Both the position numbers and the translations under genes were made by a program. From an uncultured Candidatus Peribacteria bacterium (GTDB lineage: Bacteria > Patescibacteriota > Gracilibacteria > UBA1369 > 2-02-FULL-48-14): a DNA stretch of 64,000 nucleotides. The notes beneath the pieces are model-generated. The model made no database searches and was not told the origin of the DNA. It worked only from the letters and a program-made list of their open reading frames with translations. This document shows, one piece after another, positions 1 through 64,000 of the stretch (the stretch's first letter is position 1; every line of letters starts with the position of its first letter). The stretch spans positions 33,636 to 97,635 of the forward strand of contig CAZUWE010000003.1 of assembly GCA_964624175.1 (NCBI GenBank). The letters run 5' to 3'.

Positions 1-704
1 TTTTCTTTCTTCAACTTCCCTTTCCCCTCACCCGTTAGGTGGACAATATCGTAAACAGTGGTGAGTGCTTTTTTCTCTTCTTGCACTTTTAGGTTCAATT
101 GCATAGAACCTGCGCTTCCTCCCATCACCAGCAGCACCGGTTTTTTGCCGGTGAAGCCTGTCCATTTTTTGGCCGCAGCGGCCTTACCATCGTACAGACT
201 GAGACGCACAGGGTTGCCCACCACTTCGAGTTTTTGTTTGTAGTGGTCCAAAGATTCTTCCGCTTCTTCGTACCCTAAAAAAATCTTCCGTGCGAAGGGC
301 GCAGATAGACGTGTGGTGAGTCCGGCCTTTGCATCCGACTCGTGGATGAAAACGGGAATGCCAATCAACCATGCCGAAAAAACCACTGGAAATCCCACAT
401 AGCCTCCTTTACTAAAAACCACTTTTGGACGCAGTTTCAAAAGCCTCAAAAAAGCCTGCACAATGCCAACGGGAATTTTAAAAAGGTCGACGAAATTTCG
501 TAGATCAAAGTAACGCCTCAGTTTTCCCGTCGACACACTTTCAAAGTGGATTCCAGCTTCTTCACACAGCCTACGTTCAATTCCTTTTCGTGACCCAATA
601 TAAGTGATCCGTGTCTCGGGATTAAACTCTTTGATAGCGGCGGCTATAGCGATATTGGGGAGAACGTGTCCGGCTGTACCCCCTCCTGTCAGGAGTATAT
701 GCAT
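1..704 (-). CDS. murG: MurG (lipid II GlcNAc transferase); the C-terminal part lies outside the window
   Basis: This ORF is absent from the ORF track because it has no stop inside the window. The reverse complement from the ATG at 704 reads MHILLTGGGTAGHVLPNIAIAAAIKEFN..., the canonical MurG N-terminal glycine loop. The frame stays open to position 1. It lies directly downstream of ftsW, as in dcw clusters. Confidence 0.85.
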   Translation of the reverse strand, partial: MHILLTGGGTAGHVLPNIAIAAAIKEFNPETRITYIGSRKGIERRLCEEAGIHFESVSTGKLRRYFDLRNFVDLFKIPVGIVQAFLRLLKLRPKVVFSKGGYVGFPVVFSAWLIGIPVFIHESDAKAGLTTRLSAPFARKIFLGYEEAEESLDHYKQKLEVVGNPVRLSLYDGKAAAAKKWTGFTGKKPVLLVMGGSAGSMQLNLKVQEEKKALTTVYDIVHLTGEGKGKLKKE

Positions 705-1863
705 AAAGCGTGGTGAATTGAGAAATGTTGAGCAGCACACCCACTCCAACCAAGGTCATTACCATGGACGATCCTCCGTAACTCATGAATGGAAGCGTGA
801 TTCCCGTGATGGGAAACAGGGCGGTGTTCACCATGATGTTAACGAAAGCTTGAACTGAAATCCAGGTAGTAATTCCGGCAGCTAGTAGCATGGAAAACTT
901 GTTAGGCGCATGGTTTGTGATCTGGAAGCCGCGATACGCAATAACTGCATAGAGCAAAACCAGTCCAGCGGTCCTCACAAAGCCCAGTTCGTTTGCACTG
1001 GCCGCAAATATAAAGTCGTCCACGGCTTGAGGAAGCCAGTAGTACTTTTGAGTGCCCTGCGTGAGTCCCTTCCCCCAAAATCCTCCACTACCGATGGCAA
1101 TGTTTGCCTGTTGAGTCTGCCAACAATAACTTTCTCCATTACACTCAGCGGAGGGATTCATGTAAGCCACCACACGTTCTTGAATATGGTCTTGAGTAGC
1201 AAAAGCCAACAGTGCGAGCATCATCCCAGATATAGCAATGAGTCCCAAGTGTTTCCAATGAGCACCTGCGAGGTAGTAAATCACAACCGCAATGGCCGAA
1301 AGCACCATGGCGGACCCGATATCAGGCTGAATCACAATGAGTCCAATAATGGCTCCTGCAATGGCTCCAAATTTCAAAAACCCTTCTTTAAAATCTTGAA
1401 TTTTCTCCATCGACATCTTCTCCGCAAAGAAGTAGCTCAGGTAAAAAATCAGTCCCAGTTTCGCCACCTCTGAAGGCTGTAGCGAGTCGATGAATGGCAA
1501 GGCTCCTCCTACGTTGATCCAGCTAGTCGCAAAGGTTCCATTGTCGCTTCCTCCAAAGAGTACGAAGACCAGCAGCGCAAAGGCGAGCCCATACACAATC
1601 GGTGCAAAACTCTTCCAGTAACGGTAATTCATTTTCCACGCCACGACCATTCCCACCAGCCCAATGAGCGCACGCACCACATGGTTTTTAAGAATGTAGT
1701 AACAGTCCACTGCTTCGTCTGCACAATCTGGATATTTCATACCGGGCGCCGTGATGTTAATGGACTTGGGCACTCCCACACTGGTGATCATAACGACCCC
1801 AATAAGCACCACGGCCAAGACCGCAAGAAGGAGAACCGTATCGTATTTGCTTCGCTTAAACAT
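622..1863 (-). CDS. ftsW: SEDS-family peptidoglycan polymerase FtsW/RodA
   Basis: 413-aa ORF with ATG at 1863 and many hydrophobic helices. It carries the conserved SEDS block ...GITLPFMSYGGSSMV.... It is followed by murG, whose start it overlaps by about 80 nt. Confidence 0.85.
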   Translation of the reverse strand: MFKRSKYDTVLLLAVLAVVLIGVVMITSVGVPKSINITAPGMKYPDCADEAVDCYYILKNHVVRALIGLVGMVVAWKMNYRYWKSFAPIVYGLAFALLVFVLFGGSDNGTFATSWINVGGALPFIDSLQPSEVAKLGLIFYLSYFFAEKMSMEKIQDFKEGFLKFGAIAGAIIGLIVIQPDIGSAMVLSAIAVVIYYLAGAHWKHLGLIAISGMMLALLAFATQDHIQERVVAYMNPSAECNGESYCWQTQQANIAIGSGGFWGKGLTQGTQKYYWLPQAVDDFIFAASANELGFVRTAGLVLLYAVIAYRGFQITNHAPNKFSMLLAAGITTWISVQAFVNIMVNTALFPITGITLPFMSYGGSSMVMTLVGVGVLLNISQFTTLYAYTPDRRGYSRTRSPQYRYSRRYQRV

Positions 1864-1926
1864 GAGGGCGCTAAAAGAGCTCAGCTAGTGTAGCTGAACT
1901 GCCTTAAAGTGGGAAGGCAAAGCGAC

Positions 1927-4900
1927 TTAGATAGAAGCAACTCGAACCACTCGACGGAATCCTACGTTAGGATCTTTGAAGGTAGGATCGTTGCTGGGAC
2001 GAACGTTCATCTGTTTTTGTCCGTTGTACTTACCTGGATTGCTATTTACGCCCCATGAGCCAAGCAGTGGCTGCGTATCAAAACGTAACCATAAGGTCTC
2101 AGAGTCTACTTGGTAACTTGCATTTTCCAGGAAGCTTTTATATTCGGTAGAGGTCATCATATCCACACCCATTCTACGGCAGAGGTCGTTTGCTTCTGCA
2201 AAAGTCTTATCGCGAGTTTGAGGTGCGGTTTTGAAGGCTCCGTCTCCAAATACATAATTTCCTTTATCATCCACAAAGAGGAACTTGGCTTCTCCGCCAT
2301 TGCTTTCAATAAGCGCTAAGCTGGTCAAAACGTTAGGTGACAAGGCATTTTGCACGTCCTTCCATTTTACAGTCCCTTTTGGGGTGAAACGTTTTTTGAG
2401 AAGAATCAACATTTGTTTGTTGAGCTTCTCCATACCCATAAGTTGCTTCATGTGGTCAACATTTGCTGGCTTTTCAATGAGCTCCAGCATTCCGAGAAGC
2501 AGTCGCAGATTTCCTGCAGCCGCTGGCTTACCTGTAAAGTAGGCGGAAAGTCCACCAAGTCTTCCTTTTATCAAGTTAGCTAAGAATGGAATTTGAGAAG
2601 GATCAAGCTCCTCTGAATCAGGTATACCAAGTAGATTTTTAATGGTATTCACGCGATGATCCAACATCTTAAAGTTGAGTGTACCTGTAGTGGCATCCTG
2701 GTCGAGTCCACGGATGTAAAGCATCTGACTGGTGAACAAGCCAGTGTTGAATTTTTCAATCATGGCCACGAGTTTGGAGTCGTCGAGGCTCTTGATTTGT
2801 ACTCCCAATTTATCGTACTCAGCTTGTACTTCGTTTCCTTTCATCAACTTCTCAAGACGTTTATCTGCTGCGAGTACCGCTTTAATCTTATTGAGGTTTT
2901 GTACAATCTTTTGGTGTTGGGTCTTAGTATTGTTGTCTGGCAAAGCAGCTTCGGCACCCAGCTTAGCGATTTGTTCATCGAGAGCAGCGTTCACATCTCC
3001 CATTTCAATAGACACTACAGTAGCATCCACTCCAAGCAGCACTTGGAGTTTTCGCACCAATGCTTCACGAGTGCGATCATGGGTCATCGCTTTATCGAAT
3101 GCAGACTCACTCGTGAGTTCTTTAAAGGTAGCGTCGAATTGACGTGAAGCTTTTGCGTATCCACGCAGGAATGCAACGACATCATCTTCTTCATTCAAGG
3201 CATCAAAGATGCGTCCCCATTCACTCATATTCAAAGTAGCTTCTCGACTGTCAAAGAGCTCAGTCATGTAAGGTTCTGCTGCATCCACCGCTTCGGTGAG
3301 GGTAGCAATAAGCTGTGCGTACTTGGTCTTTTCAATGCTTCCACTTTCAAGCTGTTGTTCAATGGCCGCAATTTGTCCTCGGAGCGTTCCAATATTGATA
3401 CGTCCCTTAAGGTTAAGCAGGTTAGTCAACTCTGTGCGTACCAGTTCTCGGTCAGCCCCACGTCCCATCAAACTAGCAATCTTCGTGCTTGGGAAAAGAG
3501 AAGGAAATTCAGCACGGAGGGCGCGGTCATTGTAGACACGAAGGAAGACCCCTACATCCGCTTTGGTTCGGACACTGCCACCAATGTAGGCAGCGAGGTG
3601 ATGGTACCCAATGTCGCGAGTAGGATCTTCTAAGGTAGCAAAAGTCTTTTCAAGATCTGGGATGGAAACAAAGGCATCCACCGCATCGCTAATTATGTAG
3701 CCAATTTCATGAGCGATATCTCCCGTTGTAGACAGAGCTGCAACGTTGTTAATTCCCAAACGACTTAAGAGTACATCTCTCCGTTTTTCCAAACGATCTT
3801 GAGTGAGGACTCCATCTTCAAATCCAAAGGCTGCCATGAAGCGTGCTCGCACAGCCCGAGGATCTTTATTGATAGCATCCTGGAGTGCATTATTATCGGT
3901 TAAGTACTCGTACAAGTCGTTCACTTGAGCGAGGTCAACACTTCGCTTGAACGCATCTCGTTTCTTATCGTCATCAAGGCCCATGATAACTTTTCCAAGC
4001 TGTGCATGAACGATGGCCTCCTTAGGCTCTGGTTTTTTGAGACCAAAGAGTGCACTCATACGAGCTGAAGTGAGGGTGTTTTCTACTGCCTGAAGGTCTG
4101 CACGCATAGCGTCGTAACGATCTTGCTCGGCTCCAGCAGTTTTAGGTCTTGGCATACGTGCAAGGGCTGAGCGCATCTCAGTCAATGTGTTGCTTACACT
4201 TGAGTGAGGAACCACTCCCTCGGCTTGGCTCACAAAGATGCGTACTTGGCGCTTAGCGAGTTCACGCTCTTCTTCATTTCCACTAGAAATGATGTCGCTC
4301 AATCTGGTTGTGTCCACGATGGCATCAAAGTTTCCACGGAAGAGTGAGCTGCGGTATCCACGGACGGCCGCTGCCACATCAGCTTCGTTGTCGAGGTCTC
4401 CAAAGGTTGCTACAAAATTTTGAGCACTGAAGGTAGTTCGAGTTTTTGGCTTCACTTTTTTATAAAGTCCTTCTAAACGGTCTTTGGTAAGAGTGGTCTC
4501 AATAGCTGTGATGTCTTTTCTTAAGTTGGTATAACCCGGAGTTGTATTGAGTCCAGTCACGCGTGCGAGTTGGTCACGGTAAGCTTGCACAATGGTCTTG
4601 CGGCGGTCTTCAGATACATTACCAATGTTCTGCTTAGCGAAAGCTCGGATTTGCTTCCTTGCCTCCTCACGTTCTTCGTCGGTTCCATCGTTGATCACAC
4701 GGTCGAGCTCAATTTCATCAAAAAGGTAGACATAGTCTCCACGGAAGGTGGCGCTTTGGTATCCACGAACTTGCTTTTCGATATCCGGCACTTCTTCAAG
4801 GTCGATGAAGTGATTGATGAAGTTTTCTGAGCCCGTCCACTCAGTGGCTTCAAAGAGTTTACGAATGATGTCGGCAGTGAAGAGTGGTGCCACTTTGTTC

Positions 4901-6621
4901 AGCACTGTTTTTACCTCTCCAAATTTAGCCAGTTCTACCGTTCCATCTCCAAGGCGTTTGAGCATAGTGGTCACTCGATCCGTGACTTCTGCGGCATCGA
5001 ACGGCTCGGTCACTCCGGTGAGGGATACCACTTGGTCGATGACTTTGCGTCGTCCAACATCGGTGTTTAAGCTGGCGACTTTGATGGCAGGGAGCACCGC
5101 TGAAAAACTTGCTTCTAAGGCATCGGGGTCGAATTTCTTAAGCGCATTGGCACGGTTCTTAGTATTGATGGCAACGAATACTGTTGAACTGAAATTCTTG
5201 TATTTTTCTTCAGTCCACTCAAAGCCGCTTCCCTCTTCTGCTGTTTCTGGATACAGTTTTTTGAGTGTGGCGTCATCTAAGTTATTGAAAGCAGTTTCTA
5301 CAAGATTCAAGATAGCATCTCGAGTAGTGGTGTAAGGATCAATCGCTGTTCCTTTTTGTAAACGCTTTTCCATTTGTGCCTTACGTTCTGCAAGTTTTTG
5401 CTTGTTTACGGTTCCCCTCACATTGAAGAGATTTTGAATTTGTTCCTTAAGGTCGTCTGGATTGTGTTTTAGTTCAGCCGCCACATTGGCAGGATCCAAT
5501 AGGTCACCCACCTTGATTTCCATGTCGTCGATTCCGTCTTTTTCAATACGGTTGAGGAAAGGTTTGATGGACTTTGAGTTCACCTTAAGAAGGGTATCTC
5601 CAATCTTGTCGTAATCCATTGCAAAGTCGTCTTCCTTTTCTTCGGTTCCATAGATCTTGTCGAGTGCGGCTTGATCCAGCAGTTCATTGGCTTGGAAAAG
5701 AATCTTAACAAATTCAACATACTGTTTAGTGATCCGAGGGTCTTTTGCATGGCTGGTGTCCACATCAATATTTCCGTGGTGACGGTGAGCGTGGATGTGG
5801 AGCAGTGTCTCAAAATGCTTATACACTTCATCGATTTCTTTGCGGTCCACATTTCCAGACAGATCAAAAAGGTTTGCGATTTCCTTCTTGATTTCTTCTC
5901 GGCCGGCTTCAGATTTGAGAGCTTTTTTAAAGCGGTCTTTATCGATAAACATCTTAAACGTTCGTTTAAGATTAGCGACATCGAGAGCCTTAAAGAATCC
6001 TTCAAATGCATGGTGGTCGAGAGCCTCTTTACCTTTCTTTGCAGCCTTTTTATCCTTCTTCAACTTGTGAAGAATTTGGTTTCCAATCGACTGATCTTCC
6101 GTAGGCACTTCATGAATCTCTGGGAAAAGTTTGTCTTTGGTGAATTTGAGTGCCTTTCCAAGTAGTGGAAGTGCGGCGCTGTAGTGGCCTGCGTGAGCAA
6201 GGAAGTGGATTCCTTTATCGAGCAAGTCCTGGTCGTGGTCATCATGATCTCCGTGACCATGACCGTGGCCCAGTGCATGTCCAGCAACTGCGGCAGAGAC
6301 AATGGGATGCCCATGGGCGTCCACTGCGGGTGCAGCATGATCTCCTGCATGAGCGGCATCGGGTGCGTGATGATCTCCATTATTCGCTGCTCCATGAGCA
6401 CCGTGTGCTCCGTGGTCAGCACCATGCGCACCATGGTCGGCCCCGTGTCCAGCACCTACAGTTTCACTGACCGCATCGTAGGTCACTCCTTTCAATAGAT
6501 TTCCAAAGGCATTCGCGACTCCAAGCAAACCCCCATTGTTGAAGCGCAAGGTGTTGTTGGATGCGTGACCGTGGTCCGCTCCTTCGTGATGTTCCGCTGA
6601 ATGTGCGTGTGCTCCTGACAT
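1927..6621 (-). CDS. Giant (1564 aa) protein of unknown function with a His-rich N-terminus, degenerate helical repeats and a small FGE-sulfatase/C-lectin-like C-terminal module
   Basis: Uninterrupted 4.7-kb ORF with ATG at 6621. The N-terminal ~130 aa are rich in H/G/A/D (GHGADHGAHGADHGAHGAHG..., GHGHGHGDHDDHDQD). The middle has repeated modules (VRGYQSATFRGDY... / VRGYRSSLFRGNF... / FLRGYAKASRQFD...). The C-terminus ends ...FAEANDLCRRMGVDMMTSTEYKSFLE...VGFRRVVRV. There is no signal peptide. Confidence 0.8.
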   Translation of the reverse strand: MSGAHAHSAEHHEGADHGHASNNTLRFNNGGLLGVANAFGNLLKGVTYDAVSETVGAGHGADHGAHGADHGAHGAHGAANNGDHHAPDAAHAGDHAAPAVDAHGHPIVSAAVAGHALGHGHGHGDHDDHDQDLLDKGIHFLAHAGHYSAALPLLGKALKFTKDKLFPEIHEVPTEDQSIGNQILHKLKKDKKAAKKGKEALDHHAFEGFFKALDVANLKRTFKMFIDKDRFKKALKSEAGREEIKKEIANLFDLSGNVDRKEIDEVYKHFETLLHIHAHRHHGNIDVDTSHAKDPRITKQYVEFVKILFQANELLDQAALDKIYGTEEKEDDFAMDYDKIGDTLLKVNSKSIKPFLNRIEKDGIDDMEIKVGDLLDPANVAAELKHNPDDLKEQIQNLFNVRGTVNKQKLAERKAQMEKRLQKGTAIDPYTTTRDAILNLVETAFNNLDDATLKKLYPETAEEGSGFEWTEEKYKNFSSTVFVAINTKNRANALKKFDPDALEASFSAVLPAIKVASLNTDVGRRKVIDQVVSLTGVTEPFDAAEVTDRVTTMLKRLGDGTVELAKFGEVKTVLNKVAPLFTADIIRKLFEATEWTGSENFINHFIDLEEVPDIEKQVRGYQSATFRGDYVYLFDEIELDRVINDGTDEEREEARKQIRAFAKQNIGNVSEDRRKTIVQAYRDQLARVTGLNTTPGYTNLRKDITAIETTLTKDRLEGLYKKVKPKTRTTFSAQNFVATFGDLDNEADVAAAVRGYRSSLFRGNFDAIVDTTRLSDIISSGNEEERELAKRQVRIFVSQAEGVVPHSSVSNTLTEMRSALARMPRPKTAGAEQDRYDAMRADLQAVENTLTSARMSALFGLKKPEPKEAIVHAQLGKVIMGLDDDKKRDAFKRSVDLAQVNDLYEYLTDNNALQDAINKDPRAVRARFMAAFGFEDGVLTQDRLEKRRDVLLSRLGINNVAALSTTGDIAHEIGYIISDAVDAFVSIPDLEKTFATLEDPTRDIGYHHLAAYIGGSVRTKADVGVFLRVYNDRALRAEFPSLFPSTKIASLMGRGADRELVRTELTNLLNLKGRINIGTLRGQIAAIEQQLESGSIEKTKYAQLIATLTEAVDAAEPYMTELFDSREATLNMSEWGRIFDALNEEDDVVAFLRGYAKASRQFDATFKELTSESAFDKAMTHDRTREALVRKLQVLLGVDATVVSIEMGDVNAALDEQIAKLGAEAALPDNNTKTQHQKIVQNLNKIKAVLAADKRLEKLMKGNEVQAEYDKLGVQIKSLDDSKLVAMIEKFNTGLFTSQMLYIRGLDQDATTGTLNFKMLDHRVNTIKNLLGIPDSEELDPSQIPFLANLIKGRLGGLSAYFTGKPAAAGNLRLLLGMLELIEKPANVDHMKQLMGMEKLNKQMLILLKKRFTPKGTVKWKDVQNALSPNVLTSLALIESNGGEAKFLFVDDKGNYVFGDGAFKTAPQTRDKTFAEANDLCRRMGVDMMTSTEYKSFLENASYQVDSETLWLRFDTQPLLGSWGVNSNPGKYNGQKQMNVRPSNDPTFKDPNVGFRRVVRVASI

Positions 6622-6634
6622 AAAACTTTAATGA

Positions 6635-9034
6635 TTAATGGTGTCCACCTCCGTGGGCAGCTGCATGACCGTGATCTCCCCCATGGTCTCCGCCGTGAGC
6701 GGCGCCATGATCTTCATGTCCACCGTGACCTCCCGAAGGCGCGTGGAAGATAGAAAGTTCAGGGATTTCAGCATCGAGTCCAAGTAGATCTTTAGAAGTA
6801 GCGTTGGCAATTCCTTCTCCCGCCCCATATATAGAGAAGAGCGAACCCGCTGCAAGTGCTAAAGCGCCTTGTTTGCTTCGGTACCAAGCACCCTTAAGTT
6901 TGTTGTTCATCCAAGTGAATGGAGAAGTCCATCCTTTTGGTTTTTTAACGGTTGGCTTGGTGATGTAATTGGTAGCCCAACGAGCGGCTTGGTATCCACG
7001 TTTGAAAGGTGAGCTTACAATGCGTCCGGTGGCTTTGATTGGGTTCACAATCGCAGTCTTTGCAACCGCGCCTACTAAGGTAGCTCCATCGGTCACTAAA
7101 TGTTTCCCTACGTTCAAGGCGAGTGGTGCGGCTTTCTTTATACCATAAACTCCCAAAGCGACTCCTCCCACCACAAGGGCTCCTGTTGAAATACCTGCAA
7201 TGGCCACCCCAAGCGCACTGTATTTTGCAATGGTCTTGGCTTTGTCTGGATTGCTACGTACCCAATTGATTCCAGCTTTTGGCCAGTTCCAAAGCAGGTT
7301 TTTAGGAAGACCTAAAAACCCAGGGATAACATTGTTTCGTACTCCTTTGGCTACGAACTTAGCTGCATCTTTTACATTTTGAACGCGGTCTCTCCAGAGC
7401 ACATCTATTAAATGTTCTCTATTTTTGATACTACCTGCTCGTGCAAAAGCGGCCTCAAAAATAGCATCTACCTCTTCAGCATCGGTATCGAGATCCAGCA
7501 TAGGCCTAAGGGCAAGTTTAATATCCGCCTCAGTGGTACCGGCTTTTTGAAGTCTAACCACCTCTTCTCCCAGTTTTCTTTTTGCAACGATTCGATCTGC
7601 AACTTTGTCTATCATGAATCGGCTGTCCGCCCAACGAATGGCGTATTCAAGAATGGCTTGTTGCTTAGGATGGTGCACAATGTTTGGGTCCGACATGAGA
7701 GTATGACGAATGTTCACGTCGTCCGTTCCATTGGCTTTAAGGTAACGAACTCGAGTGAAAATACCATGATCTGTTAAGAAATCATCCCAGGTCCTTTCAT
7801 CGGTTAGCGGTAAAAAGCTCTTAAAGTCTGACCTCATGTTCATCTTTCGCTCGTGCGCTTCGGCGCGTTCAAAAGCTCGATTGATGAGTTCAGTGATTTC
7901 GGCACCTGAACGGCCTTGAGCGTCAAAATCAGCTTCAAGGTCTGCTTCTATATTTGCTCGCGATTGCCCGGCACGTAGTGACATTGCAACTGCAGCATCA
8001 ATGTTGTTCGCGGTGATGAATTTTTTCTGCAGTTTTGCTCGGAAAGCTTCGTTGCCAAACATGGCAAAAGCATAGTCCGCAATTTCCTCGGAACGTGCCA
8101 CACCTGCTTCATGCAAATATCCTTCAATGGTTTCCCAGGCAGTATCCCCGTCCACCTCTTGTTGTTCCATCAAGCGCAAGGTGCTGATGATTTGGTGTCG
8201 CTCCAGGATGCCATCCCACTGTCTTTGTGGCGAGAAAGGCACCTTCATGAAACGACGATTCCACTTGTTTGTGCTTTCACGCTTAGCGGCCGCTTTATCT
8301 TGTGCCTTGTTATAAGCTTTTTTAGCAGCCTCGGTAGCCACGTCCATGATTTGCTGCACTTCACCAGGAGCACGGTTGTAGGTACGTGTTCTTTCGATAT
8401 CTTTCCGTACACTCAATAGGACGTAGTTTCGGTCTTCTCCAGCACGAACACGGCGAACAATTTGGTCCACCAGTTTTTCTTTTTTCACGAAGGCCTCTGC
8501 GGCCTCGAGTTGAGCTTTTTTATCGGTAGCTACGTTGTAGCTGAGCTTGATCAACTCATCTAGATTGGCAGGCCCCTTGAATCGTCGTCGAGCTTCTTCC
8601 TCAATGTCCGGTCGGCTTTCGATGGCTTCGTCCACTTTTTCACGGATGAAGCTCACTAGACCCATGTCCTGTGCTTTTTCAAGATTTGCACTGGCGTTGA
8701 AGTCATACACTCTTTCGCGGAAACCTTGAGCCAACTGCTCTACCGCGCTTGGACCAGGAGTGTCTCGCAAAATAAAGCGTCCCCTCTCATCGAGGTCGAT
8801 GCGGCGAGACCCAAATTTTTTCTCGAGGGCTGCTCGGACTTGAGCCACTTCTCCTCCGTTGGCAACTGCAAAGTCGGGTGCTCCAGGCCCCTTGACCTGC
8901 AGCTCTCCGTCGTTGAATCGGAACTGAGTTCCATTTGGAAAAGTTCCTGTGCAGAGAATAATAGCACGGTCAGCGTCTAAACGCACATCTCCTTCTGTTG
9001 CTTGATCAACCTCAATGAGTTTTCCGAATGCCAT
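6635..9034 (-). CDS. Large (~799 aa) protein of unknown function with C-terminal hydrophobic/glycine-zipper segments and a His-rich tail
   Basis: The ORF-track start at 9052 is a TTG, and the first ATG (MAFGKLIEVD) is at 9034. There are three ~40-aa internal repeats (R/K-AG-x-S/T...AF-x-RA). A hydrophobic region reads AKYSALGVAIAGISTGALVVGGVALGVYGI. The tail reads GGHGGHEDHGAAHGGDHGGDHGHAAAHGGGHH. The stop is 13 nt before the next gene's ATG. Confidence 0.8.
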   Translation of the reverse strand: MAFGKLIEVDQATEGDVRLDADRAIILCTGTFPNGTQFRFNDGELQVKGPGAPDFAVANGGEVAQVRAALEKKFGSRRIDLDERGRFILRDTPGPSAVEQLAQGFRERVYDFNASANLEKAQDMGLVSFIREKVDEAIESRPDIEEEARRRFKGPANLDELIKLSYNVATDKKAQLEAAEAFVKKEKLVDQIVRRVRAGEDRNYVLLSVRKDIERTRTYNRAPGEVQQIMDVATEAAKKAYNKAQDKAAAKRESTNKWNRRFMKVPFSPQRQWDGILERHQIISTLRLMEQQEVDGDTAWETIEGYLHEAGVARSEEIADYAFAMFGNEAFRAKLQKKFITANNIDAAVAMSLRAGQSRANIEADLEADFDAQGRSGAEITELINRAFERAEAHERKMNMRSDFKSFLPLTDERTWDDFLTDHGIFTRVRYLKANGTDDVNIRHTLMSDPNIVHHPKQQAILEYAIRWADSRFMIDKVADRIVAKRKLGEEVVRLQKAGTTEADIKLALRPMLDLDTDAEEVDAIFEAAFARAGSIKNREHLIDVLWRDRVQNVKDAAKFVAKGVRNNVIPGFLGLPKNLLWNWPKAGINWVRSNPDKAKTIAKYSALGVAIAGISTGALVVGGVALGVYGIKKAAPLALNVGKHLVTDGATLVGAVAKTAIVNPIKATGRIVSSPFKRGYQAARWATNYITKPTVKKPKGWTSPFTWMNNKLKGAWYRSKQGALALAAGSLFSIYGAGEGIANATSKDLLGLDAEIPELSIFHAPSGGHGGHEDHGAAHGGDHGGDHGHAAAHGGGHH

Positions 9035-9149
9035 ACGGGATTTACAATTCAAATTATCTAGTAAGTATAGCAGATTTTCTACTTTTTCACAAGGGGCCTA
9101 ACAGGAGCGCCACCTTGGCAAGATTTTGGATTCTTGATAGGCTGAATTC

Positions 9150-9623
9150 ATGAGTCTTTTGCCCATACGCCAGCTCGACAAAATTTGGATCTTTTTTGCG
9201 CCCATTTTTGTGCTGCTTTTTGGAGCTGATCAGGTTAGCAAGGAGTGGGCTGTGACTCACCTAAGCACCGAAAAATCTGTGGATTTTGGGCTCGCGCTCA
9301 CTCACAACAACGGTATTGTTTTTGGTTATGACTTGCCCCTTGCTGTGATTTACCTCCTTACCGTGGGAATTTTGTCTTTGGGTGTGTACCTAGTGATTCA
9401 AAACAAGCTCTGGCGAGATCACTGGCACTTAGCTGGCCTGGCATGTTTACTGGCTGGCGCATTGGGAAATCTGGTGGACCGCATCCGCTTTGGATATGTG
9501 ATCGATTTTATCAAAATTTATTGGTGGCCCACGTTTAATTTGGCCGATGTGTGGATTGTGCTCGCGGTGCTCGTTTTTGCCTGGGAATTTTTGTTCCGCG
9601 AAGAAACAATGAAAAAGCTTTAA
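9150..9623 (+). CDS. lspA: Lipoprotein signal peptidase II
   Basis: 157 aa with 4 hydrophobic helices. Conserved LspA blocks are present: ...NNGIVFG... and ...FNLADVWIVLAV.... Confidence 0.85.
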   Translation: MSLLPIRQLDKIWIFFAPIFVLLFGADQVSKEWAVTHLSTEKSVDFGLALTHNNGIVFGYDLPLAVIYLLTVGILSLGVYLVIQNKLWRDHWHLAGLACLLAGALGNLVDRIRFGYVIDFIKIYWWPTFNLADVWIVLAVLVFAWEFLFREETMKKL

Positions 9624-10432
9624 AGCTGCTGAATTTCTTTCGCCTCTGCTGTGAGCGTTCGCATGTACTCAACGGGAGCTTTTCCTCCTGTTAAAATTTC
9701 GAAAAGAGGGAAAACTTGATTCAAAAACCACTGCTCGCCCGAGAGCGTATTTTTTACGCCTGCAGCACGCGCTTCTTCCAAAAATAAGCTGGTTTTCCCA
9801 TAGGCTGCATCCATAGCCACCTCCACGCTTCGCCACAGGTAAAAAGGCACAAGAGTCGACTGGCGATCCAAACTGCTGTGTGCGGTGGCATTGATGATGA
9901 TAGTGGGCTCTTCGCGGATGCTTTCAAGGTTCTCAATAAAGTCGATACCCAGTTTTTCCGCAAACTCTTTCGCGCGCTCGGGCGTCCGGTTCCACATGGT
10001 CACCAGTGCACCCTCCTTTTTGAGTCCATACGCCGCCCCTCGCGCCGCCCCTCCAGCACCCAAAATCAATACGCGCTTGCCTGCAGCCGATGACAAAATC
10101 TCATGGAGTGCGCCCATAGCCCCCAGCCAATCGGTGTCGTAGCCGTGCAGTTTTCCATCCTTATTCCACACCAAGTTCACCGCTTGAATGATGTCCACCT
10201 CCTCAGACGCTTCATCTAAGTACTTCATCGAGGGAGTCTTGTAGGGCATGGTCGCCACCACTCCTGCAAGGTCTCCTTTTTTTACACGTTCCATCACCTG
10301 AGGGAAGGCCTCCGGTTCAATGTCGTGGGTCTCAAATTCAATATCGAGTCCCGCTTGTTTGAGTGCTCCGTTCATCACGGGGGTCGTCAAACAGAACGAC
10401 AGTGGATGTCCTATGATCCAAAACTTTTTCAT
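9620..10432 (-). CDS. aroE: Shikimate dehydrogenase
   Basis: 270 aa with the Rossmann motif ILGAGGAARGAAYGL and an AroE-like N-terminal shikimate-binding region. Its start overlaps the upstream gene's stop by 1 nt. Confidence 0.8.
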   Translation of the reverse strand: MKKFWIIGHPLSFCLTTPVMNGALKQAGLDIEFETHDIEPEAFPQVMERVKKGDLAGVVATMPYKTPSMKYLDEASEEVDIIQAVNLVWNKDGKLHGYDTDWLGAMGALHEILSSAAGKRVLILGAGGAARGAAYGLKKEGALVTMWNRTPERAKEFAEKLGIDFIENLESIREEPTIIINATAHSSLDRQSTLVPFYLWRSVEVAMDAAYGKTSLFLEEARAAGVKNTLSGEQWFLNQVFPLFEILTGGKAPVEYMRTLTAEAKEIQQL

Positions 10433-11217
10433 TAACGTTTCTTCGTGAAAAATTCAGAAAGTCCTTCAAGCGCACGTGTCGCTTCGATAGGCACCATCCA
10501 AACCACCGTATTAGATGCATCTGAAGACATATCGTTGATAGATTCAAGCGTTCGGAGATGAAGTGCTCCAGGGCTTCCTGCGAGCATCTTAGCGGCCTTA
10601 CTGATGTTTTCAGCAGCCATGACTTCTCCCTCTGATTTGATAACTACGGCCCGTCGTTCACGCTCTGCTTCTGCTTCCTTACCAATCGTGCGCTTCATGT
10701 CATCTGGAATGATGATGTCTTTAAGCTCTACATTCACCACTTCGATTCCCCAGTCCTTCGTCATTTGAGCCACGATGACTTTGATCTTTTCAGAAAGGTC
10801 TTCACGCTTTGCAAGAAGGTCATCCAGCACTACTTCTCCCACTACATTTCGCATGGTTGTTTGCGCGAGTTGCATAGTTGCGTAGTAGAAATTCTCGATA
10901 TTGATGATCGCTTTTTGCGCATCAACCACCTTGAAGAAAAGCACAGCGTTCACTCCCACAGAAATGTTGTCCTTCGTAAGTGATTCTTGGCTTGGCACAT
11001 CCACAGCACGAACACGCAGATCCACTTTAGTCATGGATTGGAAAATGGGTATTACAAGGCGCCATCCTGCAGACTTAACCTTGCTGAACTTACCAAGGGA
11101 GAACTGAACTCCACGTTCATATTCGTTGATCTGACGAATACTGATGAGGAGAATGATACCGATAACAATGAGTGCGAAAGGCATAATTGCGATGAGAAAA
11201 ATAAGTAAGTCAGCCAT
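10432..11217 (-). CDS. SPFH/band-7 (stomatin/HflK-C-like) membrane protein
   Basis: 261 aa with an N-terminal TM helix followed by a typical SPFH core (...YERGVQFSLGKF..., ...DNISVGVNAVLFFKVVD..., the coiled stretch EAEAERERRA). Confidence 0.85.
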   Translation of the reverse strand: MADLLIFLIAIMPFALIVIGIILLISIRQINEYERGVQFSLGKFSKVKSAGWRLVIPIFQSMTKVDLRVRAVDVPSQESLTKDNISVGVNAVLFFKVVDAQKAIINIENFYYATMQLAQTTMRNVVGEVVLDDLLAKREDLSEKIKVIVAQMTKDWGIEVVNVELKDIIIPDDMKRTIGKEAEAERERRAVVIKSEGEVMAAENISKAAKMLAGSPGALHLRTLESINDMSSDASNTVVWMVPIEATRALEGLSEFFTKKR

Positions 11218-11222
11218 AGTTA

Positions 11223-12149
11223 TTATTTGGTAAGTGCCATCCAGTTCTTATAGAAGATCTTTCGTTGGATGGAGTCGGAAAGACCCAAGTCTTCCTCAAA
11301 TAAAGTAATATAGTCTCCATAAAGGTCTGTCAACCATTCTGTGGTCTTGTCTTCATAGCTCGTTACCACCGCGTCGGTAGCGAAAAGAACGCGGTCTTGG
11401 AAGGTTTCTAGGAAAGTTTTGTACTCTTCAGCGTTGGAGCGAATGGTTTCAAAGCCTTCTTCAGCAAAGTCGATGTGCCCAAAGCTGGTGTCCGTGTAGA
11501 GATTTGGAAACTCGGTCATTAGTGAGGTGAGGCGAGTCAAATTCTTTGAAGAGAGACAGAAGTGAGGACAGATAACCGTTAAATCTTCGTGGAGGGTAAG
11601 TACGTTGCGCAATTCGTCTTCATATTCACTCGTGTTCACGGGAAGCATGAGCAGCAGGCCCTTTTCTTCTAGAAGGGTATAGAAGTCATTGAGTTTGGCA
11701 TCGTCCAGGGGAACGTCGTGCGCGTAGCTGTATCCGTTGTAGAGTTTCACTCCCATCGCCCCGTCTTCAATGCAGGTTTCTAATTCATCAATGCGGAGAG
11801 GGTCGTTGGGGTCAAGTGTACAGAAGTAAGAGAACTGATCTGGATATTCTGCTACTGCTTGTTTGATGGCTTCGTTGTTTTCGTCCACTTCGCCCAGGTC
11901 TACGGCGTCTCCTTCGAAATAAAGAAGGTCTTTGGGTATACCGTGAAGTACGGTGCGCTCAATGCCTAGCTCAGCCATGGTGGACTGAAGCTTAACAATG
12001 TCCGCCACACTTTCAACAGATTCATGTGCATTCACAATGGCGAGCGGCTTACGCATGAAAAAGGCTAATAGAAGCCCAACAACAATAAGAACGCCCAGAC
12101 CAACGAGTAGAGGAAATTGGGCAGGGTGTGGAGTTTTTTTGGATGCCAT
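11223..12149 (-). CDS. Membrane-anchored metal-dependent amidohydrolase-like (TIM-barrel) protein
   Basis: 308 aa with an N-terminal TM helix. The pattern ...YFCTLDPNDP...ETCIEDGAMGVKLYNG... resembles the amidohydrolase_2 family. This is a motif-level call only. Confidence 0.55.
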   Translation of the reverse strand: MASKKTPHPAQFPLLVGLGVLIVVGLLLAFFMRKPLAIVNAHESVESVADIVKLQSTMAELGIERTVLHGIPKDLLYFEGDAVDLGEVDENNEAIKQAVAEYPDQFSYFCTLDPNDPLRIDELETCIEDGAMGVKLYNGYSYAHDVPLDDAKLNDFYTLLEEKGLLLMLPVNTSEYEDELRNVLTLHEDLTVICPHFCLSSKNLTRLTSLMTEFPNLYTDTSFGHIDFAEEGFETIRSNAEEYKTFLETFQDRVLFATDAVVTSYEDKTTEWLTDLYGDYITLFEEDLGLSDSIQRKIFYKNWMALTK

Positions 12150-12201
12150 AGTGGTGGATTACGTGGATCAGTATGGCATAATACTAAAAAATTTCAACGT
12201 A

Positions 12202-12783
12202 ATGACAGAATACCTTTTCGAGAAGTTGGGGCCAAACGTGCGAGCGGGCATTTGGAACGATGCAAGTGAGCCTCCTTTTAAGGTGCAGCGGATGAACCAA
12301 GTGCACGGAACGACTTTGGTGGAAGTGAACGAATACGGCGAGGCGCCGGAAGCAGATGCCCTGGTGACGCGAGTACCTGGACTGCGTATTGCTGTAAAGA
12401 CGGCAGACTGCATTCCATTGGTTTTTTTGGGTGATGGCTTTGTGGCAGTGGTGCATGCAGGTTGGCGCGGGCTTACGGCTGATATCATCCCAAATGTTTT
12501 GGCGCAGCTGGGACCTGTGCACAGCGTTGCGGTTGGACCTTCACTTGGAGTTGAGTGTGCCGAGTTTTCCGACCCGCACACAGAAATCCCTCAAAAATTC
12601 CACTGGGCAATCCGTGAAAAACAGGTAGATTTGAATGCAATTGCACGCCGGCAACTCGACGAGGCCGGCATCACCGATATTGAATGGCTCGACCTTTGTA
12701 CACGCTGTGATTCGGGCTGGCCTTCATGGCGTCGTGATCAAACCACTCAGCGTTTCTTGACGTGGGCGGAGCTTATTTCCTAG
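12202..12783 (+). CDS. pgeF: YfiH/PgeF (DUF152, purine nucleoside phosphorylase/peptidoglycan editing factor family)
   Basis: Conserved blocks are present: QVHGTTLVEV, EADALVT, AVKTADCIPLVF, VHAGWRG. The ORF-track start at 11998 is antisense to the neighbouring gene. The ATG at 12202 (MTEYLFEKLG) is chosen as the start. Confidence 0.75.
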   Translation: MTEYLFEKLGPNVRAGIWNDASEPPFKVQRMNQVHGTTLVEVNEYGEAPEADALVTRVPGLRIAVKTADCIPLVFLGDGFVAVVHAGWRGLTADIIPNVLAQLGPVHSVAVGPSLGVECAEFSDPHTEIPQKFHWAIREKQVDLNAIARRQLDEAGITDIEWLDLCTRCDSGWPSWRRDQTTQRFLTWAELIS

Positions 12784-12869
12784 CTTACTCCCGGGAGTGA
12801 ACGGTAAGCCATTTCTTTAGCATGGCAAGGGGGGTGGCTTTTTTGAGGGTTTTCTGGCAAAATACCCCC

Positions 12870-13826
12870 ATGAAAACTCTTTTACGACTCCTTTTAAGTG
12901 CCCCCATTGACTTTGCAGTGGGAGGGCAAGCCGTGATTGAAGGGGTGATGATGCGTTCTCCCCACTACACCATTGTAAGTGTACGGGACCCTCAGGGAAA
13001 AATTCAGATGAAGCTAGAAAAGTTTCAAAGCCTCACTGAACGTGTTAAAATTCTAAAATTGCCACTGATTCGGGGGGTGGTGCATTTGGTTGAATCGATG
13101 CGCCTTGGATACCGCTCACTCAACTTTTCAAATGAAGTATTCATGGGTGAGGACGAGACGGACAAAAAGAACCGTGGAAAATTCATGAATTTCCTTCTGG
13201 CAGCACTGGGCGTGGCTTCGGCTCTTGTGAGCATTGGCTTCACCCTATTTATGCTCAAGGTGCTTCCGCTGTGGGTAGCCAACCAGGCAGCTGAGCTGTG
13301 GCCAGTGGTTAAAGAAAACTACTTGCTCTTCAATGCCATCGATGGACTTACAAAAATCACGATCTTCCTCACCTACATCACGGGGATTTCTTTCTTTAAA
13401 GACATTTGGCGTGTGTTTCAGTACCACGGTGCCGAGCACAAATCCATTTGGACCTATGAACATGGGCTTGAGCTCACGGTGAAGAACGCACGTAAGCAAA
13501 CTCGCTTCCACCCCCGCTGTGGAACCAGCTTCATCTTTATTGTGATTTTCATGAGCATCTTTGTGTACACGGTGGTTCCCCCAGCAGATACTTTTGCGAT
13601 ACAGCTTGCGCTGCGCATTGCGGTGATTCCGCTTATTGCAGGGATCAGCTACGAGCTGCTAAAATTCAGTGCTAAATTCCAAAAATCTCGGCTCGTGCAG
13701 CTACTCGTTCTCCCTGGTTTACTTATTCAAAGACTCACCACTAAAGAGCCTGAGGACGCTCAACTAGAGGTTGCGCTCAACTCGCTCAAGGAGTCTCTTA
13801 AAATGGAGGAAACTCTCGTTGCATGA
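12870..13826 (+). CDS. DUF1385-family membrane protein
   Basis: It has the characteristic N-terminal GGQAVIEGVMMRSP block, the HGAEHK motif and several TM helices. The ATG at 12870 (MKTLLRLL) is preferred over the 12822 start. Confidence 0.75.
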   Translation: MKTLLRLLLSAPIDFAVGGQAVIEGVMMRSPHYTIVSVRDPQGKIQMKLEKFQSLTERVKILKLPLIRGVVHLVESMRLGYRSLNFSNEVFMGEDETDKKNRGKFMNFLLAALGVASALVSIGFTLFMLKVLPLWVANQAAELWPVVKENYLLFNAIDGLTKITIFLTYITGISFFKDIWRVFQYHGAEHKSIWTYEHGLELTVKNARKQTRFHPRCGTSFIFIVIFMSIFVYTVVPPADTFAIQLALRIAVIPLIAGISYELLKFSAKFQKSRLVQLLVLPGLLIQRLTTKEPEDAQLEVALNSLKESLKMEETLVA

Positions 13827-15826
13827 AAGTTCAACAAATAAAACGCAATAAGCCACGCATCGCTATGCTGATTAGTACGTGGTTCCCGGTGCACACTGGG
13901 CAGCAAGTGTACACGGCCAAACTTGCAGAAGCCCTGAGCAAAGAATACGGATATGAAGTAGACATTTTGACACGTGCGATTCGTGGACGAACGACTCTTG
14001 AACAAAAAGAACTTGAGAAGGTTCCGGCGCTTCATGTGAAGAAATTTGGATTCAAATCGCACCCATGGAACCTATTTATGCAAGTGGGGTATATGATTTG
14101 GGTGTTCTTTAGACTGCTCTGGAAAGGCAAGGATTATTCCATTTATCACGCACAAGGAGCGACCTGTGCGGCAGCGATGAAAGCGGCCTCTTGGTTCACT
14201 CGCGTGCCCACACTGGTGACGGTGCATGGCAACCACGTGTTTGAAAAAGCATGGACACTGAAGAAGATTATTCATCGGGTGATGTTTCTTGAAACCAAGT
14301 ACACGCAGGAAGTGAGCATTGCTGAGAATTTTTTGAAAGCCATCAATGTGAATGAGCGTATTGCGGTGGTGCCCTATGGAGTGAACACGGAACCTTTTGA
14401 TGCCGCTTCCGTAGCTCGCTCCCCTGAGCAGTTCAACGTGCTGTATGTGGGACGCATCGACACGCAAAAAGGAATCGACAATTTGCTGCGCGCGACCAAG
14501 AAAGTGATCGAGTCTAATGGTTTCATTCAGTCGCACAAAGACTTCATGCTCCACCTTGTTGGAGACGGACCTGATCGCAAGGGGCTTGAGCGCATGGCGG
14601 AGAAACTTGGCCTCACCAAATTCGTACGTTTTTATGGCTATGTGATGGGAGAAGACCTGGTGCAAATGTACAAGGCTTGTGACCTTTTTGTGTTGCCCTC
14701 CCGCACGGAGGCCTTCCCCCTTTCAGTACTCGAGGCCTGTGCAGCGCACCTGCCTATTTTGGCCACCAACACGGGAGATCTTCGTAACGTTGTGATTGAA
14801 AATGTGAATGGACATTTGGTGGAACCCGACGATGTGGACGAACTCGCGTACTACCTTGAATACTTTGCTGGAAATCCACATTTGGAGAAACTTGGACAAG
14901 GAAGTTATGACCTCGTGGTACAGGAATATTCGTGGGACAAGACCATTCAAAAAATGCTGCGCATCTATGAAAATATGATGACAGAAAAAGCACTCAAACA
15001 AATGCGCACCCATGACCACTTTTTGCCCTGGCAGATTCCCGGCATGTTCATGGCAGCACGTGGAAAAAATAAGACATATAAAGGCAAGGCGCCGCTGTGT
15101 TTTTGTTTAACGTCGAACCTAGTACAAGCGCATGTCACCGATGAACTGCCACACGAAAATGCAGAGATTCCGATGTTCCTTGAGCGCTTCACCGAGTTTT
15201 GTGCGCAGCTCGAAGTACCCAGCACCATTTTCATTCAAAGCGATTTGCTCGAGCCTTTTGCAGAAGAGCTGAAAACTTTACATGAAGGTGGGCACGAGTT
15301 AGGAGTGAAAATTTTGGATCAAGAGTGGCTCACGGCACCGATGCGTCGCAGCACCCTTCGCGACTTGCGCAACCGTTTAGACCAGCTCGGGCTCAGTGAT
15401 GTTCGCATGCTGCGTGTGCCACTGGAACTCAGTGAACAGGATCTTGAAATCATGCATGAGGCTGGCTTCGACAGCTTGCCCACTAGCGAAGATCCCTATC
15501 CCCATGTGGAGTTCCACTGGGGCGTGCCTTTTGGACACATTCTCAAAATGAATTTGATGTCCTTCATTAAGTGGGACGACGAAGAGTTGCTCGAAGCAGT
15601 GAACCGCCTGCGAGCTTACGAAAAAGACAATGGCGTGCATCCATTCCTGATTTTTGAATGTGACAGCACTGAGTTCACCTCACGCGAAGAACTTGAGCAT
15701 GCAAGTGGAGAAAACTTCACTCTGCTCTCTAAAAAACTTGCCTTCCTTGGGGAGCACATGGACCTCGAGTACCACACCTTGAGCGAATTCATGAAATCTT
15801 GTAAAGTAAGCCCTAAACATGAATAG
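13823..15826 (+). CDS. GT4-family glycosyltransferase fused to a ~260-aa C-terminal NodB/polysaccharide-deacetylase-like domain
   Basis: 667 aa. The N-terminal ~390 aa have a GT-B layout (...[14 protein letters not shown]..., ...[17 protein letters not shown]...). The C-terminal part has GGHELGVK and a beta/alpha pattern. Its start forms an ATGA overlap with the upstream stop. Confidence 0.7.
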
Positions 15827-16952
15827 CTTTTTGTTCACATCGGAATCGGTGACGGAGGGTCATCCGGATAAAATCGCAGACCAAATTTCGGACGCAGTCC
15901 TGGATGCAATCCTCGAAAAAGACCCAATGGGACGTGTGGCTTGCGAAACGCTTGTGACCACGGGACTCGTTTTGGTGGCGGGAGAAATCAGTACCAAAAC
16001 CTATGTGGATATTCCAGGCATCGCGCGCAAAGTGATTGAAGAAATTGGTTATGATGACGCCTCCTACGGCTTTGATTCCAAAGCCTGCAGCGTACTCACG
16101 GCTATTGATGAACAAAGCCCAGACATTGCGATGGGAGTGGATACTGGAGGAGCGGGAGACCAAGGAATGATGTTTGGATTCGCTTGTGATGAAACACCAG
16201 AGTTTATGCCCTTGCCCATCTCGCTCGCGCACAAACTCACGGCTGCGCTCGCTAAGGCGCGCAAAGAAGGGGTGCTACCCTATCTACGCCCTGATGGAAA
16301 GAGCCAAGTCACCGTTGAATACGTGGATGGAAAACCAAAATCTGTACACACCGTGGTGATTTCAACGCAGCACAACCCCGATGTGAGCCAAGAACAAATT
16401 CGCGAAGATCTCATTGAAAAAATCATTAAGCCCGTGTGTGGCAAATACCTCAGCGACGCGACTATTTTTCATATTAACCCCACGGGCCGATTCATCATTG
16501 GTGGGCCTCCCGGGGATAGTGGACTAACGGGTCGTAAAATCATTGTGGACACCTACGGAGGTATGGGCCACCACGGAGGTGGAGCCTTTTCTGGGAAGGA
16601 TCCGTCTAAAGTGGATCGCAGCGCGGCGTACATGGCCCGCTACATCGCTAAGAACCTTGTGGCCGCTGGGCTTGCGAGCAAATGTGAAGTTCAGCTCGCC
16701 TACGCTATAGGAGTGGCTGAGCCCGTTTCCATTTATGTAAATACTTTTGGAACAGGAAGTGTCCCTGAAGAAAAAATTGTCGAGCTCATTCGCAAAAACT
16801 TTGAGCTCACACCCAAGGGAATCATCGAGAGCTTAAATTTACGTCGCCCGATCTACCGTAGCACTGCCGCCTATGGGCATTTTGGCCGCGAATTAGAGGC
16901 GTTCACATGGGAACGTGTGAACAAGGCTGATGCGCTCAAGCGAGGGCTTTAA
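15819..16952 (+). CDS. metK: S-adenosylmethionine synthetase
   Basis: 377 aa with textbook MetK motifs ([35 protein letters not shown]). It overlaps the upstream gene by 8 nt. Confidence 0.95.
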
Positions 16953-16971
16953 AACTGCAATTTACGTAAAC

Positions 16972-17004
16972 AAAAACCCCGGCGAAGAGCCGGGGTTTTA
17001 TTTT
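16972..17004. terminator. Bidirectional rho-independent terminator between convergent metK and the SLH gene
   Basis: The sequence is AAAAA-CCCCGGC-GAAGA-GCCGGGG-TTTTATTTT. It forms a 7-bp GC stem flanked by an A-run and a T-run. Confidence 0.8.
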
Positions 17005-17019
17005 CATTCTTAGCCTCTC

Positions 17020-18996
17020 TTAGAAGTACATGTTGTAGAGGATCTTAATAGCTTCTGCACGGGTGATCGAAGCACCTGCATTGAAGCACATTCCCCCATC
17101 ACACTCGCTTCCTGAAACAAACTCCCACTCGGTTGCTAAAGTTACCAACTCAGCGTACCAAGCAGAGGTATCTAGATCTTCGTAAGCATCGGTTACGTCA
17201 CTAGCCATAATAGAGTCCGCCTCTTCCTGCATTCCATCCATCAAGTAAAGATAGAGGTTCACAGACATTTGGAGGAACTCTGCGCGGTTGATTTCTTCAC
17301 TTGGCTCGTAGGTTCCGTCAGGGTTTCCTTCAACGATGCCAAGGTCTTTGAGGCCTGCAACGTATCCGGCGTACCATGCGTCCATATCTACATCTTCAAA
17401 TGGATCTTTACTAGGATCGCTAGGCTCAGAAACTGAGTAGATTCTCCACAGAATCGCAGCAGCTTCTGCGCGGTTTAGATTTCCGTCTGGACTGAAGCTT
17501 CCATCAGGATTTCCTTGTGCAACTCCAGCTTCCGCCATTACTTGTATTTCCCACTGCGCCCAGTGTCCATCGGTATCGGTGAACTCAACCTCTTCCATTT
17601 CATCAGTAGTGTCTTCGTCATCGCTAGTATCGTCAGTGGTTTCGTTTTCATCGGTAGTGTCGTCCGTGGTCGTGTCGTTTTCATCACTGGTGTCTTCTTC
17701 GTCTGTAACCGTATCATCGCTGTCGCTCGTGAAGCTAACGGTCAAAGTCACTTCATCGGTGAGTGTACCGGTGCGTCCGCTTCCGTACGCACGGAGTTGA
17801 TAGGTAACCACATCTCCTTCTTCTACGTCTTCATCTACAAAGGTTTCTACCCCTGCTGCAACGGTTGCGTACACAGTACCGTTAACAGGCAGTGGGTCGG
17901 TTCCCTTGAGAATTTGAATTTCAGTGGTGTCGTCGTCTGGATCGTTCCAGTTGAGTACCACGGCTCCATCTTGATTTTCAGCAGTGAGGCCAGTAGGAGT
18001 TCCTACGGTTACGCTCACTGTATTTCCCACGATTGTGCTAGCGGGCACGTTCACATCTTTTTGAATTTCATTTCCTGCTCCAATGGTGAGTACCACGGTG
18101 TAAATGTTCGTAGACCCGGTGCTAGATGGGTTTCGAATATTCTGAAGAGTGAATGACTTGGTTCCACCGGAAGTATTGGATGTGTTGTTTTCCGTCAATG
18201 TCACGACCTGTCCACTTCGAGTCGCTGTCCAGTTCGCAGCCGTTAGTCCACTTGTGAGTATGGGGGTCTGTGAAGTTCCAAAGTCCGTAAGATCGAATCC
18301 ATTTGGAAAAGTCACTACGATCTTTCCTTGTTGAGGAATGCTCGCTGTGCTGGTGAAGTTGACGGTCACATTCCCAGTTGCTCCCACGCTGGTTGAAGCA
18401 GGAGCTACACTAACTCCAGTCAGAGTTCCAGCATTTACTGGCTGGCTGATGGTATTGGTGGTTGGACGGAAAGTATTGTTTGAAGAAGTGTTGGCATCTA
18501 CCTGAATCAAGGATTTGTTGCTAGTGGCGTTCATCGCGTACGCAGAAGCGATCTTCAAACCTGAAACCGTTACGGTCTCTCCGTTTGCGTCGTCTCCTCC
18601 TCCAGTTAAGAGGGTGAACGTTGCAATGGTTTTAGACCCGTTATAAGTAACGGCAGGTGTTCCTGTGGCTCCAAAGGTTCCACCAATAGTTACCACCGTT
18701 ACAGAGTTATCAAAAGCCAAGCTTGGATAGTCCACTGTGTTAATGGCGATATCAAAGCTTTCGGTATCAGCGATATCATCACCTCCGTTAGAAGAAATGG
18801 TGATCATACCTAAGGTCTCAGAAGCATTTCCTACGACTGGTATCGTAGCATCTCCTCCAAGAGTGTCTCCTCCAGTAACGTTGAAGTCACCGGCGGCAGC
18901 AAAGGCGGATGCTGTCCCAAGGATAAAGAAAGCTCCTACCGCCAGCAAGGAGTTTAACAGGGTTCTAACCCTAAATAGGCGTGGTGTATCTAGCAT
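17020..18996 (-). CDS. Secreted surface protein with a C-terminal triple SLH anchor
   Basis: 658 aa with a signal peptide (...GTASAFAAAG), a Thr/Ser/Gly-rich beta region and an FN3-like module (VVLNWNDPDDDTTEIQILKG...). An acidic D/T/E linker follows, then SLH repeats (GHWAQWEIQVMAEAGVAQGNPDGSFSPDGNLNRAEAAAIL...). Confidence 0.85.
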   Translation of the reverse strand: MLDTPRLFRVRTLLNSLLAVGAFFILGTASAFAAAGDFNVTGGDTLGGDATIPVVGNASETLGMITISSNGGDDIADTESFDIAINTVDYPSLAFDNSVTVVTIGGTFGATGTPAVTYNGSKTIATFTLLTGGGDDANGETVTVSGLKIASAYAMNATSNKSLIQVDANTSSNNTFRPTTNTISQPVNAGTLTGVSVAPASTSVGATGNVTVNFTSTASIPQQGKIVVTFPNGFDLTDFGTSQTPILTSGLTAANWTATRSGQVVTLTENNTSNTSGGTKSFTLQNIRNPSSTGSTNIYTVVLTIGAGNEIQKDVNVPASTIVGNTVSVTVGTPTGLTAENQDGAVVLNWNDPDDDTTEIQILKGTDPLPVNGTVYATVAAGVETFVDEDVEEGDVVTYQLRAYGSGRTGTLTDEVTLTVSFTSDSDDTVTDEEDTSDENDTTTDDTTDENETTDDTSDDEDTTDEMEEVEFTDTDGHWAQWEIQVMAEAGVAQGNPDGSFSPDGNLNRAEAAAILWRIYSVSEPSDPSKDPFEDVDMDAWYAGYVAGLKDLGIVEGNPDGTYEPSEEINRAEFLQMSVNLYLYLMDGMQEEADSIMASDVTDAYEDLDTSAWYAELVTLATEWEFVSGSECDGGMCFNAGASITRAEAIKILYNMYF

Positions 18997-19122
18997 GTGT
19001 GGAGAACTTAAGAATAAATGGCTGCGCGAATTATCTACCTCAAAAAGACTTAGAGCAAACGGGCTCCAAGCCTTTCATTTGACGAGGCTTGTATTGTGTT
19101 TTGGATATGAGGCACTCGAGAA

Positions 19123-21054
19123 CTAGAGCGCGTCAGAAAACATACGGTATAAAATCACCGTTGCTTCCGCGCGTGTGATGGAACTGGCTGCATTGAAGCA
19201 GCGCCCTTCACTGCACACAGATCCCTGCACGAATTCCCACTCTGTTGCTAGCGTAACCACTGGTGCATACCAAGCCGCGGTGTCGAGGTCATTGTAAACA
19301 TCAGTCATCTCGCCTTCCATGATTTGGGTAGCTGTTGATTCTAGGTCTTCATTTACATGCAAGTACACATTCATCGCTAGCTGAAGGAATTCCGCACGGT
19401 TGATAGATTCTGCCGGCTCGTAGCTTCCATCGGGGTTCCCTTCCACAAGGCTCAAATCTTTGAGCTCAGTGATGTAAGCGGCATACCATGCCTCCATGTC
19501 CACATCGGTGAAGGGGTCAGCCCAGGCTACGTCAGGGTCTCCCATATCCAGTACACGCCACAAGAGGGCGGCAGCTTCTGCGCGGTTCAAATCTCCTTCG
19601 GGATTAAAGCTACCATCGGGGTTTCCTTCCACAATGCCACCTTCCGCCATGGCCGTTATTTCAGTTTCCGCCCAGTGCCCTTCAATATCATTCAAGTCCA
19701 CTTCAATAACTTCATCGGTCTCACCTGTGGTTTCGTCGTCTACTGTCGTGTCGTCTTCAGTGTCTACTTCGTCGTCAGTGGTGTCGGCTCCATCCGTAGT
19801 GTCATCAGTGCTATCGTCAGAAGAACCCACCGTAAATGTCACTTCATCGGTGAGGTCGCCATAGGTGCTTCCACTGGTGGCACGAAGCTGATAGGTCACA
19901 ACGTCGCCTTCTTCCACATCGGTATCGGTGTAGGTTTCAGTTCCTACGGGGACTTCGGTGAGTGCGGTTCCATCCACTGGAAGGGGCGCTATACCACGCA
20001 AAATTTGAACAGTGGTGGTGTCGTCATCAGGATCGGTCCAGGTGAGCACCACTCCATTTCCGTCTTCTGCGTCAGTGATTTCTAGATTGGTGGGTTCTCC
20101 AACCGTTATACTAGAGCTTGCTTCTGTAATCGTGTCTCCAGGCACTGCTGTGTCTGTTTCAATACTATTTCCTGAACTGTCTTTAGTGGTGATCGTGTAG
20201 TTGCTGGTGGTTCCTGTGGTAGATGGGTTGCGAACGGGCACCACTTCAAAACTCAAAGCGCCAGCACTCGTAGCACTGCCACCCGACTGCGTATACGTCA
20301 CCGTCTGGCCTGCTACGCTCGCGGTCCATGTCCCTGACATACCTGAAAGGCGCTGAGCTGTGGTTGATCCAAGACTAGAAAGGTCAAACCCGGAAGGGTA
20401 GGTGATGGAAATCTTACCTCCACTAGGGATTTGAATGCTGGTGGTTAAGAAAACTGTGTGGGTGGTGCTTTGATTCTGTGCGTAGGTGTAGAAAGTTAGA
20501 TTGGTAGACGCCAAAGGATCCGCGCTCACGTTCACTGTGTCAGAGCCGCTGGGATTGGTGTCACCTCCGTTTGCCGTTGCGCCTCCAAAGGCAAAGCTAG
20601 AGGCTGCGTTGGCATAGGTAGGAATGTTGTTAGCCGTGATGAGGAAGCGAATGGTCTCAGCCCCGTTATTGGGTGCTCCCCAGGTGCTTACATCCCATTT
20701 AACGGTGATGGTGCGTACAGAGGTAGCGTATTGACCATTTCCTGCCCCTGCTGTGATAGCGGTTTCGTTGGTCGCATCGTTATTGGCATCTCCATCGTTT
20801 TCAACGGTGAAAGTGAGAGCGCTCCATTGTGGAAAATTGTCGGGGAGCGTGAGGGTAAGTGTATCTCCATCTGCCCAGGTTTGTTGCGCGGTGTCTACAG
20901 TGTACTCAATTTCCAAAGATACATGTGTGCCCACGGTTGCTGTGGTTTGAACCACATCGTAAACACTGGCCGCAAAGGCCACATTCGCCCCTAAAGTAAA
21001 GAACAAGAGGGATGCGAGCGTGCTTTGCCCGAGGATTCGCTTTAAATTCACCAT
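19123..21054 (-). CDS. Secreted surface protein with a C-terminal triple SLH anchor; paralog of 17020..18996
   Basis: 643 aa with the same architecture as its neighbour. The FN3-like, acidic-linker and SLH parts are clearly alignable with it (e.g. VVLTWTDPDDDTTTVQILRG..., GHWAETEITAMAEGGIVEGNPDGSFNPEGDLNRAEAAALL). Confidence 0.85.
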   Translation of the reverse strand: MVNLKRILGQSTLASLLFFTLGANVAFAASVYDVVQTTATVGTHVSLEIEYTVDTAQQTWADGDTLTLTLPDNFPQWSALTFTVENDGDANNDATNETAITAGAGNGQYATSVRTITVKWDVSTWGAPNNGAETIRFLITANNIPTYANAASSFAFGGATANGGDTNPSGSDTVNVSADPLASTNLTFYTYAQNQSTTHTVFLTTSIQIPSGGKISITYPSGFDLSSLGSTTAQRLSGMSGTWTASVAGQTVTYTQSGGSATSAGALSFEVVPVRNPSTTGTTSNYTITTKDSSGNSIETDTAVPGDTITEASSSITVGEPTNLEITDAEDGNGVVLTWTDPDDDTTTVQILRGIAPLPVDGTALTEVPVGTETYTDTDVEEGDVVTYQLRATSGSTYGDLTDEVTFTVGSSDDSTDDTTDGADTTDDEVDTEDDTTVDDETTGETDEVIEVDLNDIEGHWAETEITAMAEGGIVEGNPDGSFNPEGDLNRAEAAALLWRVLDMGDPDVAWADPFTDVDMEAWYAAYITELKDLSLVEGNPDGSYEPAESINRAEFLQLAMNVYLHVNEDLESTATQIMEGEMTDVYNDLDTAAWYAPVVTLATEWEFVQGSVCSEGRCFNAASSITRAEATVILYRMFSDAL

Positions 21055-21080
21055 GGCGTGACGAGTTAAGGGAGTAAAGG

Positions 21081-21641
21081 TTAGTTGATGAGACCGTGGT
21101 CAAGTTTGTAATCTTCAATTTCTTGCTTGAGCTCGCTTAAGAATGCTAAATGCTCTGCAGAGGTGTCGCCGGTGGTCGCTGAGGCATAGGTATCGAGGGC
21201 GATTTGAGCGTTTTCTGGGTCGTCTGCTTTCAAAAGGATGCGAACAGCATCGGAGGCCGCCTCTCCGCTGGATTGCGAGTTTTGGAAGTAAACCATGATA
21301 TTTTCTGCAGCCAAGTCGTACTCTTCCACTTTTTCGTAGATGGAAGCCAAATTGTTATAAACCACTAAATTATCAGGGTTTGCGTCCAAAGATTTCTTGT
21401 AGTATTTGACCGCTTTCTTAAAATCTTCTAGAGCGTCGTAGCGGAAGGCAATTTCTGCAAGGGCTTCATAGTCGTCAGGATTCTCTTCTAGCTTAAGTTC
21501 ATTTTCTTCAATTAGGTCATATTGGTGTTGAATCCACCCCTCATCAAGGTGGCTAATGTCTCCTTGCCATTTTGGGTTTCCACAGGCGTTTAGAATAACG
21601 GTTGAAAGGGCAAGCGAGACTAGAACAGATTTCGTTTTCAT
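21081..21641 (-). CDS. TPR-repeat lipoprotein
   Basis: 186 aa with signal peptide and lipobox ...VILNAC. TPR-like repeats are present (AEIAFRYDALEDFKKAVKYYKKSLDANPDN...). Confidence 0.7.
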   Translation of the reverse strand: MKTKSVLVSLALSTVILNACGNPKWQGDISHLDEGWIQHQYDLIEENELKLEENPDDYEALAEIAFRYDALEDFKKAVKYYKKSLDANPDNLVVYNNLASIYEKVEEYDLAAENIMVYFQNSQSSGEAASDAVRILLKADDPENAQIALDTYASATTGDTSAEHLAFLSELKQEIEDYKLDHGLIN

Positions 21642-21682
21642 AGGTATTATTAGGCTCTGCGATTATACCTTTTTTGGAAAAT

Positions 21683-21715
21683 AAAAAAACCCCCCGCTCA
21701 TTTCTGAGCGAGGGG
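21683..21715 (-). terminator. Rho-independent terminator of the 1559-aa surface-protein gene
   Basis: The minus strand reads CCCCTCGCTCA-GAAA-TGAGCGGGGGG-TTTTTTT. This is an 11-bp stem (one G-U pair), a GAAA tetraloop and a U7 tail, 50 nt after the stop. Confidence 0.85.
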
Positions 21716-21764
21716 TTCCTCGGTCTTAAGCCTAAGCTGTCAGACCAATGATGTTACCCAAGAA

Positions 21765-24700
21765 TTAGTAGGTAAGGGTGTTACCAGTAACTCGTGAAGA
21801 TACATCTCCAAGCCACTTAACAGTAGCGTTGGTGTCATGCCACCAGAAGTCTCCAGCAGTGATAGTTTGAACATCACCAGAAGTTACTGAGCTTCCTGCG
21901 TCCATAGAGAAGGTTACAGGGTCATCAGATCCTGAATCTTCGTTAAGGAGAGCAGAGCTGTTCACATGGAGAGTGTAAGTCTCGGTGGTTCCCTTAGCCA
22001 CTTCAATTGCAGTGGTTGGGATGAAGGTCACAGTCGCGGTGCTGGTAGCAGAAGCTCCGTTTGTAGAGCTTTCCCAGAATCCAACAGCGAGAGTAGTGTT
22101 TCCTTCCTTGAGGTCAGCCTGAGAAGGTGAACCTGCGTTAGCAGTGTTGTTAGCGTAGGTATCAACGTCTCCGTCAGTGCTTACATCAACAACGATCTTT
22201 TCGTTGTATGCAAGTACGTCGTCAACTTGGATGACATCGTTGGTGATGGTTCCAGGGAGTGCATCGAGCTCGATAGAGAAGAACTTCTCTCCGGCAACTG
22301 CACCCGCAACTGCAACATCACAACGGTACCATTCTCCTGATACAAGAGTAGATTGGTCAGCTCCACAAAGTGCTTGTGAAAGAGCCACTCCACCAGTATT
22401 AGGATCAGCAGTAGCTGTGTTGATTACGTTGGTCTTAAGACCAGCGAAGGTAACTGCATTGTCTGCACCAGAGTCTACGAAGCGGATCCAGAATGATACG
22501 CGAGCGTAGTCAACTACATCGTTGGTGAATTGACCAACGAATACAGAGTCGCTAGCGAGGTAGTTAGAGAGGGTAACGGTAGAACCGCTTCCATCAACCA
22601 TAGTACCAGCAGCGGTAGTAGTGGTAGGTGCAGCATTGTTAGCTCCAGCTGAATCGAATCCAGCTACAGAGCTAGCTTCTTGAGCAGCACGAACTTGTAC
22701 GAGTTCCTTAGCGTTAGCAGAAACGTTGAACACGAATGCGCTATCGTCTGAAGTTACGGTACGAGTTCCGCTAGCTGAAGATGAAGCCAAAGCCAAGGTA
22801 GGCTTGGTTTCGTATACGTACATTGGGTTGGTCGTGTCGAGGTATCCATCTCCTGGGAGGATGTAGAGAACGTCATCGTTATCTGCAGAGCTCTTTGTAG
22901 AGGTTACATCGGCAGTCGCATTGTCAATGAGCATAACAGTAAGGGTGTCTTCCGTAGCACCGTCAGCTTGCGCAGCGGTTACAACGTAGATTTCATCCGT
23001 ACCAACGGTACAAGTTGCATCGTCACCAGTAGAAGTACAGATCAAAGTACCAACTGGGAAGATTACATCAGGATCAGCTCCAGCTTCGTTGTCGAAGAGG
23101 AGAGTTTGGTTAACTCCAAGAGCTGCAGCGGTTCCCGCTCCGTCGATTTCCTTAGAGGAATCGGTCCAGGTCAGAGATCCGAGGTCGAGATCAGATGTAG
23201 CGAGTACATCGTTGTCGAGCTTGTCAGCCTTGTAAGTTTCTCCGCTTGATTCAGCACGAGCCTCAAAGTTGTTGAGGGCAAGGTCAAGACGTACAGGGTC
23301 ACCTGCAGTAGCTTGTCCGCTTGCAATGCTGTTAAGGTCAGCGGTTACTTCAACCGTAGCGCTTCCATCCTTCTCAACGTAGAGGTCGAGGTCGGTGAAG
23401 GTTGCGTTACCAGATACGAGAGATGCAGAGTCAGTAACGGTGTTACCATCTGAATCTTCGTAAGTGAGGTATACCTTGTTAACTTGGTTGTCGTATTCAC
23501 CGAGGTCAGCATCAGCAACTCCGTTTTGGTCTGCGCTTACAGCGAGCTTACGAACGGTGAATGCTTCAGAAGTACTGGTGAACTTGAACATAGAAGCAGA
23601 AACATCGTCTGTGTCAGCAACTGCGAGATCTTCTCGAGCAGTTGAAGGGTCAACAGAAACGGTGATTGAACCTCCATTGGTTACTACAACCCATGAAGTA
23701 GCGGTCGTAGCAGATGGAGCGTTAACCGTTCCAGTAGCAGAGATGGTGTTTCCTTCTTCGTCTTCAACTACAACGTTAGAAGCAGAAGTTACCTTGAAGG
23801 CAATGCTTTCTGCGTTGTTGTTCTTGAAGGCATCAGATTTAACGTTACCTACAACCGTGTAAACTGGGCTATCTCCAGCTGGGATTGTGAGGTCAAGATT
23901 GTCCATGGTTACGAGACCAGTAGAAGCAGTTACGCTTGCTGAGCTGTCTTCAACCATTTCTCCATCTTCATCAACGAGCCAAACGCTTCCTACAACTTCG
24001 TTAACGTTAACTGCGTTGTCAACTCCTGGAGTTCCAGCAGTTGAAGCGAAGGTAGAACCTCCGTCTTCATCGATGGTTCCAACGAGTGAAACGCTGGTAA
24101 CACGACAATCAGATGCATTTCCACAGGCCATAACGATACCAGTGAAAGGAACGTCTTCAGTTCCCTTAACGTAGTTGGTACCACCAGCTACTGGGGTAGA
24201 TGCAAGAGAGAGTGCGAGTGAAGGAGTGCGGATCGTCATGGTCTTACCAGTAACTGGAGACGCAGGAACGAGTACCGTGCTGTTTGTGAGGGTCTTGTTG
24301 TTAACATCTTTCATTTGAGGGTAGGTCGTTCCAAGAGCAAGAGCTCCTACAACGGTCATTCCATCAAGAGCGGTGTCGTTACGAACATCGGTGGTCAAAG
24401 CCAAGTCGAGTTCTTCTCCGGCATCCATTTCGAAGTCTTCAGTGAAGAGATGGTAAGCAGTAGCTCCATCAGTTCCATCGGTGATGTTGGTTCCACCAAT
24501 GGTTTGCTTGAACACGCTTGAATCTACACCTGCGAAGAGGCCAGATTCAGTTTCGTTGTTCCAGATCTTAACATCAGTGAAGTTTGCAGCATCATCGCTG
24601 TCTTGCCAGAGACCTTCGTCGGTATCAGAACCTTCAGAAGCGGTAAGACTGATTGGGAAGCTGTCGAATGTAACATCAGTTACAGAAACGATGTTGAAGT

Positions 24701-26444
24701 CAAGGAGGTGTACGTCCTTAGCGTTGGTAGCGATGTCATCAGCTGCAGGTCCGTTAGAAGAAATGGTTACATCTCCTCCTTCGAGAACTGAGTAAGAACA
24801 GTCACCAGCGGTAGAAGTACAGCTGTCTCCGTCGTAAGTGGTTCGAGTAACTTGCATACCGAATCCGTAGAGACCTCCACGAGCGAGAACATCAGTGTTC
24901 TGATCGATAGAAATCTTAACAGTGTCATCAGTACGTCCAGTGTTGAAGTCAGCTACAACGTAGAAGCTCTTGGTTCCTCCCTTAGCGATACAGTAACCAT
25001 CTGAGTTTTCACACTCATCTGATTCTGAATCCCATTCTCCGTCGATAACGAAGCGGGCAACGTCGAGGTCATCTACTCCAGCAACTTCAGCGATAGGTTC
25101 TGCATCATCTCCAACAACGTAAAGTTCGAAGTTTTCGATGTCAGCAGTATTAACGCTTCCTGAAACGTATACTCCGATTTCTTCAAGACCAGCAGCTTCA
25201 GTAGCTGAGGTTACCTTGAACTTACCGATAGTAGCGTCATCTTCTCCAACTTCAGAGTTTTCAACAGTTCCGTTCTTTTCGAAGGTAACTGATCCAGCGT
25301 CTGTAGAAGAGATGTCGTGCTTTTCAGCTTGAAGTGGGAAGTCTCCGTCAACGGAAGCTCCGTATGCTTCAACCTTAGAAGCGCTAACGATTTCGAGACC
25401 TACCTCACTTGCAGTGGTGTATTCACCCATGTCCATACGAACAGAGAGAGTGCGAGTATCTCCATCTTCGATTTCTACATCGTAGGTGAAGGTTACTTCG
25501 TTATCGGTAGAGCTGAAAGTGGTTCCAGAAGTAAGACGAGTGCTTCCTTCGTAGAGGTACACTTGGTGAGCAGAAGAAAGAGAGCTGATTCCGTATTGGT
25601 GAACGGTGATTGAATCAACCGTTACATCACCATCTTCAGCAGTGAAGTCCCAAGCTGCCAACTCTACAGAAGTAGCGTTAGAAGGGATGGTCATCATATC
25701 TGGAGAATCATTGCTCACTTCAACCATAAGATCACCTTCGCTGGTGGTGGTGTCATCATCGTCGTCATCGCCAAGATCGCGCCATTCAGGCTCTTGAGCG
25801 TTGTTAACTACGATGGCAGCTTGTCCACGAGTGAAGTTGTATCCAGGGTAGAAGTAACCGTTTTCAAATCCGTTTACTACGCTCCAAGACCAAGCAGTGC
25901 TTACATAGTAAGTGTCTGCCTTTTCGTACCATTCCCCGAGATCAACGTCTGGGAAATTGTCGAGGCCATCAGAAACAGAAGTAAGACCGAAAGTTTCAAC
26001 GGCGAGCTTAGCTCCTTCAGCACGAGTAAGTGCTGCGTCTGGGTCGTACTTACCAGTGAGGTCTCCATCAGCGTCTGTTCGTCCGCTTACGATACCGTAA
26101 GCTTCAGCAGAACAAACGTATTCATAGAGGTCATGGGTAGTAGGAACATCGGTGAAGTCTGTTTCACAGTCTTCCACGAGATCGAGACCGCTACCAAGCA
26201 AGAAAATCTTCGCTGCTTGAGCGCGAGTCAAGGAATCATCTGCTCCGAAGTCTCCATTTTCATAACCGGTCATCCAACCTTCATCAGCAGCTTCCATGAT
26301 TGCATCGTATGCATAGTGATCTTCATCGAGATCATCGTATGCAGAAGCAATTCCGGTGAAGCTTACCAAAGAGGTAAGTACAGCGAGAACGCTGAGACCT
26401 GCTATGGACTTTTGGATCTTTCGGAAAGCGAAAGAGATATCCAT
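21765..26444 (-). CDS. Giant (1559 aa) surface/S-layer candidate with an N-terminal triple SLH anchor
   Basis: A signal peptide (...FTGIASA) is followed by three SLH repeats (...DSLTRAQAAKIFL..., ...ALTRAEGAKLAV..., ...FTRGQAAIVV). About 1300 aa of T/S/D/V/G-rich beta-type sequence follow, with no cysteine-poor breaks. Confidence 0.85.
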   Translation of the reverse strand: MDISFAFRKIQKSIAGLSVLAVLTSLVSFTGIASAYDDLDEDHYAYDAIMEAADEGWMTGYENGDFGADDSLTRAQAAKIFLLGSGLDLVEDCETDFTDVPTTHDLYEYVCSAEAYGIVSGRTDADGDLTGKYDPDAALTRAEGAKLAVETFGLTSVSDGLDNFPDVDLGEWYEKADTYYVSTAWSWSVVNGFENGYFYPGYNFTRGQAAIVVNNAQEPEWRDLGDDDDDDTTTSEGDLMVEVSNDSPDMMTIPSNATSVELAAWDFTAEDGDVTVDSITVHQYGISSLSSAHQVYLYEGSTRLTSGTTFSSTDNEVTFTYDVEIEDGDTRTLSVRMDMGEYTTASEVGLEIVSASKVEAYGASVDGDFPLQAEKHDISSTDAGSVTFEKNGTVENSEVGEDDATIGKFKVTSATEAAGLEEIGVYVSGSVNTADIENFELYVVGDDAEPIAEVAGVDDLDVARFVIDGEWDSESDECENSDGYCIAKGGTKSFYVVADFNTGRTDDTVKISIDQNTDVLARGGLYGFGMQVTRTTYDGDSCTSTAGDCSYSVLEGGDVTISSNGPAADDIATNAKDVHLLDFNIVSVTDVTFDSFPISLTASEGSDTDEGLWQDSDDAANFTDVKIWNNETESGLFAGVDSSVFKQTIGGTNITDGTDGATAYHLFTEDFEMDAGEELDLALTTDVRNDTALDGMTVVGALALGTTYPQMKDVNNKTLTNSTVLVPASPVTGKTMTIRTPSLALSLASTPVAGGTNYVKGTEDVPFTGIVMACGNASDCRVTSVSLVGTIDEDGGSTFASTAGTPGVDNAVNVNEVVGSVWLVDEDGEMVEDSSASVTASTGLVTMDNLDLTIPAGDSPVYTVVGNVKSDAFKNNNAESIAFKVTSASNVVVEDEEGNTISATGTVNAPSATTATSWVVVTNGGSITVSVDPSTAREDLAVADTDDVSASMFKFTSTSEAFTVRKLAVSADQNGVADADLGEYDNQVNKVYLTYEDSDGNTVTDSASLVSGNATFTDLDLYVEKDGSATVEVTADLNSIASGQATAGDPVRLDLALNNFEARAESSGETYKADKLDNDVLATSDLDLGSLTWTDSSKEIDGAGTAAALGVNQTLLFDNEAGADPDVIFPVGTLICTSTGDDATCTVGTDEIYVVTAAQADGATEDTLTVMLIDNATADVTSTKSSADNDDVLYILPGDGYLDTTNPMYVYETKPTLALASSSASGTRTVTSDDSAFVFNVSANAKELVQVRAAQEASSVAGFDSAGANNAAPTTTTAAGTMVDGSGSTVTLSNYLASDSVFVGQFTNDVVDYARVSFWIRFVDSGADNAVTFAGLKTNVINTATADPNTGGVALSQALCGADQSTLVSGEWYRCDVAVAGAVAGEKFFSIELDALPGTITNDVIQVDDVLAYNEKIVVDVSTDGDVDTYANNTANAGSPSQADLKEGNTTLAVGFWESSTNGASATSTATVTFIPTTAIEVAKGTTETYTLHVNSSALLNEDSGSDDPVTFSMDAGSSVTSGDVQTITAGDFWWHDTNATVKWLGDVSSRVTGNTLTY

Positions 26445-26748
26445 AAAATAAGGATTAATATAAAGATATAAAACATCTGAGTCGTTCAGTACTCAGATAA
26501 ACAGAATAAGCAACAATAAAAAGGCCAGAATAAGCTAGGTATCCACCTCTTCGACCTAAAAAGAGATAGACTCGTAAGAGATAAAAAGTTTTTGTTTGAT
26601 CCGAGATTTCAAGGAACGAAGACTATAAGGATCGTAAGTGAAGGAAAGGTTTCTCGTGATTTTGTCTACTTTCACTTGCTGTCTACTTGAACGCCTCGAG
26701 TAGACAATGTGTTACTTTTTCTGTGTTGACAGATGTCCTGATATTGTG

Positions 26749-26823
26749 TGGCAGTCCCAAGGGGATTCGAACCCCTGTTACCGGAATGAGAATCCAGTGT
26801 CCTAACCCCTAGACGATGGGACC
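26749..26823 (-). tRNA. tRNA-Glu (anticodon CUC), CCA encoded
   Basis: The minus strand reads GGTCCCATCGTCTAGGGGTTAGGACACTGGATTCTCATTCCGGTAACAGGGGTTCGAATCCCCTTGGGACTGCCA. The cloverleaf was folded by hand: acceptor GGTCCCA/TGGGACT, anticodon stem CTGGA/TCCGG, loop TTCTCAT and T-arm GGGG-TTCGAAT-CCCC. Confidence 0.9.
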
Positions 26824-26978
26824 TAAATGGACGCTGCTTTGGACAGCGTGTTTCAAACAACTTCGGACAGTTTATTTAGACTTGTCTATTCTTTCAAGAT
26901 TTTTGTAGACAATGTGGACGAAAGCTTGACAAGTCGCGAGCGACTATACACTACGATCTGTATAGGTGACCAGTAAAA

Positions 26979-26996
26979 ATGTTGATTAATCAACAT
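26979..26996. promoter_or_regulatory. 18-bp perfect palindrome ATGTTGATTAATCAACAT (copy 1)
   Basis: It is an exact self-complement. An identical copy lies at 29541..29558. This copy sits in the divergent region between tRNA-Glu and dnaJ. Confidence 0.7.
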
Positions 26997-27350
26997 TGCA
27001 TTTATGTGTATATATAAACGTTTCTAACACTATTTTCATAACAATGATTTATTATTTAATTTCGAATATTAAAATAAATGCATATTTGTAAATAATCTTT
27101 TGTATAGGCGGTGTATAGTCGAAATTTGTCTACATTAACAGGTTAAAATAGCTATTTCACAATTATTCCGCCTATACACGCAAATTTCACCTATACACGA
27201 GTTTTAATTCTGACTAATCAAACCTTTACTTTCCCCTTAAGAAAGCCACTTTAACAGGTAACCACCTACTACTTTGATTTGACTTGCTTTTTATTACTTT
27301 TATTGTATTTTACTCATTGCATTTGTAGCAATTTCCAATAGAGTGTGGCT

Positions 27351-28448
27351 ATGAACGATTTTTACTCAGTACTCGGTGTTGAAAAAAACGCCACAGAATC
27401 CGATATAAAGCGAGCGTATCGAAAAAAGGCTCAGCAGTACCACCCGGACAAAAACCCCGGTAATAAAGAAGCTGAAGCGAAATTTAAAGAAGTACAGCAG
27501 GCGTACGACGTGCTTGGTGATTCGCAGAAGCGTTCCCAGTATGATCAGTACGGTAGCGTGGGGGACAATGGTTTCCCGGGCGGAGGCGCGGGCTTCAACC
27601 CCAATGACTTTGGCGGCTTCGCGGATATTTTCGAAAGCTTCTTCGGTCAAGGATTTGGCGGTGGGGGGCGCAGCCCAAAGAAACCAGGCCCCACCCGTGG
27701 TAAGGATATTGAAACTGAGCTCACCGTTAAGTTTGAGGAGGCGGTGTTTGGGACAACCAAGCACTTGGAGATCACTAAGCCTGAAGTGTGCGATCACTGT
27801 AGCGGAAAGGGAAGCGAACCTGGCACGACAGTGAAGACATGTCCGCAGTGTAATGGACAGGGCCAAGTACGCTCCACAAGACAAACTATTTTGGGCGCGA
27901 TTAGCAGTGTACATGTGTGTCCACAGTGTCAAGGTCGTGGCGAGATTCCAGATAAGATGTGTACAAAATGCAATGGACAGACGCGTATTCGAAAGAGCAT
28001 GGAAGTGGATGTGAACATTCCTAAGGGAATTGAAGACGGCACGACCATCCGCTTAAAAGGAAAGGGGGCGGCCGGCCTGATGGGCGGAGAGTATGGCGAT
28101 TTGTTTTTGCATATTTCAGTGGCGCCTCACCCTAAGTTTTCTCGAGAAGGGAAGACGATCTACTCTAGCGAACTCATTCCCCTCGTGCAGGCTGTACTGG
28201 GAGCTACTATTAAGGTAGATACCATCCATGGAAAGGAAAACTTGAAGATCCCTGCAGGCACTCAAGATGGAACCGTGCTCACTATTAAAGGGAAGGGGTC
28301 TCCTTCGCTCAAGTCAGATTCTTTGGGTGACCATAAGGTTACCTTGCACCTTAAGATACCTGAAAAGCTTACTAAGAAGGAGCGTGAACTTTATGAACAG
28401 TTGGCCAGTGAAGGTGGCAATGAGGTGAATAAAGGTGGCTGGTTCTAG
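27351..28448 (+). CDS. dnaJ: Chaperone DnaJ (type I: J domain, G/F region, 4x CxxCxGxG zinc finger)
   Basis: The sequence reads MNDFYSVLGV...HPDKN, then a G/F-rich stretch, then CDHCSGKG, CPQCNGQG, CPQCQGRG and CTKCNGQT. The ORF-track start at 27345 is a GTG, and the ATG at 27351 is preferred. No dnaK or grpE is adjacent. Confidence 0.95.
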   Translation: MNDFYSVLGVEKNATESDIKRAYRKKAQQYHPDKNPGNKEAEAKFKEVQQAYDVLGDSQKRSQYDQYGSVGDNGFPGGGAGFNPNDFGGFADIFESFFGQGFGGGGRSPKKPGPTRGKDIETELTVKFEEAVFGTTKHLEITKPEVCDHCSGKGSEPGTTVKTCPQCNGQGQVRSTRQTILGAISSVHVCPQCQGRGEIPDKMCTKCNGQTRIRKSMEVDVNIPKGIEDGTTIRLKGKGAAGLMGGEYGDLFLHISVAPHPKFSREGKTIYSSELIPLVQAVLGATIKVDTIHGKENLKIPAGTQDGTVLTIKGKGSPSLKSDSLGDHKVTLHLKIPEKLTKKERELYEQLASEGGNEVNKGGWF

Positions 28449-28450
28449 AG

Positions 28451-28492
28451 TTTTGCACGAACAACTTGTCGAAGATTGTGCAAAAGTTTTTT
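28451..28492 (+). terminator. Probable dnaJ terminator
   Basis: TTTTGCACGA...TTGTGCAAAA forms a ~10-bp stem (one G-U pair) with a 15-nt loop, followed by GTTTTTT. It starts 3 nt after the dnaJ stop. Confidence 0.55.
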
Positions 28493-28529
28493 GCTGTGGA
28501 TAAGGGACATTCAAACCTGTTGAGTCGTC

Positions 28530-28553
28530 AAAAAACGCTGTCGCCGCGGACAG
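28530..28553 (-). terminator. Possible terminator downstream of tRNA-Lys
   Basis: The minus strand reads CTGTC-CGCGGC-GACAG-CG-TTTTTT. The stem is short (5 bp), so this call is weak. Confidence 0.4.
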
Positions 28554-28582
28554 ACGAAGGGTGTCGAACTTTGTGCGAAAGG

Positions 28583-28638
28583 TGGTGGGTCAGCCGAGAA
28601 GACGCTCGCTTCGCTCGCTATTATTCGAACTCGGGACC
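28583..28638 (-). pseudogene. Partial duplicate of the tRNA-Lys 3' half (acceptor 3' strand plus T-arm) with a 24-25-nt insertion in the T-loop
   Basis: TGGTGGGTCAGCCGAGA (28583-28599) and TCGAACTCGGGACC (28625-28638) match the intact tRNA-Lys 3' region at 28677-28709. No matching 5' acceptor strand (CTGACCC on the plus strand) lies nearby. Confidence 0.55.
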
Positions 28639-28676
28639 TACTAAAATAAATCCCACGCAAGGTGGACTCCATTTTA

Positions 28677-28752
28677 TGGTGGGTCAGCCGAGAATCGAAC
28701 TCGGGACCATCAGCTTAAAAGGCTGTTGCTCTACCGACTGAGCTACTGACCC
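28677..28752 (-). tRNA. tRNA-Lys (anticodon UUU), CCA encoded
   Basis: The minus strand reads GGGTCAGTAGCTCAGTCGGTAGAGCAACAGCCTTTTAAGCTGATGGTCCCGAGTTCGATTCTCGGCTGACCCACCA. It has the anticodon loop CTTTTAA and the T-arm CCGAG-TTCGATT-CTCGG. It aligns closely with the E. coli tRNA-Lys layout. Confidence 0.9.
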
Positions 28753-28801
28753 ACGATATACTAACTGCCGTATTTTATGGATGGAGCTTGTGAGATGCAA
28801 G

Positions 28802-29353
28802 CTATTCTTCAGTTCGGTTGAAAAGACTCACCACAACCAGGGCAAGAACAGGTAAAGCAAACCAGATGTTGTAGTTATCTACTATGGCTTTGATGAACTG
28901 GGACTCTTGATAGAGGTTGGTTTCGAAACCTGCACGGATACTGCCAGTAACAAAAGATCCACCCGTTAAGTACACTAAAATGGTGCTAACCATGAGACCG
29001 GCGTTGAGGAACCCAAAGGAGAGATTACCCAAAATGCGGGTCACAACAGATTGCTCGGGGAGCACATCCACCACAAAGCCCCCCTTTATAGCCAGGAGGA
29101 CGATGGTTAGCACGAAGGTGAAAATCTTGATGAGAACGAGGGCCTGGTCGCCCACTTCACCTTGAAGTGCAGGAGCGGTGGGCAGGAGATAAGTTTGGAG
29201 CAGGTTACCAATTCCATCGGCCGTGAGAATGGCCATATAGGTGGAAATCAGCATTTTGATAGTCTGATTCCTTCCAATAATAAAACTGTACGCAATAACT
29301 ATTACGAAGAAAACTAGAATGAAGAGGTCCCAAGATAGTCGTACGTTATCCAC
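28802..29353 (-). CDS. CvpA-like small integral membrane protein
   Basis: 183 aa with 4-5 TM helices. The N-terminal pattern (short N-terminus, W-D-L-F-I-L-V-F, then basic GRNQ) resembles the colicin V production protein family. The call is motif-level only. Confidence 0.45.
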   Translation of the reverse strand: MDNVRLSWDLFILVFFVIVIAYSFIIGRNQTIKMLISTYMAILTADGIGNLLQTYLLPTAPALQGEVGDQALVLIKIFTFVLTIVLLAIKGGFVVDVLPEQSVVTRILGNLSFGFLNAGLMVSTILVYLTGGSFVTGSIRAGFETNLYQESQFIKAIVDNYNIWFALPVLALVVVSLFNRTEE

Positions 29354-29436
29354 GGCGTGAGTGAAAAAACTGGGGTCATTCTAACAAAAAGTATTCGGGA
29401 TCACAAAATTAATCTCATTTCAGGTTTGGATAGGCG

Positions 29437-29596
29437 CTGACTAGTCGGACTTCTGTCAACTAGTCAAATTTTGGATTTTGACTAGTCGGAGTTTTGCACA
29501 ATTTAAGGTTAGTAAAAAATTCTGACTAGTCGGAATGGACATGTTGATTAATCAACATTCCACCTATACAGAATGTTATAATTCTGACTAGTCGGA
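29437..29596. repeat. Array of GACTAGTC-centred 13-mers (CTGACTAGTCGGA) upstream of the HTH gene
   Basis: Copies lie at 29437-29449, 29479-29490, 29521-29534 and 29583-29596, with a variant CAACTAGTCAAA at 29456-29467. Centre-to-centre spacings are ~42, 43 and 62 bp. Confidence 0.8.
29541..29558. promoter_or_regulatory. 18-bp perfect palindrome ATGTTGATTAATCAACAT (copy 2)
   Basis: It is identical to 26979..26996. It lies 121 bp upstream of the HTH gene start and inside the GACTAGTC array. Confidence 0.7.
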
Positions 29597-29678
29597 TTGC
29601 ATTTTTCCTTTACAATAAGCCAAATTTCACCTATACACTTGTGATAAGGCGACACTTTGTGTTCTAATCACCTTTCTA

Positions 29679-30203
29679 ATGAATAAAGACTTTCTCACTT
29701 TGGAGGAAGCTGCCCATGCTCTAAAAAAGTCTACCCAGACTATTCGACGCATGATTAAGAAGGGTGAACTCCAAGCCCAACGGGTACGAACCCCGCAAGG
29801 CTTTCATTATGTGGTGAGGCGGGATGATATTGTGCCAGTGGAGTCAGAGGCACCTAAGGCGGAAGAAACTGTAGAAAATGTGTTTTATAATTCGCCTATA
29901 CAAAATGCTGAAGAATCGCAGCAAGAAGAGCCAAATGACGTGTTGACTAATCAAACTCAAATTTTGACTAATCAAAACCAAGTTCAGCCAGTTCCAGGGC
30001 CAGTCCAAGTACCCCTAGACAAAAATCAGCCAATTACATTCTACTTTCCACCCCTCCCCCCTGCCCCTAGCGTGGAAGCTAAAGACTTGCTCCGCCTCAT
30101 TGAAAGGCAGCACCGAGAACATTTAGGACTCATTCGAATCATTGAACGACTCCAAGAGGAACTGCATCACGAAAGACAAAAGCACGGGAATCAAGGCGAA
30201 TGA
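29679..30203 (+). CDS. Excisionase/MerR-superfamily helix-turn-helix DNA-binding protein with a Q/N/P-rich linker and C-terminal coiled coil
   Basis: The N-terminus FLTLEEAAHALKKSTQTIRRMIKKGELQAQRV is a typical HTH_17 (excisionase-type) motif. The C-terminus LLRLIERQHREHLGLIRIIERLQEELHHERQK is predicted to be helical. The stop overlaps the next gene's ATG (ATGA). Confidence 0.75.
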   Translation: MNKDFLTLEEAAHALKKSTQTIRRMIKKGELQAQRVRTPQGFHYVVRRDDIVPVESEAPKAEETVENVFYNSPIQNAEESQQEEPNDVLTNQTQILTNQNQVQPVPGPVQVPLDKNQPITFYFPPLPPAPSVEAKDLLRLIERQHREHLGLIRIIERLQEELHHERQKHGNQGE

Positions 30204-31783
30204 GTTGCGGTGAGTGGAGCCGAGATTTAGACTTTGGGCGATTTCCCATATCAATGAAGCTTTTCGACAATCCTTGGGGGTTCTCGGTTGAACATACCAA
30301 CCCCTTCCAACTCTTTTCGCTTCTCCAAGAGGTCGCGCTGACGACTCAAAGCCCGCGAGACATCGTGGACTTGTCGCGAGGGGATCCTGGGTATGGGTTT
30401 AGCCCCTCTGTACGGGGACGGGAATTTTTGTCGTTTTTGCTGTTCCTCGATACGAAGCTCAACAATGCAAAGCACCTGTTTGTGGATAATGCTGCGGAAG
30501 ACGAAAAACAAATTCTGGAAGAAATCGCCGTGTTCGCCCAAAGTGCCTACGTCCCTGCCCTAGCAACCCGTTACTTGGGGGACCTCAGTGAATTCATTCA
30601 ACGTTGCATTCAAATCGCTCGAGAGGAAGGCGTGGATATGCGGCCCTTTGATGTACTCATGGAGATCTTCAAACATTCGACCATTAGCGGCGGGACTTAC
30701 CACGACCCACGAGGAGAAAAACTGGTACGCATGATCATTGCTTGGTGGCACAAAAAAACTGTGAAGACGCCGTTTAATTACGATGATTTGATCTTCACTT
30801 CAGGAGCGTCGCACGCGATTGGAACTATTTTTAAACTGCTCGGGCAAGAGGGACTGCAATTCCTCACTCACGGCGATAGTGTGCTGATCTCCTCCCCTGC
30901 TTACAATCCGTACAACGCCATCTTGCAGCACCGCGGACTCCAGACCGTGAGTATCTCTATTGACCCCATCACGGGTAAACTGGAGGACCGAGCGCACGAG
31001 ACTTTGAAGAAAGCGAAGGGAATTAAGGTTTTGATTTTGATTGATCCTAATAATCCAACTGGGTTCTCTATGGACGAAGAAACCATGGAAACTTTGGCGA
31101 AGTTTGCTAAGGAACAGGATGCGCTCATCATAACGGACGAGGTTTACAGCGCCTTTTTTGAGGACAGAAAGTCGATTATAGATTTGTGCCCTGAACGAAC
31201 GCTGCGTATTCAAGCGCGCTCTAAGATTGAACGAAGCACGGGGCTACGATTCGGAGACATCTTGATCTGCCCTGAAACGAATAAGTATTTAACGGAAGTA
31301 CGGCTCAAAGATTTGCTGCCAGAAGGACAAGATTTCAAGAAGGCGTTTCTCTTTGCTAAGGGGCCTGGAGGCGTGCACGGAGAATTCCAGCATACGACCT
31401 TTGTGACGGGACCCGATCAGTACCTGGGCGCCGCGCACATTTTACTCGGTGAAGAAGAACGAAAAAAGTACCGCGAAACCATGCGTAAGAATCACGAGGT
31501 TTTCAACAAGACTTTGGGACTCCCCCATCAAGGAAATCTGTATTACGTGATGTTTGACATGAACGACGTGCCCGGCTGCACCACTCAGGACCTCCCCCCA
31601 GAACAAAAAATCTATGACCTGGCGAAGCTTGGTGTCATCTACATTCCTGCGAATTTGTTTTTCTCTGAAGAAGACCGTGCATTAAAGAGCCGTGCTCACA
31701 CCGTGCGGGCCTCACTGGCCAACGCCACCCCTGAAAAAATCAAGCAAGCCGCTGAAATCACGCGGCAGTATCTTACTCATTAA
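30200..31783 (+). CDS. PLP-dependent class I/II aminotransferase, long form (AsdA-like length)
   Basis: 527 aa with the motifs DLSRGDPGYG, ILIDPNNPTG and SKIERSTGLRFG (PLP lysine context). Substrate specificity cannot be determined from the sequence. Confidence 0.75.
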   Translation: MSCGEWSRDLDFGRFPISMKLFDNPWGFSVEHTNPFQLFSLLQEVALTTQSPRDIVDLSRGDPGYGFSPSVRGREFLSFLLFLDTKLNNAKHLFVDNAAEDEKQILEEIAVFAQSAYVPALATRYLGDLSEFIQRCIQIAREEGVDMRPFDVLMEIFKHSTISGGTYHDPRGEKLVRMIIAWWHKKTVKTPFNYDDLIFTSGASHAIGTIFKLLGQEGLQFLTHGDSVLISSPAYNPYNAILQHRGLQTVSISIDPITGKLEDRAHETLKKAKGIKVLILIDPNNPTGFSMDEETMETLAKFAKEQDALIITDEVYSAFFEDRKSIIDLCPERTLRIQARSKIERSTGLRFGDILICPETNKYLTEVRLKDLLPEGQDFKKAFLFAKGPGGVHGEFQHTTFVTGPDQYLGAAHILLGEEERKKYRETMRKNHEVFNKTLGLPHQGNLYYVMFDMNDVPGCTTQDLPPEQKIYDLAKLGVIYIPANLFFSEEDRALKSRAHTVRASLANATPEKIKQAAEITRQYLTH

Positions 31784-31796
31784 TCCACCCTGCCCC

Positions 31797-33044
31797 ATGT
31801 CTCTTTTTGAAAACACGCTCAAGCAAATTCGAAAGGCCTCTGAGCTTATGCAATTGCACTCACACATTGAAGAAGTTTTGAGCCACCCAGAGCGTATTAT
31901 TGAAGTGAGTTTGCCCGTGGTAATGGACAATGGACAACTCCGAGTTTTCCAAGCGTTCCGTGTCCAGCACAACAGCATCCGTGGACCTTATAAAGGGGGT
32001 ATTCGCTACCACCCACAAGTGGACATGGACGAGGTGAAAGCGCTGTCTACTTGGATGACCATGAAGTGCGCCGTGGTGGGCATTCCACTGGGAGGCGCGA
32101 AGGGAGGAATCGTGATGGATCCCAAGGCCTTGTCGCCTCGTGAACTTGAGGCCGTTACACGCGAATACGCGCGAGCGATGACTCCATTCATTGGACCAGA
32201 AATGGACGTACCTGCGCCGGACGTTTACACGAACTCTCAAATCATGGCGTGGATTGCGGACGAGTACAGCAAGATCAAAGGACACAACGTGCTTGGAGTG
32301 GTGACTGGTAAGGCGATTGAAACAGGAGGATCCCTGGGCCGCGACACCGCGACCAGCCAAGGAGGAGTCTACGTGATTGAGGAATATTTGAAGAGCATTG
32401 GAAAAAATCCTCAAGGAATGACCGTGGTGGTGCAAGGATTCGGGAACGCGGGTTCACACGTGGCTCGCCTGCTTTCGGAGCTAGGAATGAAAGTAATTGC
32501 GGTTTCGGACTCTAAGAGTGGTTTGCACTGCGCGGACGGCATCGACCCCAATGCAGCAATTGCCTGCAAGGCTGAGAAAGGCCAAGTGGGTGAATGCACG
32601 CCCGTGGGCGCCGTTTGTAACATTGTGAGCAACGAAGAGCTGCTCGCCCTCCCCTGCGACATTTTGGTGCTGTCTGCCCTGGAAAATCAGGTTCGAGTGG
32701 ACAATGCAGACAACGTGAAAGCGGGTCTAGTCGTGGAGCTGGCGAACGGTCCCGTGACGCCGGAGGCGGACGAGATTTTGGCGAAGAAAGGCATCCCCGT
32801 GATTCCCGATATTTTGGCGAATGCCGGAGGGGTGACCGTGAGCTACTTCGAACTCGTGCAGAACCAAATGAACTACTATTGGTCGCTGGAAGAGGTTTTG
32901 GCGAAGTTGAAGCCGATCATGCAAAACGCGTGGAAGGACGTGAAGGCGAATGCCGACAAGTTCAAATGCACCTACCGTGAAGCCGCCTTCATCACTGCCC
33001 TACGCAAGCTTGAGGCGGCGATTGCGATGAGACGCGGGAGGTAA
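31797..33044 (+). CDS. gdhA: Glutamate dehydrogenase
   Basis: Conserved blocks are present: GPYKGGIRYHP, KCAVVGIPLGGAKGG and VVQGFGNAGS. The ATG at 31797 (MSLFENTLKQ) is preferred over the ORF-track start at 31692. Confidence 0.9.
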   Translation: MSLFENTLKQIRKASELMQLHSHIEEVLSHPERIIEVSLPVVMDNGQLRVFQAFRVQHNSIRGPYKGGIRYHPQVDMDEVKALSTWMTMKCAVVGIPLGGAKGGIVMDPKALSPRELEAVTREYARAMTPFIGPEMDVPAPDVYTNSQIMAWIADEYSKIKGHNVLGVVTGKAIETGGSLGRDTATSQGGVYVIEEYLKSIGKNPQGMTVVVQGFGNAGSHVARLLSELGMKVIAVSDSKSGLHCADGIDPNAAIACKAEKGQVGECTPVGAVCNIVSNEELLALPCDILVLSALENQVRVDNADNVKAGLVVELANGPVTPEADEILAKKGIPVIPDILANAGGVTVSYFELVQNQMNYYWSLEEVLAKLKPIMQNAWKDVKANADKFKCTYREAAFITALRKLEAAIAMRRGR

Positions 33045-33102
33045 TTCTCGTAATAAACAGACCAAGCGAGTATTCTTGTTGTAGTAATCTTCAAGTTTAA
33101 AG

Positions 33103-33612
33103 ATGTCTAAAAAAATTCTCGCTCTTGGTGGCAAGCTTAGTGCTTTTTCACTGGCCCTGTCGCCCGTGCTACTGGCGGTACTCATTGTATTGGTTCAAAT
33201 CATCCTGCAGTTTTTCTTGTTCGGTGAGAATTTAACTACTGGCAAAGGTCCTGGACCCACAGAACACTTCGCCTGCTTCGTTCCAGGAAATGGTTGGACG
33301 AATTGTGGCTTAACTGGATTGTTTTTAAACTTAATGTTCTCGTTTTTCTTTGCCTTCCCTGTGTTTTTCATGGCTTTAATGGCGTCTTTTTTTACCCCTG
33401 AACTGCATTCAGCAGTAAGCCTGGGAAGTTTAGTGATGATGATTGTCGTGGTCTATATGGCTTTGATGGTGGAATCAAAATTCTTTCCTCAGCTCCACAA
33501 AACCGCTAAACGTCGTTTACACATTTTATTTGTCCTGGTAAGTGCTTTACTATTCTTGGTTGGAATCCTGTGGCCCTGGCACGAGGAGATTCTAGACATC
33601 ATCACGGTTTAG
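33103..33612 (+). CDS. Hypothetical integral membrane protein
   Basis: 169 aa with 4-5 hydrophobic helices and no recognisable motif. Confidence 0.5.
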   Translation: MSKKILALGGKLSAFSLALSPVLLAVLIVLVQIILQFFLFGENLTTGKGPGPTEHFACFVPGNGWTNCGLTGLFLNLMFSFFFAFPVFFMALMASFFTPELHSAVSLGSLVMMIVVVYMALMVESKFFPQLHKTAKRRLHILFVLVSALLFLVGILWPWHEEILDIITV

Positions 33613-33713
33613 GCGATTCACTCACGTGAGTAAGACACACAACATAATCAAATAAGGCAAGGTGCCAAGGGACTTCCCTTGCGCAAGCCATCCATTAATG
33701 TAAAAATTCCGCC

Positions 33714-36302
33714 ATGAAATACATCTATGCATTCGCAGAAGGGAACAAAGACATGCGCGACCTTCTGGGAGGAAAAGGCGCAAACCTCGCTGAAATGACC
33801 AATATGGGTCTCCCCGTTCCTCCGGGATTCACCATCACAACCGAAGCTTGTAATTATTATTTAGAGAATGGTGATTACCCTGTGGGGTTCTTTGATGAGA
33901 TGAACGAGAAGCTAGATGAGCTGCAGCACACGATGCAAAAGAACTTTGGAGACCGAAACAATCCACTGCTCGTGTCTGTGCGAAGCGGAGCGCGTGTGTC
34001 GATGCCAGGAATGATGGACACCATTTTGAACCTGGGACTCAACGATGAAACCGTGGAAGGACTCATTGATAAAACCAACAACGAACGGTTCTCGTACGAC
34101 TCGTATCGACGCTTCGTGACGATGTACGGAAACGTGGTGCTCAACATTCCTCATGATCATTTTGAGGAAGCTCTTGAGATGGCGAAGAAGACCAAGGGCG
34201 TGACTTTGGACACTGACATGACTGCAGAAGACTGGAAGAAGCTTGTGGGTGTGTTTAAGCAAATTGTGCTGGACTTCAGTGGCAAACCCTTTCCTGAAGA
34301 TCCGAAAGAACAACTCAAAGGAGCTATCGTGGCCGTGTTCAATTCTTGGAACAGCAAACGCGCCATCACCTACCGCAATCTGCACGGCATGCCACACAAC
34401 ATGGGGACGGCCGTGAATGTGCAATCGATGGTGTTTGGAAACATGGGAGAAGACAGCGGAACCGGAGTGGCCTTCACTCGAAATCCATCGACCGGAGAAA
34501 AAGAGTTCTTTGGAGAATTCCTCTTCAACGCGCAGGGAGAAGATGTGGTGGCGGGAATTCGAACGCCAAAGAAAATTGCGGAGATGAAAGACAGCATGCC
34601 TCACATGTTTGATCAGCTCAATGAGGTTCAAAAGACGCTGGAAAACCACTACAAAGACATGCAAGACATCGAGTTCACCATTGAAAGTGGACGTCTGTTT
34701 ATGCTGCAAACCCGCAATGGTAAGCGCACAGCGCGAGCCGCGGTGAAAGTAGCTGTGGACATGGTGGAAGAGGGACTCATCACTAAGCACGAGGCTATTA
34801 AGCGTATTGATGCGAACCAACTCAACGCGCTTTTGCATCCATCCATTGATCCTAAGGCGCCCCGAACGGTGCTTTGTAAGGGCCTCCCAGCTTCACCTGG
34901 AGCGGCGGTTGGAAAAGTGGTTTTCACAGCAGATGACGCGTATCGCCTTGCGGAAGACGGAGAAAAAGTGATTCTCGTGCGAAAGGAAACCAGCCCAGAA
35001 GACATTCACGGAATGCACGCGGCGCAAGGAATTTTGACCTCAACGGGAGGAATGACCAGCCACGCTGCAGTGGTGGCTCGTGGAATGGGTAAACCTTGTA
35101 TTGCGGGATGTAAGGAAGTGCATGTGGACGACAAGATCAAGACGCTGGAAATCAACGGACAAGTGTTTGCTGAAGGAGATATCATCTCCCTCGATGGATC
35201 GACTGGAGAAGTCATGAAAGGAGAAATGCCAACTGTGGAGCCAGCGCTCACCGGAGAATTTGAAGAACTCATGAGCTGGGCGGACGAGGTGCGAAAGCTG
35301 CGTGTGCGAACGAACGCAGACACGCCTCACGATGCACAAGTGGCTCGCCGCCTCGGAGCCGAAGGAATTGGGCTCTGCCGAACGGAGCACATGTTCTTTG
35401 ATGAAGAACGAATCATGTTCGTGCGCCAGATGATTTTGTCACCCGATAAAGAGTCTCGAAAGCGAGTACTTGAGAAGCTCCTTCCCTTCCAAACGGAAGA
35501 CTTTAAGGGCATTTTCAAGGCTATGAACGGCTTTCCCGTTACGGTTCGCCTCCTCGACCCACCTCTGCATGAATTCCTCCCCAACACGGAAGGAAAGATC
35601 AAGGCAGTGGCGCAAGAAATGGGCGTGGACTACGAGCAACTTCAAAAGATGGTGGACGCTCTGCATGAGCTCAACCCAATGCTGGGTCACCGTGGAGTAC
35701 GACTTGGAATCACCTACCCTGAAATTTACGAGATGCAGGCACGTGCAATTTTTGAAGCCGGAAAGGCGATGAGCGCGGAAGGCGTGAAAGTGATTGCAGA
35801 AATTGAAATTCCACTCGTTGGACACGTGAACGAGCTCAAGGCCATGAAGCAGGTGATCGATAAAGTGGCGGAAGAAATGGCTCCTCTGAACTTTGAATGG
35901 AAGGTGGGAACCATGATTGAACTGCCTCGTGCCTGTGTGACGGCGCATCAGATTGCTCCATTTGCAGATTTCTTCTCATTCGGAACCAACGACCTCACTC
36001 AAATGACCTTTGGGGTGAGCCGTGACGACGCGGGATCGTTCTTGCCTTTCTACACGGAGCATAGCATTTTGGCGGACAATCCAACGGAGACCATCGACCA
36101 AGAAGGAGTGGGAGAACTCATGAAGATGGCCGTACAACTCGGCCGCAGCGTGAAGCCCGACCTTGAGGTGGGAATCTGTGGAGAACACGGAGGAGAGCCT
36201 AAGAGCGTGGTGTTCTGCCACAAGATTGGTCTCGACTTTGTGAGCTGCAGCCCTTACCGGGTACCGGTGGCTCGACTTGCAGCGGCGCAGGCGGCGTTGT
36301 AA
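33714..36302 (+). CDS. ppdK: Pyruvate, phosphate dikinase
   Basis: 862 aa. Motifs include GGKGANLAEM, the phosphohistidine region GGMTSHAAVVARGMG, the PEP-utilising C-terminal block GLCRTEHMF and ...FFSFGTNDLTQ. Confidence 0.95.
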   Translation: MKYIYAFAEGNKDMRDLLGGKGANLAEMTNMGLPVPPGFTITTEACNYYLENGDYPVGFFDEMNEKLDELQHTMQKNFGDRNNPLLVSVRSGARVSMPGMMDTILNLGLNDETVEGLIDKTNNERFSYDSYRRFVTMYGNVVLNIPHDHFEEALEMAKKTKGVTLDTDMTAEDWKKLVGVFKQIVLDFSGKPFPEDPKEQLKGAIVAVFNSWNSKRAITYRNLHGMPHNMGTAVNVQSMVFGNMGEDSGTGVAFTRNPSTGEKEFFGEFLFNAQGEDVVAGIRTPKKIAEMKDSMPHMFDQLNEVQKTLENHYKDMQDIEFTIESGRLFMLQTRNGKRTARAAVKVAVDMVEEGLITKHEAIKRIDANQLNALLHPSIDPKAPRTVLCKGLPASPGAAVGKVVFTADDAYRLAEDGEKVILVRKETSPEDIHGMHAAQGILTSTGGMTSHAAVVARGMGKPCIAGCKEVHVDDKIKTLEINGQVFAEGDIISLDGSTGEVMKGEMPTVEPALTGEFEELMSWADEVRKLRVRTNADTPHDAQVARRLGAEGIGLCRTEHMFFDEERIMFVRQMILSPDKESRKRVLEKLLPFQTEDFKGIFKAMNGFPVTVRLLDPPLHEFLPNTEGKIKAVAQEMGVDYEQLQKMVDALHELNPMLGHRGVRLGITYPEIYEMQARAIFEAGKAMSAEGVKVIAEIEIPLVGHVNELKAMKQVIDKVAEEMAPLNFEWKVGTMIELPRACVTAHQIAPFADFFSFGTNDLTQMTFGVSRDDAGSFLPFYTEHSILADNPTETIDQEGVGELMKMAVQLGRSVKPDLEVGICGEHGGEPKSVVFCHKIGLDFVSCSPYRVPVARLAAAQAAL

Positions 36303-36328
36303 GATGCGGTCTTCCCTTTAAAAGACCC

Positions 36329-36670
36329 ATGAAATACACACCTTTGATGCAAGAACTCAGTGAAGAAGATTTGGCACAAGATCGAAGAGGAGAACTGGTG
36401 GCCGCGCTTTTATGTGACGATTTACTCATGCTCATGGACGCAACTCGAGAAGAGTTGGAGGGTTTGTCACAGGATGAAGGCCTGATGAGATCTATTCCCG
36501 ATGGTAGACACGTGCTTAATACTGCTCAATGGTGGGGATACATGAAAGACCAAGCTAAAAAAGGCTCCAGACCCTTTATTCTTCCTCCAGTGGTTCGTAC
36601 AAATTTGCACTGGAAAGGACCAGTCGACAGTATCGAAAGGGTTACGGCAGACGATTTTCCTCACTATTAG
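36329..36670 (+). CDS. Hypothetical protein
   Basis: 113-aa ORF in an otherwise unoccupied gap, with no motif recognised. Confidence 0.4.
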   Translation: MKYTPLMQELSEEDLAQDRRGELVAALLCDDLLMLMDATREELEGLSQDEGLMRSIPDGRHVLNTAQWWGYMKDQAKKGSRPFILPPVVRTNLHWKGPVDSIERVTADDFPHY

Positions 36671-36671
36671 A

Positions 36672-37586
36672 CTACCCTCGCTTGCCCCAGCTGAGTTTCT
36701 CGCGTAGGAGTTTGTAGTAATTTCCTCCTCCGCTGGCTTTTACGTGCGCACGGATGAGGCGGAGCTTGCGATGAGAAGCACGGATTTTTACTACGTCGCC
36801 GTATTCAACGGGGATCATCACTTGGCCGTCGATGGTGAGACCGATTTGATTGTCCACGTAGCGGCGCTCGGTGTCGATACGAATGGTGATTTGGCGGTTG
36901 CTTGGAATCACAATTGGGCGGACGGTGAGGTCGGCAGGACAGATAGGTGTGAATACAAATCCGTCGATGCGAGGGTGTATGATGGGGCCTCCCGCTGAGA
37001 GCGAGTGACCGGTGGAGCCGGTGGGCGTTGCTACGATCACACCGTCTGCTTTGAATTCAATCATCTTTCTTTGGTCTATTTCCGCGTAGAGAGAGATGAG
37101 ACGAGCAAAGTTACCCTGATTGATCACAGCCTCGTTTAAAGCCAAATGCGTGTCGATTTTTGCCCCTTTCCGATAGAGGGTCGCGCGAATGAGCAGGCGT
37201 TCGTCCACGTGGTACTCACCACGGAAGAATTCGTCGAGTAAGTCAAACACACGGTCTGGATCTTGAACTTCGGTATTGAAACCAAGTGTGCCAAGGTTCA
37301 CGCCAAGCACGTAGAGGTTGCGACGAAGGGGAAGGTCTCGGATGATTTTGAGCAGCGTGCCGTCGCCCCCCAGAGAAAGCACAAGATCTGCTTCTTTGAG
37401 AAGTTGTATTCTGGTTTGCTGATTCTTTTTTCCAAGGACCTTTGCAACATGTTCATCCCACATGACTTGGACTTTTTTTGATTCGAGATAGGACTTTAGC
37501 GTCTTTAAAAAGTCACGGTCTTCTTCCATCTTGGAGCGGCCAATCAGGGCTATTCTCTGGAATTTTTGTGCGCTTTTTGCTTTCAT
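36672..37586 (-). CDS. nadK: NAD kinase
   Basis: 304 aa with the GGDGTLL motif (LSLGGDGTLLK) and the NE..IN and ATPTGSTGHSLSAGGP blocks. Confidence 0.85.
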   Translation of the reverse strand: MKAKSAQKFQRIALIGRSKMEEDRDFLKTLKSYLESKKVQVMWDEHVAKVLGKKNQQTRIQLLKEADLVLSLGGDGTLLKIIRDLPLRRNLYVLGVNLGTLGFNTEVQDPDRVFDLLDEFFRGEYHVDERLLIRATLYRKGAKIDTHLALNEAVINQGNFARLISLYAEIDQRKMIEFKADGVIVATPTGSTGHSLSAGGPIIHPRIDGFVFTPICPADLTVRPIVIPSNRQITIRIDTERRYVDNQIGLTIDGQVMIPVEYGDVVKIRASHRKLRLIRAHVKASGGGNYYKLLREKLSWGKRG

Positions 37587-37621
37587 AGGATAACAGGAGC
37601 CAATTCGGCTTCGCCGAAGGC

Positions 37622-38749
37622 ATGAAAACTTTACCTAAAGCGCGCATTCTTGTCACTCGTTTTCCTTACGAATCCAGGTTCGGTGGGGAAGAAGTGCATA
37701 CTTTGCGGCTGATGGAAGAGCTGGACAACGCAGGGCACGAAGCCTTCTTTTTGGGAACATGCCCCGTGCTACTTCGTGAGTTCCGTGAAAGAAATTTTGT
37801 GACGCGATGGAGCTGGCTGAGTAAGCCACCGGTAACGATGGGGCAGCTCCTGTGGTTTACGTTGCTGTCACCCATTTTATTTTTTAAGGCCGGACTCATG
37901 CTCGGGCGAGCACGACGAAAGTGGGGCATTGATTGTGTGTACATGCTTTCGTTTGGCGAGAAACTTTTAATGACCCCGTGGGCGCGCCTATTCAAAATGC
38001 GCGTGCTGTGGCTGGAACACGCACGCATCGGACGATGGCTCACCAAGAATCCGTGGCGGCATGTTTATAAACGATTTTCGCGGTGGGCAACGACCGTGGT
38101 TACGTCCCGCGCAATGGTGAAACATGTGGCGCCTTTTGCGCAGAAAGTGGTGGCGATTCCGTGCGCCGTGATGACCGATGAAGCGCGTCCACTCCACGCC
38201 GACGTTGCGGACTTTTTGCGCGGCGGTTTCGCCATTGGATCCGTGGCCCGTTTGACAGCAGACAAGGGTGTAGACATTCTTGTCCATCTTGTCCACGGCA
38301 AACCTGATATGAGGCTTGTCATCGTGGGGGATGGGCCGCTCAAAAAGCAGCTGGAAAAAGTGGCGAATCCTAAGCAAGTTTTGTTCGTCGATAGCCTTCC
38401 CCGTGGACAGCTGACGAGCTTTTATAAGGCGCTGGATTTGTTCATTTTGGCGAGCACCGAAATGGACCCATTTGGTATGGTCGCCGCGGAGGCAATGAGC
38501 GTTGGGACGCCGGTGCTCGTGACGGACAAGTGTGGAATTTCGGAGGACCTGCACGACGGCCATGAAGCGATGATCGTGGAAGCAAAACGCAGCGAGCTCG
38601 ACAAAGCTTTGAAAAAAATTCTCCGCCATCCCGAGCTGCTGGAATCGCTGGGTGAGCATGGAAAAAAATTCGTTGAAAAGCACTACCGCTTAGAAAGCAT
38701 GGTCGTCCAGTTCGAAGCCTTGTTGACGGGTCCTGCAAAATTGGCGTAA
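37622..38749 (+). CDS. GT-B glycosyltransferase (family 1/4-like)
   Basis: 375 aa with a C-terminal GT1 pattern: ...RLTADKGVD..., ...LASTEMDPFGMVAAEAMSVGTPVLVTD.... Confidence 0.75.
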   Translation: MKTLPKARILVTRFPYESRFGGEEVHTLRLMEELDNAGHEAFFLGTCPVLLREFRERNFVTRWSWLSKPPVTMGQLLWFTLLSPILFFKAGLMLGRARRKWGIDCVYMLSFGEKLLMTPWARLFKMRVLWLEHARIGRWLTKNPWRHVYKRFSRWATTVVTSRAMVKHVAPFAQKVVAIPCAVMTDEARPLHADVADFLRGGFAIGSVARLTADKGVDILVHLVHGKPDMRLVIVGDGPLKKQLEKVANPKQVLFVDSLPRGQLTSFYKALDLFILASTEMDPFGMVAAEAMSVGTPVLVTDKCGISEDLHDGHEAMIVEAKRSELDKALKKILRHPELLESLGEHGKKFVEKHYRLESMVVQFEALLTGPAKLA

Positions 38750-38790
38750 CATAGAGATCTCGGACGAACTATCCCCTGACCCCTTTTTGT

Positions 38791-39438
38791 ATGTCTGAAA
38801 TTTTAAATACCCTTCGTGATGCCGCTACAGATGTTAAAAATCTAGTCACCCATCCAGAAATTTTACTTGCCATCACCGCCACTCAAGTGGCTTGTGAGGG
38901 ACACTTCAGCAGCACCGCAAACGTTACTGACATGGCCTGCGCCCAAGAAATGATGAGCCGGGACGACGACCTGGATCACATCACTGGAAGCAACCGTATT
39001 GGACTCAGTGCCAACGGTTACGTGGGGTATACCCGTAATGAGGATGGTCTGCTGTGCATCGTTAAGTCTTACACTGCCTGGGATCCTTCCACCTTAGAAA
39101 ATCTTAATGGCTACGACGTGGATGAACTTTTGGAGGAAAATCTGATTGCAATGACTTTTAATGGGTCAGATAGTTTTGAAAGAGCCTACAACAAAGAAGA
39201 GCTCGGGGTTGCTTATTTGGCCGACAGTGCTGCAGATTTCGACTTATCCACCCACGATGACCATGGAGGAAATGTCTTTGCTGCAGTGTGTCCTACCTGG
39301 GAAGGCCCTTCTGAGCTGGTGGTGACGGACCTATGCCGCTATATTGTGGGGATAGACGGAAAAAGCACCGACAGTTACCCAGATGTGCCTGAGTGCTTGG
39401 AGACGCACTACCCAGATGTGAACTACTGCGAAGATTAA
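38791..39438 (+). CDS. Hypothetical acidic protein with several Cys
   Basis: 215-aa ORF with no signal peptide or known motif. Its stop shares the TTAA tetranucleotide with the convergent gene's stop. Confidence 0.45.
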   Translation: MSEILNTLRDAATDVKNLVTHPEILLAITATQVACEGHFSSTANVTDMACAQEMMSRDDDLDHITGSNRIGLSANGYVGYTRNEDGLLCIVKSYTAWDPSTLENLNGYDVDELLEENLIAMTFNGSDSFERAYNKEELGVAYLADSAADFDLSTHDDHGGNVFAAVCPTWEGPSELVVTDLCRYIVGIDGKSTDSYPDVPECLETHYPDVNYCED

Positions 39439-40526
39439 CGAAGGAGGCTACGAACCTGATTCAGAATTTGTTGAGCGGAGGCGTGCCATGAAAAATAGCG
39501 AACGCGCTCAAGCCCTTTCTTTTGTAGCGCCATACGCACCAGAGGTTTGAGGGCTTCTTCAATGGCCTCTGCCAACGCCTCTGGATTTTGTGGGTCCACT
39601 TGCAGGGCGGCGTCTCCCACCACTTCTGGCAGTGAGGCAGCACTACTTGTGATCACGGGGCAGCAGCACGCCATGGCTTCGAGCGGCGGAATGCCAAACC
39701 CTTCGTAGGTGGAAGGGAAGACCAGCATCTCGGCGCGAGAGTAGAGCTCGTTGAGTTGGTCCAGGCTCACATAGCCAAGAAAATGAATGCGCGACTTGAG
39801 ATTCGCCGGCACGGCTTTGTAGATTTGCGACGTTTTCCACCCCTCGCCACCGGCCACCACCACGTGAAGGTCGGGGTGACTGGGCGCGAGCAGGGTGAAG
39901 GCTTCAAAGAGCAGTTTAAAATTCTTGCGAGGGCTGAGGGTTCCCACCCCAAGCAGGTAGCGCTCGGGTAAGTGCATTTTTTCAGATTCCACTTTGCGTA
40001 CTTCATCAGCCACGGCTGGTGGCGCAAAGACCACGGTTTTTTTGTGCGCTTCAGGGAAAAGATGTGCCAGGTCTTGCGCCGTGTTTTGCGACACACAAAT
40101 CAGGAAGCGGCTCTTATGAATGGCACGCTTCAGAGTAAATCGTTCCACCAGGGTGGGGAACCAAGCGTGATCTTTATTATGAAGAAAAGCGATGAGGTCG
40201 TGCACCACAATGGCCGTTTTTTGGCGAACAGGGGCGATGGCAGGGTAAATGAAGCTGGTTGGCGCTATAAACAGGTCCACAGGATGACGCCGGAGGAAGC
40301 GGCGGAGTTGGAAGTGCCAGAGCAATCCTTTTCCTTCAATCACCACTTGGGTCACTCGTGGCAGGTTGTTGAAAATGGGGTTTGGTTTTTTGCTGAACAA
40401 GTAAAATTCCATGTCCTCTGGGGCATTCTCAATCAGTGCCTTGGTGATCTCCAAGGTGTAGCGCCCCTTTCCTGCGCCGTTCTCGTTTGCTTCGCGGATG
40501 TCGATGCCTAAGCTTTTTATTGCCAT
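39435..40526 (-). CDS. GT4-family glycosyltransferase
   Basis: 363 aa with ...[11 protein letters not shown]... and ...[26 protein letters not shown]... (the E-x7-E region). Confidence 0.8.
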
Positions 40527-40573
40527 AGGTGGGCTCGTTTGATAGATTAAGATTACAAAATTTCCCCGTCATT

Positions 40574-41380
40574 ATGTCGCTAACCCAAAGGCTTAAACAA
40601 GGCTTTCTGCGTTTACCTCCTATGAAGAAGGTCATTCTGGTTTCCAGTGCCACTCTTATGGTGAGTACCGTTTTGCCATGGTATGACCAACGAAACAACT
40701 TCGGAGTGGGCGACACCTTTATCGGGGTACAAGGTCCTCTCTTCGCCGTTGGGCTCATTGTGCTTGGATGTGGAGCGGTGGCGTTCTTCAACATGTTCTT
40801 CCCTCTGATGGGACGCAATTTCTTTGACCTGAAGCGAAAGTCTGGTTCTTTGGCGCTCAGCCTGGGGACTCAGTCGCTTCTGCTCATGGTGGTGGCGAAT
40901 TCAATTTTCTTCCACCCGGACTTTGCAGCGACTATCAACAACAAGGGAACCCGCTTTGGAATGGTGGTGGCCTTTGTATCTATTGGAGCGATGATGATTT
41001 CTGGATGGTGGACTCGTCGAAAAGAAAAGGCCGGCGGTGAAGTGGAAGAACGGGAAGACGATTTGGAAGACACAATGGTTGAGCCCGTTATGGATGAAGA
41101 CGTGCCGGTTGAAACTTCAAGCTACAACCAACCAAACTACAGCCAACCCAGCTATTCAACTCCTCAGGAACGACCTGCCTACAGCGGTTCATCTTATGTG
41201 CGTGCAAATGAAACACCCACAGCTCAGCAAGGTGTGGATCCACTGACACTTGATCCAAAGACTCGCTACAAGATGATGCAATCACAAAATCGCTACAGCT
41301 CTGCAGCGCGCAACAACGTGTGGGGCAGCGGAAGTGGTAGCGCTTATGGAGCTCGTCGACGCGAAGATAGCCAATATTAA
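40574..41380 (+). CDS. Hypothetical membrane protein with a disordered Q/S/Y/P-rich C-terminal tail
   Basis: There are four hydrophobic helices followed by an acidic and then N/Q/S/Y-rich tail (NQPNYSQPSYSTPQERPAYSGSSY). The ATG at 40574 is preferred over 40529. Confidence 0.55.
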   Translation: MSLTQRLKQGFLRLPPMKKVILVSSATLMVSTVLPWYDQRNNFGVGDTFIGVQGPLFAVGLIVLGCGAVAFFNMFFPLMGRNFFDLKRKSGSLALSLGTQSLLLMVVANSIFFHPDFAATINNKGTRFGMVVAFVSIGAMMISGWWTRRKEKAGGEVEEREDDLEDTMVEPVMDEDVPVETSSYNQPNYSQPSYSTPQERPAYSGSSYVRANETPTAQQGVDPLTLDPKTRYKMMQSQNRYSSAARNNVWGSGSGSAYGARRREDSQY

Positions 41381-41385
41381 TTTTT

Positions 41386-41583
41386 ATGGAAGAAGCTGTA
41401 CAAAACGACAATCCGATTCTGTTTTACTGTCGAAGCTGCAAGAAGCTGGTGGATAAACCCGAAAAGAAAGGGAACAAGTACGAGTACACCTGCCCCGATT
41501 GCAAAGAAGACCGCGTAGCCTTTGGAACTCAAAAGGCTATTTGCGATTTTTTCCAAGTAACCCCACCTCGAAAAAATGGTTGA
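41386..41583 (+). CDS. Small zinc-ribbon protein
   Basis: 65 aa with CRSC...CPDC spaced as in a 4-Cys zinc ribbon. It overlaps the next gene by 8 nt. Confidence 0.5.
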   Translation: MEEAVQNDNPILFYCRSCKKLVDKPEKKGNKYEYTCPDCKEDRVAFGTQKAICDFFQVTPPRKNG

Positions 41584-42688
41584 TCGAATTGATTACACCG
41601 CCCTCGACCGCGCCAAGAATGCGTTTATTGAGGCGAGCAAGAAGACGGCGGCATTTGCGAGTGGCTTTGGAAAAATGCCCGGCGGATTTGGAAGCAGTGC
41701 GAATGTGTTTGCGCTCGATTTGAAACCTTTCGCGGGAGCGGAATCTTTGTACATGACCTTGCTGCCCGAAGGACTTGGAACGGCGGACGACGCACGGCCA
41801 GATGACTTGAGCAGCGAAGAGCTCGTGCGCTTTTGGCGCAACATTGGAGGCAAGACCATGTCGACCCTCACGAACGATGCGGCGAGCTCCGGAATGCAGA
41901 CCGTTTTGATTTCTTTGTACCTCCCTAGCGCCCTGCCCGAACGCGTGTTCACGGACGAGTTCATGAGCGGATTTTTGGACGGATTTGTGGAGGGATGTAG
42001 ACAAGTCGGATGTGTCTATTTTTCAGGAGAAACTCCTCAACTCAAGGGCAAGATTTTTGAAGACAAACTGGACATCGCAGGAGCCCTGTGGGGCGTGGTG
42101 CCAGCGAGCATGATGCCGGTGGATTCAGGCGAAATGAAGGCCGGCGACTTCATTGTGTTTATTGAGAGCAGCGGGCCCCACGAAAATGGATTCACCACGT
42201 TGCGAGATTTGGCTACGAAGCTGCCTCAAGGCTACCGAACTAAACTGCCCAGCGGAATGGAATATTGGGAGGCGATCAATCAGCCAGGACATTTGTACAC
42301 GCGCTTGATTCAGGATTTGATGAAGGCCGGCGTGCGTCCTTCCAATGTGGAACCCATCACGGGTCACGGCTGGCAAAAACTCATGCGCCCCAAACAAGCG
42401 TTCCGTTACGTGATTGAGAACATGCTGCCCGTGCCTGAGGTATTTAGCTTTGTGGAAGAGGCGGCTGGGATGAGCAAGGACGTGATGCTACGAACCTTCA
42501 ATTATGGCGCTGGCTTGGCCGTATACGTGCACACGCAGGAAGAGGCCGACAAAGTGGTGGCTACAGCTGCTGCGGGCAGTCTAAAGGCTTGCATTGCAGG
42601 ACATGTGGAAGCTGCGGAGGCACGTGAAGTGGTGGTTAAGCCTTTGAACGTGGTGATTAAGGGGGAGGAGTTTACGTTGGGGAAGTAA
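41576..42688 (+). CDS. purM: PurM-superfamily protein, most like AIR synthetase (divergent)
   Basis: 370 aa. The N-terminal IDYTALD...A...GGFGSSANVFAL, LLPEGLGTADD, and FLDGFVEGCRQVGCVYFSGETPQL...DIAGALWGVVP parallel the PurM blocks (GGFGG.F, GTDGVGTK, GGETAEMPG...D.AG). Relatedness to other PurM-fold enzymes is not excluded. Confidence 0.6.
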   Translation: MVDRIDYTALDRAKNAFIEASKKTAAFASGFGKMPGGFGSSANVFALDLKPFAGAESLYMTLLPEGLGTADDARPDDLSSEELVRFWRNIGGKTMSTLTNDAASSGMQTVLISLYLPSALPERVFTDEFMSGFLDGFVEGCRQVGCVYFSGETPQLKGKIFEDKLDIAGALWGVVPASMMPVDSGEMKAGDFIVFIESSGPHENGFTTLRDLATKLPQGYRTKLPSGMEYWEAINQPGHLYTRLIQDLMKAGVRPSNVEPITGHGWQKLMRPKQAFRYVIENMLPVPEVFSFVEEAAGMSKDVMLRTFNYGAGLAVYVHTQEEADKVVATAAAGSLKACIAGHVEAAEAREVVVKPLNVVIKGEEFTLGK

Positions 42689-42697
42689 AGTAGCGCT

Positions 42698-43327
42698 ATG
42701 AGGTATAACTTAGATTCAAGAAATAATATTCAGTTTCCGTTGAATACGAATAATCCTATGGAGTGGTTTAGAGATGAGATAAAAGATCTAGAGCCACACC
42801 TTAAAACCATAATCTTTGAAATTTTCATCAGTACAAATGAGCTTTGCCGCTTTCCACAAAAAAAACTTCTACTGTGGAGTGGTTGCGATAGGAAAAAAGT
42901 ATTGGGTAAACAGAAATATCACATCTACCCTGATGAGATAAAAGCTATAGGGGGGAACCACGGCATTCACCTAGACACCAGACCTAACGGTCCTGCCGTA
43001 GCAGCTTTTGAGCTTGCTGGAGGAATAAGGCCTCAAAGGTACGGTAGTAAAAACAAGTGGCACATACACCACTTGTATTCAGGAAAATTTCCTTATATAG
43101 GCAGGCCAACAACGTTACATGCCGCTCAGGATGGGTCTCATTTCACTCAAGCAGCGGGCTTAGTGGCGGTACATCCTCTGTTGGATGCGCTAGCTGATGA
43201 AAGTCCAGCCTTCACATGGTTTCTTCGATATAAGGCGTATGAAAAGTTCGGGTATGATCCAGACTGTGTTTTTTCTGAAAAAATTGACGAATATGGGTTT
43301 TGCAACGATCATCTCAGTGCGATATGA
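42698..43327 (+). CDS. Hypothetical protein with a possible HNH_2-like (His-Me finger) motif
   Basis: 209 aa, visibly AT-rich. The sequence ...KNKWHIHHLYSG...(about 30 aa)...AAGLVAVHPLLDALAD resembles the HI-x-P ... NGL-x-L-x3-H-x2-FD pattern of HNH_2 nucleases. This is a weak, motif-level call. Confidence 0.45.
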   Translation: MRYNLDSRNNIQFPLNTNNPMEWFRDEIKDLEPHLKTIIFEIFISTNELCRFPQKKLLLWSGCDRKKVLGKQKYHIYPDEIKAIGGNHGIHLDTRPNGPAVAAFELAGGIRPQRYGSKNKWHIHHLYSGKFPYIGRPTTLHAAQDGSHFTQAAGLVAVHPLLDALADESPAFTWFLRYKAYEKFGYDPDCVFSEKIDEYGFCNDHLSAI

Positions 43328-43590
43328 ACCTCGAAAAAGAAATCACCGAACTGAAGGTACGAAACGCTCGCGTGGAGGCCAATAAGGCGTGGGAGACCAG
43401 CTGGACTCGGCGAGGCTTGATTATGGTGCTCACATACATCACTGTGGTTTTGTTTTTCCATGTGGCGGGACTGGAAAATCCATTTGTGAACGCAATTGTT
43501 CCTTCAATTGGGTTTATACTGTCGACGCTCAGCCTTTCATTCGTTAAAAAATGGTGGATAGAGTCCAATTCAAAAAAGTCTGGGGAGTAG
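43324..43590 (+). CDS. Small protein with an N-terminal coiled coil and two TM helices
   Basis: The ATG at 43324 forms an ATGA overlap with the upstream stop. The sequence reads MNLEKEITELKVRNARVEANKAWETSW followed by two hydrophobic helices. Confidence 0.5.
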   Translation: MNLEKEITELKVRNARVEANKAWETSWTRRGLIMVLTYITVVLFFHVAGLENPFVNAIVPSIGFILSTLSLSFVKKWWIESNSKKSGE

Positions 43591-44006
43591 GGCCGGGCGT
43601 GCAGATCTTTGTGATTTGCGCACTGTTCACGGCGACGACTTTGCTGTGTTTTAAAAGTGTGAATGAAGTTGGAACCGTATGGGGTATGCCATTTGCGGTA
43701 ACAATGCTTTTTGCTCCCATTTATGAAGAGCTTATTTTCAGAGGATGGATTTTTGGAGAACTGAATAAGCATCACTCAGCAGTGAAGTCAGTGGCCCTTA
43801 CGTCGCTGCTCTTTGGGCTCTGGCATTTGAAAAATATCTTTTACTTGGAGACGCACGACTTGATGTATCAAATGGTGTATGCGGGTCTGATATTAGGGCC
43901 AATTCTGGCATGGATCGCGCTGCGATCGAAGAGTGTTTGGCCAGGTGTCATTTTGCATTATTTAAATAACGTAGGAGCAATTTTATTCACCATATTATTG
44001 GGCTAA
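43551..44006 (+). CDS. CPBP (CAAX protease / Abi) family intramembrane glutamic endopeptidase, short form
   Basis: It carries motif 1 EELIFRGW, motif 2 FGLWH and motif 3 HYLNN in the canonical order. The start is uncertain because this frame overlaps the previous ORF by 40 nt. Confidence 0.7.
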   Translation: MVDRVQFKKVWGVGPGVQIFVICALFTATTLLCFKSVNEVGTVWGMPFAVTMLFAPIYEELIFRGWIFGELNKHHSAVKSVALTSLLFGLWHLKNIFYLETHDLMYQMVYAGLILGPILAWIALRSKSVWPGVILHYLNNVGAILFTILLG

Positions 44007-44413
44007 TGGAAATCTGGGGAGATAAAACTATCGCGTTACTAGATGTCTGGAGTTTTGAACATTTCATAAGCGGAATCACGATTGGTGGGCTCGTCTTATA
44101 CTTTACGAGGAATAAGTCTCTGAGCGTTTGGCATTTTTTCGGGATTGTTTTGACCCTGGCATATTTATGGGAATTTTTTGAGTATCAATTGGAGGTGGGA
44201 CGTAGTGGAATTGAACGAGTAACCTATTGGTTTCAAGGCGTTGAACACTGGGCGAACCGCTTAGGCAGTGATCCGTTTTTTGTTCTTATTGGAGCCCTGT
44301 TGGGACGGAGGCATGTGTTTACTCAGATTCCAGCAAGATTTGTTTCCTTGATTTGGATGGGTACGCACGTGTTTGTGTTTCCACATTGTATGTATTTACA
44401 TACTTTATTTTAA
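44006..44413 (+). CDS. Hypothetical integral membrane protein
   Basis: 135 aa with 3-4 hydrophobic helices. Its start overlaps the upstream stop (TAATG). Confidence 0.5.
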   Translation: MEIWGDKTIALLDVWSFEHFISGITIGGLVLYFTRNKSLSVWHFFGIVLTLAYLWEFFEYQLEVGRSGIERVTYWFQGVEHWANRLGSDPFFVLIGALLGRRHVFTQIPARFVSLIWMGTHVFVFPHCMYLHTLF

Positions 44414-44485
44414 ACGCATTACTTAGTCCCGGGAGTGAACTTCAAAATATTTGCCTTTTTGTAAATGGTCTGGAATCATAGAGCC

Positions 44486-44539
44486 ATGTCTAGTCTAAGA
44501 CTCAACGCAGCTGTAACAACAACCACTACCGAGAGGTAG
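44486..44539 (+). promoter_or_regulatory. Candidate leader peptide mini-ORF (MSSLRLNAAVTTTTTER) with a run of five Thr codons
   Basis: ATG at 44486 and TAG at 44537-44539. The codons ACA ACA ACC ACT ACC lie at 44516-44530. The ORF is embedded in mutually exclusive hairpins that end in a terminator (see findings). Confidence 0.35.
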
Positions 44540-44567
44540 TGGGATTTTGCGCTTCGTTGCAAACACT

Positions 44568-44595
44568 CCCACAAAACATTGTGGGCTTTTTATTT
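44568..44595 (+). terminator. Rho-independent terminator
   Basis: The sequence is CCCACAA-AACA-TTGTGGG followed by CTTTTTATTTT. Confidence 0.7.
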
Positions 44596-44611
44596 TATAA
44601 CCATAAAAACT

Positions 44612-44821
44612 ATGGTAGCTCAACCCTCTGAACATGACCTTCCTGATGAACTACGTTACGCTGATGTTTTTAATGGAGCGAAGGGACGGCAAGAACAGCC
44701 TGCTCGCGATCCTCGTCTATATTTACCATCGGGAGCGCCGACTGAAGCGCTGGCACCTGTAGACTTTGAGGGCAACTTGGTACACGACCGTGTGGCTCAA
44801 GTGGTGGAAGTTGCGGCGTAA
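44612..44821 (+). CDS. Hypothetical small protein (69 aa)
   Basis: It starts at the ATG at 44612 (MVAQPSEHDL...). No motif is recognised, and the ATG sits in a small hairpin (ACCATA-AAAAC-TATGGT). Coding status is uncertain. Confidence 0.3.
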   Translation: MVAQPSEHDLPDELRYADVFNGAKGRQEQPARDPRLYLPSGAPTEALAPVDFEGNLVHDRVAQVVEVAA

Positions 44822-44915
44822 AAATGTACTTCGTGCAGCTTCGCTGTACTGCGTGCAAATTCTTTGTCAGGAAAACTTCAGGTATTTGTCAGAAAAAAGT
44901 CGCTAGAGTGGGGCT

Positions 44916-45764
44916 ATGAAGATTCAAGCCCTCCCACTACACGATCTACGCTATCCACGCCTCCTGCGCGAGATTTATGACCCACCGCGGGTGCTGTACT
45001 ACGCGGGGAATCTGGCGGCGCTGGAGCGGCCGCTGTGCGCGGTGGTGGGCACGCGGCGGATGAGCGCGTATGGCGAGGCGCAGGCGTTTAGGTTTGGGCG
45101 CGAGCTGAGCGAGCGCGGCATCTGTATTGTGAGCGGGCTGGCGTACGGGATAGACAAGGCGGCGCACGAAGGCGCGCTGCTAGGAAGTGGCGGCACTGTG
45201 GCGGTGCTCGCGCAGGGCTTGCCGGATGTGCAGCCGGGGAAGCATCGTGAACTTGCCGAGCGGATCCTTGCGAAGGGAGGGCTGCTGCTCTGTGAGAAGC
45301 CGGCGGGCGCCGAGACGTATAAGAGTGATTATTTGGTGCGAAATCGGATCATAGCAGGGCTGTGCAAGGCAACGCTGGTGGTGGAGGCGCCTCACAAGTC
45401 TGGCGCGATGAATACGGCCAAACACGCGCTGGATTTTGGCCGCGAGCTGCTGTGCGTGCCTGGGCGGATTGGCGAGGAAGTCTGTGAAGGAACGAATCGC
45501 CTGATAAAAGACGGAGCGCATGTGGCGCTGCAGCCCAAAGACATCGCAGAGATTTTGGAGGTGCCGTGGATGGCAATGACGGTAGAGCTGGAAGGACTGA
45601 GTGCAGAGATTTTTGCGGAGCTACGGAGGGGTGCGCGGTCGCCGGCGGAACTGGGTGAGCGATTCAACAAATTGGCCGAGCTCTATGAGGCACTGGCTGA
45701 CTTAGAAATGCGCGGACTTATCCGCTTCACCAAGGATCTTCGTTACGCAGCTTGTTCAGGCTGA
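44916..45764 (+). CDS. dprA: DNA processing protein DprA (Smf)
   Basis: 282 aa with the blocks ...AVVGTRRMSAYG... and ...SGLAYGIDKAAHEGAL..., a Rossmann-like fold pattern and a C-terminal winged-helix-like tail. It is markedly GC-richer than its neighbours. Confidence 0.85.
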   Translation: MKIQALPLHDLRYPRLLREIYDPPRVLYYAGNLAALERPLCAVVGTRRMSAYGEAQAFRFGRELSERGICIVSGLAYGIDKAAHEGALLGSGGTVAVLAQGLPDVQPGKHRELAERILAKGGLLLCEKPAGAETYKSDYLVRNRIIAGLCKATLVVEAPHKSGAMNTAKHALDFGRELLCVPGRIGEEVCEGTNRLIKDGAHVALQPKDIAEILEVPWMAMTVELEGLSAEIFAELRRGARSPAELGERFNKLAELYEALADLEMRGLIRFTKDLRYAACSG

Positions 45765-47530
45765 GTGGGCTGCTCCGGTTCAACGGGCAGGGTCCACTTT
45801 TGTTCTTCTTCCTTCATACGAGCCTGCGTGCGGTGGAGAGAAATGTCAGTCACGCGTTCCACTTCATTGAGTGTGGTGACACCACGGAGCACTTTGAGCA
45901 CTCCGTCTTCTCCGAGCGTGAGCATGCCTTGGCTGCGGATGATGCGGAAAAGTTCAGGTGTGGATTTTTCGGCAAGAATCGCTTCCTTGAGTTCGTCGCT
46001 GTTGATGAACATTTCGGCAATAGACACTTGGCCAAGGAATCCGGTTTGGCTGCATTTTTCACAACCAGGAGCCTCCGGCAAAGTAGCGGGCACGGACAGT
46101 TGCAGAGCAGGGCTCGCTTCATGAATTTGATCGATGGCTTCTTGGAGCACTGCTCGTTCAGACTCGGTGATGGGCTTTTGCGTCACACAGTAGCTGCAGA
46201 CTTTTCGCACCAGGCGCTGCGCCATAACAATGCTGAGTGCAGGTGCAATCATGAATGGCTTGAGACCAATATTGAGAAGTCGAGGCACGGTTTCAATCGC
46301 GCTGTTGGTGTGCAAAGTAGACAGCAGAATATGACCCGTTAGCGCGGCTTGCGCTGCGGTTTCTGCGGTGTCTAGGTCACGGATTTCTCCGATCATCACA
46401 ATGTCTGGGTCCTGGCGAAGAATGGCGCGCAACCCTGAGCCGAAGCTGTAGCCACGCTTTTCATTGATCTGGCTTTGAGTGATTCCGCTGAGATGATATT
46501 CAATCGGATCCTCGAGCGTGATGATCTTGCTGTCTGGCTCGTTGAAAGCCGTGAGCATGGAGTAGAGGCTGGTGGTTTTACCAGAACCCGTAGGTCCTGT
46601 TACCAGAATCATTCCGTTGGGGATGTCGAGCGCTTTATGGAGGATTTCGAGGTTGCGTCCTTCGAAACCGAGTTCTTCAAAAGTGAGGTTTTTCTTTTTC
46701 GAGTCGAGGAGACGACACACGAAGCTTTCTCCATACTCGGTGGGGATGGAAGAAACACGAACGTCGATTTTACGGTCGTTCACTTGGAAGAAGTAGCGGC
46801 CATCTTGAGGTACATTGGTGATGTTGAGGCGCATTCCCGACTTGTATTTGAGTTGATTGCTCAAGTAGCCGTAGGTTTGCAGATCGAGCTCGAGCACTTG
46901 TTGAAGCACTCCGTCGATACGGAAACGCACGATCACGCGGTTTTCCTCGGGTTGGTAGTGAATATCGGAGGCGCCCGTTTTCAGAGCACCCACACTGAGG
47001 AAGTTCAGTGCTTCTTCAGACGTCACCGTTTGGATTTTTTCACGGAGGGCGCCCAGGTTTTCTACTTCCGCTTGGTACGATTGAATCTTAGCTTCGTCGA
47101 TGATGTTTTCAGTCACAATGGGAGCAGGACCTTCATCGCGGTATTGCAGCAGCGCTTGTCGCAGACCGGTTTCGCTGGCCAGGTTCACATTGATGGCGTA
47201 GCCCTCGTCTTTAAGTTTTTTAATCAGTGCTTGAGTCTCCGGGCTCGTGGGGTGCACCAAGGCGAGGCGGAGTTTCTTCCCAACCCTGAAGAAAGGCATC
47301 ACCAGCGCAGCGGCCGCGTCTTTCCCTTCGACCACTTTGAGGTGATCGGGGTTGATGTGCACACGTGCAATGTCGATGTAGTTCATCCCCATTTTTTGAG
47401 CACGCTCGGCGGTTGCACGTTCTTCAAACTCACGATTGATGCTCGTGAGCGGGCTCGCTCCAGTGGCAGCCATCATGGTGGCGCTTCCATCGGTTTGAAC
47501 TCGAGAAGTGATGAAATCTTTGTCAGCCAT
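45743..47530 (-). CDS. pilB: PilB/GspE-family type II/IV secretion (type IV pilus assembly) ATPase
   Basis: 595 aa with an N-terminal GSPII_E_N-like region, Walker A GPTGSGKTT, an Asp box and Walker B ...DPDIVMIGEIRD.., a His box ...TGHILLSTLHTN and a tetracysteine motif CSYC...CEKC. It overlaps the dprA 3' end by 22 nt (convergent). Confidence 0.9.
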   Translation of the reverse strand: MADKDFITSRVQTDGSATMMAATGASPLTSINREFEERATAERAQKMGMNYIDIARVHINPDHLKVVEGKDAAAALVMPFFRVGKKLRLALVHPTSPETQALIKKLKDEGYAINVNLASETGLRQALLQYRDEGPAPIVTENIIDEAKIQSYQAEVENLGALREKIQTVTSEEALNFLSVGALKTGASDIHYQPEENRVIVRFRIDGVLQQVLELDLQTYGYLSNQLKYKSGMRLNITNVPQDGRYFFQVNDRKIDVRVSSIPTEYGESFVCRLLDSKKKNLTFEELGFEGRNLEILHKALDIPNGMILVTGPTGSGKTTSLYSMLTAFNEPDSKIITLEDPIEYHLSGITQSQINEKRGYSFGSGLRAILRQDPDIVMIGEIRDLDTAETAAQAALTGHILLSTLHTNSAIETVPRLLNIGLKPFMIAPALSIVMAQRLVRKVCSYCVTQKPITESERAVLQEAIDQIHEASPALQLSVPATLPEAPGCEKCSQTGFLGQVSIAEMFINSDELKEAILAEKSTPELFRIIRSQGMLTLGEDGVLKVLRGVTTLNEVERVTDISLHRTQARMKEEEQKWTLPVEPEQPTQPEQAA

Positions 47531-48187
47531 TTAGAAGGTCGTAACTAGACCAATTACAAAGGGTTTGAGTTCAGTCAGAGCTTTGAACGAGAAGAAAATT
47601 CCGTAGGCAATCAATACAAAAGACCCGAGTTTAACTAGCTTTTCGATCATCCATTGTCTGAAAATATGCTTCACGATCAGAGTTGCGAAAGCCACCACCA
47701 GTGAACTGATGGTTCCTCCCACCACAATGTTCATTGCAAAGACAAAGGGAGTCACCGTAGCTGCATAGTCTGCATAAAGGCTTCCGGCCACCATCACCCA
47801 AAACACAATCGCGAGTGGGTTCACCAGGTTCATCATAAAGGCTTTGAAGAAGTCGGTTTCGTAAAATTTAGCCTTATGACGGTGCAAATGTTTGAGCGAA
47901 AGCTTCTTAGGCTTTTCTCGAAGGCTGTTGTATCCCATGGAGATGAGCATGTACGAAGCCACCGACCACATCGCGAGCTTTACTAGGCTGTACTCGATGA
48001 ACTGCGCGGCACCGTATGCTGAAAGCAAAAGGTACACGATGTCCACCAGAGTTGCCCCAAAGATGACTTGCATCTGGTACCAAAACCCACGCTTAGGATC
48101 GAGTCCTTCGCGAATTCCAAAAAGGCTAATGGGCCCTATAACAAAGCCCTGTGTGAAGCCAAATATGAACGCCTGTGGATTTAACAT
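47531..48187 (-). CDS. LysE/RhtB-family amino-acid exporter
   Basis: 218 aa with 6 TM helices and an N-terminal F..G......GP... pattern typical of LysE. Its stop abuts the pilB ATG. Confidence 0.7.
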   Translation of the reverse strand: MLNPQAFIFGFTQGFVIGPISLFGIREGLDPKRGFWYQMQVIFGATLVDIVYLLLSAYGAAQFIEYSLVKLAMWSVASYMLISMGYNSLREKPKKLSLKHLHRHKAKFYETDFFKAFMMNLVNPLAIVFWVMVAGSLYADYAATVTPFVFAMNIVVGGTISSLVVAFATLIVKHIFRQWMIEKLVKLGSFVLIAYGIFFSFKALTELKPFVIGLVTTF

Positions 48188-48225
48188 TTTTGTTTATGTT
48201 TAATTCAATCTGGATATTATATCAC

Positions 48226-48254
48226 AAAAAGGGCCCTTTTTGAAGGCCCTTTTG
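48226..48254 (-). terminator. Probable nusA terminator
   Basis: The minus strand reads AAAAGGGCC-TTCAAAAAG-GGCCCTTTT-T. This is a 9-bp stem followed by Ts. A TATAAT (minus strand, plus coordinates 48216-48221) lies just downstream and could be the lysE -10. Confidence 0.6.
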
Positions 48255-48275
48255 TATCTGCAAAGTGAGGGGGAT

Positions 48276-49550
48276 TTACACGTGCTTCACTGCGTCCACA
48301 ATTTGCTGTGCTTCTTCCTCGCTGATTCCGTCCACTTGCATGAAGTCTTTTACAGTAAGACCCACAAGCTGTGGAACCTGTTCGAGGTTCACAGAAATGA
48401 GTTTTTCCTTGATTGCCTCAGACAGATCGAGCTCGGTCACCATCATGACTCCTGCAGGCGCTCCAGCTTCTCCACCTTGGCTGCTTCCGCCTTCAGATGA
48501 AGCTTCACCAGATCCAGCAGGCTCCGTGGTGTCGAGAATATCGATTTCCCAACCTGTGAGGTGAGACGCGAGACGAACGTTTTGTCCGCTCTTACCAATG
48601 GCGAGCGCTCGTTGATCTTGGGTCACGTACACTTTAGCGAGGTGAGCGGTTTCATCGATTTCAACCTTACTGATCTTCGCAGGTTTGAGGGCTTCTGCGA
48701 TATACTTTTGAGCATCTTCACTCCAGGGAATGATGTCGATACGTTCTCCAGCGAGTTCATGGGTTACGTTTTGTACACGTACTCCATTTTGTCCCACACA
48801 GGCTCCGATTGGGTCCACTTGAGGGTCCTTAGACATCACAGCAACTTTACATCGGACTCCAGGTTCACGTGCCACTCCCTTGAGGACAACGGTTCCTGCC
48901 TTCACTTCAGGAATTTCGAGCTCCATGAGCTTTTCAACAAGCTTAGGATGGGTTCGAGAAATGAGGAGTTGAGGTCCCTTGGTGGTCTTCACTACCTTAT
49001 CGAGATAGAGCTTAATGCGTTGACCTCCGTAGTACTGCTCGGTTGAGATTTGTTCGCGAGCAGGGAGAAGTGCAGTGGTTCCTCCGAGTTCTACGTACAC
49101 TTGGTTGTTGTCCACGCGGTGGATGAGCGCGTTCACGAGTTCATTTTCACGGTCCTTGAAGAGCTCGTACATGTAGTCACGCTCTGCTTCTTGGATGCGT
49201 TGAATGATCACTTGTTTAGCCGCTTGAGCTGCAATACGTCCGTACGCCATTGGAGTTACTTCCATGCGAACTTCTTCATCGAGCTTGATGGTCTTGTTGA
49301 GCTTTTTAGCTTCATCGAGAGAGATCTCTCCATCTGGATCCTCAACCTTATCCACTACCTTTTTAACGATGTAGATGGTTACGTTTTCAGTCTTAGGATC
49401 AATATCTACTTCGATGTTTTGTTCCTTGTTTCCGTAGTCTTTACGGTAGGCAGTGCGAAGGGCTGCCTTTACAATGTCCATAATGATTTCTTCCGGCAGG
49501 TTTTTTTCGTTGCAGAGCTGACGGACCGCTGCCATGAACTGTTGATGCAT
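48276..49550 (-). CDS. nusA: Transcription termination/antitermination factor NusA
   Basis: 424 aa with an N-terminal domain, S1, KH1/KH2 (...GACVGQNGVRVQNV..., ...ALAIGKSGQNVRLAS...) and a C-terminal HhH-type acidic repeat. Confidence 0.95.
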   Translation of the reverse strand: MHQQFMAAVRQLCNEKNLPEEIIMDIVKAALRTAYRKDYGNKEQNIEVDIDPKTENVTIYIVKKVVDKVEDPDGEISLDEAKKLNKTIKLDEEVRMEVTPMAYGRIAAQAAKQVIIQRIQEAERDYMYELFKDRENELVNALIHRVDNNQVYVELGGTTALLPAREQISTEQYYGGQRIKLYLDKVVKTTKGPQLLISRTHPKLVEKLMELEIPEVKAGTVVLKGVAREPGVRCKVAVMSKDPQVDPIGACVGQNGVRVQNVTHELAGERIDIIPWSEDAQKYIAEALKPAKISKVEIDETAHLAKVYVTQDQRALAIGKSGQNVRLASHLTGWEIDILDTTEPAGSGEASSEGGSSQGGEAGAPAGVMMVTELDLSEAIKEKLISVNLEQVPQLVGLTVKDFMQVDGISEEEAQQIVDAVKHV

Positions 49551-49570
49551 ATTTAAGGTAATTAGATTGG

Positions 49571-49601
49571 AAAAAGCAGCAGGATAGAATCCTACGATGC
49601 T
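49571..49601 (-). terminator. Possible recX terminator
   Basis: The minus strand AGCATCGTAGGA-TTCTA-TCCTGCTGCT forms an imperfect stem (2-nt bulge, one G-U pair) followed by TTTTT. Confidence 0.4.
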
Positions 49602-49625
49602 TATTTATTGATTTGTGAGCTTACT

Positions 49626-50093
49626 TTACGGCGTTTCCTCAGGTTTGGCAAGTTCAAAAATGATTTCAGGAGAGAATCCGCGAGAAGCAAGGAACTGTGC
49701 TCTCTTTTGGTAGAGCTTTTCCCGGGGCACTTTTGCGAAGCGTTTTGAAGCACGTGTGAGGGCATCGAGGGCAAGTGCTTTTTCGTCGATTTCCATTTCA
49801 TTCCAAGCAGCTTCCATGTCTTTCATAGAGATACCTTTTTGGCGAAGTTTATTGGCAAGTTTGAAGCGTCCTTGAGGTTTGATGCGAGTGGAGGTTTCAA
49901 TGGCGCTACGCGTGTAGGCAGCATCGTCTAAAAGCTTGAGCTCCGTGAGACGAGCCAAAACCTGTGCCTCGAGCTGCGGGGTAGAAAGTAGTCGCTTTCT
50001 TAATTTCTCCTGCAACTCGAAGCTGGTATGGGCTCTCCGTGAGAGCGCACGCATTGCATAGTTCATTAGGTCTCGGTAGGTAGCGTCTTCCAT
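49626..50093 (-). CDS. recX: RecX regulatory protein
   Basis: 155 aa of helical repeats typical of RecX (...ALSRRAHTSFELQEKLRKR...). It lies immediately downstream of recA. Confidence 0.8.
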   Translation of the reverse strand: MEDATYRDLMNYAMRALSRRAHTSFELQEKLRKRLLSTPQLEAQVLARLTELKLLDDAAYTRSAIETSTRIKPQGRFKLANKLRQKGISMKDMEAAWNEMEIDEKALALDALTRASKRFAKVPREKLYQKRAQFLASRGFSPEIIFELAKPEETP

Positions 50094-50103
50094 GACTCAG
50101 TGG

Positions 50104-51135
50104 TTACTCTGCTTGAGCAGCCACTTTTTCGCGAACCATCTTCTCAAGCTCATTTGAAACTTGTGGATTTTCTACTAAGAAATCTTTGCTATTTTCACGT
50201 CCTTGTCCGAGACGGGTTTCTCCATAGCTGTAGAAGGCACCTGACTTACGTACGAATTCGTACTTGGTTGCAAGGTCGAGGATGTCTCCTTCTTTAGAGA
50301 TACCTCGATTGTAGAGAATATCGAATTCTGCCGTTTTGAAGGGAGGGGCAATCTTGTTTTTCACCACTTTCACACGCACACGGTTTCCTACGAGTTCCTT
50401 TCCGTCTCCCGCATTATCGGAAGTTCCTTCAATAGAACCAATGCGACGAATGTCGAGACGCACAGAAGCGTAGAACTTGAGAGCTTGTCCTCCGGTAGTG
50501 GTTTCTGGGTTACCAAACATCACTCCAATCTTCATACGAAGCTGGTTGAGGAAGATCACGATACAGTTGGATTTGCTGATTGCAGCGGTGAGTTTACGAA
50601 GGGCTTGGCTCATGAGACGAGCTTGGAGACCCATTTGGGCATCTCCCATTTCTCCTTCGATTTCTGCTCTTGGGACAAGAGCGGCAACGGAGTCTACTAC
50701 TACAATGTCTACCGCATTTGATCGTACAAGGGTTTCCACGATTTCGAGCGCCTGCTCTCCCATATCTGGCTGAGAAAGGAGCAAGTTATCGGTATCTACT
50801 CCAATCTTGCGAGCGTAGGCAGGATCGAGCGCATGCTCGGCATCCACGAAGGCTGCGGTTCCTCCTTGCTTTTGCAGTTCTGAAATCACGTGCAAGGCGA
50901 GGGTAGTTTTACCAGAACTTTCTGGCCCATAGATTTCAATCACACGTCCTTTTGGGATTCCGCCTCCGAGCGCGAGGTCCAGAGAGAGTGAGCCAGTCGG
51001 AACGGTTTCAACGTCCATGTGCTTGGATTCTCCAAGCTTCATAATAGAGCCGCTTCCGAAATTCTTTTCAATTTGCGAAAGGGCAAGTTCGAGAGCTTTT
51101 TTGCGGTTCTCGTTTCCCGCTTCATCTTTTGCCAT
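50104..51135 (-). CDS. recA: Recombinase RecA
   Basis: 343 aa with Walker [11 protein letters not shown], the L1/L2 regions and ...[22 protein letters not shown].... Confidence 0.97.
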
Positions 51136-51170
51136 AGTGTGGAGGGTTAAAAACTAAGATGGTTGAGCTG

Positions 51171-51199
51171 AGTATAGGTGAGTGCGCACTCACCGTCAA
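51171..51199 (-). promoter_or_regulatory. recA sigma70-type promoter TTGACG-17-TATACT with an 18-bp perfect palindrome (GGTGAGTGCGCACTCACC, 51177-51194) filling the spacer
   Basis: The minus strand reads TTGACG GTGAGTGCGCACTCACC TATACT. The -10 ends 35 nt upstream of the recA ATG. The palindrome is an exact self-complement. Confidence 0.65.
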
Positions 51200-51363
51200 T
51201 ACGAAAAATACAATTCGCTGAGCGAGACCTTATTGTAGCGCGTTTTTAAGGAAAAGTCCTGAAGAAAACCTGAAATTCTTGACGATACTATTTAAATTAA
51301 GATCCCCCATAAGACTAGCCATGATCCAAATTTATGCTAAAATGTTGTGCTTCATACTAAACT

Positions 51364-51999
51364 ATGGAAAGCAAGCTTTCAGACTATCTAAGAGATGAAC
51401 TCGCACAAAACGACGGATCGCTAGATAGTCTGGAAACAACTCTATTAATGTACCCCAAAAAAGTTCGCGGCGTCCCCGCCAGTTTACTCGATTTAGGTTG
51501 TGGAAGTGAAAGTGATAGTGCTGCTTCAGGAGAAGAAAATATGCCACCCATCCTATGTGAAAGAGCAGTCGACTATGAGTGGAGTAGTGTGACAGGAGTT
51601 GATCATAAGATTGATATGAACAAAAAGAGAAGGTGGACCGCGCTGACATGTGATTTAACTGACAGAAAAAGCCGATACCAAGTTATGCCAAGCAATACCT
51701 TCGACTGTGTGGTATCTAACTTTCTTATTAGCGTTAATCCTAGAGAAATTTCTCCGTCTTTGGTTTTTGCTTCTGGGTTACGGCCTTATACGGACTGTGA
51801 TACTACAGAAGAGCTTACAGTGGAATTAGACTATCTAACTTTCCTTAGTGGTTTTCTATACGACATTCATAGAACATTGAAACTGGGAGGAGTTTTTTTA
51901 CTTAATAGGTCTAATGCGTTTACAAAAACCGCAAGAGGTCTCAAGCCAGTAGTTGGTATCCCTATGAACCCTATTTCAACTTATACTTTGCCGTATTAG
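51364..51999 (+). CDS. Hypothetical protein, possibly a class I SAM-dependent methyltransferase
   Basis: 211 aa, AT-richer than its neighbours. LLDLGCGSE resembles methyltransferase motif I and DCVVSNFLI resembles the post-I/II region. The evidence is weak. Confidence 0.45.
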   Translation: MESKLSDYLRDELAQNDGSLDSLETTLLMYPKKVRGVPASLLDLGCGSESDSAASGEENMPPILCERAVDYEWSSVTGVDHKIDMNKKRRWTALTCDLTDRKSRYQVMPSNTFDCVVSNFLISVNPREISPSLVFASGLRPYTDCDTTEELTVELDYLTFLSGFLYDIHRTLKLGGVFLLNRSNAFTKTARGLKPVVGIPMNPISTYTLPY

Positions 52000-52004
52000 T
52001 TTTA

Positions 52005-53249
52005 TTACACGCCCCACAAGTCCTGCGCGTGTGGATTTGCAAAGATATTGGTCGCTAGTACATCTTCGATATTTGCGGTTCCCGACACTTCCCAAAACCA
52101 CCCCTGGTGAATGGTTTGGTGGAGGCGCGCAGACTTAGCGGCACCGGCGCTGTCTTCTTTATCACGCACTAGGAAGTAGTGGCAGCCGTCGCGCTTTGCA
52201 AAAGTCTGGTCGTCGAGCACGGTGTCTACTTTTTCTTTGTTAAGATTGAGAAGTTCACCGGAGTTGATGAGAGACTGCGCGAGTGCAGCTTGATCTCCCG
52301 ACGTGTTTTCAATTTCGTAGTGCGTCCACTTGCGGATGTGCACATCTAGGCCACGGTGGCGGAGCGCATTTTCGATGGTTTGAGCTTCGTTGTCGGTGAT
52401 CTTGAGTTGCACATAAAGCTCAATGCTTTGAGGCTTGTGGACATAGTTTTCAACAGCTGGTTTGTTTTCGTTGAATTCAAGGGCAGGTTTTTCTCCTTCT
52501 ACGGCGCGGCCTTCTATATATTGACGCATGGAGCTGAAGATTTTTGGCATGGGCACCGCAGGTGCGCGCTCGGGGTGAGGCATGATAGCCATCACATTTC
52601 CGCGAGGGTTGCAGATGGCAGCGGCATTGTCCATCGCGCCATTGGGATTCACAGGGAAGTCTGAATTGAGTTCACCGGCTTTAGTGCAATAGCGGAACAC
52701 GATCTGATTGTTTTCACGAAGCTTTTCGAGAAGACCAGGTATTGAGGTGGTGAACCGTCCTTCCCCATGCGCCACCGGCACCTGTTCCACTTCCCCACCA
52801 TGGTAGTCCAAAGTGAAGGCACAGCGGCGTGGGGCATCACAACGAATGAAGACATTCTCGTTGTAGAATCCAACACCCAAGATTTCGCCATTTTTAACGC
52901 GTTTATTGCGTGCCAGTGACATGAGCAGTTCGTGATTCGGTCCGCCGGGAACGAGCCCGCTTTCCACTAAAATTTGAGCTCCATTACATATTCCAAGTAC
53001 AGGTTTTCCCTTATCCGCTTGTCGGCGAATTTCTTGCATGATGGGATCCATTGAGGCGATGAGTCCGCTGCGTCCACGGTCTTCGTATGAGAACCCACCA
53101 GGAATCACGAATCCATCGAAGGCGTCGAGGCCAGCCGGATCTTCATTCCAACGGAAAAAGTCAGCGTCCATACCCGCGTCCCACAGTGCACGACGAGTTT
53201 CATACTCAGAGTTGTTTCCCGGGAATTGGAGAACGGCTACGCGTGCCAT
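52005..53249 (-). CDS. purQ: FGAM synthase glutaminase subunit PurQ fused to two C-terminal PurS-like repeats
   Basis: The N-terminal ~235 aa have PurQ motifs (VLQFPGNN, GICNGAQIL with the catalytic Cys, AHGEGRF, MPHPER). The C-terminal ~170 aa contain two segments alignable by eye to PurS (IELYVQLKITDNEAQTIENALRHRG...LLNLNKEKV and YFLVRDKEDSAGAAK...VLATNIFANPHAQD). The ATG at 53249 is preferred over the TTG at 53252. Confidence 0.8.
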   Translation of the reverse strand: MARVAVLQFPGNNSEYETRRALWDAGMDADFFRWNEDPAGLDAFDGFVIPGGFSYEDRGRSGLIASMDPIMQEIRRQADKGKPVLGICNGAQILVESGLVPGGPNHELLMSLARNKRVKNGEILGVGFYNENVFIRCDAPRRCAFTLDYHGGEVEQVPVAHGEGRFTTSIPGLLEKLRENNQIVFRYCTKAGELNSDFPVNPNGAMDNAAAICNPRGNVMAIMPHPERAPAVPMPKIFSSMRQYIEGRAVEGEKPALEFNENKPAVENYVHKPQSIELYVQLKITDNEAQTIENALRHRGLDVHIRKWTHYEIENTSGDQAALAQSLINSGELLNLNKEKVDTVLDDQTFAKRDGCHYFLVRDKEDSAGAAKSARLHQTIHQGWFWEVSGTANIEDVLATNIFANPHAQDLWGV

Positions 53250-53608
53250 CAATTGAAAGTTATAGAGTTGAGAATGATCTGAATGTCGTGCGAGTCGAGA
53301 TCGGTTACCTCGAGGTAGAAAGTTTCACCTGCAGGGTCTGTCTTTTCAACAACATGCCCCAGTGTTTCTGGATCCGGCTCGTGATAGTGCATGAACACTT
53401 GGTCGTCGCTATCTAAATCTTCGAGTAAAAGTTGATCGGGCGAAGGAGTGGATGCATTCCAACAGTAAGGGAGCGCATAGTTCACTTCGTTCCATGTTGA
53501 ATTGGTGTACTCGGGGTAAGTACCATCGGGGCTGCAGTCGATCGCCTCGTCCATCGGAGCGCTTTGGCAGCCGAAGATCGTCAAAGCCAGTAAGAAGATT
53601 TTGTTCAT
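53249..53608 (-). CDS. Small acidic lipoprotein of unknown function
   Basis: 119 aa with signal peptide and lipobox LTIFGC. Its start overlaps the purL stop (ATGA) and its stop overlaps the purQ ATG by 1 nt. Confidence 0.55.
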   Translation of the reverse strand: MNKIFLLALTIFGCQSAPMDEAIDCSPDGTYPEYTNSTWNEVNYALPYCWNASTPSPDQLLLEDLDSDDQVFMHYHEPDPETLGHVVEKTDPAGETFYLEVTDLDSHDIQIILNSITFN

Positions 53609-55968
53609 GCTTTGAGTTTATTACGAAGTCCGTTGAGCCAAGTGTCGATGACTTGTTTGAGCGGCAAAGAAATGAGTGCTTGCTCGTTTTGAGTAACGAT
53701 GAAGACATCGGCCTGAGTGGTGGTTCCAAGGAGTCGTGGCTGCACATGATGAATGTCCGCAAGTTCTTCAAAGGCCTTGACTTGGTCTTCAGGAATTTCA
53801 ATGAGGAATCCTCCCGTTTCGCTGAATAGCAAGGTATCAGCGCGGCCTTCACCTGCAGATTTTAAATCGATGTTCACACCATACACGCCTTCTCCACGTC
53901 CACCGGCAGCCATTTCAGCCAGGGCTACTACGAGACCTCCATCAGAAATGTCGTGGGCAGCGGTCGCGTACCCAAGGTCCACGGCGGCCACCATAAACAA
54001 AAGTTCTTTGCGAACTTCTGCAAAATCAGGGCTGGGTACATTCGCTCCCAAGTGTCCAAGCTGTCTATAGTACTCGCTTCCCCCGAGCTCGTTTTTGCGT
54101 TCTCCAATGAGGTAAATGCGTGAGCCCACAGCCTTGAACTGCATGGTGATGGCTTTCTTGGTATCTTCAATCCGTCCGAGCGTTCCGATCACGGGTGATG
54201 GCGCAACACTTCCATTTTTTGAATGGTTGTACAAGGACACGTTTCCAGAGACCACGGGAACTGGCTCGCCAGGATACGTGAGATGACCCACACCTTCGAG
54301 CGCTTCCTTAATTCCACGGATGCTTTCCACGAGTTCCCACATTTGCGCAGGGTCTTCGGGATTTCCAAAGTTGAGACAGTCGGTCACGGCCCAAGGCGTT
54401 GCTCCAATCGCGGCTACGTTTCGCATTCCCTCCACCACTGCATTCACACCGGCGAGGTAAGGAGAGATTTTTCCGTAGCGAGGGTTGGAGTCCACGCTGA
54501 GTGCGGCTCCTACTGAGTGAATTTCTGGAGCTTCATCACGGTTGCGGAAAGGCTGCAAGAGCCCGGCGTCCGCCATTCCTGGTTCAAACACGGTTTGTCC
54601 TTGCACCACTTTGTCGTAGTTTTCAAAAATAGGAAGGCGGCTGGCGATGTTTTCGCTGCCGAGTACTTTGAGGAAAATCTCTGGCAGATTTGGCATCTCA
54701 AACACAGGTTCTTCAAAATGGCGATCAGGTGCTGAGTAGGGTCGATTGTACTGCACTCCTTCGGTCACTTGAGAAGAGGGCGCGTCCACTAAAATTTCGT
54801 CGCCGTAGCGCACCACATAATTCCCTTTTTTCACTTTTCCAACCAGGCTGGCACGTGCACCGGTAGATACATTGGGAAGATCCCACTCTTTGTTGTAGTG
54901 ATCTAGGATGTCTTGCGTGAGCAGTGGATCACAAATCCAACACATGCGTTCTTGAGTCTCGGCGCAGGCAATCACAGGAGGAGGCAGCCCGTCCATTGCG
55001 GTGTGCACTTTGGAAAGATCAATTTCAGCTCCCAGGCCAGCGGGTTCCACTTGTTCCACCGTTGCGCATACATTTCCTCCCGCTCCCATGTCTTTAAAAC
55101 TCACAAGGCCAAGTTCACCATTTTCGCTGAGTTTCTTAAATAAATTGTAAGTTGCTTCGGCAAGGTGGCGTTCCAAAAAGGGATTAGGTTCTTGCACGGC
55201 TCCTTTATTAGCTTCTTTGTCTTCTTCCTTCAGTTCAAGTGAGGCAAATGCAGCTCCTCCCATTCCGGATTGATCGGTGGGTTTTCCAACAATGATGATA
55301 TCCCAACCTTCCGCATCTTCCGGCACAAACGAGTGGATGATTTCGTCCTCGCGGATGGACCCCAAACACACCACGTTCACCAAACAATTGTCATTGAAAG
55401 ATTCGTCGAAGTAAGTGTCTCCAGCGAGGTTGGGCACTCCGAGAGGGTTCGCGTATCCGGCAATTCCACTCACCACTCCGGCCTCAATTTGGCGGCTGAG
55501 CGTGCGGTCGATTTGTCCAAAACGCAGCGGATCGGCAACGGCCACTGCGCGTCCTCCCATCACAATAATGTCGCGCACCATTCCTCCAATTCCGGTTGCG
55601 GCTCCTTCAAAAGGTACCACTTGCGAAGGGTGGTTATGAGATTCGTGTCCCATGATCACACCGTAGCTGTTTCCCGCACTATCCAATGCAAAGTGCACAA
55701 TTCCGGCATCCTCCCCAACCCCGAGCATCACATTGGACGCTTCAATAGGCAGTGTACGGAGGTGGCGTTTGCTTGACCGGTACGAGCAGTGCTCGCTTCC
55801 TTGAATTCCCCAAATGATCGCCTCCGTGATGGTGGGCGGCCGCTTCAAAATCTCTTGAACCTTGCGCGCTTCTTCCGACGTGAGGCCAATTTTGTTTTCG
55901 GAAAGCACGCGCGAAATTTCTTCGTCCGTCATCGCGGCAAAGTCGAGAGTATTGGTGAGGGAAGCCAT
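53605..55968 (-). CDS. purL: FGAM synthase II (small-type PurL)
   Basis: 787 aa with duplicated PurM-like domains. Motifs include ...SEHCSYRSSK..., ...MGHESHNHPS... and ...DCLNFGNPEDP.... Confidence 0.9.
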   Translation of the reverse strand: MASLTNTLDFAAMTDEEISRVLSENKIGLTSEEARKVQEILKRPPTITEAIIWGIQGSEHCSYRSSKRHLRTLPIEASNVMLGVGEDAGIVHFALDSAGNSYGVIMGHESHNHPSQVVPFEGAATGIGGMVRDIIVMGGRAVAVADPLRFGQIDRTLSRQIEAGVVSGIAGYANPLGVPNLAGDTYFDESFNDNCLVNVVCLGSIREDEIIHSFVPEDAEGWDIIIVGKPTDQSGMGGAAFASLELKEEDKEANKGAVQEPNPFLERHLAEATYNLFKKLSENGELGLVSFKDMGAGGNVCATVEQVEPAGLGAEIDLSKVHTAMDGLPPPVIACAETQERMCWICDPLLTQDILDHYNKEWDLPNVSTGARASLVGKVKKGNYVVRYGDEILVDAPSSQVTEGVQYNRPYSAPDRHFEEPVFEMPNLPEIFLKVLGSENIASRLPIFENYDKVVQGQTVFEPGMADAGLLQPFRNRDEAPEIHSVGAALSVDSNPRYGKISPYLAGVNAVVEGMRNVAAIGATPWAVTDCLNFGNPEDPAQMWELVESIRGIKEALEGVGHLTYPGEPVPVVSGNVSLYNHSKNGSVAPSPVIGTLGRIEDTKKAITMQFKAVGSRIYLIGERKNELGGSEYYRQLGHLGANVPSPDFAEVRKELLFMVAAVDLGYATAAHDISDGGLVVALAEMAAGGRGEGVYGVNIDLKSAGEGRADTLLFSETGGFLIEIPEDQVKAFEELADIHHVQPRLLGTTTQADVFIVTQNEQALISLPLKQVIDTWLNGLRNKLKA

Positions 55969-56007
55969 AACACCTGCAATATAAGGTGGCGGGCGGCTTT
56001 TGTAAAG

Positions 56008-56661
56008 CTAGCTTTCCACCACGTGCCCATCCTCCACATGGATCTGACGCTTTTTGAAAAATTCAACCAGGCTTAGGTTGTGCGTGGCAAAAATCACCGT
56101 CGCACCTTCCACGTGCAGCTTTTGAAACAGGTGCACGATTTCCATCGCCGTCTTGGGGTCCAGATTTCCGGTTGGCTCATCTGCAATAATCAGGCGAGGC
56201 TCATGAATGAGCGCACGAGCAATGGCGGCACGCTGTTTTTCTCCTCCGGAAAGCATGTAAGGGAAGTGGTGGCGAGCTTGTGAGAGTCCCACACGCTCGA
56301 GTACTTCCGGTACTTTTTCGGACACTTGGCGGTCACTGTAGCCACACACCTCCATCGCAAAGGCCACGTTTTCGTATACGGTTTTTTTAGGCAGCAATTT
56401 GTAGTCTTGGAACACGATTCCTAGCTTGCGCCGGTATTCCTGCAAAGCCAGACGGTTGAATTTGGTTACATCATAGCCATCCACAAAAATTTCTCCGTTG
56501 CTGAGCGGGATGGCGCCAATCAACGCATGGATGAGCGTCGTTTTACCTGCTCCCGAAACTCCGGTTAGCCAGAGCCAGTCCCCTCCTTGAATTTGAAGGT
56601 TCACGTTGTCGAGAACAAGTCGATCTCCGTACTTTTTGGTGGCGTTTTTAAACTCGATCAT
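56008..56661 (-). CDS. ftsE: Cell-division ABC ATPase FtsE
   Basis: 217 aa starting MIEFKNATKKYG, with Walker A GVSGAGKTT, signature LSGGEKQR and Walker B LIIADEPTGNLD. No ftsX is adjacent. Confidence 0.8.
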   Translation of the reverse strand: MIEFKNATKKYGDRLVLDNVNLQIQGGDWLWLTGVSGAGKTTLIHALIGAIPLSNGEIFVDGYDVTKFNRLALQEYRRKLGIVFQDYKLLPKKTVYENVAFAMEVCGYSDRQVSEKVPEVLERVGLSQARHHFPYMLSGGEKQRAAIARALIHEPRLIIADEPTGNLDPKTAMEIVHLFQKLHVEGATVIFATHNLSLVEFFKKRQIHVEDGHVVES

Positions 56662-56695
56662 TGGTGGAGTGGAGCTCTACGAGTATACTCATGGC

Positions 56696-57643
56696 ATGCC
56701 AGAACTTACAAGCCTCCAACGCCTAATCACCCGCTTTCTGGAACACCTTGAGATCGGGAAAAATAAGTCTCAAAAGACGGTGGAAAATTACCACCACTAC
56801 CTGCAGCGCTTTGCAGAGTTTTATGGCGAGCGCGAGATGGGCGACTTGAGCTTAAATGATGTGCACTCATATCAGTTGCACTTGAATCGGTACGTGGATA
56901 AGCGCGAGCGCAGCCTGAGCGTGAAGACGCAAAATTATCACCTCATTGCCCTGCGTGCGTTTTTGAAATATTTGGTGCGCGAGGATATTGAGAGTTTGCC
57001 TCCGGAGAAAATTGATTTGAAAAAAATTCCGGAACGTATTGTGGATTTTTTGACGCGCGAAGAAGTGGAACGACTCTTTGATGCGGTGACGGTGGGGCAT
57101 GAGTCGGGTGGCGAGCTGCAGGATAAAATTGCCGCACGTGATCGAGCGATGTTGGAAACACTGTACTCCACAGGTTTGCGTGTTTCGGAGCTTGTGAGCC
57201 TGAACCGCAGTCAAGTGGACTTGGAGCGACGCGAGTTCACAGTTCGTGGAAAGGGACGCAAGCCGCGCATTGTATTTTTGTCGCAACGCTGCGTGGACTT
57301 TTTGCGAGCCTATTTGGAAAAACGTGCGGACAACTGGGAACCGCTGTTTATTAGTTTCAGCCGAAACCGTGAAGATGAAAATTTGAGCCTGGGGGAGAAG
57401 CGTCGACTCACGGCGTACACAGTGGAAGAGGTGGTGCGGCGTGCTTCAAAGCTGGCCGGGCTCGGAAAAAAAGTGACTCCGCATGTGCTACGTCATTCCT
57501 TTGCAACCGAGCTGCTCCACAATGGCGCAGACATTCGCAGCGTACAGGAAATGCTGGGACACTCTTCCATCACGACCACACAAATCTACACCCACTCCAC
57601 CAACGAGCGGCTCAGGGAAGTGCATGAGAAGTTTCATCGCTGA
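56696..57643 (+). CDS. xerC: Tyrosine recombinase XerC/XerD family
   Basis: The SAM-like N-domain is followed by a catalytic domain with R (..TGLRVSEL..), HVLRHSFAT and LGHSSITTTQIYTH. The ATG at 56696 is preferred because the ORF-track start at 56606 overlaps ftsE. A TATACT box lies 6 nt upstream. Confidence 0.85.
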   Translation: MPELTSLQRLITRFLEHLEIGKNKSQKTVENYHHYLQRFAEFYGEREMGDLSLNDVHSYQLHLNRYVDKRERSLSVKTQNYHLIALRAFLKYLVREDIESLPPEKIDLKKIPERIVDFLTREEVERLFDAVTVGHESGGELQDKIAARDRAMLETLYSTGLRVSELVSLNRSQVDLERREFTVRGKGRKPRIVFLSQRCVDFLRAYLEKRADNWEPLFISFSRNREDENLSLGEKRRLTAYTVEEVVRRASKLAGLGKKVTPHVLRHSFATELLHNGADIRSVQEMLGHSSITTTQIYTHSTNERLREVHEKFHR

Positions 57644-58248
57644 TCCTGCCAATTTAAACGGAGAACTCTAAGAAGATTCTCTTCGCCAAAAGGGTCAGCA
57701 CGGTCGAGCATTTTGACGGTTCGTGTATCTCCAGAGGCTTTAGCGAGGGACTGGGCAAGTCGATCATGCACACCAAGGTCACTGGTTCGGCCAAGCACTC
57801 CACGCAGTGTTTCTAGACTATGCAAAGCAGGCTTAAAGTGCCTTTGATGAGGACGAATGCGAACCGGGGTCACCCCACTCAATAGTTGGCCGATTTGACG
57901 GCGGGTGTCTAGGCACAGCTGCATATCTTCACGTGCAATGTCTTGATCCAGTTGCGCCATTTCACCTGTTTTCTTCAGAGCTTCTTCCAACTCTGCACTC
58001 GCTTGAGCTTCCGGCAACAGAATTCCAGCCCTCAATAAAGAGAGTTCATGGACTCGATGACAAACGGTAGCAAGATCTGGAAAACCATAAGGTGAGCTCG
58101 TGAGCAATTCAAGAATTCCATTTGTTTTTGAGGCAAATTCGGCTGGGGTAGTAAGACCACGGAGTGGTTTTGAAGCAGCTGACCGCTCCTTCGCTTCGTG
58201 AGCCTGAGCATCCTCCACTGCTTTCCAAAAATTGGGACGCTCGCTCAT
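57634..58248 (-). CDS. Hypothetical protein
   Basis: 204-aa ORF, predicted helical, with no motif recognised. It overlaps the xerC 3' end by 10 nt. Confidence 0.4.
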   Translation of the reverse strand: MSERPNFWKAVEDAQAHEAKERSAASKPLRGLTTPAEFASKTNGILELLTSSPYGFPDLATVCHRVHELSLLRAGILLPEAQASAELEEALKKTGEMAQLDQDIAREDMQLCLDTRRQIGQLLSGVTPVRIRPHQRHFKPALHSLETLRGVLGRTSDLGVHDRLAQSLAKASGDTRTVKMLDRADPFGEENLLRVLRLNWQDQR

Positions 58249-58312
58249 ACAAATGGCTAAGTCACTTATTTTAACATTCTTTCACATAGCGTCTACTCGT
58301 TTTAGACATTTC

Positions 58313-58330
58313 GGTGAGCGTATACTCACC
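58313..58330. promoter_or_regulatory. Dyad GGTGAG-CGTATA-CTCACC enclosing a TATACT -10-like box
   Basis: It has the same 6-bp arms and 6-bp spacer length as the recA palindrome. It lies between the divergent genes 57634..58248 (-) and 58384..59358 (+). Confidence 0.5.
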
Positions 58331-58383
58331 TTCCGTGCTATGGTTTGTGCACTCGCTGCCATGTGGGAACTTAACCCACTACT

Positions 58384-59358
58384 ATGGAAATTCAAGAACT
58401 GTCCGATAAAGATTTATACGCTCGTTGCCAAGAGTACGGCACCCATGCGCGGGTGTGGCGGCGACGCTTTGCAGGTTTACTGCCAGAGGTTTTGCGGCGG
58501 GAACTATATAGACGCCGCGGCTACGCCTCCATTTACGAATTCGCATTTAAGCTTGCGGGAATGAGTACATCGAGCGTGGACAAAGTTTTACACCTCGCCG
58601 AAAAACTAGAAGACAAACCGGTGCTGCGCGAGCAGCTGGTGAGCGGCGAACAGGGGTGGTCTAAAATTGAGAAGGTTGCCTTTATTGCTACACCTGAAAC
58701 GGACAAAGTGTGGGCGGAGCGGGTGGAGAAGATGAGCGTTCATGCACTTGAGGCGTTTGTGCAGGTTGAACGTAGCGCAGATTCTACTCACGTGAGTAAG
58801 GAAGACAATAAATTCCGCCCGCAGCAATGGGGGCAAATGAACTTTCCTGTTTCTCCTGAAATCGAAAAACAGCTACGGCTGATGAAGTATCGACTCGAAC
58901 AAGAAAAAGGCATTACACTTACCTACAACGAAGTGATGGAAATTTTGATGAAAGGCAACAGTACAGAAAATGCTAAAGTAGTCGTTCAAGTTTGTCCTGA
59001 GTGCGCAGCACGCCGTGCGGAGACAGCAAGTGGGCGCGCGATTCCGGCGTTGGTGAGACGGCTTGTACTGGCGCAGTACCAAGGACTCTGCGGATTTCCG
59101 AAATGCGCGCGGCCGGGGGCTTCTTTGCATCACACTCGTAGATTTTCCCTCAATCAAAGCCACGATCCGCGTTACATCGTGCCGCTCTGTAAATCCCATG
59201 AACGTCTAGTCCACAGCGGATTCATAGAAAATGAGGAAGACCCACCCAAGAATTGGCGCATACTACAGAAGCCGGATTCTCAGCATTCAAAATTTATCAT
59301 CGATCAAAAGGTGCAATCACACCGTAAAGAGTCTATAATTCCAATGTCCCCACCATGA
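58384..59358 (+). CDS. DUF222-type HNH endonuclease
   Basis: 324 aa with an N-terminal DUF222-like helical region. The C-terminal HNH motif reads ...C.FPKCARPGASLHHTRRFSLNQSHDPRYIVPLCKSHERLVH. Confidence 0.75.
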   Translation: MEIQELSDKDLYARCQEYGTHARVWRRRFAGLLPEVLRRELYRRRGYASIYEFAFKLAGMSTSSVDKVLHLAEKLEDKPVLREQLVSGEQGWSKIEKVAFIATPETDKVWAERVEKMSVHALEAFVQVERSADSTHVSKEDNKFRPQQWGQMNFPVSPEIEKQLRLMKYRLEQEKGITLTYNEVMEILMKGNSTENAKVVVQVCPECAARRAETASGRAIPALVRRLVLAQYQGLCGFPKCARPGASLHHTRRFSLNQSHDPRYIVPLCKSHERLVHSGFIENEEDPPKNWRILQKPDSQHSKFIIDQKVQSHRKESIIPMSPP

Positions 59359-60482
59359 TCTACACAACCCTTCAACTAGCGGAAAATGAGGTCAATATGC
59401 TTAGACCCTACGCGGTTCTTAGCAAAAATAGTCGAGGTCGAAAAGTGCCAGAGACTATGGACCCCCAACGGCTTCCCTTCCAGAAGGATCGGGACCGGAT
59501 TATTCACTGTCGCGCTTTTCGGCGACTTAAAGAAAAAACACAGGTTTTTGTACCACATTACGGCGATCACTACCGAAACCGCCTCAGTCATAGTCTGGAG
59601 GTGTCGCAAGTATCGCGGGACTTGGCGCGTACGCTCGGCCTGAATGAGGACCTGGCGGAGTCGATTGCGCTCGCGCACGACCTAGGGCACACACCGTTTG
59701 GCCATGCTGGCGAGCACGCGCTGCACGAGTGCATGCAGGAGTATGGGCTCAGCTTTGAGCACAACGACCAAAGCCGTCGTATTGTGGAGGATCTTGAAGA
59801 AGTGTATCCAAATTATCGCGGACTAAATCTTAGCATTGAAGTGATCGAGGGTCTTATGAAGCATCAAACTTCTTGGGACAATCCAACGGGTGCAGAGGCT
59901 ATCCGTCCCTCGCTCGAGGCGCAAATTGTAAACATGGGGGATGAAATTGCGTACCAAAATCACGATGTGGATGACGGGCTGCGTAGTGGACTTTTTTCGG
60001 AGGGAGATCTGGAAGATTTGGAGCTGTGGCAATGGGCGAAAGAAGCATCCGATAAAGCGGATGGAGAAATTAGCGATGAAAAAATTCGTATAGCCCGGAT
60101 CGTGAGTAAAATGATCAGTTTGATGATTTGGGATATCGCTGAAGAAACGAGCCGCCTTCTGCAGCTATACAAAATTCAAAACATCAATGACGTGTATGCA
60201 TGTAAAGAGAAGCTGGTTGGTTTTTCAGCACAAATGCAAGCGGCTAATAAAGAACTTAAGGACTTTCTAACCGCTCGACTCTACTTTCACCCTGAAGTGG
60301 TGCAAGCTTCGGAACATGGTAAAAAAATTATCCGAAAATTGTTCCATCACTACATGAAAGAATGGAAATTGGCACATCCGGATAAGTCTCTCCAAGAAGG
60401 CGCTTTGCAAATCAAGGATTACCTTGCTGGGATGACGGATCGTTTTGCTGAGCTCCAAGCCCAGGAACTCGAGGGATTTTAG
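59355..60482 (+). CDS. dgt: dGTP triphosphohydrolase-like HD-domain protein
   Basis: 375 aa with the motifs RLSHSLEVSQV, AHDLGHTPFGH and the C-terminal ...DYLAGMTDRFA. Its start forms an ATGA overlap with the upstream stop. Confidence 0.85.
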   Translation: MIYTTLQLAENEVNMLRPYAVLSKNSRGRKVPETMDPQRLPFQKDRDRIIHCRAFRRLKEKTQVFVPHYGDHYRNRLSHSLEVSQVSRDLARTLGLNEDLAESIALAHDLGHTPFGHAGEHALHECMQEYGLSFEHNDQSRRIVEDLEEVYPNYRGLNLSIEVIEGLMKHQTSWDNPTGAEAIRPSLEAQIVNMGDEIAYQNHDVDDGLRSGLFSEGDLEDLELWQWAKEASDKADGEISDEKIRIARIVSKMISLMIWDIAEETSRLLQLYKIQNINDVYACKEKLVGFSAQMQAANKELKDFLTARLYFHPEVVQASEHGKKIIRKLFHHYMKEWKLAHPDKSLQEGALQIKDYLAGMTDRFAELQAQELEGF

Positions 60483-61659
60483 GCCGCTCAGTCGCTGGCA
60501 CAGGTGCTGCAGTGGGCTTAAGTGTTACGGCTTGTTTTTCTTTGAGCATTTCCATCAGCACTTTTTGTTTCACAAGAGTACGGAGGCTTTCGTCATTGAT
60601 AGGTTTATCTTCAGACTGAAACAACGAGGTGAAAGAATTTTCGAGGTCATCAAGCTTTTGCTTATCCATGGCCTTGGCCTGGAAAAGTTGCACGATTTTA
60701 TTATCGGGATCACGGAGGAGAAGACGCTGACAGATGTCGATCACATCTTTGTAGCGGCCTTCTTTGGTCCACATGCCCAGCAGCTCCAGCACGGTGTCCA
60801 CATCTCGCTTGGCCATGGAGCCCGTTTGCCCGCTTGAGGCAAACACAATGGCGCCCGCTTTGTGGGCCAGCAGGTACATGAGGTAAAGCAGTCCACACGC
60901 AACAATAATCACCACGGGGAAGAACGAGTTGAATTGAAGGAAAGAATTGAATGCCGCGTGTATACCCATGGCGATGATCAGGCCCTTCAGCAGCATGAGC
61001 TCTGAAAATGCTTTGGCCTCATTCACTCCAAGGATTTTAGAGAGAATGCGTACACCAAAGGACCGTTCTCCCATCCAAAGCCGTGTTTCCATGATGGGCT
61101 GCGCGAATTTAGAAATTCCGTAAAAGTATCCGTAGATTCCTGAGAACACCATGTGGGCGCACACGGTGAATAGGGAGCGGAAAATCATCACGGGGAGCAG
61201 TTCCGCCACTCCACCCTCTTGCAGGGCTGTCATAAAGTAGAAGATGTTTTCAGTGAACGCGAATCCGAGACCAGCGAGGATGGAGTATTTAACCGCATCG
61301 TTGATGGTCTGTATCCCGATGCGTGTGTGGTTGATGATACGCACCACTCCGCTCTTAGTCAGCTCTTCTAAAATTCCCACTACCACGAGCGAAAGCACCG
61401 CAGCAACGTGCACCTCGCCAATATTGTTATCGATGGCGTTGTACACATTGAGCTGTGGAAACTGCACCCACAAGTAGTCGTAAATCAAAATGAGCGGAAT
61501 CACGGTGAGCGTACCCATAAAGAAGGCAAGCAGCAGTGGCCAACGAGAGGTTTTTCTTCCTTTAAACAGGATCACTGACCAAATCACAGCAGGAATGGCT
61601 GCGAGTAGTGTCATGATTCCAAACTGAATCCAGTCGTCTTGTGTAAAGCCTTCGAACAT
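60412..61659 (-). CDS. prsW: PrsW-family intramembrane metalloprotease with a C-terminal soluble (TPR-like) extension
   Basis: It has multiple TM helices, the EELTK motif (GILEELTKSG) and the HAAFN motif. The ATG at 61659 (MFEGFTQDD) is preferred because the ORF-track start at 61779 is antisense to nrdR. The 3' end overlaps dgt by 71 nt (convergent). Confidence 0.7.
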   Translation of the reverse strand: MFEGFTQDDWIQFGIMTLLAAIPAVIWSVILFKGRKTSRWPLLLAFFMGTLTVIPLILIYDYLWVQFPQLNVYNAIDNNIGEVHVAAVLSLVVVGILEELTKSGVVRIINHTRIGIQTINDAVKYSILAGLGFAFTENIFYFMTALQEGGVAELLPVMIFRSLFTVCAHMVFSGIYGYFYGISKFAQPIMETRLWMGERSFGVRILSKILGVNEAKAFSELMLLKGLIIAMGIHAAFNSFLQFNSFFPVVIIVACGLLYLMYLLAHKAGAIVFASSGQTGSMAKRDVDTVLELLGMWTKEGRYKDVIDICQRLLLRDPDNKIVQLFQAKAMDKQKLDDLENSFTSLFQSEDKPINDESLRTLVKQKVLMEMLKEKQAVTLKPTAAPVPATERPKIPRVPGLGAQQNDPSSQQGNP

Positions 61660-61675
61660 GTCACTATTTAACCCG

Positions 61676-62125
61676 ATGATTTGCCCCAAATGCAAATGTA
61701 AAGGCACCTCCGTGGTGGATTCGAGGGAAGCGAATGAAGGTCGCTCGATTCGACGCCGCCGCGAGTGTGAAAAATGCAACTACCGTTTCACGACTTTTGA
61801 AAAAGTGGAGACGGCAAATTTTCTTGTTGTAAAGAAAGACGGCTCGCGTGAAAGCTACGACCGCAGCAAAGTGGAACACGGTGTGTGGCGTGCCTGTGAA
61901 AAACGCCCAGTGACTCAAGAGCAAATCAGCAGCATGATCGACCGCCTGGAAGAAGTGTGGAGCACCAGCGGCAAAGAAGTGGCCGGAGAAACCATTGGCC
62001 GTGATGTGATGCATGCTCTGAAAGTGATCGATGAAGTTTCCTACATCCGTTTCGCCAGTGTGTACCGGCAGTTTAAGGATGTGGAAGAATTCAAACAGGA
62101 GCTAAACCGACTCCTGGGACGCTAG
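61676..62125 (+). CDS. nrdR: Transcriptional repressor NrdR
   Basis: The sequence MICPKCKCKGTSVVDSRE...RRRRECEKCNYRFTTFE gives the zinc ribbon, followed by an ATP-cone. The ATG at 61676 is preferred over 61658. Confidence 0.9.
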   Translation: MICPKCKCKGTSVVDSREANEGRSIRRRRECEKCNYRFTTFEKVETANFLVVKKDGSRESYDRSKVEHGVWRACEKRPVTQEQISSMIDRLEEVWSTSGKEVAGETIGRDVMHALKVIDEVSYIRFASVYRQFKDVEEFKQELNRLLGR

Positions 62126-63457
62126 ACGGTTTTTGCGGGTGCGCATTTTTCTCAGTGCCTTGATTTCGATTTGGCGAATGCGCTCGCGGGTAACGCCAAA
62201 CATTGCCCCTATATCCTCTAAGCTGAGGTCTCCGGGGCCTTCTAGGCCGTAACGAAGTTTGATCACCCTGATTTCCCTTCTATCCAAGTCGGATTTATCT
62301 AAAAACCTCAGCACCAAGTCTCTGTCTTCATCAGCATCCAAATGAGCGGTTGGATCCACCGCCTTGGGGTCTGCCAGCATATCTCCCATGGTGGTTGAGC
62401 TGTCTTCTTTTATGGGAGCTTGTAGACTCACAGGTTCTTTATTCATCTCCATCAACTCTTGAAGTCTAACCTCATCTATTTCTAGTGCTTCAGCAAGTTC
62501 ACCCATGCTCAGTTCACGACCTGTATTTTGGATTGCTTCTTTTTGTAACTGCTTGATCTTGTTAAAAATTTCTAACTTATAGATAGGGATTCGAATGGTG
62601 CGAACATTCTCTTCTATAAAGCGGACAATCGCTTGGCGGATCCACCAGGATGCGTAGGTAGAGAAACGAAACCCACGTGAGTAGTCAAATTTTTCGGCAG
62701 CTTTCATGAGCCCAATGTTTCCTTCTTGCACTACATCTGCCACGGGAATACCTCGGTAAACGTAGCCACGAGCAATGCTGACTACAAGACGTAAGTTTGC
62801 TCTAATGAGTTCATTCTTAGCAAGTTCGGCATCAACTCCACCTTCATCTTTTCTTTTTCCCAGTTCTACTTCGTCTTCACGGGATAAAAGTGGTATTTCT
62901 CCCATTTGCTTAAGGTAAACATTGAAAGGGTCATATTTTCTCCCAGTATCTTCACGGGGAGCTGTGGGTTTAGGTTTAGGCTTACGTCCTTTAGGAGCTG
63001 CGGGTTTTTTTGGTTCAACTGGTTTTTTCACCTCTACAGCCGCTGCTCCATTGACCATGCCCAAAGCTTCCTTCACTTGTCTTTGAACCATGAACATTAA
63101 AGACTCCATGGTGTCTGCATCTATGTCAGGGACTTGAGCCTTCACTCCTCGTAGCACTCGTGTCAGACGGGGTAGATTTGCTGCGTTGATGCTTTTACCG
63201 AGTTGTTCTTCTAAAGTGGCGTGCACGGCGCCTCTCACCTTTTGCCTCCAGTCTACCGCTTCTCCGTTCACGGCCGCTGGCACCGGCAAGGTGTCAATAG
63301 CTGTGCCTTTTAAGATTTCTTTCACACGAATGAATGGTCCTGATGTTGCCACTGTTTGTTGTTTAGTATCTCTTTTTAAAGGATCTTGAGCCTTTTTGCA
63401 AGTAAAGGCTTTACCCAGGTTCGATTTTCTGCTATAATCTTTTGAATACAAAAACAA
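62102..63457 (-). CDS. rpoD: Primary-type sigma-70 factor RpoD
   Basis: Regions 1.2 to 4.2 are recognisable (DPFNVYLKQMGEIPLLSREDE, LRLVVSIARGY, GNIGLMKAAEKFDYSRGFRFSTYASWWIRQAI, GVTRERIRQIE). The ORF-track start at 63457 is a TTG and the true start is uncertain. Confidence 0.9.
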   Translation of the reverse strand: MFLYSKDYSRKSNLGKAFTCKKAQDPLKRDTKQQTVATSGPFIRVKEILKGTAIDTLPVPAAVNGEAVDWRQKVRGAVHATLEEQLGKSINAANLPRLTRVLRGVKAQVPDIDADTMESLMFMVQRQVKEALGMVNGAAAVEVKKPVEPKKPAAPKGRKPKPKPTAPREDTGRKYDPFNVYLKQMGEIPLLSREDEVELGKRKDEGGVDAELAKNELIRANLRLVVSIARGYVYRGIPVADVVQEGNIGLMKAAEKFDYSRGFRFSTYASWWIRQAIVRFIEENVRTIRIPIYKLEIFNKIKQLQKEAIQNTGRELSMGELAEALEIDEVRLQELMEMNKEPVSLQAPIKEDSSTTMGDMLADPKAVDPTAHLDADEDRDLVLRFLDKSDLDRREIRVIKLRYGLEGPGDLSLEDIGAMFGVTRERIRQIEIKALRKMRTRKNRLASQESV

Positions 63458-63463
63458 ATACCC

Positions 63464-64000
63464 ATGTCCCGCAAAGTAACTCTACGCCGCCCTATTCTTA
63501 CTGTTTTCTATGCTTCCTTGACCTTCATGGTCACGCTCCTCGTTGGGGTGCTGAGCAATGAGCACATTCAAGCTTCGCTCTTTAATAAGCCGGTGACAGC
63601 CGTGAGCGGGCTGTATTTTGATCAAGTGACTCGCATCGATCCTGAAGCAAGCGACAGCATCACTTTAGAAGAAAACACGGTGGTGGGTAAGTACGGGGAA
63701 TGGTCTTTCTGCCAATACGACCTGCCAGAAACCCCTGAATACGCAGTGACTTTGAGCAGTGTTGAGGTGGAAGAAGGCATTCAGCCTGGATCTGTGTTCA
63801 GTGTGAGCATGACTTTCACCAATGATGGAAACACTCGTCTCTTTGCAGACGATTCTGATTGTTGGGATCTGCCAGTACTCAACGTTGGAACCCAAAAGAG
63901 CCAAGACCGCGCTAGCGTGTTTGGAAGCAGTGACTCAGCAGTGACGGGATGGGCTGGAGACAATCGCGTGATGATGAGTGAAGACTACGTGGAACCCGGA
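63464..64000 (+). CDS. Hypothetical membrane-anchored protein, 3' end outside the window
   Basis: This ORF is absent from the ORF track because it has no stop inside the window. The ATG at 63464 reads MSRKVTLRRPILTVFYASLTFMVTLLVGVL... and the frame stays open for all 179 codons to 64000. A TATAAT lies at 63433-63438. Confidence 0.5.
   Translation, partial: MSRKVTLRRPILTVFYASLTFMVTLLVGVLSNEHIQASLFNKPVTAVSGLYFDQVTRIDPEASDSITLEENTVVGKYGEWSFCQYDLPETPEYAVTLSSVEVEEGIQPGSVFSVSMTFTNDGNTRLFADDSDCWDLPVLNVGTQKSQDRASVFGSSDSAVTGWAGDNRVMMSEDYVEPG

Follow-up and report, generated by a model that had tools for sequence, protein, structure and literature searches.

Genes A and B of an uncultured Candidatus Peribacteria bacterium are, to judge from their sequences and those of their relatives, very probably the two halves of one protein, that is, a gene-fission pair. 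The stretch of DNA analysed (64,000 nucleotides; hereafter the window) carries gene A at 6635..9034 on the minus strand (799 aa from an ATG at 9034, stop at 6635-6637; ORF list and database gene call P0007) and, after a spacer of 13 nt (6622..6634, minus strand; TCATTAAAGTTTT), gene B at 1927..6621 on the minus strand (1564 aa; ORF list, with homologs P0001-P0006). A second spacer of 63 nt (1864..1926, minus strand) separates B from a SEDS gene of the ftsW/rodA type (622..1863, minus strand; 413 aa; Pfam FTSW_RODA_SPOVE, 1.6e-80), which murG overlaps by 83 nt (1..704, minus strand, running off the window; start MHILLTGGGTAGH at 704, by translation). Divergent from A lies lspA, encoding signal peptidase II (9150..9623, plus strand; Pfam Peptidase_A8, 2.4e-28). 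An earlier reading had described two co-oriented ORFs with a 13-nt gap, 63 nt upstream of the SEDS gene, and these coordinates are borne out. Taken as a whole, the explanation that we favour, with modest confidence, is a split cytoplasmic membrane-tethered scaffold working with SEDS/MurG, whose halves are possibly re-joined through the stumps of a broken linker.

Split and fused forms of the family

A profile search over 1.84 billion proteins (representatives) returned 30 clusters in total. In at least five of them, a single polypeptide carries the membrane module of A followed directly by the N-terminal motif and repeats of B. In P0023, residues 253-401 match A 614-760 (39% identity, E 7e-22) and residues 466-955 match B 367-853 (E 3e-15); P0020 and P0025 have the same A-then-B order in one chain, without overlap. 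A module HMM matches P0020, P0023, P0027 and P0028, and the junction alignment is collinear, with the B N-terminal motif aligning right after the membrane module of the fused proteins.

The split form occurs in seven lineages (the window, L001, L002, L003, L008, L009 and L015), with A-B spacers of 9-18 nt and differing relative frames. Both ORFs are long and intact in all seven, at 30-76% identity, which together with the spacers and frames indicates that the split is real. The split pairs of the window, L001, L002, L003, L008 and L015 sit in the same slot as the fused genes: the order is lspA(-), fused gene, ftsW, murG in L013 and L014, and lspA(-), fused gene, TPR gene, 279-aa gene, ftsW in L012. 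The fused gene of L017 also follows lspA(-), on a 4.7-kb contig that ends before the downstream side, and on the L009 contig only the adjacent pair is in view. The match is thus collinear and non-overlapping, the locus orthologous and the ORFs adjacent and intact in several lineages, as gene fission predicts. In the relatives examined, orthologs of the split genes do always form an adjacent pair, as the sequence-only reading had asked; its picture of independent proteins with matching metal-binding tails has to be given up, the two being one polypeptide in fused relatives, in the same slot where this is readable.

Neither A nor B matched Pfam, NCBIfam, PADLOC, PHROG or the PDB. Eight relatives likewise had no Pfam or NCBIfam match; PADLOC gave nothing at E<=0.1, and PHROG one meaningless match (E 0.065). 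The earlier impression that neither protein belongs to a characterised family is borne out by Pfam, NCBIfam and the PDB, and Foldseek gave no specific match. The family is restricted to a small clade of uncultured bacteria that includes a Candidatus Peribacteria MAG (Peregrinibacteria, CPR). Peregrinibacteria and other CPR bacteria have not been cultured, and little is known about the construction and division of their envelope. The 30 clusters form a conserved, lineage-restricted family for which Pfam, NCBIfam and the PDB offer no detectable relative. It is a tangible candidate for a partner of the wall-synthesis machinery that is specific to this clade, and the coexistence of split and fused forms makes it a natural test case for protein survival after fission.

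Architecture of the whole protein

On its N-terminal side the whole protein consists of a small beta-rich domain, a variable helical region and then a conserved membrane module, in which two hydrophobic Gly-zipper helices enclose a very basic stretch rich in aromatic residues; on its C-terminal side follow a disordered linker, a Gly-rich helix motif, a second linker and four to eight repeats of ~117 aa. In the window's lineage a stop and a start cut the first linker, so that A keeps the membrane anchor and B the repeat array.

The N-terminal domain of A (residues 17-90; 8765..8986, minus strand) carries the pattern G..DG..F....G.L.V, is beta-rich by AF2 secondary structure (pLDDT about 60-69) and has columns conserved in split and fused relatives. 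It is possibly MORN-like; Pfam MORN gave no match in the window's A, and the fused relative P0020 alone gave a sub-threshold one (18.6 bits, cut-off 22.5). Two helical repeat copies of ~143 aa occupy residues 265-514 (7493..8242, minus strand), with 265-371 aligning to 408-514 at E 5.9e-5 in tiled BLASTP; AF2 renders the region all-helical, residues 420-530 having a pLDDT of 57-85, mostly 70-85. Both copies contain the motif '(R/K)AG...AF.RA', previously taken for a ~40-aa repeat unit. The motif does recur (197, 354 and 497; ~150 aa apart), as part of a ~143-aa period and not as a tandem ~40-aa repeat.

The membrane module (residues 600-767; 6734..7237, minus strand) is the best-conserved portion of A and is modelled in AF2 at pLDDT <40. 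It begins with a Gly/Ala-zipper hydrophobic helix (604-631, KD 1.95), continues through a basic aromatic-rich stretch of net charge +16 (motifs NVGKH..DG, NPIKA.GR..SSPFKRGYQ and AWYR.KQ) and closes, just before the tail, with a weaker hydrophobic helix (724-745, YG.GEG..NA; KD 1.27 at 724-743). The tail itself, the last 32 residues of A (768-799; 6638..6733, minus strand; GGHGGHEDHGAAHGGDHGGDHGHAAAHGGGHH), is made of His, Gly and Asp, ends in HH and forms the upstream linker stump.

The disordered N-terminus of B (residues 1-130; 6232..6621, minus strand) has three parts: the His stump on the downstream side of the break (MSGAHAHSAEHHEGADHGH), a conserved FNNGGLLG...LLKGVTYDA motif (about residues 25-55; DNA 6457-6549) and the second linker (55-130), rich in His, Gly, Ala and Asp. 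Its pLDDT is 20-25, and AF2 shows residues 1-177 as disordered. In a 6-sequence alignment, the invariant columns here are F27, N28, G30, G31, L33, G34 and onwards to K44-A50. The same alignment gives the pre-repeat region (131-201; 6019..6231, minus strand) as GHYSAALPLLGKALKF.K.KLFPEIHE.PTEDQ..G.QILHKLKKDKK, with an invariant H170 and low AF2 confidence, and has the first repeat opening with invariant D202, H203, H204 and E207 (LDHH.EGF).

Eight tandem all-helical repeats of ~117 aa were found in B by an iterated HMM (202-1261; 2839..6018, minus strand; E 1e-16 to 1e-30), and each family member examined has 4-8 copies. Tiled BLASTP recovered self-matches of 598-728 with 733-867 (E 1e-15) and of 474-596 with 1006-1129 (E 4e-5). 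Residues 200-990 are all-alpha in AF2, mostly at pLDDT 70-90 (model pTM 0.30), and B is predicted to be soluble and elongated; its best Foldseek matches are the solenoids Utp10, Kap114 and CRM1, at E of at least 2.6e-3 and TM of at most 0.13, and an alpha-solenoid of the HEAT/ARM kind is a possible reading of the array.

Each B repeat has an EF-hand-like helix-loop-helix at its centre (for example EEIKKEIANLFDLSGNVDRKEIDEV), and the repeat profile matches the calmodulin C-lobe weakly (E 6e-4 for the whole chain, 0.013 for the domain). EF-hands have a 12-residue Ca loop with acidic ligands at positions 1, 3, 5 and 12. By eye, the loops of the eight window units fall ~2 residues under this canonical length; loops such as DLSGNVD and NVRGTVN lack most acidic ligands, and Pfam gave no match. 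An EF-hand was rejected, and the resemblance is at most one of shape.

The His-rich ends

The alignments show the facing His-rich ends to be the two stumps of the broken linker, expanded and His-enriched in split lineages; in the junction alignment the A tail falls within a segment inserted with respect to the fused forms. His accounts for 24% of the A tail, 22% of the B N-terminal disordered parts and 1-2% of the remainder of each protein (2.5-3.1% over their full lengths), and the similar His/Gly/Asp composition that had been noticed in the A tail and the ~130 aa of the B N-terminus holds. The A tail contains and ends in His in 7/7 split lineages, and split B proteins all begin MS.A..H...; with the tracts kept across all seven, strain-specific expansion, which had been raised as a possible refutation, is ruled out. 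The His fractions of the A tail and the B N-terminal disordered parts co-vary (r=0.97, six phylogenetically non-independent lineages). Lys appears in both stumps in L009 only, and both stumps of L002 and L008 are enriched in Pro, while outside the stumps His stays at 1-2% and GC is 47-51% throughout the lineages compared.

His-richness nevertheless appears dispensable for the core function of the family, since fused P0023 and P0025 carry 0-1 His at their junctions (of three fused junctions examined, two are almost His-free) and the L008 stumps, with 3-4 His each, are mostly Pro/Ala. Within B, His is densest in the second linker (55-130) and not in the stump, and fused P0020 has a His-rich second linker too. 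A 21-nt tandem repeat (6397-6448; TRF) inside the B linker shows that the tract grows by slippage.

In the mechanism that we propose, B would be held on A at the membrane via the conserved N-terminal Gly-rich motif, which in fused forms would pack next to the membrane module. An extra hold might come from His-metal-His (Zn/Ni) bridges or from homotypic stump contacts; Zn-His contacts are reported to link chains and drive oligomerisation of His-rich disordered proteins (PMC6571702). That the stumps functionally re-join A and B is a tentative proposal, which we rate as somewhat less likely than not.

A doubtful but serious rival is that the stumps are neutral low-complexity drift, a slippage-expanded linker, and that the halves associate, if at all, via the Gly-rich motif and the module. 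The tandem repeat fits such drift, as do the indels that set the window apart from its 70-76%-identical relative, the Pro/Ala composition of L008, the Lys gained in L009, the His-less junctions of P0023 and P0025 and the distance of the richest His tract (B 55-130) from the break. Drift sits less easily with a His content 10-20-fold over that of the rest of the protein in both stumps of every split lineage, with the His that ends every A and the conserved SHAPEHH-type B starts, and with stump compositions that track each other at the correlation above while GC is not different. Re-joining through the stumps has a stronger version, in which a selected Zn/Ni His 'clasp' makes assembly of a SEDS-MurG organiser in Peribacteria metal- or pH-dependent. 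This we judge improbable; if true, the clasp would be a natural conditional split-protein reconstitution. The co-varying stumps offer a test of metal-His contacts as a substitute for a covalent linker.

Gene order and a possible link to SEDS and MurG

The SEDS ORF spans positions 4-354 of 356 of the FTSW_RODA_SPOVE model, which places it in the SEDS family; in NCBIfam it scores 297 bits with TIGR ftsW and 278 bits with rodA, each under its own cut-off. The counterpart of murG in L010 is annotated Glyco_transf_28. Among members with context examined, the slot is lspA, family, SEDS-murG wherever both flanks are readable, lspA being the invariant upstream neighbour (window, L001-L003, L008, L012-L015 and L017). 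Downstream, the SEDS gene and murG come directly after B or the fused gene in seven of the nine lineages with a readable side and past two inserted genes in the other two (L003 and L012), the insertions including TPR and beta-helix genes; the ftsW linkage anticipated for relatives is thus present, directly or across an insertion. B-SEDS spacers measure 35-106 nt (seven lineages), and BLAST identity goes down to about 21-24% among members that keep the SEDS adjacency.

Genes of mixed function are collinear across these lineages over about 20 kb, with metK, GT4, DUF1385, pgeF-like, amidohydrolase, Band_7, aroE and lspA upstream and ftsW, murG, GT1, miaB-like and alaS beyond the family slot. Because the whole mixed neighbourhood is syntenic, the adjacency to SEDS may be inherited and not selected. 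The same window also encodes three SLH proteins.

The complex would, in our proposal, be a membrane-tethered scaffold produced together with MurG and the SEDS polymerase (FtsW/RodA type), with a role in building the cell wall or in division. A function together with SEDS/MurG, suggested by gene order, is possible though doubtful. We also think it fairly unlikely that the order is inherited synteny and the job of this membrane-anchored helical-repeat protein is unrelated to SEDS/MurG, such as membrane tethering or remodelling or serving as a platform for other partners. The collinearity of the ~20-kb block in all these lineages, the tolerated TPR and beta-helix insertions before the SEDS gene and the lack of a peptidoglycan-linked domain in A or B agree with such inheritance, and the variable N-terminal region and repeat number (4-8) suit a generic scaffold. 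Against it, direct same-strand SEDS adjacency at these short spacings persists to the most divergent members, and a scan of the window found no terminator-like site between B and the SEDS gene. Should the stumps be drift and the order inherited, the pair would be a lineage-specific hypothetical protein of the ordinary kind, though one whose gene structure has an interesting history.

Metal-binding readings

His/Gly/Asp tracts of such composition bind divalent metals in many proteins, and the tracts here resemble the tails of HypB, UreE, Hpn and SlyD in being low-complexity and rich in His, Gly and Asp. Two distinct proteins could on this basis be a Ni/Zn/Co storage, buffering or delivery device, which we regard as quite improbable, although the invariant H170, D202, H203, H204 and E207 of B could form a site and Zn-His contacts are reported in disordered proteins (PMC6571702). 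A and B contain no GTPase, UreE, HypA/B, SlyD or transporter domain, the neighbourhood has no genes for metal enzymes or transporters, His-poor and His-free members exist, conserved non-His scaffold makes up over 90% of each protein, and the two are a single protein in relatives. A metallochaperone of the HypB/UreE/Hpn type was likewise rejected, there being no CobW/HypB GTPase, UreE or SlyD FKBP domain and only 2.5-3.1% His; the tails of that type proposed by the sequence-only reading therefore lack their domains. Unlike those tails, the tracts are scaffold linkers and stumps, are absent in some members and have no metal-enzyme context.

Membrane topology

Hydropathy finds two hydrophobic segments in A and none in B, in keeping with the membrane-tethered and soluble partners envisaged earlier, and inspection with hydropathy found no signal-peptide-like N-terminal segment in either protein, again as read before. 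With B lacking an export signal and the 600-aa N-terminus of A signal-less, both large parts would be cytoplasmic, and the module would then be either monotopic or a hairpin-type anchor whose spans are even in number. A cytoplasmic hairpin is on balance the topology that we prefer.

The loop between the two module helices has a net charge of +8 to +17 and the segment past the second helix is neutral to acidic, from which an outside A tail would follow by the positive-inside rule. This basic-to-acidic order suits an N-in/C-out signal-anchor at the second hydrophobic helix, which would make the repeat array extracytoplasmic, the B part of fused proteins being exported as a surface or envelope protein and split B leaving by an unspecified route. 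The organisms do encode many large envelope proteins, with the three SLH proteins in the window; but split B proteins have neither signal peptide nor TM, the Gly-rich N-terminal motif of B has charged residues in most orthologs, and a third span would be needed where hydropathy is weak (KD 0.45-1.26), so that we consider export of the array very unlikely.

Gene starts and integrity of the split genes

The ORF list offers an alternative TTG start for A (6635..9052, 805 aa); the ATG at 9034 agrees with ortholog starts (MAFGK/MAL...) and with database gene call P0007. Upstream of A, in the lspA-A spacer, a consensus scan marked a promoter-like site (9064..9092, minus strand; TTGTGA-17-TATACT with TG), which is weak, the site count in the scan not exceeding shuffle expectation. 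Sequence and scan gave neither a terminator nor an obvious Shine-Dalgarno sequence in the A-B spacer. The B-SEDS spacer holds a small hairpin, CAGCTA-CAC-TAGCTG at 1882-1896, followed by four T only, and from A through B to the SEDS gene the window scan called no terminator. Together with the promoter-like site, the short B-SEDS spacers and the SEDS-murG overlap, this speaks for co-expression of the genes.

That the split reflects a pseudogene (a disrupted gene) or an error of sequencing or assembly is scarcely credible: the L002 ORFs, in the same frame and 12 nt apart, would alone resemble a nonsense mutation, but seven lineages from different samples break at one and the same position, with spacers and frames that differ, and their long, intact halves, 30-76% identical, each have a proper ATG, with a conserved MS.A..H start.

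Comparison with known systems

The ~117-aa helical repeat and the bipartite membrane module are newly defined here. In architecture only, the protein is like EzrA, with its spectrin-like repeats, and RodZ: a membrane anchor and a long all-helical array, encoded beside wall-synthesis genes. It is unlike them in having no Pfam EzrA or RodZ match and Foldseek TM of no more than 0.13, in carrying a two-helix module in mid-protein (fused form) instead of an N-terminal single span, and in having a new repeat. An EzrA-like or spectrin scaffold was rejected on the missing Pfam match, an alpha-actinin rod match at E 7.3 for A and the internal, bipartite anchor; neither spectrin nor EzrA is among the top 50 Foldseek matches of B. 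Mitofusin/atlastin-type proteins and the BDLP paddle share large cytoplasmic domains flanking two hydrophobic helices (the topology proposed here), whereas our family has no GTPase domain and its helices are 90-130 aa apart, enclosing a strongly basic region.

As in Rosetta stone pairs, adjacent co-oriented ORFs are collinear with one polypeptide, and the break lies in a disordered linker. Unlike in other fission pairs, both new termini bear an expanded His-rich tract of co-varying composition; we know of no described fission pair with such termini.

B also has a lineage-specific C-terminal extension (residues 1262-1564; 1930..2838, minus strand), which in the alignment is absent from P0003-P0006 and is confined to the window and a 76%-identical relative. 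Its last 197 aa (DNA 1930-2520) form a DUF4256-like domain, absent from all other B family members bar that relative: searched alone, the end of B scores 26.7 bits with DUF4256 (PF14066), a family without known function, against a cut-off of 27 (E 5e-6; model positions 4-73 of 173). B ends in ...GFRRVVRV, which we take to be typical of the DUF4256 family.

A single protein encoded in one or two genes

Two minus-strand open reading frames, A (6635-9034(-), 799 aa from its ATG) and B (1927-6621(-), 1564 aa), are separated by 13 nt and end 63 nt before a SEDS gene (an ftsW/rodA-type ORF, 622-1863(-)), as an earlier sequence-only reading of this DNA had laid out. A TTG six codons upstream would lengthen A to 805 aa; the ATG is the start in A orthologs and in the database gene call, P0007. 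That reading took A and B for two distinct proteins. Comparison with database relatives shows instead that the two are pieces of one protein, A bearing the membrane anchor and B the repeat array.

Searched exhaustively with an HMM profile of B, 1.84 billion cluster representatives yielded only 30 clusters. Relatives P0020 (1324 aa), P0023 (1105 aa), P0025 (1422 aa), P0027 and P0028 carry A's conserved membrane segment (the module), the B N-terminal motif and the B repeats, in that order, on a single chain. By BLASTP, P0023 matches both halves, with residues 253-401 aligning to A 614-760 (39%, 7e-22) and residues 466-955 to B 367-853 (3e-15). The fused architecture is backed by an HMM of the module, and split and fused forms are collinear in a junction alignment, where the linker that joins the module to the conserved motif FNNGG.LG...LLKGVTYDA contains the stop and start. 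The relationship is one of classical gene fission/fusion, the closest known concept, and all three of its defining features were found in A/B. The relative frame of A and B varies between lineages, which led us to reject programmed frameshifting or readthrough.

Seven lineages have the split form: the window (with L010 and L011), L001, L002/L007, L003-L006, L008, L009 and L015. All seven keep B next to A in the same orientation, with a spacer of 9-18 nt and varying relative frame, so the pairing seen in the window is conserved. Word-indexed homolog searches gave six matches for B and two for A; repeated with a four-sequence A profile, such a search gave two matches, missed two of its own inputs and is uninformative on breadth. 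Pattern scans with the A profile added one locus from the genome collection (L006, a Peribacteria MAG) and one from metagenomes (L007, a near-duplicate of L002). Of the relatives, only one comes from a named genome, a MAG labelled 'uncultured Candidatus Peribacteria bacterium'. The family is uncharacterised and clade-restricted, and both its repeat and its membrane module are new.

Histidine-rich ends at the break

What is unusual about A/B is that the site of a natural split is flanked by two His-rich stumps whose composition co-varies. The A C-terminal tail reads GGHGGHEDHGAAHGGDHGGDHGHAAAHGGGHH and B starts with MSGAHAHSAEHHEGADHGH; the A tail and the B N-terminal parts are 22-24% His, versus 1-2% elsewhere in both proteins, which bears out the facing His-rich termini first noticed by eye. 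The two ends form an insertion of ~60-70 aa in the junction alignment, and the fused junctions of P0023 and P0025 measure 33-39 aa and hold 0-1 His. Across all split lineages the A tail contains His and has His as its last residue, and B begins MS.A..H(APEHH); in L008 each stump has 3-4 His. The His fractions of the A and B stumps are correlated (r=0.97, six lineages, phylogenetically non-independent points). Lys occurs in both stumps in L009 only, and L002 and L008 show Pro enrichment at both ends; GC (47-51%) and His in the rest of the protein (1-2%) are constant across the compared lineages. The His tracts are thus conserved features of the split forms, kept across lineages, and not the strain-specific noise that the sequence-only reading had named as fatal to its proposal. 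That reading had likened the tracts to the tails of HypB, UreE and Hpn; A/B is not a metallochaperone of that type.

The most His-rich tract lies away from the break, in B's second linker (residues 55-130). Within it, a 21-nt tandem repeat of 2.5 copies (6397-6448), encoding a DHGAHGA unit, is direct evidence of tract length change by slippage. The second linker of the fused P0020 is also rich in His, Glu and Lys. The His tracts may have been selected as a putative metal-bridged clasp or may reflect drift in a disordered linker; Zn-His bridging is known for His-rich disordered proteins (PMC6571702). Separately, P0020 (locus L013) carries at ~360-415, within the basic loop of its module, 'SHAPEHH' and a Gly-rich segment, NIFSRGLSSIGNGISSVASGAWDLT, apparently a second, internal copy of the split-B N-terminal element (SHAPEHH...FNHGGVLG...KGVTYDA).

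Domain anatomy and searches for known families

A begins with a small beta-rich domain (residues 17-90) that is kept in fused forms and duplicated in P0025; in P0020, this A-type domain gives a weak match to MORN. A variable helical region follows, and A proteins are 466-1045 aa long. Hydropathy places a strong Gly/Ala-zipper helix at A 604-631 and a weaker hydrophobic segment at 724-743, and finds none in B. Across the family, the module consists of a first hydrophobic helix (KD 1.4-1.95), a basic stretch of 66-132 aa (net charge +8 to +17, 8-14 aromatic residues) with the motifs GR..SSPFKRGYQ and AWYR.KQ, and a second hydrophobic helix (KD 1.1-1.8) with the pattern YG.GEG..NA. Next come linker 1, which holds the break point, the Gly-rich motif, linker 2, a conserved pre-repeat segment with invariant H170, and the repeats, the first of which opens with invariant D202, H203, H204 and E207.

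The helical repeat is ~117 aa long and present in 4-8 copies per family member, with eight in the window's B (residues 202-1261, iterated HMM). Its centre is an EF-hand-like helix-loop-helix, with a weak calmodulin match (E 6e-4) and no Ca-binding loop. Internal repeats in A and B, already proposed from the sequence, were detected by tiled BLAST and iterated HMM; whole-protein self-BLAST is blind to them, a method artefact. The ~40-aa motif described in A is not tandem, and the period is ~143-150 aa. Profile-profile alignment of A with B (hhalign) found no homology between the halves.

The original reading could place neither protein in a family, and database searches concur. Pfam, NCBIfam, PADLOC and PHROG gave nothing above threshold for A, B or their sub-domains, nor did Pfam and NCBIfam for eight relatives, and A, B and the B C-terminus have no match in the PDB, whether searched by sequence or by profile. 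In the AF2 model of B 1-1200, residues 1-177 are disordered and 200-990, the usable part, are confidently all-alpha; Foldseek of this model against PDB and BFVD returned generic alpha-solenoids only (TM <=0.13). For A, AF2 gave a poor model (pLDDT 48.7, two-sequence alignment), making its Foldseek result meaningless. The repeat profile also aligned in part, twice in succession and in phase with the repeats, to a 'Type III effector protein' structure (22yz_A/22za_A), a match that is not significant (whole-chain E 0.0025, domain E 0.27); the structure may share B's repeat type. The last 197 aa of B (residues 1368-1564; 1930-2520(-)) are DUF4256-like, scoring 26.7 bits, 0.3 bits below the cut-off of 27, and this extension occurs only in the window and its closest, 76%-identical relative. 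To our knowledge, DUF4256 is a family without known function, and a literature search on it returned nothing relevant. The architecture of A/B resembles that of EzrA-like membrane-anchored helical-repeat scaffolds, although A/B falls outside the EzrA class as defined, and is akin to that of hairpin-anchored proteins, a likeness short of established membership.

Genomic neighbourhood and possible function

The SEDS gene matches Pfam FTSW_RODA_SPOVE (1.6e-80), scores under the NCBIfam cut-offs for both ftsW and rodA, and overlaps murG, which starts at 704, by 83 nt (622-704). On the L010 contig, identical to the window's, the automated call places the murG start 240 nt too late, so that the GGTGGH nucleotide-binding loop is missing. 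Upstream of A, lspA is transcribed divergently, as in every split lineage where that side is visible. Direct linkage to the SEDS gene and murG, proposed from the window, stands in seven of the nine lineages with a readable downstream side (spacers 35-106 nt), among them the fused loci L013 and L014, ordered lspA(-), fused gene, ftsW and murG. It is interrupted by inserted genes in L003 and in L012; the fused gene of L012 is followed by two extra genes and then ftsW. The short contig of L017 breaks off after lspA(-) and the fused gene. Fused genes occupy the locus that the A-B pair takes in split lineages.

What the analysis says of structure and evolution is well founded and leads to hypotheses that can be tested. 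A's 600-aa N-terminus and B would both be cytoplasmic, because neither carries an export signal; B's Gly-rich motif was discarded as a signal peptide, given its mean hydropathy of ~0.8-1.2 (hand calculation) and charged residues in orthologs. With both large parts cytoplasmic, the module would be a hairpin-type or monotopic anchor, a topology that we favour only slightly because the module's charge pattern points the opposite way. The Gly-rich motif immediately follows the module in fused proteins; we tentatively suggest from this order that in split forms it could act as a docking element, perhaps aided by a further contact, metal-dependent or homotypic, through the His stumps.

A role for A/B as a membrane-tethered scaffold co-produced with the SEDS-MurG wall-synthesis pair is possible though somewhat doubtful. 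The idea draws on the SEDS and murG genes directly following in most lineages at short spacing and on a scan of the window that found no terminator-like site in the A-B-SEDS region; literature on a CPR divisome partner offered nothing relevant. That the gene order is merely inherited is unlikely in itself and still a serious rival to the scaffold, because the whole neighbourhood, of mixed functions, is syntenic across lineages and two lineages have insertions before the SEDS gene.

These insertions (L003 12771-17551; L012 7163-10615) each comprise a large TPR protein gene (885 or 868 aa) and a second gene (for a 706-aa beta-helix or a 279-aa protein). One lineage has them on the opposite strand and the other on the same strand, and the TPR gene may recur beside members of the family. 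Fic-domain and PemK-toxin genes occupy differing points of the conserved neighbourhood (L002 17351-18032; L003 5914-6990; L015 5757-6227) and are mobile toxin-antitoxin-like insertions into the syntenic region. The B-SEDS spacer holds a small hairpin, CAGCTA-CAC-TAGCTG (1882-1896(-)), followed by TCTTTT; it is below terminator-scan detection and could be an attenuator or processing site.

The window is ordinary chromosome, encoding NusA, sigma-70, PurL, PPDK, glycosyltransferases and three SLH envelope proteins. The three SLH-domain genes (17020-18996(-), 19123-21054(-) and 21765-26444(-); 658, 643 and 1559 aa) lie ~8 kb from the A/B pair, with a small TPR protein gene (21081-21641) among them; in this CPR organism their products probably belong to the S-layer or envelope.
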